A stretch of DNA of 61,610 bases, counting the filler, from Sphacelaria rigidula (taxonomy: Eukaryota), in NCBI GenBank assembly GCA_964200075.2. It is 6 parts of 6 records of this genome, joined end to end, with 100 filler letters (N's around TTAATTAATTAA, not from the genome) between each part and the next. Parts side by side here need not be neighbours in the genome. Positions count along the whole stretch, not along the records: positions 1 to 10,186 come from CAXNAA020006971.1; 5 more parts are not named here. One strand, given 5' to 3'. The notes beneath the pieces were generated by a model, which saw only the letters and a program-made list of their open reading frames with translations, did not search any database and was not told the DNA's origin. The number at the start of each line of letters is the position of its first letter. Positions within the stretch are counted from its first letter, which is position 1. The translations under genes were made by a program, and so were the position numbers. Shown here one piece after another: positions 1 to 61,610 of the stretch.

Positions 1-445
1 ACGGTGCTCCATGTGGAAAGGGAGGGGGGGGCAATGGGCGAACGCCTAAGGCAAGAAAAAAAAGAGTACCCCCCCCCCCCCCCCCTCCTAGGAGATGAAT
101 GGTGGCCACACACGGCGAAACAGGACCGGGATAAGATATGTAAAAGGCTTTTGTGTAATGTATGGAAGAAACGTTATGAGCGCCAGAATGTTGAAGGTGT
201 CTCTACTAGGAGTAGGAACGATGCTCCGTGTCGAAAGGGATGCGTGGTCAATGGTCAAACGACTGAGGCAAGCAACAAATGAGTACTCAACCCCCCCCCC
301 CCCCCCCCCCACCCCCCACCCCCCCCCCCCCCCCCCCCNNNNNNNNNNGGAGGGAGGACTATGCCCCGTGGGGGAAGGGATGCGTGGTCAATGGTAAAAC
401 TCCTGAGGCAAACAAAAAATGACTGTTCCCCCCCCCCCCCCCTCC
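1..445 (+). mobile_element. Stack of three 5'-truncated LINE (family 1) 3' ends, each ending in oligo(C)
   Basis: Three variants of the motif GGGATGCGTGGTCAATGGTC..GGCAAGCAACAAATGAGTAC, each followed by a C run (~69-87, ~291-338, ~428-445). 88-282 matches 25350-25545. Confidence 0.8.
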
Positions 446-749
446 TCCGAGAACTTTGCTTATCGCCGCCTGGAGTGATGAAGTATATCGCCGAATGTAT
501 TGGAATAGGGGCCGCAGGTTTGTTCCACGAGCATAGTTGTAAGGCTTACTTTACATGGACTTGGCATGACGAAAATATTTCGAATATTGGAAGTAACGAG
601 CAAAAGACAGGTCGCATCGCCGAAAAAAATGACACCTCGTGTGGGTCCCGTGTTCTTACTTGGCTGCTGCCGCTGCTGCTCTCCGACTTCGGCTGCCTCT
701 GGGTGTCGCTTAAACCGCGCAGCGAAGTCAACAACCGCAACCATGGGGG

Positions 750-1023
750 ATGAGCATGGGACCATCGCAAGGCCCACAACACCAGCAGTTGGCCCAACCA
801 CCAGGAAAGCACGTGGGATACAGCAACGGCAACTTGAGCATCTCGCCTCCGCAGCAGCAGCAACCGCCGCACGGTGTAGGCAGTGGCGGACACAGCATGA
901 ATAATGCCTCCGTCAGTTCGCCACAATATCAACACTACTCACGTCCTCAGCATCGATACCAAAGCGGTCGTCCCGGACAGTGGCAGCCCGGGGGGCCATC
1001 GTCGCCCAACGGCATCTCGCCAG
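750..1023 (+). CDS. NUFIP1: NUFIP1/Rsa1-like protein, exon 1 (Q/P/G-rich N-terminus)
   Basis: ATG at 750. Donor CAG|GTAATA after 1023 is phase 1, matching acceptor AAG|CT at 1388. Confidence 0.7.
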
Positions 1024-1387
1024 GTAATATCGTGCGCGCGAGCTGATACTTGAGCTTGTCGGATGAAAGTGTTTTGTTCTTTTTCAAAACCGCGGGGCGT
1101 GGGTCATCGTCTGGTGCCTTGCTGTCATCTTCCGGAGTGAAAATAATACCGATTCAATCGATGACCCCGCCCAGGCGGTCAAAAGATAACTGAATATTTT
1201 GGGTGGGTGAATTTTGCACTGCTCTGGTACCCCCGATTAGTTTTCTTCCATTTGTCGAAGGAATTTCGCACCCGCTGGAAACATTCGCATTTGAAGCCTC
1301 CGTTCTCCTCCCCCTCTCTCTCCTTTCCCTCGCCGACAACTTACACGCATGAACACGATCTTACAACACCGGCAAAATGGCTACAAG

Positions 1388-1875
1388 CTAACGAGGGACA
1401 ATGGGGACAATCGCACCAACAGCACCATCAACAACAACCGCAAAACAACCGGAATAGCAGTAGCAGCAGCGGCGGCCACCGGCCCCCCGTGAAGAAGACA
1501 AGGAAGCTCGAAGTTGGGCGGAAGGGCCTGGTCGAGGACGTCGTGAACCTTCTCTCCGCAGGGCAGTCGGCGGATGGACAGCCGCGCGGTAGTACCACCA
1601 GTGCCGTCAAAACAAAACAAGACAAGGACAGCGGGACGAGGTCACAGCCGGTGGTGATGAACGGTGCGTCGGCAACAAGCAGCAGCGGCAGCGGCGAAAC
1701 TACTCTTTTCTGCGAGCCGTGTGAGAAGGAGTTCGCGTCGGAAGCGGCGCACAAGGCTCACCTACTCTCCCACGTCCCCTGCCCGGAAGTGGGCTGCAAC
1801 TTTTCGGCGAGTCGTAAGGTTATCAGTGCTCATCACAGCGCGACCCACGGCCGGTTCAGCGGCTCTGGATTCCAG
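1388..1875 (+). CDS. NUFIP1: NUFIP1/Rsa1-like protein, exon 2 (two C2H2 zinc fingers)
   Basis: Encodes FCEPCEKEFASEAAHKAHLLSH and CPEVGCNFSASRKVISAHHSATH, the paired fingers that precede the NUFIP1 domain. Donor CAG|GTGAGG, phase 0. Confidence 0.85.
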
Positions 1876-1934
1876 GTGAGGGACCAAAATGAGTATGCAG
1901 CAGAATAGCATGGTGATGGTAGGGGTCTCCGTAA

Positions 1935-2045
1935 TCGGCGGGGGCGGGGGGAAAGGTACTCGTGGTATTGTATGCCGTAGTCGTAAGACCACAGACCTCG
2001 CATCCCTACGAAGCCGGGACGGAGCACGCCGGGTTTTCGCGGAAT
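1935..2045 (-). mobile_element. LINE family 2, 3'-end fragment
   Basis: Reverse complement reads CCCGGCGTGCTCCGTCCCGGCTTCGTAGGGATGCGAGGTC...GAGTACCTTTCCCCCCG, matching 24360-24478 and 29830-29937. Confidence 0.75.
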
Positions 2046-3003
2046 ATGCAGGAGCGGGCAGGGGGAGGATGGGGATCCCAGTGGAGGTTGTGATGTTGAC
2101 TTGCCGCAATAGCTGACATATGTATGTTTCGGAAGGGATCGATCTGGGGCGTGCAGGATGGCCTTGGAATGTGTGTGTGCTATATTCGATGACGTGTACC
2201 GTTTAGCTTCTGATCGGTCAATTCTTGGCGTTTGCCGTGAAATGTAGTTCCGAGTGGGGCATGTGGAAAGGGTGGTTGTTGTCCTCCTCCACCACCGCGA
2301 TCCTCGCTCGTGTGCGTGTGGTGTGGATGTAAATAGAAGCGCGAGAGTTGGAGGGATTTCAAACCACCCGGCGGACATGTCAGTGATGCGAAGAATCATG
2401 CCACCTATCTCGCTGGTTCTCTCCTATTTTTTTCCACACGCACTGCTGTCTACGATCGGGGGGGTTCCTCATGCTTCTGTTTTTGTTTCATCCTCTCTCT
2501 CTCTCGGTTTGGAGTATACACGGAGCCCGTCGCATGAAGAGAAACGAAACTAGGCCAGGGCCTGACGTATCCATGCAGGCGCTGAAGATTATTATTGTTG
2601 TCCCTGCGCTTCACTGTACTTTCTATTTTTACCACTAGTTTTTCTTGCCCTGAACTGTGATGGTGTTTCCCCCCCATCACCTTACACAGGAGTAGTAGAC
2701 ACGCGGTCTTTAAATGAAGTTCCGTGTCTAACCCCCCCGCCCCCCCCCCCCCCTCCTCCCTTCTTGCCTGGCCTCCTCGCACCTCTCCTCCCTCTACCGT
2801 NNNNNNNNNNGTTGTTTTTCCCCCCCTCTCCCTTTCCACGGAGTTTTACACACGCGGTTTTTAATTGAATTTCCCTTCCTCACCCCCCCCCCCCCCTCCC
2901 TTTTTTTCTCTCCAAGCTGTCGAGGCCTTGCTTCTTATCCATGTGCTGTTGATGAAGAACCTCATGTGTATGTGCGCTCTTGTCGTTACCTCACGACGAG
3001 CAG

Positions 3004-3119
3004 GCGATTGAGGTCGAAGGTCGCAAATTCCGGGTGCTGTTAGGAACTTGTCCTGAAGAAGTGCAGCAGTGGAGGGAGGCCAGGAGGAAGCGTTGGCCTA
3101 CCGAGGAAAATATGGCCAG
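3004..3119 (+). CDS. NUFIP1: NUFIP1/Rsa1-like protein, exon 3 (NUFIP1 domain)
   Basis: Acceptor CAG| at 3003. Translates AIEVEGRKFRVLLGTCPEEVQQWREARRKRWPTEENMA, matching the NUFIP1/Rsa1 motif PEEI..W...RKK.WPT. Donor AG|GTTTGT, phase 2. Confidence 0.88.
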
Positions 3120-3454
3120 GTTTGTGTTGTAGCTGTCTTGCTTACGGTTGAGGTTTGGGCCACCTGGGAGAGACTGGCGTTGAAACATACGCAGGTATAC
3201 AGAAGAAGAAAAACACGGAGTGCAGAATACAAATACACGAGGAACAAAGAACGTTTCTCATGTTTTTCGAGCGAATGGTATGTTACATGGACTGCTGACA
3301 TGAGCAATGCCAGAATGGAAGTTGTTGGTATCTAGACTCTTCACATCCCCCCCCCTGTTACAGCACAAGAATTAGGGAGGGGAGTCGTGACGAGAACCAA
3401 AGTTCGTGAAGAGAACCAAAGTTCTAATTGCAGTCTCGTGAGGAAGGTGTCGGT

Positions 3455-4618
3455 GATGTCACCGCAGTGTTCGTCCCATTTTATTCCAGTTATTTATAAG
3501 TGACATGTTGAAAACAGTAGAAGTAGCGAAGCAAGGGGTCAGGGTGGGGGAAGATGCTGTATCAGGATTGCTGTTCGCGGATGATTTCGTGGGGATATCA
3601 GGTACACCAGAAGGATTGCAGAAACAAATAGGGGAGGGGCTAGAATACATTTGATTGATTGATTGATTATCTTACATTAGCTGATTATAACAATCCAGCC
3701 CGTGGTCAGGAGCAGCAGAACACTAGTAGAACGGCAGTAACAACGAACGTGAGCAAATGCGCGGTAGTTGTATATAATGTTGAGGAAAACCCGGTAGAGT
3801 TCAGATGGGAGTGCGGGAAAGAGGAACTATCCATCGTAGACCAGTGTACATACCTTGGTGTAGAGAGAGAAGAACAAATGTTTTTGGGATGCACACATTG
3901 ATTGATTGATTGTCGCATTTTAACTGATCCCCCAGGGATCCAGCTGTGGTTTCATGATAGACGTACCCAAGAAAAACGAAAATGAAACACGCTCTGAGAA
4001 AAAAGGAACAGAAAAAAAAAAAAGGGGGTCGAGCAGAACGAGATAACAGACCAAGTCGTAACAAAAAATAATAATAAAAAAGTTAATGCAAGCGAAGCAC
4101 GGAAGGAAATCGCCGACCCGAAACAAGAAAGAGGAAAATAAGAGGGAAGTACAAAGCAAATGAAATAAAAAACAATGGAACAAAGGGAAAAAAAAAAAGA
4201 GAAGGAAATGGCCCAAGGGGACCAGGGAAAAAGAGGAGATACAGAGACAAACCCGCCCAAAAAACAACAGGAAGAGGAAGATGTAAGGCACAGACAAGGA
4301 AAATGGGCGTGATCCTAAGATATTCGCACCCAAGTAGTACGAGGAAGATACGTATTCTGGACAGTGTTGTTGTACCAAAGCTGGAATATGCAGGAGAAGC
4401 GTGAGAGGGGAACGCAAAGTTGGTCAAGCTGGAAACAGTACAGATGACATCAGCTAGGAAAATACTTGGATGCTCAATAGCGGCGAGTTTTACAACATCG
4501 AGAACAGAATTGGTTATGTACCCACTCAAGACAGATGGAAATAGGGGGAGGATAAGTGCTAAGGTTACTCATGTATGAAGAAAAACTCGATAAAAAACGC
4601 GTTTCCTGATGAGTGAGC
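3455..4618 (+). mobile_element. Decayed non-LTR retrotransposon (family 1) reverse transcriptase fragment, interrupted by two (TTGA)n-associated insertions
   Basis: SPILFQLFISDML...GLLFADDFVG (FADD at 3574-3585), then YLGV and VPKLEYAGE. 4283-4618 is collinear with 24500-24830. Confidence 0.85.
3898..4282 (-). mobile_element. Retroposon 3' end with (CAAT)n tail, inserted in the LINE
   Basis: Reverse complement ...CCACAGCTGGATCCCTGGGGGATCAGTT..CGACAATCAATCAATCAA matches the + strand copy at ~21200-21380. Confidence 0.65.
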
Positions 4619-5011
4619 AAAACTCTGTAAGTAGTTTGCACAGTATTGTAGCTCAGTACAGGTCAGTGCATCCAGCGTGTTGCAACCAGCACTCGCAGTG
4701 CAGTACAGACTACCCACGCACCCAAGACTTATATAGACAGGAACGTACCGACCACACAAGACCACAGTATAAGTAGTGCTGATACTGTCGTGTCTACAGG
4801 GCTTGGGTGCGTGGGCAGTCTGTACTGTATTCGAGTGCTGTTCGCAACACGCTGCATGCACAGACCGGAACTGAGCTACAGTACAGTGCAAACTACATAC
4901 ACAGTGTCTGCACAGCACTCGCCATCGACCCTGCCCTGCCCTGTTCTGTTCTCATGGGGGTAAGGATCATCACGCTACTGGCGATCGAAGGACAATAAAG
5001 CAACACCCTGA

Positions 5012-5466
5012 CTACTCCGTCTGGAAAGGGATGCGTGGTCAATGTTGAAATGACTAAGGGAAGCAACAGATGGGTACGCCCCCCATCCGCCCTCTGTGGG
5101 GTTGGCGTCCGTTGGCAATGGCGCTGTAAAACACGCCACTTACTGTAGAAGCTAGGGAAACAGGTTACCCTTTTTTTCGCGCGCTTTTGTTTGTTTTTGC
5201 GGTAACCATGATGGTGGCCGAGCTAGATCATGGTGTGTAGGGTATAAGAACCTCGGTTCTGCGCGAAGGGGATGATCATACTACGTGGCATTTGAAAGGT
5301 GAGACACCCGTGAGGCATTGTGTAAGCATTGACTGTCTCTGGATTTGGCGATGCCAGAAAATGAAGCAACTCATTCGAGGCCGTCATCCAAATGCAAGAT
5401 AATCAGTGCGCTTCGGAATGAACAATATCAGCGGGATGCAGCTCACTCTTTATGCGACTCGCCGAA
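5012..5466 (+). mobile_element. LINE family 1 3' end plus C-rich tail, followed directly by a LINE family 2 fragment
   Basis: 5015-5095 carries the family 1 terminal motif. 5096-5466 matches 23935-24312 and has a GET..H....C zinc-knuckle-like remnant. Confidence 0.75.
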
Positions 5467-6149
5467 CGCATGATTTTACGGCTAGGACAAATCAGGGTTC
5501 ATACGATTTAACTCCCCATGAAATGACAGGATTCAACCATATGCCGACTGTTTACCCCGCATGAACCCGACAATGGATAACATGTAACATATGCAGTGCA
5601 GTAATCTCAACCGTATTACAGGTTGGGAGAAAGGTACACCTAACTGAAGACCCATGAAACGAGAGGATTCAACCATGTGCCGACTCTTCGTCCCGCACGA
5701 GTCATACGCATGACATAGATGTACATGCCATTCACGCCTCATGAAATTATGTATGGGTGGCATGTAGAAGCGATTCATTCCGCATTTTTTTGCAGGGGAT
5801 GAATATGTGCCCATGTTTTACCGCGTATGAATGGAAGGTAGGAAACCGGTACCGTTGACGGTGTACTGCACGACTCAAGAGCTCAAAATCTGCATGTATT
5901 ACAAATGATGTACGAATAGTATGATTTATTCGTTGAAATGATGATCACGATTTGATTCGTCCTGCAGTAACCGTGATTGATTTGTACGGTACAAATCAAT
6001 CACACTGAAATCAAGTAATTTTTACACGATTCATACAGTCGTCCGACCCGTGGCAGGTACCGAAACATTTATTTATTTTTCCACTCAGGAAGTGAGATTT
6101 CCGTGCCCTGCAAAGCTTCTGTTGTCCACACCAACCAGCCGTTCGCCAA

Positions 6150-6423
6150 TTTAGTTTTTTTCCCCTCACATCATGCCCAACAGTGGAGAGCGACCAAGTC
6201 GTGGGTACGCAAAACTCGACTTCACGGTCGGAGTGGAGACAGGACCGCTGAACCGTTCTCGCGACGAAAAGAAAATCAATCACCGCAGAAGTAAGGTGGA
6301 ATGCTGAAGAAAAATTGATGATACAAGGACTGCTCTGTTGACCTTCCTGCTGTGTGACCCCAGCTGATGCGCCCAAATATACCGAAAGGTGTAGATTAGC
6401 CTCTAGAATATATGGAATGGCAA

Positions 6424-6476
<53 letters not shown>
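6150..6476 (+). mobile_element. SINE body lacking the tRNA head, with (CA)n tail
   Basis: Homologous to 36885-37167 (CATGCCCAACAG.GGAGAGCGAC...TATACCGAA.GGTGT). (CA)n at ~6426-6476. Confidence 0.8.
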
Positions 6477-6480
<4 letters not shown>

Positions 6481-6557
6481 TAGTGGTCAAAACACTAGCT
6501 CCAAATGAGGTCGCGCCCTCTCCCCTTCCCTCCCCTTTCTAAAAACAAAAACATCAG

Positions 6558-7286
6558 AAAAGCGGAGGACGAGAAGAAGCGACGAGCGCTGGGTGGCCTG
6601 TCCCCAGACTCGGGTCCTCAGGGCAGAGGCGGCAGGGGGAGGAGAGGCCGCGGCGCCTCTAGGGGTCGGGGAGCACGCGACCGCGGAACTTCTGGAGGCG
6701 CTCATCACGCCGCGGCAGCGGGGGCACGGGCAACCCAGCAACCTCAAGAAGCTGTCGGTGGTGGGGGTGCCGACAGCGAGGGAGGGAGGGTTGGCACCAA
6801 GGGGTGCCCTGTCGACGTCACTGTTGAACAGGAAACCCTAAGCAGCAGCGATAGCGGTGCTGTAGTAATGCTATCCGCGGGTGCTGGTGGTTCTTCAGGA
6901 GGGGAAAGGGGGCAAGGCGAGGAAGGAGCGAAGCGCAGCGCTGAAGATGCCGCCCTGTCGTCGGAGACGAACACGGGGGAGACGCCTGCCAAGGTTGCTC
7001 GTGTTGCTACTGCTGTTGGTGAGGTATCGTGCGGGGAGACCGCGGCGGCGAGTGCGGGTACGGGTGGAGGCGAAAATACCGCGGCATTGGGGGGATCAGA
7101 GGCAGCCTCTGGGGTAGAGGGTGATGATGGAGGGAAGGGTCAACAGGGCGAAGCTGAGGCTGGGGGGGGGGAGGGGGGTGAAGGGACTACTGGATGGAAG
7201 AGATACTGTTCGTTTTATTTACGGGGCAAGTGCAACAAGGGAGAGGAGTGCACGTTTAGCCACGACGTGCAGCGACGAAATTGCAG
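6558..7286 (+). CDS. NUFIP1: NUFIP1/Rsa1-like protein, exon 4 (RGG-like/low-complexity linker plus CCCH zinc finger); gene probably continues beyond the contig
   Basis: Acceptor CATCAG| is phase 2 and matches exon 3 (AG|A = Arg, then KAEDEKKRR). Encodes CSFYLRGKCNKGEECTFSH (C-x7-C-x5-C-x3-H). Donor TGCAG|GTGTGT falls just after the first Cys of a probable second CCCH finger. Confidence 0.82.
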
Positions 7287-7705
7287 GTGTGTATGGGTTG
7301 ATGTGCTGCTCTTGTTGAGTGTCACGGTGGTGCGCGAGGTCATCGTTTGTTTTCCGGTGTGTCGTGTGTGTGGCTTTTTGGGGAGGGGCATGGAGGGAGA
7401 TGGTCGATTCGAAACTGAGGGGTGAATGTCTGGGATCATCATGTAAATAGTTTGCAAGTGTGTCTTGTTTTATTTTTTTCCGGTTGAATCGTGTGAGAAG
7501 TGTTTGGTTACTCTGTTGTTGAATGCTCTTGTGCCGTGTTTGACAACGCGTGGCTCGAGAGCATATTGATTAGCAAGGTGGTGGTTTTCATCGGAAGGGC
7601 GGGGTAGTCCATTTTTACTTTTCCTAGGCCGTCATCACGCCGTGAAGAACTAGTTCAAGTGTGAAAATGCATGTATGTATGTATGTATGTATGTATGTAT
7701 CGAAT

Positions 7706-9092
7706 ATGCTCCCCGTATTCCGTACGGCGCCAGTATCCAGTACAGTATCACCCGTACCCGTATACTGGGCACGACCAGTACCCACTCATATCAGACGGCA
7801 AGAACCCAGTAACCACCAGTATGAGGCTGCAAAATACCCAGTATCCGCTAGAATCAGGAGACAAAAATACACAGTATGACCAGTATCCAACAGCAGGCAG
7901 CGAAATTCGCAGTGTGGCCAGTATCAACCAGTATTAGAAAGCAAAGATACGCAGAGCCGCCAGTATCCGCCAGTATGTGTGTGTACTGTCGAGGCTGGAA
8001 AATACGCAGTATTCGCCAGTATCGGGCGGCGAAATACACCGTATAGCCAGTATCCGCCAGTATCAGGGGGAAATACCTCGCGTTGCCAGTATCCGCCAGA
8101 AGCAGGCGGTAATAATATCCCAAAAGAGGTGTGATTTTTTCCAGCATCACGCTACAACGTGAGATACTTTGCCACACAAAAATACATACGAAGAAGACCC
8201 CTACTGGTCGACCCCCACGTACAGCAGCCCTACGATTATGTCAAAGAATTTTTCTAGTAGTGTCCCCGGGGAAAACCCTGTTGTCGCAGTAGGGGATGTT
8301 GAAGCGGACAGTTCGGGACATGCTGCAGACCGCAACGGTGTTGCTGCTGGACCTGCCGCTCGTACAACACCCCCACCAGCTGCCGGAGAGGAGAGCACCG
8401 CGAGCTTTACACCGATATTCGCGGAAAATGGCGATGTTGTGGAGGTGTCGTACACACTTGCACTACTACATGTTCGTGGGTGTAGTGGTATTCCTGGATA
8501 TGAAGTGCCGGAGGTCTCCATGTGCTTGGAATTCATGTTTTTTGGTCCTCCCTATCACCACGGCAACGTGTTGAATGGAGTGGATGCCAGTATCTACCAA
8601 TAAGAAGCTGCGAAATACCCAGTATCACAGTATCCGCTACGTGCAGTATCAGCCTACACAATACGGAGTATCGCCAGTATGCACCAGTATGAGACGGAGA
8701 AATACCCAGTATCGCAGTATCCGCCAGTATGAGGCAAAAATGGTAGAACCCCCCCCCCCCCCCCAGTTGTCACCAGTATTCCTCAGTAGGACGCTGCGAA
8801 ATACGCGGTAGCGCCTGTATTCAAAATCATCAGGAGGCCAAAATCCCAGTATCACAAGTATCCGCCAGTATGAGGCTGCAGAATACGCAGTATCACCAGT
8901 ATCCACCAGTACCCACCAGTATCAGGCGGCGAAAATACCCAGTACCACCAGTATCCGCCACTGTCAGAGCGCGAAATACTCAGTATCACCAGTGACCACC
9001 GGTATGAGATGAGGAATGACGGGGAGCGCACGGATACGGGCCAGTACGGAAATCCATACAGACCATACTGGTACGGGCCATACGGGGATCAT
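7706..9092. mobile_element. Non-autonomous DNA transposon-like element with dense CCAGTAT subterminal repeats
   Basis: Short inverted ends TCCCCGTAT (7710) / ATACGGGGA (9080). Dozens of CCAGTAT/GCAGTAT motifs in two blocks (7730-8100, 8585-9005) flank a unique core. Confidence 0.6.
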
Positions 9093-9142
9093 CTTTGGTA
9101 TCCATGTTTGTATATATCCCTACGTATGTATGCACGTATAAA

Positions 9143-9491
9143 TGTGTGTGTTGTCTCATTTATTATGGACGCCGGTCTACACCTTTCGGTACATGTGGCT
9201 GCACCAGCCAGGGTCACATAGGAGGGAGTCCGACATGGGAGTTTCTTGTTTTGTTTGTTTGTTCTTAGTACCCCACCTTCTGCGGTTGTTGCATTCGTTT
9301 TTTATCGCGAGAGGGTCTCAACAGTCCCTTTCCCTCAACCATTGAGTCGTAATGTTGTGTATCCATGACATAATCGCTCTCCACTGTTGGGATTGTGTGA
9401 GGAAAAATCCCAGATCGTTCCGAGATTCGAACCCACGGCCCGGCCGTCACAAGGTTTCGAGGTCTCCACCTGAACCACCGGAGGGACCGGC
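9143..9491 (-). mobile_element. tRNA-derived SINE, full length
   Basis: Minus strand shows A box TGGTTCAGGTGG and B box GGTTCGAATCTC. Body homologous to 36805-37167, with a (CA)-rich tail. Confidence 0.82.
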
Positions 9492-9508
9492 GTGTACGTG
9501 GGTACGGA

Positions 9509-9720
9509 CTGCCTCTGTCCCACAAGTAAGGGTACCTGAATTTGAACGGGCCCTCAACGATGCTTGATCGTTTGTTTTCTTTTATGAACTCTAGGGTGTT
9601 TTTTGGGTTGAGAAAATGTGTTTCAAATTTGCAGCTCGTGCTTGAACAATGCAGCCGCGCGGCCGCGAAAAAGTAAGTCGGTCCAAAAATGGCCATTTTT
9701 CGCTCGTTCCCCCAGGAAAG
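9509..9720 (+). mobile_element. One arm of the Stowaway-like MITE family
   Basis: CCTCTGTCCCACAAGTAAGGGTACC... matches the left arm 37198-37400. Confidence 0.75.
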
Positions 9721-10186
9721 CATGATGGACCCGGGAACACGAAAAATCGCGGCGAAAAATGGGCCAAAAAATGTGAAAATCGCGGAACTACCATTGATTT
9801 TGGACATATCCGTGAAATTAACCTTTGCACGCCCCATCCAACATTTTGTAAGCATGTAATTGCTAGTGCTCGGCCTGAAAACGTCCAAAATCGGTCAAAG
9901 ATTGGGGAAAAATGGACAAAAAAGGGTCAAAATGGGGTATATTTCGACACACAGTTGATGGCCCTGTATAGTGCGGGTATGGGACAAGCGATTTCACCCG
10001 CACTAAACCGGGCACCCGCACAATAAGTTTTTTGTCCTTTATTGTGCGCATCCCGCACTAATAATGTGAACATATTACCTCAATGGTGCGGGTCCCGCAC
10101 TATGTACCCTTTTGGCGAGTTGCGGGCTGGTTATGTGCGACTCTTTCGCCCGAAACAGCGGTACGGGTGATGGGGCTACTGTTCAA

Positions 10187-10286
10187 NNNNNNNNNNNNNN
10201 NNNNNNNNNNNNNNNNNNNNNNNNNNNNNNTTAATTAATTAANNNNNNNNNNNNNNNNNNNNNNNNNNNNNNNNNNNNNNNNNNNN
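10187..10286. other. Artificial contig linker (also 20473-20572, 30759-30858, 41044-41143, 51328-51427)
   Basis: Identical 100-nt N44-TTAATTAATTAA-N44 spacer with stops in all six frames, separating length-sorted contigs. Confidence 0.97.
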
Positions 10287-12794
10287 TGAAGAGTTCATCG
10301 CTGCTGGCAATGCTGTGCAGTGTGTTTACGCACAAACACTACCCTCCACATGCAGCTGCGGGCGCGAGGTACAGGCGGAAAAAAGAACTGATTAGGTTGG
10401 ACGAGAGTCGAACCCTCGACTTCACACTTCCGTTGTCAACCGGTTCCACACGGAGCTACGCGTGGTAGTCAATACGAGTTAGGTTTTTTGTACTTCTGAA
10501 TTTTGGGGCCCTCGAAGGTCCGTGTCAAAAACACTGAAATCCCCCGAATTGTTTTTAGAGGCACAAGTGTAATAATGGAAATCTGGAATTTGGACAGCCG
10601 CTGCTGTTTGAGTTAAATCCTAATTCCACACTTGGAATAGAGCAAAAAGGATTCATTCAAAATAAATCCTAATTCCAAACTTGGAATATCGGGGAAAAAG
10701 GATTCATTCCGAAGAGCTTCAGTTGTACAGATAATCCCATATACACTGTATATAGCAGATGGAATTTGTACACCGCGAAGAATATACCTGAAATTGGGTG
10801 GAGAAAGAACTTGCTCGCGAGCAGCTTCAGCTGTTCAAGTCCCACATACTGCACGCAAGCTTTCGTTGCAGCTGTATCGTCATGAGCAATTGACCTCGGT
10901 AATAGATGCACATACCTGATGAAAACCCCGTAGTCCTGCGTCGACGAAACTAAAACAATTTACAGGGAATAATGAAGCATCTCATCGCGTGGTTGATACT
11001 GCGCATACTGGGGATACATATTCACAACAATAAACTGTACTGGACTGTGCAATACCATCGCATGCGGTACAGTGCGCTATACCGCCGTGCTTATACGTGC
11101 GGTGCCATGTACTGCAGATAGCTGGCTATAAATACAGTGTAGATGCCTGCATGCAGCTTATTTTGATATATGGGCGGGTGTTATATACCGTCACGAACTC
11201 CAGTTTTTCACGCGCGCGTTCCAGCACAGCATATTTGCGCGCACATGCATCAGCTGCATGCTGCTCTGCACAGTAAGTAGGGCGTGAAAGGGAAGGGGAA
11301 AAGTACAGTACAGACAGCGCAGGACAATGTATGCATGTTCTCTACCTACAGTGCGACGTGAAAAGGACTTGAACAACGTGCAGCATATCGTACGCGCGGC
11401 CTGTATGCCGCACTACATATGTTATATCGCGGTGCGTCCGCAGCATGCATATGGTGAGTGCTATACATAATATAGGCGGCCGGTTGATATTGTTCCTCGC
11501 ACCCGCCTATATATATACGCACCCGCCCGCGTATGTCGTCACCGCGCGCGATGTCGCGACCGCCATGAAAGAAGGTGCTCAAGTTTCCACCAGCGAGAAA
11601 TACATCATATCCACCCGCACGGCAGTGTGTATATGTGTCTATATATATATCCCTGTGCCCGACCCGTGCCCTTTGCTGCGGGGTTGTGGTGGTATAGCTG
11701 CATGGGTGGAATAATAATAATACTGTTGTGCGCGGCGGGTGGGTATATGCGTTTATTGATGTTCGATTTGTGTGCGGTGATAAATACACGGAGTGATGGC
11801 CTACATATACTATTCATATACGATGGATTAAGTGATATTTCTAAACATGGTTCGTGTTGGTAGAGAACGGAAGACGGGGTTTTGTGAAAAATGTACATAG
11901 ATTGACGAGGTATACCCGATCATCTGGCATTTCCCCACCTTCCCAGGGGCTTCAGACGAAGCACAGGTGTGGACATACACACGTATCCAACGTTTGGGAT
12001 CTCTATTCAGCGAAAGCGGTTGAGAGCTATTCATCCTTTAGCCCATGTACACATGGACTGGGGGGTGAAAGGATGAATACCTTTCAGCGACTTTTTCTGC
12101 GTGTCGGATCCCATGCGCCGGTGACGATGCAGTATGCGGGATTTGCCCAGCAGCTGACGCTGCTCGCAATATAAATTTCTTTTCCCCCAATCTATGGATA
12201 GAATTGGAGGGAAAAGTAAATACTTATTTCGAGCTTCTTCTGCTGTTCAAATTCCGAATCTGCCAGTGTGCATGGGATTTGCGCAGCAGAAAAAGCTGTT
12301 CGAAATAGATCCTTTTCTCACTCATCTCAAAAATGGGCGAAAAAAGGATCCATCTTGAACAGCTTCTTCTGCTCTTCAAGTTAAATCCTTCTTTTGCCAA
12401 AATAAATTGGGCGAGAAGAGGATCTGTTTTGGATCTAGCTTGTCCTGCTGTCCAAAATAAATTCCCTTTCGCTCGATTCAAATCGGGTGAAGAGGAATTT
12501 ACCTCGGATAGGAGGACAAGGTATTGAAGATATATAAATTTACAGATTTTGTATCAAAATATTTGGAATTTTCGAAAAAAAACTTGAGGTTTTTTCACCA
12601 AAACACTACCACATGACTGTGCAGGGCTTTGCCGACGTGCCTACATAGGGCTACAAATCCAACCCTGGGGAAAACCCTATCAAAACGCTGCGATGGGTAC
12701 AGATTTTGCATTTCACTGTCAGAGTTTTTTCACAAAGTCTGTGGAAGACCCTGTACGGACCCTGCACAGTGCGCCCCACAGGGTGCTATCTGTC

Positions 12795-12843
12795 CACGGA
12801 TGGAAGGTTACGAGGTTACCAACTGAGCCGCCGGGGCGACTGC
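12795..12843 (-). mobile_element. SINE head fragment
   Basis: Reverse complement GCAGTCGCCCCGGCGGCTCAGTTGGTAACCTCG matches 36805-36840. Confidence 0.65.
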
Positions 12844-12905
12844 GCTGTGAAGTACTCGTACCGTACTGTGTACTGTAAGACACCATTCTCAAAAATGATA
12901 TCGTA

Positions 12906-13270
12906 CACTAAAATGAGGTTCAAGCCCAAAACAGTGCTGCCTTCACACTCTCGGCGATGGTGCCCGATGACGTGTATATCGGCCTGATGCCCCTCGATCG
13001 CGCAGGTAATTTTTCAGCGCATTTTACTGACTCTGTGAGCTTACAACGCTGACCGAAACCGTCATTTTCCCTGCCTTTTGAGGGGGGGGAGGGGGATGAT
13101 ATCGGGGAAAATGACGGTTTCGGTCAGCGCTGTAAGCTCATACAGTCAGTGAAATGCGCTGAAATATCATCTACGCGATCGAGGGGCATCAGGTCGACAA
13201 AATAGTCATCGGGCACCATCACTGACAGCATGAAGACAGCACTGTTTTGGACTTGGACCTCCTTTTAGTG
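12906..13270. mobile_element. Foldback MITE with CACTA...TAGTG termini and flanking TA duplication
   Basis: ~165-bp inverted arms (12906-13070 / 13103-13270), with TA at 12904-12905 and 13271-13272. A second single arm lies at 56646-56803. Confidence 0.85.
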
Positions 13271-13290
13271 TACAACCGGTACCGCACGAA

Positions 13291-16200
13291 TTAGGGACCG
13301 TGGCCTCGATGACTCCGCGCGATAGCATCTGTACTGCCCAACGGCTGCAACAACTCCTCCGCACAGATGACAGCAACACACAACAGTATACCGCTCACTT
13401 TGCCCTTTGTATCCACCTGCACCGCACCCCCAACTCGGACCGTTGACGCAGGGAGCAGTCTACACGCCGATGGACACCGCCCATGGATACTGAAGGTATG
13501 CATGCGGCCAACACCGCTGGTGTTGGCCCCGTTCGTTTGGAGGTGAGGCAGTGAAACTCGAAAACGAGCGCGTCGGCCGTGCAACCGATCATCAAAGGTG
13601 ATTGCGTCGTTATATGCACATCGATAACGCTGCGAGAATAATGACTCGTTTCGCCGCAGACAAACGGCGTCATGACGTCCGTCAATCCTCCTGCCACTAC
13701 GAGCTGGGCCAGCTTGAAAGCGACTAAAAGTTGCTCACACCACAGCTTTTGTAGTATCCCGAATGAACCCGATGTAAGCATATCACTGTGGACTGCAGAC
13801 CTACCTAATGACAAAGGACTGCGTCGCTGTTCGATCGGCGTCGTATTGCCGATGGCGTTATTGTACTGCGTAGAGTAAGGGGTGCGTCTCATATCGTTGA
13901 GCGATAGCGTGTCGGAGTGTGTGTGTGTGTGTGTTTATGTGGCGAGTTTACGTCAATAATCACCCCGCACTGGGCATTAGCGGGGTGCAGCAGCGTCACG
14001 GAAAATGTTGCACGCACGACCCAATTCGGCGACTCTTGAGCTGAAATTTCAGGAAGATCTTCTGCACCCAAGGAAATGATACTTCACGTGAGCAGCTGCA
14101 GATTCTCATTTATTTGCTGAACTTATGACATTATATGTTTTTGCTGAAACTTCAAATGCCCATAACTCCTTTTTTTGTTTTCCTTTTTTTCTTTGCTGCT
14201 GACGTGATCTTCTGCATTTCGATCATAGAAAGCTGCTGTCAAAATTTCTGCGCCCAACAATTTCGCGCCGTGCATCGCCTGAGCGAGAAAACCACCCATT
14301 GTTGGCTGGCCCAGCTCGTACTACCGGCGGATAAAATGTGCAAAGAAAACTTCCGCACATTCGATAAGTCGAAGCACCTGCATTCGATTTAAGTCGTTTT
14401 AGTACAATGCCAGGTCTCCGTTTTACGATATACCCGGCAGTACCAATATCCATGAGTTCACATCACGTGCCGCACTCGTGCAGGTCATTTTGCTCGCGGC
14501 GAGGATCCGTGATTATCGGCATGCATTGGTATATTATTTTGCCTGTTGTGTTCACCCGCCAACGGCAAATTTACCCCTTCAGGTTTCCGCTTACAGCACT
14601 TTTCGCCGACGGGGTCGCCCATGACGGCACCGGAACCTATCGGCGTAATGTATTCTCGCCCACGGACACCGTTGTTGGAGTTCTGTCAGGAGTTCAAGAT
14701 GATCACCAAGAAAAATATTCGGAACCTCCCTGTCGTGGGCCACAGTACGAAACAGTGATGAGGAAAGTGCGCGAACGTTGTGCGGAAGAAATCCAGTGGT
14801 TGCTACCCCTAGCGACAGCCGTGCTGGGCCTTGCCGCGACTCCCTGAAAGATTCGACGTATCTGGCATAAATTTATTGCATCACGGCGGACCGTTATGAA
14901 TGGTCCTGCCAACTCAGTACGAGCGTCGAGATTCACGAAGTAGCGCCAAAACGGACGTTATAAAGAGATGTCAGCGTTTGTTATCCAGCCGACGGTAAAG
15001 GCGGCGGCGTCAGCCCATTTCCATAACTCCGGCGCTGACCACCCAATCCCCAGAGCGAAGCAGGCCCTGGCGATCTTCTATCTATCTATCGAGCAGGCAA
15101 CTTCCAATTAGTATGCTTCTTCCCTGGCTTTGCCGTAACACAAACCGAAGGCAATGGGTCGATGCAACCTCGCTATTTGGCGATCGTAGTTCCGCCTGAT
15201 GCCGGCGCTGTCCTCATGGTCCACCTCTCCTGTCTTTGTGTGCTCCAATACTAACAGGACACATCTGTTACCCGCGCCCCACCCTCGTGTCTTACCATGT
15301 GTTGGCGTCTTCCAGGCCACGAACGACAAGCTGATAACTGTCTTCGAGGATGTCAACATGGTCGAGTTCAGGTACCCCATGGGCGCGTTGGCACTAAGAG
15401 GGGATCGCGTAAGTTCTCCGGTGCGGGGTGGGGACTTTTACAGACTGGTGCAGCATTGGGACACCGGATACTGTCATGCTTTTTCGAAGCCATATATTCT
15501 GCAGCAGTGGGTTCGTGCCACACCGGAGTGGAACTACGACCCTGGTGCTGAGCAAGCAGCGTACGACTTCTTCTTGCAGATGTTTCACAACGTGCGATGC
15601 GCCGATTATTGCAGGCGACTGAGCTTGGTTGCCGTACTGTTTAGGAGAGATAAAGCCACGCGGTAGGCCCTGCGCGCAACGTTGAAGACCGCCCCCGCTG
15701 TCGCCAAGCCTGAAGCGCCGCTTGCGAACAGAGGCGGCGGTGGTGCTTCGGGTGGCACTCACGAAATCGCGCTGGCGCTTGCTTGCGGCGAAGTTGACCG
15801 AGGTGTCCTTCGGTTGACCGAGGTGTCCTTCGGTTGACCGAGGTGTCCTTCGGTTGACCGAGGTGTCCTTCGGGAAGCTCACAGTCGGCCTGTTGAGGGA
15901 TCACATTCATGTGGTGGTGGGTAGCCTGAAGGTGCAGAGGAAGGCCCCAAAAATACGCCGATGAGCGTAGCTTCATCACCTGGTGCTGGAGATTGATACT
16001 CCTGGGGAGGACAGTTAAGTGTTGCAGAATTTCGACGACGTCCGGGCAGCATCGGCCATGGAAGCCGTGGATGTCGATGTAGGTTCGCAACGGTAGGGGA
16101 ACTCTATGTCTGGTGACTTCTATTTTGTCTTCTCGATAGTGTGAAGAGTACGGCGATGTCAGGTTCACCCACGACGAATGTACGCACGGTCGCGCGTGAT

Positions 16201-18400
16201 TCGCATTTGTGGTTAGGTTTAGCGTGGTGTGCCTTGTTTTCTGACGTGTCGTTCAAGTAGTGTGTCTGTGAACGTTCGGTGACAGCTGTGTGTGTAGGGC
16301 ATGCGTGTGGGATACATTGTGACGACTAGGGGTAACTCATACGTTTTAGAAGTGGCACGACAGCCACCAGCTATCTGTCTCGGCTACCACAATCTCGGAG
16401 CTCTTCGCAGTTGCTACGGTAGATGTTCGAGTGGCGAGCTGTCATGCGCAAGAAATTACCAAGGAATCGGGGCTGGTTTGTATAAGTGGTGCATAATACC
16501 CCCCCGTGTTTTATATTCGGGCATTTGAAGATGAGCGTTCATCCTCAAGGCGGATATTGCACGCATGGTACATTGTGTAACAGATTCGGTTCCACTTCAA
16601 TCATGTTTTCATTTTTTTCGCCGTCGGCGACTTGCAACAGTTTGTCCTCGCGTGCGACCGCCTATCGCAGTGCACGATTCCTCCCAAAGATTTGGGATCA
16701 GGGTATATTTGCACCACATACCGTCATGAGGATCATCGATGTACAATATCGGACGACCCATGGGCTGACCGGCCCTCGGGCGTCCTGCGACTATGCAGCC
16801 CCGGATTTTCACATTTTGGTGTTGTCGTTCGATTTAAACAATCCTGATCATTCTCGTGGAACAAATATTGAGCATTGTTACTATAGTCTACTGTTCGTCG
16901 CTCAATAGCCGGGAAATCGTGTTTATGAGATCACTGATGGTCGATAACACCCACCTTATACACGGCATTCGTACTCCATATCACCACGATAAGACGGGGC
17001 GAAAAGTAGAGTCCCGAGCACCACTTGCTTGATTTTCAAAAATCTGTCGACGCCAGGACTTTCGAGTTCTACGGATGAATGCCACGGAGTATAATTCAGG
17101 AAAATACCCGACGGTGATATTGTCCGAACCGAGTTTCGTGCAGCTCAGGGGTCGCGAATCAATCCCGATCACTCTCTTGAGAAATGTTGAGTGATGCTAC
17201 GGTTGGGGTGCACGAATATTTCTGAGCGTAGAATGGTTCGGAGTTATGAAATATGTGAGCACGCCAGGATTACTATTCCAATGTGCTAAGGACATCCCGA
17301 ATAAAAGTTGCAAGCAGGGATACCCCGACCCATGTTCTTGTGCATGTAGAATGGTTGGGATTCCCTGAACCAGACAAGATTTTGAGGAAAAAGTGCACCC
17401 CTACCGTAGCATTGCTCTGTTATCGACTCTTGTGATTTTTCTGTAGCTGTTTATTGCGCGAGATCTGGAAATAAGTAAGAAGTGTCGTTGATCAATAATG
17501 ACCAAAAACACACCTGTAGTTATACGGAATTAAGAATTCCAGTCTCTGTTTAAGTGACTTTTTCTCGTGGAATACTTTTCGGCTACATGTGACAAAATGA
17601 CATCAATAATCTCCACTTTGAGTGTTACCTTTCCGATCAAATCGGGGCACTTCCGAATCCATACAGATCTGTGCCCAAAATCTGTACGGGTTCGGGATTG
17701 TCCGGAGTTCAACATGAACCTGGCATGCCAAAAGTCAACGTCCAGAGAATCGGAGATTTGATATGGTCTTCTCACAGCTAGCCGCAAAACATTGCCCGTA
17801 GTACTTGAGTCCTTGAAATCAAACCACTGGAGAAAATCGTCTGGAGACGGTTTGAAACCATCACGTCTTCACGAATACAGATCAGTTCCCATGAAAAAAT
17901 GGTCAAGGTCTTCCGACAATGAGCCGAAATATTTCATTTTGTTTCGGGACGTAGAACGGGCGCGTAGTATCTGCCCATCTTCACACCCTGAGGTCGAGCG
18001 TTCAGTGCGATGAACAACGACACGCTAGGAAAGCTGTTGAAGATCGCCGAGTCCGACAACACGCCATAAATATCCTGATTTAGACCAAAATGACTGCACG
18101 AGCTGGGCCAGCCTGAAAACGGATCTAAGCTCTCACAGTTCTCGTGCGGAAGATCTCCACATCCAAGTTTATTGCGTGGAGGCTATTGTTTTCACTCATA
18201 TGCAATGCCTTCAGTGAGCGGGGAACACAAAAAACCTTACTTCTCTTGTCGGTGTAATGCTGAATACGTGAGGAGATGTAATGTGACTCAGGTTTAATTG
18301 GGACCACTTTCGGCGCGTATAGCGAGTGATGTCTGTTGACGTTGATTTTTTCCTGCAGCACGGGCGAAGGATCGATACCCGCGCCTGTACCAAACTCCTT
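13291..18400. pseudogene. Cluster of decayed, apparently intronless ORFs on both strands; product unknown
   Basis: Broken frames at 13291-13892 (-), 14590-15666 (+), 15641-16168 (-) and 17530-18400 (-). Two of them share a CEQL..xF(K/R)LAQLV motif. No family recognised. Confidence 0.35.
15793..15872. repeat. Perfect 20-bp tandem repeat x4
   Basis: GTTGACCGAGGTGTCCTTCG repeated four times. Confidence 0.95.
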
Positions 18401-19531
18401 TACTTCCCTCGCGATATGGCGTTAATTTTTTTTACATTTGGCTCAACATCTCACGTGCACGCACACAACGCGTACTAAATTTCATTCTCGAGTGTCAGAA
18501 AAGTGGCGGTGCTTTCAACTCTGGTGGGGGATGTTGGAGGCAATATATGAAGGGCGGGTTGAGGGGCATGGGAATTCGAGCGAAGGATGGTTCCGGGATA
18601 AATGTCCATAGCTTTTCTCCCTCCAATCAGTTCTCTGCTGGTCAAATATTCGTAGGGCGAATCGCAAGGGCACATCGTAAACACTACCCAGGCGAGTCTT
18701 CATGTTTTTGGGTGTTGCTTCGTGAGCTAAGAACGCCATCGGCATGACACTGCCATTGCTACACTAGGAGGTCCTCAACTCGTGAAAAATCACTCACGTG
18801 GGTCAATTTCGTTCATGTTTACCACGCCCTAGCGATTCTCCAGATAGCATGTCAAAGAAAAATCACAAAAACGGGGGTGGTGAATGACCTACATAAAACT
18901 GTTTCGAAAACCGGCATGTTCACACTGTGAAGCGCCCATCATCATCTCCACTTTGAGGTTCAGATTCTCACATTGGGCATGGAGAATGAAGAGAGATTGA
19001 CAAAATATTATACATATATGTATATATTGCTAATTGTTTCATGACTTTCGGATATTGTCGTGAAGAAGGGATCTCGTGCAGGACCAAATAGGCAGTTTTT
19101 TACGTGTGTTTCACCTCTTGGACATAGCAAGTGGCATCAGGCGGCCAGGCAAGAATCAAAATATGTCTACGGAGGTGACACCGGCCACAGCGGACATACC
19201 AACGTGCTCATGCTCGCGATGTCGCCGACGAAATTACAAACACGGAAACGTACAGCGAGATGCATAATAGACATCAACGATGGAACCGCGTTCAACAGAA
19301 AGAAACAGAGTGTCAACCACGATCCGCAACTTCCCAGTGTACTCCATTCATCATAACGTAGCCGACTTGGGCAGTTATAGGCTGATCTGTTGCTGTAGGA
19401 GCGAGGGGTAAGAGTGATTTTACTGCAGTAAAAACAGCCGGGTGCCTGGAGGGTGGCATTTTGGATCCTCCAGACCCTCCGCAAGGTAGGTTGCCGTGGA
19501 GGGTCAGAAAGTTGACGTTGCCAGCGTGTAT

Positions 19532-19900
19532 GTTGGAACCCATTACAGGTTGCAAGCATGTTCAAGGCAAGTGCATTATCGTAGTGGCCACTGGGGTGCC
19601 TGGAACGTGCCTGAATGGATGATCCACATGTTCGGCAACGTACCTTGCAGGGCAAGGTCGGCAACGTGACGTTGTCACACGTTGCCACATATTGCCGGGG
19701 TAAACGTTGAAACCCATTACATCTTGCAGGCATATTCACGACAAAGGTACCATCGTAGCGGCCACTGGGGTGCCCGAAACGTACCTGGATGGATGTTCCA
19801 CATGTTCGGCAACGTACCTTGCCGGGCAAGGTTGGCAACGTGACGTGGCCACACGTTGCCAGGGTATACGTTGGAACCCATTACAGGTTGCACGCACGTT
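19532..19900. repeat. ~170-bp tandem repeat, about 2.2 copies, rich in CAACGT/ACGTTG
   Basis: GTTG(G/A)AACCCATTAC recurs at 19532, 19706 and 19870 with collinear intervening sequence. Confidence 0.85.
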
Positions 19901-21199
19901 GAAGTCAGGTATATGTTACGGGCGCGACTGATTTTCGAACTCCGGAAAAAAAGAAACGAGGAGGGGCGGGGGTGGGGTTGTGAAACAAACAGAATAGTGT
20001 TGGCCATCGTGGTCGTCCACATGCATGTCTCTACTGTACAAGTCGAGTACTAGAGCGAAACAACAACAGGATTTCGGTCATGCAGGTTACGAGGTTTTGC
20101 TAGCTCATGCAAATATGACTTACTTTTACTGTTATATATAACAGGGGATTCTATAAAATGAGGTTCATCAATGAAATGAGGTTTGAAGACCCTAGCCGTT
20201 GAGTGACAAAAAGCCCTCAGGAGTACCGCACGACGCTGCTGATGTGCAATATTTGGGAGTGGTAGGAAGTGCGTCCGTGGTTGCACATGTCGCCCACCCG
20301 TGGTTAGCTGCGGACGACGGAGCATAACAACGTTTGTTTGGTTGTCGACGATGTTTTCACTATTGTTTGTCTCGAGGCTCGTGTCCAGACAAAAATCTCG
20401 GGCGTCAAGTTGCTGTCAGTATGGTCAGTAAGGTGCTGTCAGTGACGTGGTGGGGGGGGGGGGGGGCGTAGTNNNNNNNNNNNNNNNNNNNNNNNNNNNN
20501 NNNNNNNNNNNNNNNNTTAATTAATTAANNNNNNNNNNNNNNNNNNNNNNNNNNNNNNNNNNNNNNNNNNNNTCAGGGGGGGGCGGGTGAAACGATCCTG
20601 ATCGCTTTCGTGAATCATTTTCCAGACCCTTATTTTATTTTTTCTTCTGTTCATTGCTCTCGAGCCGAACAGAAATGTGCTTTGGACCCAGAACGCTCCC
20701 TGTTTATTCCGTCTGTAAGTCGTTTAATATTGAGCGCAAAGATGATTTTTGTTCCGGCACATGGAGCGGATGCCAAGTATCTCCCGATCCCCAAGCTTGG
20801 GGATCAGGCGTTCACTGGGATGAGAGGTGGCACCAGAAAAAAACTAATGAAAATAGTCGACTACGAACATTGAAAAAACAAACTCTCCTTTTTTTTCAGC
20901 TGGAAGCATCTCAAATTTCGGGGGACGTCTACCTCGTAAACACGACTCGAGTCGTGGCAAATCAGTGCATGTGGCGACAATCAACCCATCGAGGCATTTA
21001 TCACATGATTCAATCGGTCACTCAATAAGTGAGTCAATCAATGCGTTAATCAATGAATCAATCAATCGGTTACACTTTGCGTGTTCTTTGTGTGCGTAGG
21101 AAATCGAGCCGCGACAAGAACAAAGTCGTTTCTTCATCGACTACTTTAACAATCCACGTTCCGACGAGATGCTTTCTCCGGTTTTCTCATCTATTCCCG

Positions 21200-21380
21200 G
21201 TGTGCACTTTTTACGTCTTAGTCTGCTATGTCGTTCTGTTCGATTTTTCTTTTTCTTTTTTCTGTTCCTTCTTTTCTTCAGCGAGTGTGTCAGTTTTGTT
21301 TTTCTCGGGCACGTCTAACGTGAGACCACGGCTGGACCCCTGGGCGGTCAGTTCAGGTACGACAATCAGTCAATCAATCA
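21200..21380 (+). mobile_element. Retroposon 3' end with (CAAT)n tail
   Basis: CCACGGCTGGACCCCTGGGCGGTCAGTT..CGACAATCAGTCAATCAATCA, homologous to 3898-4282 (-). Confidence 0.65.
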
Positions 21381-22817
21381 TCTCACTTCCGCATCTTGTG
21401 GATATACGGTACAGCGGCAACATCGTGTCATCTTTCTATGCCGTCCATCCTCTGCATCTCTGTGTGAAAACACGTCAGATATCGTCTTGTAGGATGAACC
21501 CTCGCCGTGATACAGGCGCAAGCTTAGGAGTAGGCTCAGGGTTCAGCAGTTCCAAAGCTTCTGAACCACGAGGCGGTGGCATGAGAGGTCCGACGATGCG
21601 GAGTATGGCGAGGCACAATCTCCCCACATCATTCTGTACACTGTGTTGAGAGATATCCTGGCACCAATTTCACTTCCTCCTATCGTGAGGGGTTGTGCTA
21701 TGCCGAGGAATACCAAGACTGAGGGCAACTTCGTATATTTCAAGCTGAGCAAGTAAAGGTCCTCGATGGAGAACGAGTGAGACACACGCGCCTTAGGATG
21801 ATATCATGGAGAGTATAGTTGTTGTTGCCATCACCACTACGACAGCATCATGTTTACCGATAATGCTTTACTGCCACTGCCCGTGTAATAGTACGTCTGC
21901 TATCGGGTCATCCCCCACTACCCCACCCCTGTTGCTGGTGTGTGCATCGGGCGCACCGATCTACAGAATCGGCAAGCGGGGTTGCACTCGGAGACTAAGG
22001 CGGCGCAACGGATCGTCAGGTTTATCGTATCCGTGGCCGCCTTCAAAAGGCGAGGCGCGGGTTGGGGCGGGGAACTTTGAAGTGATGACGACATTCTGTG
22101 ACCATCGCCAGCGAAAACGAACATCGCAAACGGCTTTACCCGCACACGGTATATTGAGGGCGCATGGCCAATAACTGGGGAATGTCGAAATATTGAGCCG
22201 TATTGTCTGACGCATGTCTAGGAAAAGGTGAGAGCAGCAGTCACACACGACTCCTTACCATTGATTTCCGGTCCGCTGGTGGGATTCACCGACGAGGAAG
22301 CTTAAGAGAGACCATCGCCGCCTCTTGCGCTCCTACCTAAAATCTTGCCTACTTTCGGGCCGCGACCTTTTATCACAGGAGTTCCACGAAGCCGTCAACA
22401 TGCACGACCTGGCAAGGCACACACGAATTTTTTTTTCAAGCAATGCAATGTCTTGGACAACGTGCGGCGCCTGCTATGTCCGTCCGCCCTGAAGTAGGAA
22501 TATGTCGAGACCGTCGTCCTCCTGTTATTCCTTCGTCTGTGTCTTGCGATGCTCTGTGGGGTGGGATTTATGTCCGAATACCAGGAGCGAAAAGGAAGTG
22601 CAAAGGGCTATCCAGATTCAGGCCCTCATTCGAATGCGTCTCAGATATGTGAGTGAGTAAAAACACTTTTTCAGGCGCGGGAGCCCGACGATACAATTTC
22701 GCTGTCCTTCATAGCTTTAAGAAGCCTGCGAACTAACGGTATCGTATGGAATGATTGGATAAAGCGAAGGCCTCACTACTACCGTACGTGCACCATGAAC
22801 AGCAGTACACGAATCTC

Positions 22818-22903
22818 TTGCTCGCTTGCTTGCTTGCTTGCTTGTTGTTGTTGTTGTTGTTGTTGTTATTGCTATTGCTACTGCTGCTGCTGCTGCTGCT
22901 GCT
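22818..22903. repeat. Compound microsatellite (GCTT)n-(GTT)n-(GCT)n
   Basis: Read directly from the sequence. Confidence 0.95.
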
Positions 22904-23879
22904 GGCATTTTCAAGCACGCTCGGGTCTGCATGAGTTCTCCACGTCAGTTCGCCGCATTGCTTCTGTGCTATACATGACCTACCATTAAAACGCTTTCCA
23001 CGACATCGCTTTTGCAAAAACGTCCTTGGCTTACCCGACTAAAAACAACCCCCGACTTGGGGCCGAGCGGTAACACGGCCCTCCGCGCCGTAGTTGCGAT
23101 ATATGAGGTGGAAGCACGCCCAGAAGCGACCAATGATCGTCGGCGTCCACCGCGCTGCTGGACTCCCCGTGGGCGGGCTTCCCGGGAGCGATGTTATCAA
23201 CGGAGTGTGCAACGCTTACATCATCATTACCATCCTGGAAAAGAGCGGGTGAGCCTCCTCTAGGAAAAATGGTGCATCAGAGAGGGTGCAATGTGCTATC
23301 CCCTCCCCTCCTCACGCGCCCTCCTACGGGATCTTAACTTGCCCTCCTCCCAAAGCTTCCCGTAAGTGCGTGGGCTAAGTTCAAGCTATGTTTTGCAATA
23401 AGATCAGCACTTTTGTCGCGAAAAAAACAGAAAGTGGTCGTAATGATGGCATTTAAAAAAACGGAGAAGATATACTGTACGCATTTTCCATCACCTTTTG
23501 GACCATGGACCATGCCCATCCTTCTTTCTTTTCAGCATACGTCCCGTTTCTAAGTTTACCCCGGTGAAGACGGGGAAACAATCATGTTATTCTTCTTTTC
23601 CTTTTTTTTCGTTTTTCGACCTCCTTTCGAAATACCGAGAAAGTGTTGAATATGAAACCGATTCGAGCTTTTTGTCTTCGGCCAACAAAATTATGTCTGC
23701 AGTCAGAATACGTACGTTCCCTACAAAATCATTACGAGAAGTTTGCTTGGGCTCGTGTGTTGTTGGCCCTGTGGAGGGTGCTTCGGTTGTAGCCCCTCCC
23801 CTCTACAAACCCCAACCCCAACCCACCCTCCTCGTCAGACCATGCCTTCCCTACAAGATTTACTACTACGTCGTAGGAC

Positions 23880-24478
23880 CTCGGCCGGCGAAAACTCGGC
23901 GTGCTCCATCCCGGCTTGGTAGGGACGGAACTCCTATGGGGTTGGCGTCGGTTCGCAATGACGCTGTCAAACACACAACTCACTGCGTAAGCGAGGCAAC
24001 CAGCTTACCGTTTTGTTTTACGCGCTTGCTTGCGCTTTCTTTGCGGTGACGATGAAAGTGGTCGGGCTAGGTCATATTGTGCGGGGTGGGAGAACTTCAA
24101 TTCCGCGCAAAGGGGATGATCATACTACGTAATGTTTACATGGTGAGACACCCGTGAGACAGTAGTGTGTAACCCGTGGCTGTCTCTAGAAGTGGCGATA
24201 CCAGAAGATAAAGCAGCGCATCGTAGGCTGTTATCCAAATGCAAGATAATCAGTACTCTTTGGGTCCAACATTCTTAGCCGGAGGCAGCTCATCATTCAT
24301 GCGACTCGCCGAATAAATAACGGCGCTTCGCGCTTGGTGATTGACTGCGAGCGTGGTCCGGCGAAATCCCGGCGTGCTCCGTCCCGGGTTTGCAGGGATG
24401 CGAGGTCTACGAGGTCTATGGTCTTATGACTATAGCATGCATGATCATGAGTACCCCCCCCTCCCCTGCCCCCTCCCA
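23880..24478 (+). mobile_element. LINE family 2 3' portion ending GAGTAC plus C-rich tail
   Basis: Homologous to 5096-5466 and 29640-29937. Ends CATGAGTACCCCCCCCTCCCCTGCCCCCTCCC. Confidence 0.8.
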
Positions 24479-25565
24479 CATGAACAAAGTAATAAAAGGG
24501 GTAAGGCACAGATAGGCAGGATGGACGTGATCCTCAGAGACTCGCACCTAGACACTAGGATTAAGACATGTATCCTGATAAGCGTGATTGTACCAAAGTT
24601 GGAATATGCAGGAGAGGTATTGGAGGGGAACGTGAAGTTGGCGAAGAATTTGGAAACAGTATAGATGGCAGCAGCAAAGAAAATACTTGGATGCTCGAAA
24701 ACGACGAGTAAGACAGCTACAGCACTGAGAGCAGAGGTGGGAATGTACTCACTTAAAACGAACAGAGATATGAAAAAATTGCGATGGCAATATAGCTTTT
24801 AACAGCATGTAGAGAAAGAGATTGCCAGATATAGTTGATGGGGCCGTGTGGAAGAAATGTACAAAAGGGCATGCTGGAATAAGGTGGGATAAAGAAGTCG
24901 AGAAAGTATGGAAGGGGATAGGAGGAAACCAAGGCGAAATACTGTTTATAGGTAAAGACGCGGGGTACAAGACAAAAATAAGGGACATGATAGAAATGAG
25001 GGGAAAATGAGCGCTCAGACGAAAAGTAGACGAGGAAGAACACCTGGATAGAGGTGAAAGCATATTTGCATGGCCCAATGCACGCGGCGAAAACTTTGAA
25101 AGTGCGATTCCGGGTGGAAGACCTGGACCTGCCAGAAAGAAGTATATTCACCAGGAATCGGGAGGAGGAGGAAGTAGATGCACAGAATTGTCCCTGTGGC
25201 AAAGGAATAGAGAGCAGAAGTCATTTCGTGGCGGAATGTGAACTATGCAAGGAGGAACGGGACGTGCTAGAGGTGGAAATGGGGAGCGTGAACGCAGGTG
25301 GCATAAGATCGTTTGATGCACTAGATAGTAGCGAGAAAATGATGGCTATACTAGGAGATAGATGGTGGCCACAGACGGCGAAACAGGACGGGAAGAAGAC
25401 ATGTAAAATGTTTTGTGTAATGTATGGAAGAAACGTAATGAGCACCTCAATGTTGGAGCATATCTTTATTAAGAGTAGGAACGGTGTTCCGTGTCGAAAG
25501 GAATGCGTGATCAATGATCAAACAACTGAGGCAAGCACTATATGAGTACGCCCCCCTCCCCCCTA
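24479..25565 (+). mobile_element. 5'-truncated LINE family 1 (C-terminal ORF2 with CCHC-type knuckle)
   Basis: Encodes VPKLEYAGEV, then CPCGKGIESRSHFVAEC and ILGDRWW. Stop at 25545 is followed by GTACGCCCCCCTCCCCCC. Several stops and frameshifts. Confidence 0.85.
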
Positions 25566-27422
25566 ACCCCAACCCGGCGCGCCTCGTCTTCAGACCATGC
25601 CTTCCCTACAAAAGTTACCGCTACGTCGTAGCTTACGTCTAAAACTTTCTTCTCGAGGTCGGGTATGTTCAAAGAGTCGCATTCCGTCGAATGTTTTCCG
25701 GAAAGGACTGGGAACACATCTAGCTTTTGCGTAGGTTACCACGGCTGTTCCCGAATGTCCCCATCACAGGATGAGGGTTAAGTACGGTACTAGTGGAACG
25801 GAGTAGGGTTCATTCCACGGTCTCGTGAGAAAGAGGCTGACGAAGTCACAGTAATGTTTGTCCGAGGAAATCAGATGTGTGCAAAAATGTCAACGCGTTG
25901 TGTACTGAATCATTCAACCGTCTATGATTTCTTGTGAGGAAATAGAAACAAAACCGGGTGGCAAATCGTACCTTGGGATTCGTAATGAATTTCTTCGTAA
26001 TCTCAGGCGTACAACTTCACAGATGAGCAAGAACGACGCTACTGAGCAACATGACACTGAAAACGAAAGTCACGAGATACATTCCTCTATAGTCTGTACA
26101 CGCTGTAGCTGTAGCGTCTGCGTTCTTCTCTCCTGAAAAGCACGGGTCCAACAGGTGGTATCGTAGGTAGCAGTTTCGTATCCCATGACAATGTGGTCTC
26201 TACCGAAGCCCTGCAGCATTTTGTTGAGTACGCTCGAAACTCGTGAACTTTACCTTCGAAAGGGTGAAGACGCAGGTATGGGTCACAGAAGATTGGTCGT
26301 AAGTCCTATGGCCAGATTTTGAAGAGCAAGAAGCTTGAAAATCGAACAACGGTGTCGGGAGTAACGCCAGCTGCAAGTATGACCTTGGTTGTGTACAAGA
26401 ATCTCAAGGCAAATGTGTCCGCAGTCCATATGTAAATCAACGCTCTATGTTTCGCTGCAGATCTTGCTTTTAAAGTTCGTACCTGTATATAGATACGTAC
26501 GGCGTTCGAATATCCCAACCCGAATCCCCTGTGCCCATGCCAGCACGTACCGCCATTGCCCCACGTAGTCTTCCGATCGAGGACAACACATGGGAGAAGA
26601 GTTGTTTCTTTTTCTTGTATAGATGTGAGAGAGATGCGCGATTTGGTATGGATAAATCAAGTGCAGAAAGGTGGCGCATCGAAATCGACGAACATGATAT
26701 GTGCGCCGGTAACTTCCCCTCAGAGTGTGATTCTTAGCTGTTACGTCGTAGTTTTTTTCGAGGGTCGTTCACCACTCTCTACGGTCGTTGTGCGCGTCAG
26801 CGGCAGGGTATATATATATATATATATATTGGGCGGGGGGGGGGGGGGGGGGGGGGGGGNNNNNNNNNNTGCTGGTGTAGGTCCGAATAGGATCCGGCTG
26901 GGGGGCGCGCGGCCGGGGTCGGAGAAGTACCGGTCGCCGGTACGAGGCACGTGGGATACATTAAGCGAGCCAGCGAGAAGAGACGGCGCGGATTTTTCGT
27001 TCGATCGTGTTATGCAAGATACAGGTTCAGAAAATAGTATCCTGTTCCATGCATACGTGTGCAAACGCGGGAGGAAAGACTCCGCGAGCTCATACTCCAC
27101 GGGTCCCGAGAACGGAGCGTGCGCACAGATCGATAACGAGTCATTCCGCTCTCGCTATATAAGCAGAGAGAACCAGAGAGCTAGAGAAGAGAGGAGAAGG
27201 GAGGTAGAGGGAGACAAAGACAAAGACGGAGACAGAGGCAGAGATAGAGAGAAAGAGAGAAAAAGAAAGGGGGGGGGAGATAAAGGGAGATAGAGAGGGA
27301 GAGCATGGGGTCGGTTCAACTTATTTTGAGAGCATGAGCTGAGCGAGTATCCTCGTCGATATACTGCGCAGGAAGCGAGAGCAAGCACACGCTACGCAGT
27401 TCTCCTACTTCGTATACGTATA

Positions 27423-28457
27423 CAAGGAGAGCAAAAACAAATCACCCCGGACCCTCACTCAATTTTTTTTCATTTTTGGTGCTCTGGGAGGGAGGGGCGG
27501 GGAGGGGATATTCTCTTGATCTAGTGCCACCCGGAACGAGTCACTTGATCTTGGAGTCGGGAACGCAAGTTACTTGAACTGAGTATGGGTCAACCATCTC
27601 ACTTGACCTTAGAATGGTTGAGGCAGGTTACTTGATCTCACAGTTGATACATGACAGGTGGGGCAAGTTACTTGAACTGAGTATGGGTGAACCATGTCAC
27701 TTGATCTTAGAATGGTTGAGGCAGGTTACTTGATCTCACAGTTGATACATGATTGGTGAGGCAAGTTACTTGAACTTGGACGGGGAGACAAGTCACTTGA
27801 ACTGAGCGATGGGTGAACCGCGTTACTTGACCTTGGACTGCCTGAAGCAAGTTACTTGAACTACTGTAGATGGACAACAGTCACTTGATATTCGACCAGC
27901 CGAGGCAGGTCGCTTGATCTTACAGGAAATACTTGGTTGACCAGGCAAGTTACTTGAACTTGAACTGGGGGAGGCGAGTTTGTCTTCGTATTGTTTGATA
28001 CTGCTGACACTGACTTGGTAGGCGGATTCCTCGAATCTGAACATAAAATTCTGCCTTCGAGGTCTTACGTAATATATTGTACTTATGATTGTTCGCATCA
28101 GCTGCATTACCTAAATATAATGCATACAGTTACCACGATAGCAACCATTTTCAGACCTGGTTCCCGCGGCATTCATGCAAGCAAGCAATTTTACTGTGCC
28201 ACACTATCGTAGATGTCGTAATTCATTGTAATGTATCACAATCGAATGGCCACAGCCCGTTACATGTTGTCACGACATATAGACCCATCAAAATAAGCTG
28301 CCAAGTCGTAAAATTTGTCCACAAGAAAAAAAAAGAAAAGAAAAGAAAAAAACAATTTTAAGAACAAAAGGCGACCTAAAACACGTTTACTTCGACCTGC
28401 TGCGGGGGGGCGTGAGGGGAGGGTCAAGATCCGGGGCGATCGTGTTTACTATCCTTG
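27423..28457. mobile_element. Non-autonomous DNA transposon with ~30-bp CAAGG TIRs and a near-perfect 7-bp TSD (P-like by termini; tentative)
   Basis: Left end CAAGGAGAGCAAAAACAAATCACCCCGGA versus reverse complement of right end CAAGGATAGTAAACACGATCGCCCCGGA. Flanks are ACGTATA (27416-27422) and ACGCATA (28458-28464). Confidence 0.7.
27512..27980. repeat. Array of 15 T(T/C)ACTTGA(A/T/C)CT-like motifs at mostly 29-bp or 40-bp spacing
   Basis: Motif starts at 27512, 27541, 27570, 27599, 27628, 27668, 27697, 27726, 27766, 27793, 27823, 27852, 27881, 27910 and 27950. Confidence 0.9.
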
Positions 28458-29589
28458 ACGCATACTGCAGCCTTTCCCTCCGTTCACACTCCTGGGAAAT
28501 ACTCATCACCTATCCCTGCCCCACTATATCGGGAAAGAGGTGGCGTATGTGTCCAACAGCTAAGGCATGTAGAACATGGGTACAAGCAGCCCTTGGAGCG
28601 CAGATGCTATTTATCTCTTGTCATATGTTTGACCTCCGCTCTCGCGTCGGGACGAGTCCATAGTCTCTACCGATCAACCCGTTTCTCTTTCCTCCGGTAC
28701 GTCGCTGGCGATTAACTCTCGAGCATCGGATCAGGACTCAAGCGAGCAGCCTGTCGACTTGCGTCGGAGTTTTTACTGTTCCGAGTATTTATTTGGACGA
28801 TGACAATCCCGCGTAGAGAAAGACCCGTGGGGTCGGCGTCAAAAGAACATCAGGTGAACGTTGGTGCTTTCAGGGGGCTATTGAAATGGAGATGTATTTG
28901 TCATTACATTTGCAACAGTCTGTTGCCATGCTCGAGAGGTTCGAGTGTCGCGACCCGCCCTTCATGCACCACCCTTCCTTCCTGTGTGTGTTGCCAGCTC
29001 AGTATCAGCACGATGGTTGCACCCACCACAAACTCCGATCCTTACCATGAAATATACTGATGCGTTGTCCATACTGGCACGATATATCACTCCGCAGTTC
29101 TATGAGGCGCTGTTTCCCCACCCAAAACAATTATTCGACCCCCCCCACCCCAAACCCAATCCGTCAAACTGATATCCGACTAGAGGACCTCACCTGGTGG
29201 CGCTCAAGGGCTTATCAAGGTAGTGAAAACCGCCGTCCCTTCTTCCTGGTGCCCCGGGTATTTGTCCCCACCTCATCCACCCCCTTTTTCTTGGTATTTG
29301 TCGCCGCACGCTGTAATAAATCAGAGATTCGGATCGCGACTGCGTACAAACAATGTTCAACCAGCTGCCTACTAAAAAGGGCATCGGGTCGGTGGCGCCT
29401 CCATCCACGGTACGCGGCCGGTTCAACAGAGCCGCTGCCGGTGGCAGCAGCGGTCGGGGAAAAGCCGCCGGTAACCTACAACAGGAGTTCCAGTGGGAAG
29501 AAGGTGACACCGTGTACCATAAGGTGACTGCGTGTATCACCCCCCCCCCGCTCTCCCCCCCCCCGCACCCCCCCGGGGGCGGGGGCCAC

Positions 29590-29937
29590 CCTGGGGCTGT
29601 CCCTGGAAGTCCCTGCAACCCACATGAGGCAGTGTGCAAGCTGTGGCTGTCCCTGGAAGTGGCGATACCAGGAAATGAAGCAACTTATTCGAGGCTGTCA
29701 CCCATGGGCAAGATGCTTAGTAGGCTTCGGGCAGAACAATCTGAGCAGGATGCAGCTCACTCTTCATGCGACTCGTCGAGCACACCACGGCGCTTCGCGC
29801 TTGGTGGATGATTGCGAGCCTGATCCGGCTAAAACCCGGCGTGCTCCGCCTTGGCTTCGTAGGGATGCGAGGTCAATGGTCTCACAATATGACTATGGCA
29901 TGCAGAGTCATGAGTATACTCGGCCCCTCCCCCTCCC
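29590..29937 (+). mobile_element. 5'-truncated LINE family 2, starting just after a C-rich tract
   Basis: Homologous to 24175-24478. Ends GAGTATACTCGGCCCCTCCCCCTCCC. Confidence 0.78.
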
Positions 29938-31899
29938 GCGACAATAAGCTCGATTTCTCCGAATACAATCGGTCGGCACGCGACCGAAAGTTCCGCTTTT
30001 TCGAAAATACGTTCATGGAGTGATAGATGTATCTCTTGGGAATGCACGATGAAACATTCTTCCCTCGAATATGTACCGCCGCGCCTGGATGGTCGAAGCG
30101 TTGTATCAACCCTACTTTGAGCAGATTTTGCAGGTTTGAATCCCGACAATACGGTAAAGTCCACCGGTTCATGTTTCCAGTTGTTTGCAAGTGCGAGAAG
30201 ATACATGGGTGGAGATAGTAGCAGCATTAGATGAAGGTCAACAACGAGCTGCTGAAGTGCGGATCTGATGAACTGCTGAATACTTGAGCGAGTGCAGCAC
30301 GGGTACCGGAGGAGAAAAGGTTGATTCCTTCCTTGAGACCGCTTTCCGGGCTCGTCCCGGCAGAGGGCGCATTGTAGCGCTGGTCTACCTTTACGTGTAT
30401 CCGGTGTTCACCGGGTCGTCGGCGACTTTCATATGGTGTTGGCGATGATCCGCCGTTATTCTCGAGAATTCGTTTTAGTTGGAACGAGGGCAGGTCCTGG
30501 CATACGAAGTACATACTCAGCACCGTTCCATCGCCATGCGCAAATGTCGTGTGTGTTAGGTGGGTCGTGGTGTTGACTGCCTGAGAGTGTAGGAGTTATT
30601 TGATCTTGTAGAAGTATTATTGTACTCTTAGCCCTCCCCCAGTGAAGGGAAGGGGTGGACAATGCATGGCATAAATGCCAAGACCTACTGCACTCATGAA
30701 AGAAACACCTTACCGATGACCGACCACATGACCTAAGAGAAAGAGCATCAAGCGTTACNNNNNNNNNNNNNNNNNNNNNNNNNNNNNNNNNNNNNNNNNN
30801 NNTTAATTAATTAANNNNNNNNNNNNNNNNNNNNNNNNNNNNNNNNNNNNNNNNNNNNTGCGTGTACCTGGGTTGCAAACCCTGAAATAAAGCTTGGGGA
30901 ATAATTCGTCACGAGTCGACTCATGATACTAAAACCAAGTAACTTTCAGACGAATCATTATTTGTCCGACCCTTGGAAGTTTCCCCTTGGTGTTTTCTTC
31001 CCGCACACATGCTTTTGGCCGCTTGTTTGGGCGGTGGGTTCTGGTGGGACGCGCATCGTTTTTTGGCACTGAAAAGGCACTCGCAATAGAAGAGCTGTCT
31101 GTATCGACATGTAGGTGATGTGCGGGACAAATGGGTCACAAAAACTTGGTGCGACAATTGGAGTGAATTTTCATCAGGGATATGAAGGAAACTTTCCCAA
31201 AAAGCCTGTTGAAAAATATTTGTGCTTCGCGATTCCGCGCTTGCTTGGCGAATTGTGCCACCTCGCGGTCCTGCTGTGCTTTCCCTCGAAGATTCCAGTG
31301 CCTTTCCGACCTTTTCTTACGCCCTTTTTTACTCTCGGCTGCATTCCTCGCGAACGATTTACCTAACCGCCGACAAAAACCTTCGAGCTCTCCCCCGTGC
31401 ATGCCGACGATCTGAGAGAAATATGCTCGTACCCTTTTTTTCGGGGTTACTTGAGGAACCGTTGGTCCGACAAGTAAGAGTCAAACTGGGCCCACGAAGG
31501 ATCGGGAAAGTGCGCTACCCGCCCAGAGATTACAACAGCAAATCTTGTTGTTCCTGGGAGGCACAATCCGTCGAACCCCGTATTCCGACGAGAATTGGCA
31601 CTGAGGCGCCAATATAGTTGTTGTTCTTAGATGTTTTTTTCCGAAGCACGAGACGCGGCCCCACACGATATTTCTGTACCCTGATCCGACGCCAGGCAAG
31701 GACCCCGCACGAATAAACGACAGGATGCTGCTGCCTGCACGTGTTGTATATGGCATCCAACACCACAATAAATACGAGTATCCGTTTCATGCACTCGTAG
31801 TGAAACGGGAGTTCAGTCGGAAAGGCAAGGGTTCGTAACTATATGCTCTACTTTGGAAATCATCATTAACATTTTCTTTAGTAAGATAGACACGAGTTG

Positions 31900-32845
31900 G
31901 TATATTTCCAGCCAAGAAGTGGGTACAGGTAAACGCAAAAGTTGGAGCTGCCTGTGCTACTCCCAAACAACTCAAAATCAATTCCAACGCACTGGCAACA
32001 CGTCCACAGTCCGTGCAGAGCATGCACGCGATTTTTCGCGAACAAAAGCGCGATTTCGGGCCAAAAAGGACCGCGGGGCGCAAAGGCCTCTAGAATACCC
32101 ACTTTATCCGACAATCAGGTGGGTCACTACCATGTCCATCTTGCACCCATTTTGTACGTTTTCCTCCCACTTTCGTCCGAAGCGTACCCAATCGTGAACA
32201 CTCGCGGTTCTCGAAAGCTACCTTCACGTCACGACATGGCTGGAGACCGAATGGCCCAAGAATGTTTCCGACGTTTTCGGTCGACTATTTGTACGGCCTG
32301 GACACTGGAGACCACGCAAACGCACCAGCAACTTGTATCACCCACACCTGAGCACCTCCCATGTCTACACATCACAAGTGTCAAGTTTGCATCTTTGGGT
32401 ATGCCGTACATTTCCACGTTTTAACTCAAGGTGTCCCTTCCTGGGATCTTTGGCTGTGCTGCGCGTTTCTGTTTGTCGTGAAGTGGGTTTTACCGAGTGC
32501 GATCTCGATGGTTGGTCGGTGGGGTGACGTGAAAGGCGGCCTTTGAGGAGAACAAAAATGAAGAGAAAGGGGAGTACAAGATGAACATAGTAGTGTTTGG
32601 TGGGTATACCCACCTGATTGTCGACCAAAGTGGACATGCTGCGAGGTCCTTGTGCCCCGCGGTGCTGTTTGACCCTCAATCGCGTTTTTTTTTCTCAAAA
32701 GTTCGTGCACATGCTCTGCATGGGCTGTGGGGGTCTTGTCTTTGCGTCGGGATTGACTTTAGAGTTGTTGGGCCTAGCACCGGCAGCTCCAACTTTCGTG
32801 TTTGCATATTCCCACCTTCAGGCTGAAAAAGGGGGTGGGTATACT
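31900..32845. mobile_element. Degenerate element with ~270-bp inverted arms
   Basis: 31900-32170 is the diverged reverse complement of 32545-32845 (AAAGTTGGAGCTGCC / GGCAGCTCCAACTTT; GACAATCAGGTGGGT / ACCCACCTGATTGTC). Confidence 0.75.
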
Positions 32846-34969
32846 GACTTTCGACCATTGCCCAAAACTAAATGCGAGCCAGATGTTTGCGCGAAGTTTT
32901 CGTGCAAAGCCATGGAATGTGATGGCTACTTGGTACTGCTCTCAGATGGACAATGCGCGCACCATGCAGCACACCCTCTTGCTGCACACACAGAGCCCTC
33001 AGACCAGCCTGGCATGTCCTCTGCCCGCACCGTATCTCTCTGGATCTAATGGTATTAATCAACTTTTACATTTATTTGCCAGGGATTTTGTCCTGCATCT
33101 ACTGCACAGCATACATTTGGTCTTTGCAATCCCGGTAATCTGCCCACGAGAACTTGCACGACCTGCGCCGTATTTCTCTCGAGTATTGCAAGTTGCTGAA
33201 AGGAGGATTGTACGGTATGCGGTGACATGACTCAATAGCGTCCATGGGCACATTTAAAGGCGGCCCACAGTACAGCTCGAGATATACGAGATTGGCCAGC
33301 CATAAATCCGATTTCCTTCGATACACGATATCTTTTTCAGTTTCCCGAATCAGCCTAATGTGAGTATATCGCTGTGAACTGCAGACCAACTTGCCGATGC
33401 GCGCTCTGCCGCTGAAGAAAGAATGGAACAAAAATATACTCCATGACATTCAACCTTCACGGCGGAGTGCGATTCGACGACAAAATAAGATAGCTGTCGG
33501 GATTCGAATTCGTGACTCTCCGCCCTTGTGGATGTTTCTTGTACCAGTTGGACAGCGAGGTGCAGCGGTGTCACGAAAAGTAGAATACTCTGCCCAATTG
33601 GAGGAGTTTTTAGTCGGAAGTTTACAAAGACCTTCTGCACCCAACTTGGAAAATTCTTGATGGAATCAACCAGATTTGTTTTTCAAGAATCAAATATAAT
33701 TGAGTGATGACAGTTTTCGTTCAGGAAGTTCAAATCGCTCCAGCTTTTCTTTTTTTCCCATACTTGCTCCCGCTACCTTTCCGCGTGCTGACGACATATA
33801 TCGTGCAAAAAAATCCAGCTTTCAACTCCCGAAAATTATGCAGGGAAAAACTGTGGAACCGCCAGTGGGAACTATTGGTTGGCTCAGCTCGTAGATCAGT
33901 CAAGTTGAGACCTTGATCCGTCTCCTTCGTCGTTCAGTTCATCTCCGCTTCGCACTCTCGCCCGGTCCAAGCCGGCCTCAATGGCGAGGGCGCTCAGATA
34001 CAAACGACCTGTTCTCTTTCTCGCGGCAAGGCCACCATGCAATCCAGATAGGAATGCCCTTCGATCGCGCCCATGGTCGCGAGCAGCAGGATCTTGCAGC
34101 TTGAGATAGTGTATCATAAAAGTTGGGACGGGGAGCTGCTCGGTGAGCAAAATCAGCTGCGCTGCTGTGCGTCGTGTTTTGCGAACATTTTTCTTCGCGG
34201 TTTCATGCGCTCGGCTCACAATCTGCGTTAAGATCGATACCTGACCCGGCGGAGGATGGAAAATTTGCCGTGTTTGTTATAGGTGAAAACATATCTTTAC
34301 GATATACTGTACTAGTCTTACGTCAGATTTGGGATTTTCCCGTTGGTCCAGGGCTGCAAAACAGAAACTGGATTTATCTGCTGTGCCATGTGCCACGATT
34401 GTTACGCGATACATACAAGTATGGCAGCCGGTCGATATCGCACCTCAGTCTTTATGCCCCTCTTCACGATATTCAAAGTAACGTTGCGATTGGTTCTTAT
34501 CTCCTCACCATGATACACGGCTGTATGTGTTCTATATGGAGACAGGGTGGGGCGAGGACAAGGATTATGTCTGTTACAGTTTTAAGCAACGAACGCAACA
34601 CAAATGCGAAGGTAGATGATATCTGAATACCTAGCAACGCTCTGTATGCTTGCCTATGCTGCTTGTGTGAGGTCGTCGAGTACTGCCGAAGATGAGGATT
34701 CAAACGACTTTTTTTGCACTGCTGTTGAGTTATTCGTGATTGATCAGCCGACGCCCTCTCCGTCCGCACTGCTGCACCCTAACCTTGATTACCCTTGGTA
34801 TCGGGGGATACATACAGGCGATAGTGCAAGTACGTATACTAATTATCTCAAGTGTCGAGGTGAGCTTCACGATCACGATGTAGAGAAGAAGCATCGAAGC
34901 ATTCGGTGTAACAACGATTGTTTAAAGGGCACGAACTATCGTTTGCGTTCGAAAGCGTGTATATAAGTA

Positions 34970-36609
34970 CAGGCTGGTTCACGGAAAAACAAAACAAATT
35001 CTGTCATCAGCGAATGCCTTCTGCAATACGCACCCAATAGTCGCATACATGGTATCATACTGACCGCAATGAACAGGCGAAGAGGGTGACATGGCCGGAT
35101 TTTCTTCAAGGCTTTGGCGGTGGCGCTACGGACCAAAACGTTTCTCGACCAATCAGCGCCTTTCAAACTGTTCCGAAATTGAACATTCGAATTCCAAGCC
35201 AAATTTCCGCCGAATCTCCACATGCTTCAAATCGTAGCGACCGTCATCACCTCAAGAATCTAACGGGAGAATAGGATTTGAAAACGGTTCCAACGGGGTC
35301 GAATTATACCCGAAACCGTAATGTTCCGGTGATGTGGAGTTGGGCGTCGTCTAATTTCCACCCATGATGCGCTGGAAAGACCCAGGGAGTCTCGTGACGA
35401 TTTCCCTTATATCTGTTGTAGAAAAGCTCAGATCATCCTCAAACTTGGCAGTTCCGTAGGTACCGATGCTTCACATAGAAAAATTGTGTTCTTGGCAAGG
35501 GTTCAAAGCTTCTCCGCTCTCTACCGGCTTCCGGGCGTCCCAGTACAAAGACCCCCGAAAGGCGGTACATAATGACTCAAAAGAGAAAATAATAACATGA
35601 TGCGTCCCAGGATGGTCCAAGGAACACATGTACAACTTTTGGTGGAGAAACTCGAAAATCTCATACAATTTTTCCTGCCTTGACGAAAAATTCACCCTGA
35701 AAGACGTTTTATATTCAAACCAAGTAGTTAGGAGTTTGCACGTTTAAGCTCACATCCTCGCACAAACGCGCAAATCTTCACGCGTTTATTACAAGTTAGA
35801 CCCTGTAACTTTGCACAAATGTGCTACGAATCATGATGATAGTTTCGATCAACGAGGTTTTTCTAATTCTTGAATTTTTTACCGTTTTTCGGGGGTCCGA
35901 CGGGATTCAAGATTGTTTTTTCGACGTAATCCATTCTGGGACCCCAGAAAACCGGCACTACAGTATATTTTCAATTTTTTTCACGAACGCTCTGCCGCTG
36001 CAAAACCCAAGGAAGAACCCCCCAAAGTTTCGTGGTCAACCTCGATTAACTGGTGCTTGAATTTTCATGTTCACGTCGAAAAAGGCCCAAAAACGCCATT
36101 TTCATACTAAAATCTAGTGGTTTGCCGTTTTACCGTGGCACGGCAAGGTTCATCGCACAAACGTGAAAAGCTTCACGCCGTTTGAAGGACTTAGACTCGA
36201 AATTTTGCACGGGTGTTCCATCGGGTGTTCTATGGGTCATTACACCACTTTGTATGGACGGGGTTACTTAATATTTCCTTTGTTGCCGTTGTACGGGGGT
36301 CGGACTGGATCAAAGTTTTCCCAAAAAACCGGGACCCCGGAAAAACGGCGAAAAAAGGAAAACAGTATAGTAAAACCTCATCCATACAAAGTTACGTAAT
36401 GACCCATAGAACACCTGTGCAAATTTTCAGGGTCCAACTCCTTAACCCTTAGATCGCGAGGTTAGTCTTCTGTTGAATCGGCATCAATTTCGAGTGAAAA
36501 AAAGTATGCATGATCCAGAAAGACTAATCTCGCGGTCTAAGGGTTGAAACGGCGTGAAGTTTTGCCGATGAGTGTGTGCGTGTGTTTTTTTTTCCCGTGA
36601 ACCAGCTTG
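34970..36609. mobile_element. Non-autonomous Tc1/mariner-type element (TA TSD, ~20-bp TIR)
   Basis: TA|CAGGCTGGTTCACGGAAAAA ... TTTTTCCCGTGAACCAGCTTG|TA. Confidence 0.78.
36446..36543. mobile_element. 98-bp piggyBac-like MITE nested in the previous element
   Basis: TTAA|CCCTTAGATCGCGAGGTTAGTCTTCTG ... CAGAAAGACTAATCTCGCGGTCTAAGGG|TTGA. Confidence 0.75.
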
Positions 36610-36804
36610 TACGTGTCCGAGTGAACGGACCGGCGTACTAATGTACCATGGCGTCAGAATTTATACGAACATTTCAGCTAGTGTGATGGCGAAAACAGCA
36701 GAGACATTTTTCCACGATGGCCGCACCCAGGTTGCGTTTGGGCGCGTGGGACTGCAGCCTCGGGAAGATCTGATATGGAGCAAGGGTTTTTTTGTCGTAC
36801 ACTT

Positions 36805-37167
36805 GCCTGTTGCCCCGGCGGCTCAGTTGGTAACCTCGAAACTTGCAGACGGTTGAGTCGTGGGTTCAAATCTCGGAGCGATCTGGGATTTTTTTCTCAC
36901 ACCATGCCCAACAGCGGAGAGCGACTATATCGTGGGTACCCACAATTCGACTTAACGGTCGACGAGGGACAGGGGGTACTGAACCCCTCTCGCAATAAAA
37001 AATAAAGGCAAGCACCGCAGAAGGAAGGTGGAGTATTAAAGCAAACAAAAAGGAAAAAGCCCTCTGTTGACGTTCCTCCTGTGCGACGCCGGCTGGTGCT
37101 CCCACATATACCGAAGGGTGTGGACCGGCGTTCAGAATAGATGGGACGACAACACACACAAAACACA
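36805..37167 (+). mobile_element. tRNA-derived SINE, full length
   Basis: A box CGGCTCAGTTGG, B box GGTTCAAATCTC. Body shared with 6150-6476 and 9143-9491, with a (CA)-rich tail. Confidence 0.85.
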
Positions 37168-37197
37168 TAGCCTCGGAGGGTGTAGGCTAAGGGTATA

Positions 37198-37737
37198 CAT
37201 CCTCTGTCCCATAAGTAAAGGTACCTACATTTGTACAGTCCCTTAACGATGCCCGATCGTTTTTTTTTTTCATGAACTCTACGGTGTTTTTTGGGTTAGG
37301 AAAATGTGTTTAAAATTTGCAGCTCGTGCTTGAACCATACCGCCGAACGGCTGCAAAAAAAGTAGTCGCCCCAAGATTGGCGGTTTTTGGCCCCTTTCCG
37401 AGGGGAAAAAGAGTGTCGATTTTTTGTTTTGAATTTTTTCTAATCGCGTGGGATTTCCTGGCGGTAAGCCCCAATGAAGGCAGGGGCGATTTTATAAAGA
37501 AACAAATGAAATAAAATCGACACTTTTCCCCTGGCAAAGGGGCAAAAAACAGCCATTTTTGGGCCGACTACTTTTTTTGCAGCCATTCGGCGGCATGGTT
37601 CAAGCACGAACTTGACATTTTAAACACATTTTCCTAACCCAAAAAACATCGTAGAGTTCATTAAAAAAGAAAAAAAGATCGGACATCGTTAAGGGCCCAT
37701 ACAAATTTAGGTACCTTTACTCATGGGACAGAGGAAG
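37198..37737. mobile_element. 540-bp Stowaway-like (mariner-type) MITE with ~230-bp inverted arms
   Basis: TA|CATCCTCTGTCCCATAAGTAAAGGTACCTA ... TAGGTACCTTTACTCATGGGACAGAGGAAG|TA. Confidence 0.9.
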
Positions 37738-38224
37738 TATATCAGTTTTGCGATTCTGCAAACCCAAGATCTACCAATCCGCGAACTGCATAAGTTGTGG
37801 TGCTTACCGATCACTTGTTGACTGACTCGGCAGCACCCGCTGACGACAGCAAGAACACCGTAGCTGTTCTGCTGGACGAGATCGCTCCACCAACCAATTA
37901 CCAATATTGCAGAGAACATGGTACTGAAGGCGTCTTTACGTATTCACGAGTTGTTCATAAAGCCCCTTGGATATACGTGTCAAGATTGCACGGAGAAGCC
38001 GTTCATAATCGCTGTCCCGCTCACATAATCCCCCGACACAAACACCGTATGGAACACAGACAGTGCAGTACAGTACAACACGATAGAGGAGTTTATCTCA
38101 CTCCATTGCACGTGTCTTGCCAACACTAAAGTGAGCCCATGATCACTGCCTCCTCTGAGAGAGGGGGCTGCGCCAACCAGCATGACCCACGTGTGACTAT
38201 TTTAACATATGCCCGGGTACGCAG

Positions 38225-38362
38225 CTCCACATGACGATGCATCGCGTCGAGATCCCGGCGGGAGCACTCGTGGGCTTCAAGGCGGCGCCTGGTGCCGACG
38301 GGCGGAAACTGCTGCTTGGAACGGCCGACGCGGACAAGGACTGGAGTGCCATCTACCCGCAG
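38225..38362 (+). CDS. Putative orphan exon, product unknown
   Basis: GCAG| acceptor and CAG|GTGATC donor, phase 0/0. Open GC3-rich frame LHMTMHRVEIPAGALVGFKAAPGADGRKLLLGTADADKDWSAIYPQ. Confidence 0.4.
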
Positions 38363-39189
38363 GTGATCAACGTGTATGCGGGGCATATTTCTCATTGGCA
38401 AATTCACGTGCTGCTGAATCCTTCTCAACCATTTAGAAGCCCTGGGGTTTTGTTCCGAAATTCTGTTGTGCTGAGCAGTCTCACGAGTTGTTGGATTGCA
38501 GTTTTTGTGGGCGTAGACAGAAGCCGGGAGAACATGGGCGCTCAGCGGAAATGATGCAAATATATAAATGTCTCGTCGTTCGTCGAGCGGCAGCATTTTG
38601 TCGTGGTTTGAGTGAGGCGACGGTACTTTTTCTGTCTTCTGTGTATCGTTCCGCTCTGAGTACTGTCGGGGTCAGTAGCATTCGGGCCATGGCTACCGCC
38701 GCCATATCTTTGTTACCGACCACTGTTGGTGTCGAAGCATTCAACGAAGGAGGCCCGAATTCTACGAGCTGGGCCGGCCAAGGCTCCGTCGCCTCCGTTC
38801 GCAGGCCATGCGCGGCGCAATTTTCGAGTTTGGAGGTGAACAATTGACAGCAGAGGAAACAATATATACAGCCCACCATTTTCCCTATCTCAGCCAAGAT
38901 TTTGTTTTACCCAGCGCCTGGCGATGCAGCATTTTGGACTTTCTTCAGCTCCCTTGAAGTGATTGAAAAACCTTTGCTGATGCCGGAGAGAGGGTAGTCC
39001 TGTACTGGTATGTTGTTTCTCTGCTTCATCCCGAAATTCAAGGTCATGCACCGCGCGTAGTCGTTTTCGCGTAATCATACCAGCCGAGTGACCCGGTGGT
39101 TTAGAGCACAAACTGTCATAATTAGGGTGGAGAGAGCGTGTGTTCAATTCCAGCCGGATGCGTTTTTAATTCGAAAATAGCATTCTACC

Positions 39190-40040
39190 GTCAAGAGAGA
39201 TGGATTGATCCCTTGAGACCACGGAATCTTGCCTGGGGAGGGGGAGGGGCTTGGGGTGTGACAAAAAAAAGAGTCGTGTACCGATAGAGTGTGAGAAGAA
39301 AAAAATATGGTCGTGTGCCGATAATGTACTAGGTCAAGTACAGCGTGCGCCAAAATATTCGCCAGGAGAAATGTGCCCGCGATTCTGCCACGTATGACAT
39401 TTTTGATGGCACGATGAAACAAATATCTTGACGTCTGTGCAGTGTCAGCTTATCTACTGGGTAGGCGATATCCGCGTGCACGAGTCTCACGTCCCCACGA
39501 GGTGCGTTGTACTTTGTGCGCTACACGTGGCACCACCTTGAACGCCAGGCTTTTTTTCGGAACAATATTATTATGGGACCTTTCTGGTGCCGAAGCCAGC
39601 GCAACATACTTGCGTGAGCTGAAAACAAATATGCTGCACTGTCCAGGGTAATGCCGGCGATTTTTCCACGTACGGTAACTTTGATGGGACGATGGAGTGC
39701 CCACGATAACATTGTTCCGAAAGGAAGGGTGGCAGCCAAGGGGATGCGACGTGCAGTACACGAAGTGCAACGCACCTGGTGGGAGTGTGGGACATCTGCA
39801 TGCGAATGCCGCCGACCCAGTTGGTAACCTCTCGCTGCGCAGACGTCAAAATATTTCATCGTCCCACCTCTGCTATCGTACGTGGCGGAATCGCCGGCAC
39901 TTTCTCCCTGACACATATTCGGGCGCGTGCGGTACTTAACCTGGTTTATTATCGTCACATATTTTTTGTGTCACACTCTAAAACCCTTCCCTTCCTCGGG
40001 GCGAGTCCGTCGTCTCAAGGGAATAATCCACCTGCCTTCA
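39190..40040. mobile_element. Degenerate foldback element
   Basis: 39190-39445 is inverted to 39835-40040 (CCCTTGAGAC / GTCTCAAGGG; TTGACGTCTG / CAGACGTCAA). Inner segments 39490-39570 and 39705-39795 are also inverted. Confidence 0.7.
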
Positions 40041-40784
40041 CGTTCTCACGCTTTCGACGATGGAAATCTTATACTCAGTATTTTGAAGGAAACAAAAAAA
40101 CACGTGGCGGGTGATCAAACCCACACCCTCGCCACCGGAATGCAGTCTGATCATTAGACCGCGGTTCCGCCCCGTACTTAACCCAGTATATTCTCGGCGC
40201 ATGACCCTTCCCTTTGTATGAACACCCTTGAATACAACAAGAGGTGTCTGAGCACAGGCATGGCGATCTCCCGATCACAGGGATATGTTCACTTGGCGAC
40301 ATCGCCGCGGTTCTTGATATATGTTTGGTGAAAGGTGTTTCTGCTTTAGGCCAGTCCAGCTCGTATCGCGTCGCAGTTGCTGGCAGCAGTGGTTTGTGCC
40401 GGGGGGGCATGCTCACCGCTGCAGTTCCATGCGCGTTGCTCGTTTGTGTACAACTTTTTCCAGTCGTGCTTAGTTGCCTGTGGGTGACTGAGGAAGTTTT
40501 CCCGCGAACCTCAGGCACAAAATCTTAACACAACCCAACCACGCCCGCACGCGCCGCCTTCATCACATGCACCCCGCACCAAATGAATACGCTACGCCGT
40601 AAAGCTGTTGGATAAAGGCTATATCGATCGCATGCATGTACTACCATCATATGCGGGACAGCTAATACTGTACTGAGAAGGCCAAGCGGTGCTGCTCGCT
40701 GCTGATGCACGAATATCTATGATGCGTGGCATATGCATCGCAATAGTCTTTCTCAACTGGCATCCCTTCACCAAAAACAACTCC

Positions 40785-41043
40785 CACCCCCCCCCCCCCC
40801 CAGTGGTCAATGGTCAAACGACTAAGGCAAGCACGAATGAGTACGCCCCCCCCCCATTCTCCTCCTCCCCTCGGCTCCGTCTCGAAAGGAATGCGAGGTC
40901 AATGGTCAAACAACTAGGGCAAGCAACAAATGAGTATGCCTCCCCTCCCCCCCCCAGGGGACCAGTGAAATTGAGAGCAGAGTTGGGAATGTACTCACTA
41001 AAAACAAACAGGGACATGAGGAAATTGCGATGGCAGTATAGCG
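40785..41043 (+). mobile_element. Head-to-tail stack of LINE family 1 fragments separated by C-rich tracts
   Basis: C run, ~45-nt 3' end, C run, ~70-nt 3' end, C run, then the start of a third, longer copy (GAGAGCAGAGTTGGGAATGTACTCAC, cf. 24727). Confidence 0.82.
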
Positions 41044-41199
41044 NNNNNNNNNNNNNNNNNNNNNNNNNNNNNNNNNNNNNNNNNNNNTTAATTAATTAAN
41101 NNNNNNNNNNNNNNNNNNNNNNNNNNNNNNNNNNNNNNNNNNNTGGCAGGTCGTCTGACACACTTATGAGCCTCTTTTTTCGTGCAACCAAATACCCCC

Positions 41200-42183
41200 C
41201 CCTCCCTATCGTAGGATGACTCAAGGACGGGTGCCTCAGTCATCATTTTTTTCATTTTCTCGAAGGCTTCATCATGTTCAGTATTCCAGAGTTTCGACAC
41301 TTGTTTTGCCGCCCCTTTTTTTCGTGAAATCTACCAGTGGTGCTATGGTTGTAGCCAAGTCTGGTATGAATTTCCGTCCGAAATTTATTGTACCGAGTAC
41401 GGATCTCAACTCTTTGATATTTGTGGGTTTCGGCAAGTCGAGGATTGCTTTTATTCTTTCATCACTCACTCTGATGCCATCTGCGGACAGTACATGACCC
41501 AAATATTTGACATGCTTTGGACCAAATTGGATTTTTGTCGGCTTTAGTGTAAGGCCTGCTGTTTGCAGTGCTTGGGACGTGCTTTCGAGTAGGGTGAGAT
41601 GACTCTTCCAGCTTGATGAACAACAAATTATGTTATCCATATATACTAGTAAGCCACTCTTAGGTCCGAAGTGTGCAAATGCTAGGGCCATTATGCGTGA
41701 GAAGATAAAGGGTGAACAAGATAAACCAAATGGTAACCGGTTGAACACCCATTTCCCTCTCTGAGTTACAAACGCTGTTTTCTCTTTTTCGCTTTCCGCT
41801 ACTGGTATCTGGTGGAACGCACTTTGTACATCGCAAACTGTTATCAATTTTGCCTCCGCTACTGTATCTATGTGACTTTCGATAGCTGGCATGGGCCATG
41901 ATTTGCGAATCAAGTTTTTATTTTTTGCTGCTCGATAATCTACGCAAAATCGTGCTGTTCCATCTGCTTTTGCGACTATTGTAACCGCTGATCCCCACGG
42001 GCTTCGGCGTTGTTCGACTATACCATCTTTTCCCATTTGGTCGACGCATTTGTCGATTGCGTCTTGCACTTTGGGGTTTGTTCTATATGGTGCTCGGTCT
42101 ACCGGCTGAGTCTCAGGTTTGAGCGGAAAACATGCTTCATCTAACGTACAACAGCCCAACTCCTGCGGATTAGGTGAAAACAC
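41200..42183 (-). pseudogene. pol: gypsy reverse transcriptase and start of the connection domain
   Basis: Classic gypsy RT motifs, but catalytic YxDD reads YMDN. Frameshift near 41310, then W..EH.EAFEKMK. Confidence 0.92.
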
Positions 42184-43445
42184 AGAACGGTATTTTGCGC
42201 AAAGATCCAGTATTTGTGAGCATTGTTCCGGGGGAAAAGTCGTACTTCGAAAGCTTTGCGTAAAGCCGGACGTAATTCCTCTTTCACATTTTTTCTCTCT
42301 GACACCTCATTTCCCGCCGTTGCACTGTCTGTAGCTGGTTTTGTTTCTCGTACTGGGGTGATATAGCCTAAAATCGTATTACGTTTCAGGTTCACATGTC
42401 GATTCGACGGATTCGCGATTTGTACCATTGCCGTCTTATTTGTTGCCGACCATGTGCACACCGTCCTTGCAACGATGATGCCCGTGAACGCTTGGGGTAC
42501 ATCGGTTGATCGAATGTCTTCTTCGGTTATAATGCGTGGCTCTACGACGGCTGCTGTTGTTCTTGACGGGGTATTTTCCGTTTCAACTAATAGGGCCATC
42601 TCACTCTGCGGGGGCACGTTGCATTTCTTCGTGAGAAAAACTGGAACAGCGTTAGAACAGTTCACACTGACTACAGAACAATGTGTCGTTCCGGGGTGTG
42701 TTGTATTTTGTGAACGTCGTTGTTTTCGATGCGATGCTTTGACTTGTACACTGGAGTCGCGGAATGTTAGCTCTTCCGCTTGCCAGTCGAGTATAGCTTG
42801 GAAAGCACTCATAACGGAATTGTCCAGTAAACGGCAATCCGGTCCTAGGTTAGGTAATACGAACGCTTCTACTGGTAGGGTTTTTATCCCTAACGTAAGT
42901 TCAAAACGTATGAAACCTAGAATTTTCATGGGTGAGCCGTCCGCACTCCTGAGGTCTATCGAATCTGGCGGTACTGGTTTTATATCAGCTGCCATTATGG
43001 CCGGGTGTTCATCGACGAACGCTTTGCTGATACAGGGCACGTCTGCTGCGGGATCGATTGTGATTTTTTTAGCGGGAGTGCCGTTTACTCTGGCTGTGAC
43101 TCTCACACGGGCTGATGCACAGGACAGTGCTAAAGGTGCAACTGTATATCTGGCAAGCGAAGATGCGTTGTAAGAGCCATAACAATAATCATTTAGGATC
43201 GGGTTTGAAAACGAAGATTGGTGTTTCAATTTTTTATTTTTCTGCAATGAGTTACTCACAAAAGCCGCCTGCGGAGCTAAAAATATACGTTGCGTCTGTT
43301 CTACGCATTCGCTATTTGTACTCTGCCCTCTGCTGCTATGCTCCTGCTCGTGCTCATCCCGCACATGGTTGACCTCTACCCAAGACCTCTTGCGCACTCT
43401 CCGTGGTTGGTCTGCCGTACTGTCAGAAAAATGAAACTCTCCCAC
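42141..43445 (-). pseudogene. pol: gypsy aspartic protease region of pol
   Basis: RVNG...ITIDPAADVPCIS (degenerate D-S/T-G-A site), SADGSPMKILG and LLDNSVM. Confidence 0.8.
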
Positions 43446-43559
43446 CTTACGAGCCAGAGGGTTGACGATTTCGCGTCCTTCTGTTACCTCGATTTTCTAC
43501 GTAACGATTTACCGTTTCTGCCCTGATCAGACGAGGGGTCTTCTCTTGGGCGCCTTCAC

Positions 43560-45369
43560 GGGTTGTACTTTTTAGCAAACTCTACATGGCTTTGCATAAG
43601 GCGGCAATCCGCTGTCTCGTGTGTGTTTTTGTACCTGCATGGTGCGTACTCACAAGGGACCGAGTTTTTTTCATTTTACCGCTCAACTGCTTGTCGTTGG
43701 ATGTACCCTTATCGTTACTGTCTTTGAAGCGTAATTTTTTCAACTCTCTCCCTGATCTATTCGCGCTCCTGTCTCTGCTAGCAGACCGTTTCTCCACTCT
43801 CCCTCTCTCTCCTTTGATCGCTTTTAACTGCGACTGAAGATCCGTGAGGATTGCGCCATGATCGGCTGTCATTTCCGCTAGCTGTGGACGTGGGGAATTG
43901 ACAGTTGCGGCCGAGACATGGGGAGTGTCTCCCGTTTGGTTTGGCCATGTGCGAAGATTGTTTTGTTCGTGTTTTTTCGCTCGTGCTGTCGCAGTTTGGA
44001 AGTCGAGCGCACTATCTTCTCTCACCATTTCAACTCTGATATGGGGTTTGAGCCCGGTCTCAAATGCTGCTGTTCTGATCACGTCTATTATGAAGCGAAG
44101 GGTATCGTGGCCAGGGAATTTCACCCGCAAGGCTTCGGTCACGAATCTGTCCATCGAAATCGTACACTCCAGTGCATAGTCGTCTACGTTCTGATCTTCT
44201 TTCTGTTTTAGATCGGCTATCGCACGGGCTAACAGTGCTAGTTGGTTTGGTGGAGAGAAGCGATGAGTGTAGGCCGCTACCCATTCTGTCCATGTTTTCG
44301 GGGCGATGGGTGCGGTATCTTCTCCTCTCGATTTGAGGTCCTGCAGTACGGCCAGTGGACGCCACCCTACTTGTCCGCTCCCGAGAGGGGTGTATAGCTT
44401 TTCTGCTGACCCTCTGAGAATAAGTGGTAAGTGTTTCATGGCGTGCCGTTGTACTGTGGATTCTGTGCAATGGTCAGGGGCATGAAGCCTAACTCGATTG
44501 AGAAACGCATCAAGAACTGCTGGCACGTCCTCACTCCGTTTTCCTTCTAGGATTAACGTTGATGGAAGATCCGATTGTTTCATCGAATTTGTTTGAGTTC
44601 TCATGGTACTACTATGGCTTGTAGATGGCGGAGTCAGCACTGAACTAGACAGAGGCTCTATGTTGTGGCTGTTTTCTTGTACATTAGTGACGCTTGTTGG
44701 CGAATCTGACGTCAAAGTTCCTAAGATCTCTGCGGATTGGATCGGTGTAGTGTTAGGCAGTTCCACCTCGAAATTATCGACTGGATCATTGACACTATCC
44801 TGGGGTTTACTTGTATTGTTTAGTAGCATCGTACTGTTACTTATATGTTCTATTTCCGACGCTACTGGGTTGCTCGATTTCGATACCTGTGAAACTCCCT
44901 GTTCCTGCGGTACTGAAAACGCCAAAGCTTGCATCACCCACGGAGCTGGCTCCGTGCCCTCCTCGTCACTCCTCTCCAACACCCTATATATGAGCTCTGC
45001 TGCCATTTCTTTGACGGTGGGTTGTGGCGTAGGGGTTGGTGTAGAGGATGAGGATAAATTGGTGGGGTCGCGAAGCTCATCAAACCTACCGGTGGACACC
45101 CGACGGATATCGGTGCTCCGCTCACAGTCCTCGGAGTTGTCGCTGTCGCTTTCCCCCTCGTGGCTATACGGGGGTTGAGCGGGCATCGTTGTGTCGGCCG
45201 GCGCAGGTACTACTGACTGTGCTGCGCCTCTGGACTCTGCCGATTTCGCCGCCGAGGTGGAAGCTGATGGTGTGACGGCCGCGGTTTGATGTTGGAGGGT
45301 CTTCGCGGTGGCCCTTCCCTGAGTAGTTGTTCTGGTGGATTTTTTGTGGGCGGATTTCTTTCTCGGCAT
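43560..45369 (-). pseudogene. gag: gypsy gag with a frameshifted C-terminal zinc knuckle
   Basis: 595-aa ORF with TWTEW..F, LKQKEDQNVDDY and FETGLKPHIR (retrotransposon gag motifs). An alternative frame encodes CEYAPCRYKNTHETADC. Confidence 0.85.
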
Positions 45370-45415
45370 TATGAAAGACGTGGGCCCTGCTACTAGATGT
45401 CTTACTTGAGTTCTA

Positions 45416-45429
45416 ATCTGGTGTCGCCA
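45416..45429 (-). promoter_or_regulatory. Primer binding site (TGGCGACACCAGAT; tRNA-Arg-like, tentative)
   Basis: Starts 1 nt after the LTR's terminal CA on the minus strand and begins TGG, the complement of tRNA CCA. Confidence 0.75.
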
Positions 45430-45430
45430 G

Positions 45431-45794
45431 TGTAAGGAGGACGTATCACAGGGGGGACAGACTAAGGAAGAGGCTGTCCCAAGAGATATCGTTCTGATGC
45501 CGAAGGAACTCCGAAGCTAATGATGATATCCTCTTGTGAGATGTAGGCAAGAAGTGGGTCAGACACAGAGTGGTCGCTGGAGGCGACCGCGTTCCTCGGG
45601 GAATGTTGGACCGTCCTGAATATTAGGCTCTTCCTGGCATCACCCCGAGTTGTCTAGTTTCCTTGGCATTACAGGGTCCTCTCGGGGAATCTGGTCCTTC
45701 CGGAACGTTCCTACCTCGTCCCTGGTTGCACTGGGTCTGTATACATGTGTAACATCAGTCTCTGATATGTCATTGCAAAGGGATATCTCCCACA
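45431..45794 (-). repeat. 5' LTR, ~364 bp
   Basis: TGTAAGGAG ... CTCCCACA ends (TG...CA, imperfect inverted). Abuts the PBS on one side and an unrelated repeat on the other. Confidence 0.72.
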
Positions 45795-46512
45795 AATATG
45801 TGTTCAACCCCGCAGTACCAATATATATATATATACTGGGCGAGCAATATGTATGCAGTCTCACGACATCAATGTACATATATATATATATATTGGGCGC
45901 GCAATACGTGTGCAGTCCAAGGGTACCAATATATGTTACGCCGGCAATATATCGCAAAATTCCGATACGATCAGCTAATATTTAATAAAATATATATTGT
46001 ATTGTCCAGGGTGTGATAAATATATATCAAACGCATTTGACAACTCTCCGTAGTAATGCACACAAACTTCTGCGGCTCCCTTTGAAGCTTTTCCTAATCT
46101 GCACGGGCTCCGGCATTCATCGCGTCTGGATCTCTCTTAAAGCGTACACCGTACATACAACATCCAATATATATTGACCGGCCAATACATTGGCACCCAC
46201 GCAGACCCAATATATATTGACCAATCAATATGTTCTCATCAATGCGACCCTAATATATATTGGTCATGCAATATGCTGTCGCCCACGTTGCCCCAATATA
46301 CATTAATGGGACAATATGTGTTCAACCGAATAGTATCAATATATATATTGAGCGGGCAATATGTATGCAGTCCCACGACATCAATATATATTGGGCGCGC
46401 AATACATGTGCAGTCTAAGGGTACCAATATATATTACACCGGCAATATATCGCAAAATTCCAATATGATCGACTAATATATATTGGAAACATATTGTATT
46501 GTCCAGGGTGTG
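45795..46512. repeat. Two blocks of a 43-bp phased array built on the palindrome CAATATATATTG
   Basis: Unit starts at 46165, 46208, 46251, 46294, 46337, 46382 and 46425. 45795-46015 duplicates 46313-46512, and both blocks end ATATTGTATTGTCCAGGGTGTG. Confidence 0.88.
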
Positions 46513-47871
46513 GTATCTTTCAAAAATACACACCTGCACCCTGCACTGCTCGTGCGTGTATTATACCTGCACAAGATACAAATCCCTGATCGTTCAGTAC
46601 AGAACGGTCACACGCCCCGCCAGCACTGCCTTGCGTACTTGGCTTTGTTGCCCCCTCCCTTCTGGCAGGACAAGCCTTCTACTACAGGTTTGTTACAGGA
46701 CACCAGTGCACAGGGTGCACTGTTGCTCATAGTCAGCCGCTGTCCCTGACCTGAGCTCTTTGCCAAGTCAGCCACCTGCCGTTTTCATATTCCAGTAGCG
46801 ATTGTACACGGCTGTTGCATCTTTTGTTCACAGGTTGCTGAGTAACACAACCTGTGCTCCCAAAAAAGGTGACCCCGGACATCTGTACACGAGATTTATA
46901 ACCGTTCCGGCACTTTCGCTGCGTCACGATTTACGCCACTCATAGCTACTTTGTTGTTGTTGTTCTCTTCTAGTGGACTTCGCACATCTGTAGAGCCGCG
47001 CTGTACACCACCGTGGTAAGTAACAATACACAGTACAACGGACTGTGAGGTTTTCTCATTGACCCCCTTTCGGCCAAATAATAGTTAATTGTTCCGAGAC
47101 AGTTTCGTCGCGACAATACTCGTTTGTAATATTCCAGACCTACGTTACGTGCTCACTTGGAGCAAACGGCACTCGACACCAGTGCCCCTTGTCTGTGCAC
47201 TTCTTTTTTTCGGCACCCGCCCTCAGCATTGCCCCTGCTGCGCACAACTTCAACTTTGTTTCATATACGTACGTTGTCCCAACTCGGTTGCGTAACAAGC
47301 CTCCGCCCTGCACTACGTAGTCCGATCTTGCGGTCTACATCCTAAGCTTTGTAGAAGCTGTCGTGCAGCCCTTGACACCACAACAGGAACACGTGTGAGT
47401 TGTACTACTTTCAGGTACCAACCAACACTGCTACAGCCAATTGGATTTGCGCATTTTTCGACGCCGTACATCTGTTCTGTGCGCAACCCCGAGCTTCCAT
47501 TGATAGCTATTACCGCCACAACTTAGATAGTTGTATTGACCAGACCTCCGACACTGTTGTTACATACAACATTTAACTTGAATAATAATACTCGAGTTCA
47601 TCAGGTTCCCAAGGTCCCTCCAGGCGCTATTAGGCTTCATTATCCCGTATTTCCGGATACAAGGTTCGGCCGTTGCACTTAGCATTTCTTGGTGTCACAC
47701 TACTTTGACTAGAGCCCGCAGACCAGACATACTGCTCCTACGTTCTTAAGCACACAAGTTGCGTACGACTAATATGTCGCACAGAAATAACGTTGGCTCT
47801 CCCTCTCAATTGGGAAACCAATCGCTTCGTCGGCCACGAAGTCAAACCACTGGCGGTTCGAATTTTTTTAT

Positions 47872-50800
47872 ATGAGTGTCACGTCACCTTCAACTCTTCG
47901 ACGAACGTATGCGAGCGCTGTGCGATCTTCGGGATCTGAAGACCAACCTTCGAGCGATGCTCGTTCTTCGACGCTTGAAGACAAGACTGTGACGCCGCGA
48001 CCTGTTCTCTCACGTACCGATTCGGACTCAAAGAACAGGCTTGTGCCACCGTCTGAGTCATTAGCTCCTGACGGACATGTCAGTGAACCCATTACGGTGT
48101 ATTCCGTAGCATCCCCCCCGCTGCGGCCTGTTATTCCGGATACCCGATGTGGAATCCGAACTCAGGATTGTGCCCCCAGCTGAGTCGTTGCCCCTGAACA
48201 CACGTGTCCAGCTTGGCCCTGTAACGGTTGCTTCAACCGTGGCAACCCGTCGCATGACGGTTGACAACTCTCGAGACGACTTAGTTCCAACGAAGTGTAT
48301 CGCTTCTGGAGCAAGAGACTTTGTCACGCGGGCTACTTCCGTTACGGACCCCCATCGCACGGCTCTCGGCAGTCCCATGCGCCTTACTGCGCAGTCCAAT
48401 GTCGGACCAGCAGTCGCGGCCATGCATTCTGCCCTGCAGAATATGCATCGCACTTCATCGGCGTCAGCGCACTCGCCAGCCTCAGCTCTCATCGAGGCAC
48501 TTACGGCTTTTTGCCAGGCCACGCTCCAAGACAAATCGGCGTCTGCTCACGTGCAGTTCAACGATAGTTCTGCACCTGCAACGTGTAAACCCGTACGTTT
48601 GGCGCCCCGATCGGCGACATCGCGTCTTCAGTTCGTCACTCATGAAAAGTTCAACGAACACGAGTCCAGCCCCTCCTCGACGTCAAACCAAAGTCTTGCT
48701 CGGGCTCCTGACCGGCGCCGCAAACCGACAGTTGGTCACGACCACGTCACCCGTGCTGGCAGTTCCAAGGACAACTCCCAGCAAAGCTTGAATTCATCGC
48801 GCATTCTCACACGCCCGAAGAATGTCGCTCATAGTCGCACAAATGACGGTAGCTCACGACACGGTTCCAATTCATCGCGCGCTCCGAAGCGCCTGGTGAA
48901 TGCCAACCGTGACCGTACTCACGAGGATGATTCGCGGCACACATCAAGTTCATCGCGCGTTCACTCGCGCTCGAACAACACGATCATGCAACCGCGCGCA
49001 CCCCTCCTGCTCCGCATCTATCACGCTGCCGTCATTTACGCAATGATAACACTGTACATGATGACGATATCCAAAATATATTTTCGGACATGTCACCGGC
49101 CCTGAATCCTCAATTGAGGGATCCGACCGTACTTCATCGCAAAACCGACGACCCCGCAATGACCGCGACCCACCGTCCCGCTCTGATCCTGCGATTATTC
49201 GTTCTCTTCAACAACGATTGACAGACCTCGAGCGACAATTATCAACAATGGAGAACTCAAGAACCACCGCCGCTGCCGCCAAGATCACGGAGGAGACAGC
49301 AGACGTTACTGCAGCTACTGCTGCCTCCACAACTGCCGCTGCCGCCGCTGCTACCTTAGTCGCTGTGCCTTCTGCCACGCCAACTACAGTCACGGCCCCA
49401 ACACCCGTTGCCGCCCCGTCTGCAGTCGACACCGACGCAGATGGTGGTCCGACTACTGGCCCGGTCGCGGATGCCCCTGTGCGCTCGCCCCCGTCTGTGA
49501 AGGATCTCCCTCCGCTCGGCGACGAGCATTGCCCTACCGGCCTTCTGTTGAGGCTATTTAGGAACCGCCCCCGTGCCGAACAACTGGAAGTAATCGATGA
49601 TTACGCCTCGCAAGCGCCAGCGCTTGCCAAAACCATACTGGAGCAACAACGGGCTGCCGACGCCGCTGCGGCACGCGTCCTCGCCGAAGAACACGCAGCC
49701 AAGCATCAAGACCTTCAGCGTCAGCCTGCACGTGCCCAACCAACAAACTCGGCGGCTCAACGCGCTCTACAGGAAGGCCGCACGTCTGCGTTGGCGGCTC
49801 AGAAGCGCGTCGAGGACCTCGAGGAATACGTGCGCAGGACGACCCACGACGCGGCTACGTCGGTGGCTCGCCTCACAAACCATCCGGCCTCTCCGCCGTC
49901 CATCGGCAACACACCCGGTGGTCGCTCTCCCCGTCAGCCAACGACCGATATGTCGACTTGCGCGAGTCCACGTGAGTCCGACAATACGTCTTATGCTGCG
50001 GCCGCTGCCGCCCCCCCGATGGCCCCAACACGTCTGCCTCGTGCACCTAGCTCGGCGACCGATACCCGCCTGACGCCAGGCCTGCAACTGGCGCCTCACG
50101 AACGAGTGTGGCTTTCTCGATCCGCGGCCGACTATACCGGCCCGTTCCACAACACCAACCACCTTCACTGCTCCCGCCAGGCCTGGAACGTAGTGTCGCA
50201 ATGCTTGCTCCACGTTATTGGTGTTTACGTGGAGCAGGGCGGCTTCTTCCCCGACGAAGGCGTACCGGCTCTCACCTTGAGCCAACTGATCCTCCAGATG
50301 ACTATCGGCGATTGTCATGATCACCAGCGTTACGTGCGCGCTGTCACCGATCCTTTTGCGGCGCTACGCGCCGCTTACAACTCGGATCCCGGCGCCACCA
50401 TCGCCGACGCTGACCAAAATGAACATGGGTGGACTCCCACAAGTGCCAACTGCAGGGGACGAAAGTAGAACCACCGGAGGGATGACGACGATAACGATGG
50501 AGGAGACTCACGCCGCTGCCATGGTGGTGGAGGATCCTCTTCGGGCGGCTCCGGGCCGAACCGCCCGGCTCGCAATACCCGCGGCCCGCCTCACAAGAAA
50601 ACCGGTGGTAATTCTTCCGGATCTTCCGCGACAGGCTGGAACCAGTCTGGTACAGACCTGCCTCCCTCGGGTCCGGCGACACCAAGGAAAGTGATCCCTA
50701 AATTGGCTGATGTTTCGGCTCGCATTGTAGGTTTATCTGATACGGACACACCTGACCGTCAATTGTCTTCTGCTGCAGCCCGCGCTTGAGCAACCGCTGC

Positions 50801-51327
50801 GGCTGATAAAGACCAATGCTACGATAGGAGTTAAACGTTTTGTTTCTGGGTCTCGTTTTCGTAGGAGCCCAAATATATGGGGCTTACTGTGCAACCCAAA
50901 TCTCCGGGGAGAGGGCATGGAGATGCACACAGGGGCCTTTTCGCGAATCGGCATCATTTTCAGTCTTTTTCAAGTAAAAATGATGTCGATTCTCAGAATG
51001 ATGCGTGCAACACCCCGAGAAAAAATTTCGCTCACAAAGTGCAACCCTACCGTAGCATTACTTCAAAGAACGTTCCGAAGCTAGTAAAAAGGCAGCTTCC
51101 GATAGAGCCGAGTCTGCTCGAGTAGCTGCAATACAGAGACAGTATATTCAGATGAATATGAAAAAGCTTTGGCACATTAAAAATATACCTGCTGCGGCTT
51201 ACGAAGATTCGGGACAGATTACTTCTGCCATCATCACGTCCATTCGCCGCACTGTTTGTAACATCCTTCACTTGGCGGATGCAACTGGCATCCAACGTTT
51301 CGAATATTTCGATTGGGTAGAGGGCTG
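47872..51327 (+). pseudogene. Long frameshifted intronless ORF, probably gag/ORF1 of a second retroelement
   Basis: Consecutive + ORFs 47872-48183, 48149-49105, 49218-50468 and further broken frames join into roughly 1000 aa of S/R/T/A-rich, coiled-coil and then globular sequence. No diagnostic motif seen. Confidence 0.4.
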
Positions 51328-53264
51328 NNNNNNNNNNNNNNNNNNNNNNNNNNNNNNNNNNNNNNNNNNNNTTAATTAATTAANNNNNNNNNNNNNNNNN
51401 NNNNNNNNNNNNNNNNNNNNNNNNNNNCTTCCCCCCTTTTCTGAGTGCGCGCTTCGCGCCCTCTAACTCTCGACATCCAACATCCTGCCCCCACACCCCC
51501 CCCCCCCCCCCCCTCCCCCTCTGCAAGCCAAAAGACACCGATTCCGTGCCGTTGGAAGATCTCAACGAGGTCGTGCCATGAGTTCCCCCTCTAGACAACG
51601 TGACCATCGCAAATATTCTTCAGGGTCGAGGTGGCAAACCTCCCGCTCGGAGGTAGAGTACCTCATCGCATTGCGTAGCATCCTTGGCTCTCTGCAAGAT
51701 AACAACTTTGTGTCTGTGCTTCGCGTCTGCTTGTTCCACCCTCATGCTCCCCGTTGACTCGACCACCAGCACCGTCGCGGCGGAGGTAGACGCATTGGGA
51801 ATGCAGGAGGTGGCGGTCAACGTAGGGCTTGTCGGCACTGTCACGCGGATGTCGTACTCGACGTGTACATGCGCTCCAACAACTTCTTCGGCTGGCGGCT
51901 GGGGACCGGCACTACGAGCCAGGAAGGCGGCGGTTTTGGCGGCGGCGGTGGTTTCGGAAACGATGGTTGTTTGTGCGGGCAGATCGGCGTATCAGCAGTC
52001 AAAACTGTCTTTGTCGACGAAGATACCGGATTCCCCCGGTCCAAAGTCATCGAGGCTGTCCCGACGGCGCCTAGAGTCAACCCGTTTGTCCGCCGCGCAG
52101 GAGCAGCCGAGAACGTTCAAGTGCCCGCCGGTTTCCACGGAATGGCGCGACGGGGCCACGGCGGTGGCGGCGGCGGAATGTATACCAACAGTGATGTGAT
52201 GCAGAGACAATTGGTGGTACACGGCGTGATGGGACGGGATGCGTGGATGCTGTCGTCGGCTCTCCCTGTGGAGTTGGGCAACGTGACAGTCGCGCGAATG
52301 ACCGCGCTGTTGTTTTCGCCATCACTCCGTGACGACACTGCCCATTCTCTGCTGGCGTTAGACTCACGTCGTTCGCGGGATACACAGATCGCGACGACGC
52401 GTCATCGTAATGTCCTATTGGAGACGATTATGGCCCGGATGATGTCCAACGAGGTACGACCAGAGGTGATGGCGCCGACGTTCCCTCCGACCATGCCGTG
52501 GAGGAGTCCTCTTCCGCAGTGGACGTCACGCATCATCACGTTTGGGGATTGGGGATTGGGCGGCGCTCATAGACTGGCAGGTAGCATCGGCGTCGGCGTC
52601 GGCAGCGGTGGCTTTCCTCCGAGAATGGCTACGGGTGGTGATGGGCGGTCGACCCCCGCCACGTCCGAGATGAGTCTGATCTTCGGCAATGGGGTAAGGG
52701 TACTGAAGCTCAATGTGCATAATCTTGCACCTGCTTTCGTGTCTGTTTGTTCGTTCCGTATTTCTCGTATTTTGGCCCGTGACAGATGGAGGTCGATATG
52801 GAAAATCTGGCAATTTAGGAATTTGAAGGTTACTGACATCGAAGTAAACTGCAGTCGTTTCTTCTGCATGAAAAACAGCAACGGCGCGAAATAGAAAATA
52901 TTCGAAGGATTGGTAGACCAACAGGTGGTCAAGCCGCTCCGTCATTAGACCGGCTACCCTGTGGTACCGTGTGTGGCGATTTTTGCCTTCGTGTGATGTA
53001 GGTGCCCTCGCGGTAGTGTTGGTTGCTGCATGCTGTGAGGCATATGACAAAGCTATTTATGTATCGCTTTCGGCGGAGGTGTTCCTTATCGGCGCGCCGT
53101 AAAGGGAGGACATAGTTCGAGTGTTTCGTTTGCCTCCATTTCTACGCACCTCCCCTGGGTCCACCACGGGCGTTTTCAAGAAGATTGGGACGAGTCCTTT
53201 CACATCGGCCACGTCAGCGTCTTGCTCAGACTCGCCCTCTTCGTTTTGTCCTAGAGCTAGTTGT

Positions 53265-55098
53265 CGCCAAAGAAGCTCAAATTGCCTTCAAGTGTAACTC
53301 GAAGCCGATTTCCAACAAACAAGTACAAAAACACTCGCAAAAGAGTCGTGCTACGGCAGGGGTGCACGTTTTGCGTGACACTTGTCTGATGTATTTCCAC
53401 GTTGTGAAACAAAACAGAGACATATTTCACAACTTGTCATGTTAGTCTCCGAGAGGATCGCCTCAACTTCCACCGCAACTTCGTCCTAACTGCACTGGTG
53501 CAAGTAGATGATAGTTTTTGACTACCTCCAGCACGCCGACCCAGGAGCATTTTGTGCACGCCTATCGGACCACGGCTCAAAATTATGTGGTGTTCTGTGT
53601 CCCTTGCTTCAACAGACATGCGGGGTATTTTGTACCGTTACGAGTCCTATAATCTGGGCCACTGGGCCGGGTAGATTCGTGGATGAAACGGTCAAATCAT
53701 CGGCATATCCGTATCTGTGCCCGAGGTTTTGCTTCCGTCGATTTCAGGTGTGAGTTGGTGAGAGGAATCCACGCACGCGGCGGAAATAATAACAACCACA
53801 TCGACCCCAGCTGTGAATACGCGACCGGTTGTTCGGTTGTGGTCAATACGCTCGTAAGGACTGCCTGTCGATGGAAACACTTGTAGCGGTGTCTGACATC
53901 CAATCAGTGCGTTGTGTTTTTGCTCGCATCTCATTTTTGTTGCGACCGCCCCCTTCTCTTCGCGCTCCGGCCGCTGCCCATACGTCGCGCTGCACTCGCA
54001 CGATCCAAAAACGCAGGTCACTGCCCCCCCCTCTACCCCTGCATGTCCGACGATCGGTGGCGTCATTTTCTCTTCTTTCTACCACGAGCAGTCTGAAAGC
54101 TCGAGCCCACCGGGAGCCTGCCAAGCCGCTCAAGAGGGTGTCAGTTACGCTCCCCTCCCTGCTGGGCAAGAGCAACAGCCTTGGGAACCCCGTCCAGAGT
54201 TTCCGTTTGTACAGCAGCAGCAGGAGGAACAGCAGCACACTGGACCGGTGTCGGAGCAGGGTGCTGGATCCTCGGCTCGGTCTCGGCCGCTGCTTCAGCG
54301 TATTATACACCAAACTTCTGCACGATTGACGGCTGAACCCTTTTGTGCGGCGGCTGGGGGGTGGTGGGGTCGGGAACAGCAGCAGCAGCAACAACAGCCA
54401 CAAGCGGGGCCGGTGTCAGATCATGGGGCGCAGGTCTCGCCTGAGCTCAGACAGCGATTTCAAATTGGAGTACACCAGCCGACGGGGAGACGGACGGCTC
54501 AACCCTATCTTGGGGTGGCTCGGGGGCGGCGTCGGCTACGGCAGCAGGAACAGCGGCAGCAGCGGCAGCAGTGGCAGCAGCAGCAGCAGCAACAACAACA
54601 ACAACAACAAGAGCCACGAGCCGGCGATAGTGATGATGACTCGTACTCGCCAAGTTGCGACAGCGGATCGTCTATTTGCGGAAGCGATGATGATGTTGAT
54701 GAAGCCAACGCCCGGACATCATCCGGTGGGCGGCAGCAGCAACCGACTTACCCCTCCGCGGCCGTGCAGGAAAATGAGGAGATGGATAGCGACGACGAGC
54801 ACACCGGGCAAGACTTCCCTACGGAGACAGCATCTCCTTCTTTCACGCAGCAGCAACCCGCCATCTCTACTGTTCAGGCTTCGCCGTCGTTGTCTACGGA
54901 AGATACGGCTGGAATCCGTTCTACGACTGTCGCTTACACAACACCTGCACCGCTGCTGGCACCGACGGCCCCGGTGCCGACGGTGGATGCGTTGGCCGAG
55001 GCACCATTGACATCGGCAGCAGGAGGGGACAAAGATAGCCGTTCAGGAGGGGCACGTGCGTCTGTGGAAGTTCCTGTGAATCCGCGACCTCCGTACGG
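53265..55098 (+). mobile_element. Truncated paralogue of the 5' part of the Mutator-like element
   Basis: 53265-54815 is collinear with 58395-59973, then diverges into a T/A/P-rich segment ending at donor GG|GTAAGA (55098). Confidence 0.75.
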
Positions 55099-56645
55099 GT
55101 AAGAGTAGGAGACTTACCGAACCAGAAGATGGGACAACCTGTGTTTTCCTCCGTGTGTATACCTTGTGTTATGTTGGCATCTTGTCTTGAGGGAGTGCAG
55201 CGGTTGCTGCTATTAATGTTTAGGCCCGTGTTTGTTCTTTCCCGTGTGCCTCGGCGCTGAATTTCAGTTGCCCTGAAATGGTTTGTGTACCGCCGTATGC
55301 ACAGATCGTACTGCATCCGTGCCACACGACACAAAGCAGCGCAACGACCACGGCAAACACATCACACGAAACTCGACTGATTTGGAGCGATGACCTATCA
55401 AACCAGCCATGCGCGGATATCAGTTGGTATCTAACGCTGCACGAGCCAGGCATGACCTGCTTGTGGATTATACGGATACGCGATATCTGTTTCAACATTG
55501 GTGGTCATCGGTGACTGCGTTCTTTGTCTGCCTCGTTTCGGTTGTTGCTCCCCCCATTTTCTCTTTCGTTTTTCCAGTTCCGTTTCCTTGTCCTGGTTTT
55601 TTCTCTACTTGTTTTTCTCTTCTTTGTCTGGGCCGTGTTGATGTTTGTGTCTCGCTGCTGCAGAGCTGGCGGGGTAGAGGTCCTGCCCAAACAGTGCGGT
55701 TGCCAGATAGCTGAGCCTCGACCTGGTTCCACGGTATATTGTTTGGCACGACGTCCTGACGAGAAGCCCTTACAGGGTCCTGTCGCTGTGTGTGTCTGGA
55801 CCGGCAAAACACAAGATGCTGATCTGACTATCTCTTTTTCTGCCTATTTTCTTTCTCGGTTCACGCTGTCTGCGTGTTCCTTCTTTTTCTTTCATCATTA
55901 CAGCTAACATTTTGTCTTGAGTTTCCTCCCGTGAATATTGCCATATGTATACCCTTAGGTACATCTACCTATCTTGTGACATGGCCACGGCTAGACTAGG
56001 AGCGGGTCAGTCAATGTGCGACAATCGTTAACTCGACCGATCGACCGTATCAAGATAGCGAGCTTTCGTCGCTCTATCACCCGAGACTATACATTTACGA
56101 CACCTTATGGTATCTGTTTTCGTGTACATCTTGTTGTAGGCAAGGGGCATTGCCGATGTCGATACGGCAACCGCTGATCATGGTGGAACGACGAGGTAGG
56201 AGTGCATCAGTCGGGTCGAGGCGGCAGCAGCGGCGACTGCGTCGGCCAGGGGCCGGATCGACATCGCCGACAAGGGGCGCTTGTCAAGCTCGGGGTCGAA
56301 GTGTGACCAGACGCTCGTCTACTGTACTCCATAGTGGGCACGCGGTCGAGGTGAGAGGGGCCTGATAATCGTCTGCACTGTAGCTGTCGCTGGCCTCATG
56401 GGCGTATACTGTGCAGAGCCATGTTTAGGTACAGGCGGCGTACGAAACACTGATTTTTAATTCATTATTGAGGTCACTGGATGAAGTACAGGCTCAAATT
56501 TACAGCCCTGATCCTCTGAGTGAGGTATGCGCTCCGAAATCAGACACGAATTTTTCAGCACACTACCAAACCTCATGCTGGGCGGCGTCCTACAATGTGG
56601 ATCGCTATTTGTGTTGAACAGACAGTTCTATAAAATGAGGTTATA

Positions 56646-56803
56646 CACCAAAATAAGGTTCAAGCCCAGAACAGTACTTTCTCCACACTTTCAGCGTTGG
56701 TGCCCAATGACGTTTGTGTCGGCCTAACGCCCCTCTATCGCTTAGATATTTTTTCAGGGCATTTTACCGACGCTGTCAGCTTACAGCGCTGACCGAAACC
56801 GTC
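56646..56803 (+). mobile_element. Single arm of the CACTA-ended MITE
   Basis: Matches 12906-13063 and breaks off at CAAGGGCAGGTCGAG. Confidence 0.8.
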
Positions 56804-57245
56804 CAAGGGCAGGTCGAGTAGAGTATACTCAACACTCAGTTTTTTCGAAGAGTCATACTTTTAGTACTCGAATTTTGAGTAGAGTATTTGAGACTATACT
56901 CAATCTATTCAAAATTTGAGTTGAGTACTGGAGGCCGTACTCGACCTACTCAAAATTTGAGTTGAGTATTTGAGGCCGTACTCGACCTACTCAAAATTTG
57001 AGTCGAGCATTAAGGTCATACCCAAGTGATATTCTATCCTCAAGTATTACTGAGAGTGCTTACTCGATATTTGAGCAGAGTATTGAAGGTCGTCTTTGAT
57101 ATACTCAAGGTTTTAGTAGAGTGTTTGATATCATATTTAATGTAATCAAAAATTGAGTAGAGTATTTGACATCATGCTCAATGTACCCAAAATTTGAGTG
57201 AAGTATTTGAGGTCATACCCAATCTACCCGAAAGTTGGGCAGGTC
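56804..57245. repeat. 41-bp tandem array with a near-palindromic CTCAAAATTTGAG core
   Basis: Units at 56865, 56906, 56947, 56988, 57061, 57102, 57143, 57184 and 57225. Confidence 0.88.
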
Positions 57246-59084
57246 GCAAGGGCTACGGGGTTGATTGACAAGTACTGGTCTGAAACAGACTTGGTTACAT
57301 TGTGCATTCTCGTGTTGTCTGTCGACTTTGCTTTTGTTGGGTGTCACGCTCAAAGACGATGTTGTCGGGAAGCCTTTGTCCGTTTCAGATCACAGCACTT
57401 GTTTGATAGCTTTTACTTCCGACCTTTGCGTGTTTTGTGTATTGATGATCTAGTTCTTCTTCGAGCGCTCAATAACGATCAGCTTCCTACCACGTCCCCT
57501 GCCCCCCTTCCCTGACCGCCGATGTCAACTATCCTACTTTCCGATTTCGCACGACTATGTGAACACGACCTCAGCACGTCCAAACCTAAACAGGAGTTGG
57601 GATCGGAAAACCTTCGAGGCCAGAAATCCTAGTGACCAAAACAGGCCTTGGTAGGCAGTTGGTGGAGCATCCGTACCCCGAAAATTCGTTGTACTGTGTC
57701 CATCTGCTAAATGCCGACCATGAAGTGGCCGCCATGGTCTAATATGTATGCTGCACGGTGGCTTGGTCGAGGTCACTGCTTTGTGCATTACTCTAGCGCC
57801 CCAGGTGTGTACGTGTGCACAGAACTCCCCACTTGCATTCCCACGATGCACGGCTCGGGTGCTTACCATGAAATATCGTATGATGAGACCAAAGCCGCCA
57901 GGTAAACATGCATCATGATGTCGACACTACACCAGTGGTTCACGTCCTCTTTGTGAATCTTTCCGTCCCCCCGTGATGGTTTGTGCCGGAACAAAGTAAA
58001 CAGAGGAAGGTCCAGGCCCCGTTGCCAAGTCGCATCCTTCACTCACCGAATCACAGGCGGGACACACAGCACCAGATTCAGGGCGAATGAGCGACTCCGA
58101 CAGCGCGGCAATAGTTGATTAAGTGATCATTAGATGACCACTCAACTCTTGCCGTGCTGTAGGAGTCGCTCGCCCGCCCTGCTCGCGGTGATGTATGTCC
58201 CGGATGTGACGCGGTGAGTGAAGGATGCGATATGACAACCTGGATAGACGCAACATGTGGAATGACTAAAAGTGCTAGTGGTACTTGTGTCCTGTCGCCC
58301 GGGGTACGTTGTCGGTGCATGATGCCAATGCCCTGGGTATTGTGGAAAAAATATCAATCGAGAACATCGACAATTATGCATAGAAGTCCATGTTCACCAA
58401 CATAGAATCTAGAACAACTGCCTTGAAATATTATTCGAGGCTGATTTCGAATAAACAAGTACGAGAAAAATCGCGAAAGAGTCGTGCTACGGCAGAGATG
58501 CACTTTTTGGAATGAAACTTGTCTGACGTATTTCCACGTTGTGAAACAAAACGAAGATATTTTCCACAACTTGTCATGTTTGTCCCCGAGAGGATCGCCT
58601 CAACTTCCGACGCAACTTCGTCCTAACTGCACTAGTGCAAGTGGACGAGAGGTTATGACGAACTCCAGTACGCCGGCCCAGAAGAATTTTGTGCACACGT
58701 ACCGTAGCACCACTCAAACTCGTGTGGTATTCTGCTTCCCTCACTTCAACAGACATGCGAGGTATCTTGTACTGTTACGAGCCCTATAGTCCGGGCCGGG
58801 TAGATTCGTGGATGAAACGGTCAAATCATCGTCATTCCCGTATCTGCGCCCGAGGCTTTGCTTACCTTCGCACTTGCTTCCGTCGATTTCAGGTGTAAGT
58901 TGGTGGCAGGAATCCACGCACGAGGCGGAAAAAGACAACCACATGAATCCCAACTGTGAATATGCGACCGGTTGTTCGGTTGTGGTCAATACGCTCGAGG
59001 AGATAGCCAGTCGATGGAAAGTCTTGTGGCGGTGTGGACATCTAATCAGTACGTTCTATTTTTGGTCGCACCTAATTTTCTGTT

Positions 59085-59699
59085 GTGACCGCCCCCTTCT
59101 CTTCGCGCTCCGGCCGGCGCCCCCACGTTGCGCTGCACTTACACGGTTCGAAAATTCAGGTCACTGCTCCCCCCTCTACTCCGGCATGTCCGATGGTCGG
59201 TGGCGTCATTCTCTCTTCTTTCCAACACCAACCGTCTGAGAGCTCGAGCCCACCGGGAGCCTGCCAAGCCGCCCAAGAGGGTGTCAGTTACACTCCTCCC
59301 TCTGCTGGGCAAGAGCAACAGCCTTGGGAACCCCGTCCAGAGTTTCCGCCTGTACAGCAGCAGCGGCAGCAACAGCAGCACACTGGACCGGTGTCAGAGC
59401 AGGGTGCTGGATCTTCGCCTGGGTCTCGGCCGCTGTTTCAGGGTAATAGACACCAAACGTGTAGACGATGGACGGCTGAATCCTATAGTGCGGCGGCTGG
59501 GGGGCAGTGGCGTCGGGAACAGCAGCAACAACAGCAACAGCACACGGGGTCGGTGTCAGATCAGAGGGCGCAGCTCTTGCCCGAGCCTAGACAACGATTC
59601 GGTATGGGAATTCACCAACCGACGGGGCGACGGACGGCTCAACCCTATCTTGCGGCGGCTAGGGGGCGGCGCCGGCTGCGGCGGGAGCAGCAGCGACAT

Positions 59700-59736
<37 letters not shown>

Positions 59737-61610
59737 GGCAGCAGTGGCAACTGCTGCTGCAGCGACAACAGGTACGTACTGGTGACAGTGATGACGACTT
59801 GTACTACTCAGATTACGACAGTGGATCATCTCTTTGCGGAAGCCATGATGATGCTGATGAAGCCAACACCCGGACACCATCCGGCGGGCGGCAGCTGCAA
59901 CGGACATACGCCTCCTTAGCTGTGCAGGAAGATGAGGAAATGGACAGCGACGACGAGCAAAACGGGCAAGACTATCGTCGTAGCCACGCCACTGATGATG
60001 ACGATGAAGCCGATGACAGTGATGACGATGGCGAAGAAGATCATCGTGGTGGTGACGATGATAACAGCGATGATGACAATGACGATGAAGAAGAGAGGGA
60101 CGACGACGACGACGACGACCGTGACGATAATGACGATGACGATGGAGACGACGACGAAGATGATGAAGAAAGCGACAACAATGTCGATGGCGGCGACGAC
60201 GAGGACAGTCACGGTGGCCGCAACAATGGTGACGACGACGATGATGACGATGACGGACGGTCTCCCTCACTGCAACGGCTAGCGGCCAACTTAAAGAAGT
60301 TGATTAAATATGAATCCGAGGAGCGCCGTCGTCAGGGAGTGGAAGAGGGCAGCGGTTATGACGATAGCAGCAGGCCAAATGCGGCAGAGGAAAAGAAATC
60401 CGACAAAGAAGACGACGAGGAAGAAAATGCCAGGGGCCATGGTGAAGGCGGGACTGACAGCGTAGGTAGTGCGGATAGCGAGGGAGAGGACGAGGTGAGA
60501 TATGGTAGGTTCACGACGAAGGTATGGTCGGCGGGAACTTCCTTAATCGAATCGATGGTATTTGCGCGTGGTTTCTCTATATGCCATAATGCTGCGTTCA
60601 TGTCACGGCATAGTAGCCAAGAAAGCAAATACCGGGTATTAACGTCCGACAGGGATAGGAATCACCAGGTAGCCTGCAAATGTTGCCTATCCAGTTGTCG
60701 TCTATGGTATACATAAGATACCAGTTCTGTTGATGATAACCTGCATAAGAGCACTCATTCGGTATAAGGGAACGCCCAGTCCCGACTGGGAGGTCAGAAC
60801 TTCTTGAAAGCGTCCGTAACATACCTTCTGACGTCGACACCTCAACGTCACGGTAACGTCCACCGTACGCAACTTGTGCCCAAAGCGTTCGGATGACGCC
60901 TCTGCGATTGCACGAAGGGTCGTTGTGAGGTGAACGTGCTGAGACAAGTTGAGGTAGCCGATTGAACATTTCTCCTGATGATGAGCACTACCGTGAGAAG
61001 ATTGCGCTGGAAACGGCTGGGCATGTAAGCCGCCATGTAGTTTGCTTCACTGACTTTTTGTTGGCGATCCCATCGTCAAATTCACCTTTTTTGCGCCAAT
61101 GTTGAACGACGACAGCACCTGCTCCTCAACCATTCATATTTTCCAATAGCTTACATTTTGTTTTCAAGATGTGAAAACCAAGCTGGTTTCTTGTGCTGTC
61201 GGGGTCGCTCACTCGAAAGCACCCGGTGCTGTGTGTCCGGCTAGCGATCCGGTGGGCGAAGGAGTCGACATAGCAACGGAGCGTGGCCCTGTGTCTGCTT
61301 CGCCATGGCACAAATTATCAAGGGACGGGGGACAGATTGACAAAGAGAATATAGACCACTGGTGTACTATCGACAGCATCTTGCAAGTTTACCCGGCGGC
61401 TTTGGTCTCATCAGGCGATACTTCATAGCAAGCATCTTAGCCATTCATCGTAAGAAAAGGATGGAGATTTGCAGGAAATATTACGCTATTATATCCGCCG
61501 CGGGACAAGATGGAGCTCCGATGGGTGTGGCAGAACATGGCTGACTAATGCCGAGATAGCCCCCCCACAAAATGTGCACCGGCACCATCCAACGAACCGG
61601 CTGCGATCCC
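59085..61610 (+). pseudogene. Mutator-like (MULE/MuDR) transposase pseudogene with poly-Q and Asp-rich N-terminus
   Basis: KYRVLTSDRDR..VACKC..C.LW resembles the MuDR N-terminal domain. VSCAVGVAHSK / EGVDIA / DKENIDHW resemble the DDE core DG.HLK..GVD..EKE..SW. PHKMCT(R)H near 61565-61590 gives the CxxH motif after a frameshift. Many stops. Confidence 0.72.

Follow-up and report, generated by a model that had tools for sequence, protein, structure and literature searches.

C tracts in place of poly(A) at the 3' ends of a LINE family and its non-autonomous partner in Sphacelaria rigidula

Sequence features of the window

The window, meaning the whole 61,610-nt stretch of Sphacelaria rigidula DNA that was analysed, joins separate contigs through 100-base spacers (44 N, 12 bases, 44 N) at 10187-10286, 20473-20572, 30759-30858, 41044-41143 and 51328-51427, and neighbourhoods across these spacers are therefore not real. 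Exons with C2H2-type and CCCH-type zinc fingers are found on the plus strand at 1165-1908 and 6499-7425 and probably belong to host genes with repeat-rich introns. Ty3/gypsy-like LTR retrotransposon frames occupy 41278-45516 on the minus strand (RVT_1 E-value of 8.6e-26 in 41278-42303), and two similar Gln-rich open frames at 53897-55102 and 59076-60716 resemble copies of a single repeat or gene; the latter frame also contains a long stretch rich in Asp. Homopolymers of at least 10 nt comprise 15 C/G runs versus 3 A/T runs.

Copies of two families of non-LTR elements, termed here A and B, recur in the window, on the plus strand unless stated otherwise. The first is a short degraded family A 3' end (1..68; 80% identity over 69 nt to 88-290 by blastn), followed by a C tract (69..85) which is both the tail of this copy and the target of the next one, a 5'-truncated family A copy at 88..286 that is 85.5% identical to 25351-25549. 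The ORF stop TGA of the latter lies inside its terminal GAGTAC (280-282), and the C tract behind it (291..338) adjoins an N gap at 339-348, which makes its length unreliable. Another short degraded family A copy (358..427, 85% over 65 nt) is likewise followed by a C tract (428..442). A family B 3' end with its C-rich tract lies on the minus strand at 1937..2040, appearing as a G tract at 1937-1951 on the plus strand, and a family A mini-insertion of about 65 nt with a C-rich tract (5015..5092) precedes a family B body.

Further along, a near full-length, non-autonomous family B copy (23880..24473, C tract from 24454) is directly followed by a 5'-truncated family A copy that retains the C-terminal coding part (24480..25550, stop codon at 25543-25545). 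This composite is flanked by a duplication of about 80 nt, whose 5' copy starts in a C tract (23791..23878, 81% column identity to 25548-25650) and whose 3' copy, together with a C tract, spans 25551..25635. Duplications elsewhere are far shorter, and a long one of this kind was seen at this one place among 254 loci; the composite may have arisen in a single insertion during which the template was switched. The 3' part of another family B copy is found at 29650..29936, with a C tract from 29924. A target-side C run (40787..40801) precedes two tandem family A mini-insertions (40803-40845 and 40874-40938), both with a C tract behind them and together spanning 40803..40955. Finally, 41180..41222 holds an empty target, composed of a host repeat and a C run without a LINE, whose paralogues elsewhere are filled by A or B.

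The first-pass annotation of the window had proposed that the 3' ends of two LINE families stop at or near GAGTA(C/T) and run into C-rich tracts, on the basis of ten sites, of which 69, 291, 428, 5078, 25552, 40846 and 40939 belong to family A and 1955 (minus strand), 24455 and 29924 to family B. At each of the ten, a family 3' end does lead into a C-rich tract, and poly(A) is found at none. The terminal motif proved less uniform, with four ends degraded or offset (GACTGTT at 428, GGGTAC at 5078, TTT before the Cs at 1955 and a spacer of 5-6 nt at 29924). Several tracts had been said to abut N gaps; among these ten, only the tract at 291-338 does so.

Genome-wide 3' ends of family A

The genome (244 Mb in 27,214 contigs) was searched with a family A 26-mer that ends short of the tail and thus does not select for it. 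There were 2025 exact matches, as compared with 0 for the reversed control, and CCCC occupied positions +4 to +7 in 1463 cases, 741 forward and 722 reverse. Requiring A7 within 10 nt of the 26-mer left 6 matches, which represent 4 sites, and at 3 of these the A7 lies behind a C tract. A sample drawn from the first 100 matches listed (30 loci and 57 stretches, omitting 12 matches less than 150 bases from a contig start) yielded 89 distinct sites, 87 of them with 60 nt of flank. These 87 tail-blind sites read ACG and then C at 86-93% from +4 to +9, with the C excess returning to background by about +25; the tracts differ in length between copies and are often interrupted by T, A or G. A search whose query contained the C tract was excluded from the tail statistics. 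Moreover, the possibility that full-length copies continue past the C tract to a poly(A) end can be set aside, since all 8 near-full-length copies with a 3' flank stop at C and 0 of the 8 carry poly(A), the two shortest tracts among them having 3 or 4 Cs. The C tails at family A 3' ends are therefore real.

An origin of the tracts in sequencing or assembly, through two-colour poly-G calls or homopolymer error, had been named as a danger to this observation. One window tract does adjoin an N gap, locus L141 contains a pure run of about 60 nt and many family A matches lie at contig ends. However, the tracts are equally frequent on both strands, they are mirrored by the 5' duplications described below, and a C tract is present in all five foreign contigs that reach the element end (3 metagenome contigs and 2 contigs filed in bacterial assemblies; a sixth ends before the element end). 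Four public runs, which stem from up to four studies, also have contigs with C-rich loose ends at the same place; these runs were examined as contigs, with an RNA status that is mostly guessed, and inform on junction forms, neither on transcript ends nor on expression. Additionally, (C)n ends are annotated in a near-gapless Ectocarpus assembly (PMC12477816). With both strands, foreign contigs and mirrored duplications in agreement, an artefact is very unlikely as the source of the C tracts, and only the length of the longest pure runs adjoining gaps is suspect. The family A pieces in assemblies labelled as bacteria are most likely algal contamination.

Family A as an autonomous LINE

The frame at 25030-25545 retrieves full-length relatives, among which P0004 (1360 aa) contains Exo_endo_phos and RVT_1 domains, that is, an APE-type endonuclease and a reverse transcriptase (RT), and also bears a C-terminal Cys/His motif. 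This is the single endonuclease and RT ORF of the RTEX-1/2_Ec32 type. Two copies from the genome itself, L241 and L242, match P0004 over residues 1 to 1360, with identities of 45-84% in the individual segments, and carry stops and frameshifts. The stop codon TGA is placed inside the terminal GAGTAC, and family A therefore has no 3' UTR. Three near-full-length copies have a common 5' head behind C-rich flanks; measured from this head in two of them, the element is about 6.05 kb long in L241 and about 5.8 kb in L242. A tandem array of 63-nt units lies upstream of the ORF, where the degraded copies present no frame longer than 161 aa.

The named eukaryotic relatives of family A come from Ectocarpus and Sphacelaria, including a protein named as from Ectocarpus sp. 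which matches the last 455 residues of P0004 at 71% identity and has a similar end. A search of viral contigs for relatives of P0063 found none. Assignment to a clade from a PDB search was rejected, as the best match, L1 (E-value of 6.6e-21), and the close R2 (8.8e-20) were not separated. Family A is probably an autonomous brown-algal LINE and the counterpart of Ectocarpus RTEX-1/RTEX-2, with a clade label that derives from matching descriptions. Another RT-bearing locus has (CAA)8 downstream, like the Ectocarpus RTE.

Family B as a non-autonomous partner

A family B 25-mer has 1707 exact matches in the genome. Family B ends read ACA and then C, with C4 within 14 nt of the end in 24 of 30 copies and A6 in 0 of 30. 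The head motif was found in 7 of 30 copies, and measured from it the element is 556-565 nt long; it carries a repeat of about 45 nt near both ends. No ATG frame exceeds 87 aa in the 5 copies tested. Compared with full-length A, the 3' 40-70 nt are 74-85% identical and the 5' 40 nt or so 76-85%, and the likeness is restricted to this 5' head and 3' end. An Rfam scan of 23800-25700 returned nothing near the gathering score, and hence no known ribozyme or tRNA head is recognised in family B. Judged by its sequence, family B is a non-coding, non-autonomous partner of A and not a second LINE, so that of the two LINE families originally proposed, A stands as such and B becomes a partner of about 565 nt.

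Mini-insertions and the 3' domain

With regard to copy length, 33 of 70 family A copies measure 59-67 nt to the pattern end and start at or near TGCTCC. The public-run contigs have this boundary as well, along with flanks rich in C and tandem joints 68-75 nt long. A boundary common to both families was considered and is not supported, with 0 of 23 family B copies showing it, and an origin of the 63-nt boundary from C microhomology was also discarded, as many such junctions have non-C bases. The boundary coincides with the point where the resemblance between A and B begins, and also with the start of a predicted 3' RNA fold made of a closing stem and two hairpins. When one typical A copy is compared with one typical B copy, a single change is seen among 32 stem bases, which preserves the pair, and the two loops are different. 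The fold has z-scores of -1.1 to -2.1 and was derived from these same sequences; a mixed A and B alignment recovers it in part, with a weak consensus that comes partly from misalignment of the first loop. A shared folded 3' domain may thus be regarded as a weak lead.

Target sites and duplications

The 5' junctions were mapped against long copies. C5 is found at most 30 nt upstream of 49 of 71 family A 5' junctions, G5 upstream of 2 of 71, and C5 in 4.3% of 1049 control windows; 19 of 23 family B 5' flanks also have C5. With the threshold set at the 95th percentile of mismatched flank pairs, duplications exceeded it at 26 of 70 family A sites and 6 of 23 family B sites, the other 44 family A sites having none above threshold. 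Thirty sites with at least 4 unique bases were taken as supported by a duplication. In these, the unique part of the duplication is 5-16 nt long, the duplications begin inside the C run, and the target run has at least 3 C in 25. Among the loci examined for one host repeat, 7 sites are empty and 10 have A or B in the C run (counted by eye), and a second host repeat behaves likewise, also by eye. As the empty paralogous sites keep the C run, these runs pre-date insertion, and part of each tract is therefore duplicated target and not tail.

Setting 3' tract against target run across the 30 sites gives 13 in which the tract is over 2 nt longer, 13 in which the two agree within 2 nt and 4 in which the tract is shorter, a comparison blurred by the slippage of mononucleotide runs after insertion. 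Of the 13 longer cases, 8 are clear by eye and 5 are doubtful alignments; in clear examples, a target of 3 Cs corresponds to a tract of 14 (L119) and one of 5 to a tract of 15 (L102). Shorter tracts point to nicks inside the G run, and extra 3' Cs to either of two sources, the RNA or slippage at initiation. The latter would suffice if there were no C tail, the endonuclease cutting C/G runs, the tract being target DNA and the surplus arising by slippage at initiation or later. This reading agrees with targets that are C runs and are kept at empty sites, and with a 3' tract of at most the target run plus 2 in 17 of the 30 sites. However, it has to accommodate the 8 clear sites with 4-17 extra Cs, where some targets have just 2-3 C and are unlikely to expand, as well as a run that begins within the same four positions in 1463 of 2025 copies, and we consider it unlikely. 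The RNA most likely supplies C at the junctions.

Some sites depart from the common pattern or add to it. At L106 a duplication is present but the 3' junction lacks a C tract. L096, L134 and L166 are single cases in which pairing extends past the C run, to a target CG or to a G preceding it, and no clear enrichment emerged. Insertions nested in the tail of another A or B copy account for 8 of 70 family A and 4 of 23 family B sites. Frequent targets of both families are host repeats with the CTACGATAG motif beside a C run, in both orientations; these repeats are found in the window at 41180-41222 and in L004, L051, L080, L081, L121, L199, L205 and L216. They are abundant and may be the ends of a DNA transposon. 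Telomere-like TTAGGG/CCCTAA hexamers lie at most 14 nt from 4 of 70 family A 5' junctions (L096, L097, L115 and L163), placed in L096 between the duplication and the element, and also occur in the 3' flanks of L206 and L112; they could reflect telomerase acting on a free end.

A model for insertion at C runs

The reading that we consider probable is that of an autonomous family A and a partner B whose C-tract RNA would be primed by a G-ended strand at C-run targets. The protein may recognise a folded RNA 3' end of about 65-70 nt common to A and B. The bottom strand would then be nicked at or inside the G run, as the junctions suggest, and the G-ended primer could pair with the RNA's C tract behind GAGUAC(G/A). 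Cutting of the second strand some 5-16 nt beyond the C run would yield the observed duplications, consisting of Cs and 5-16 unique bases. The Cs of the RNA are most likely transcribed from the genomic C tract of the donor itself, a step with less support than the others, and no C-adding enzyme would then be required. If reverse transcription starts inside the C tract, a downstream poly(A) would remain uncopied. Every insertion would create a new C run, hence the nested and tandem copies.

Pairing between tail and target is a published model for L1, CR1, L2 and RTE junctions (PMC6007223). The G/C mirror of L1 priming put forward in the first-pass annotation fits the C-run targets, the duplications starting from the run and the extra 3' Cs, and has to be amended in that part of each tract is target DNA; so amended, we infer that it accounts best for the junctions.

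C-tailing of mRNA is known in green-algal mitochondria. In a full analogue of L1 poly(A), the RNA would be cut after GAGUAC(G/A) and then receive untemplated oligo(C) from a nucleotidyl transferase, in line with that precedent, with the surplus Cs at some junctions and with tract lengths that vary from copy to copy. Nonetheless, the tracts are short, reaching background by about +25, and are often broken by T, A and G like genomic tracts, and each donor already precedes a genomic C run, which leaves the enzyme unneeded; untemplated addition is thus decidedly unlikely. The same low probability is given to its fuller version, in which the cut RNA acquires untemplated oligo(C) in the nucleus or cytoplasm, the endonuclease is truly specific for G runs and the domain of about 65 nt is a minimal retroposon in its own right. 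If true, the system would mirror L1 completely in G/C terms and be a main source of brown-algal C/G homopolymer runs.

These elements provide a natural test of whether the target choice of a LINE follows its RNA tail by pairing, with the base pair opposite to that of L1. Should G-run specificity reside in the pairing or in the endonuclease, they would also offer a compact system, with a recognition element of about 65 nt, to study or redirect target-primed insertion. Furthermore, a C-tract LINE may help to explain the surplus of C/G runs in the window and the many copies at contig ends.

Comparison with known systems

The first-pass annotation knew of no description of such tails. The Ectocarpus elements RTEX-1, RTEX-2 and RTEX-N1 are, however, listed with (C)n ends or C-rich target-site duplications (TSDs) in a 2025 supplement (PMC12477816), where RTEX-1_Ec32 is described as 'single EN-RT ORF; (C)n 3'' with a 'C-rich' TSD and RTEX-2_Ec32 with '(C)n termini/TSD' (supplement MOESM3). 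The RTEX label is based there on blastp to Repbase, and the article passages covered contain no discussion of the tail, no junction analysis and no mechanism. A literature search, in which Repbase and most subscription journals lay outside coverage, found no study of C-tailed LINEs. The trait is thus already annotated in Ectocarpus, and the junction statistics and the mini-insertions of about 65 nt were not found in print.

By description, family A resembles RTEX-1/RTEX-2_Ec32 in its single EN-RT ORF, (C)n 3' end and C-rich duplications, as well as in length (5.5-5.9 kb versus about 5.8-6.05 kb), whereas the Ectocarpus elements belong to another genome and are older, broken copies (PMC12477816). 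RTEX-N1_Ec32 is a non-autonomous element of 604-607 bp with C-rich TSDs and tandem copies, a 60-bp 3' end 83% identical to the LINE and weak 5' homology to RTEX-2 (PMC12477816). Family B shares with it the LINE-derived 3' end, the weakly similar 5' head, the tandem copies, the lack of coding capacity and a size of about 600 nt, and differs in its 556-565 nt and in the repeat of about 45 nt near both ends. Some RTEX members carry an esterase ORF1 (PMC3905857), unlike the Ectocarpus members, which are listed with a single ORF (PMC12477816). The tails of green-algal RTEX elements, namely (CA)n, (CAA)n, (CCAT)n, (ACAATG)n and (CTTGTAA)n, are not poly(A) either, but none of the six ends in (C)n (PMC3747384, Table 3).

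LINEs and SINEs of the RTE clade have (GTT)n, (CAA)n or T-rich tails (PMC6007223). The likeness lies in a repeated tail base that is also the first TSD base, in the base pairing proposed and in SINE partners that share the 3' end; in the rows covered, however, the tails are T/A runs and the first TSD base is T or A (G being uncertain in a few), as opposed to the C homopolymers seen here (PMC6007223). With mammalian L1, family A has in common a homopolymer tail, a duplication starting in a run of the same base, and APE and RT domains. L1 nevertheless combines poly(A) with relaxed recognition (PMC3747384), while family A has oligo(C), one ORF and no 3' UTR. Neither the poly(A) tail of the L1 clade nor its relaxed recognition without 3'-end sharing with partners applies to family A, whose 3' end is shared by B.
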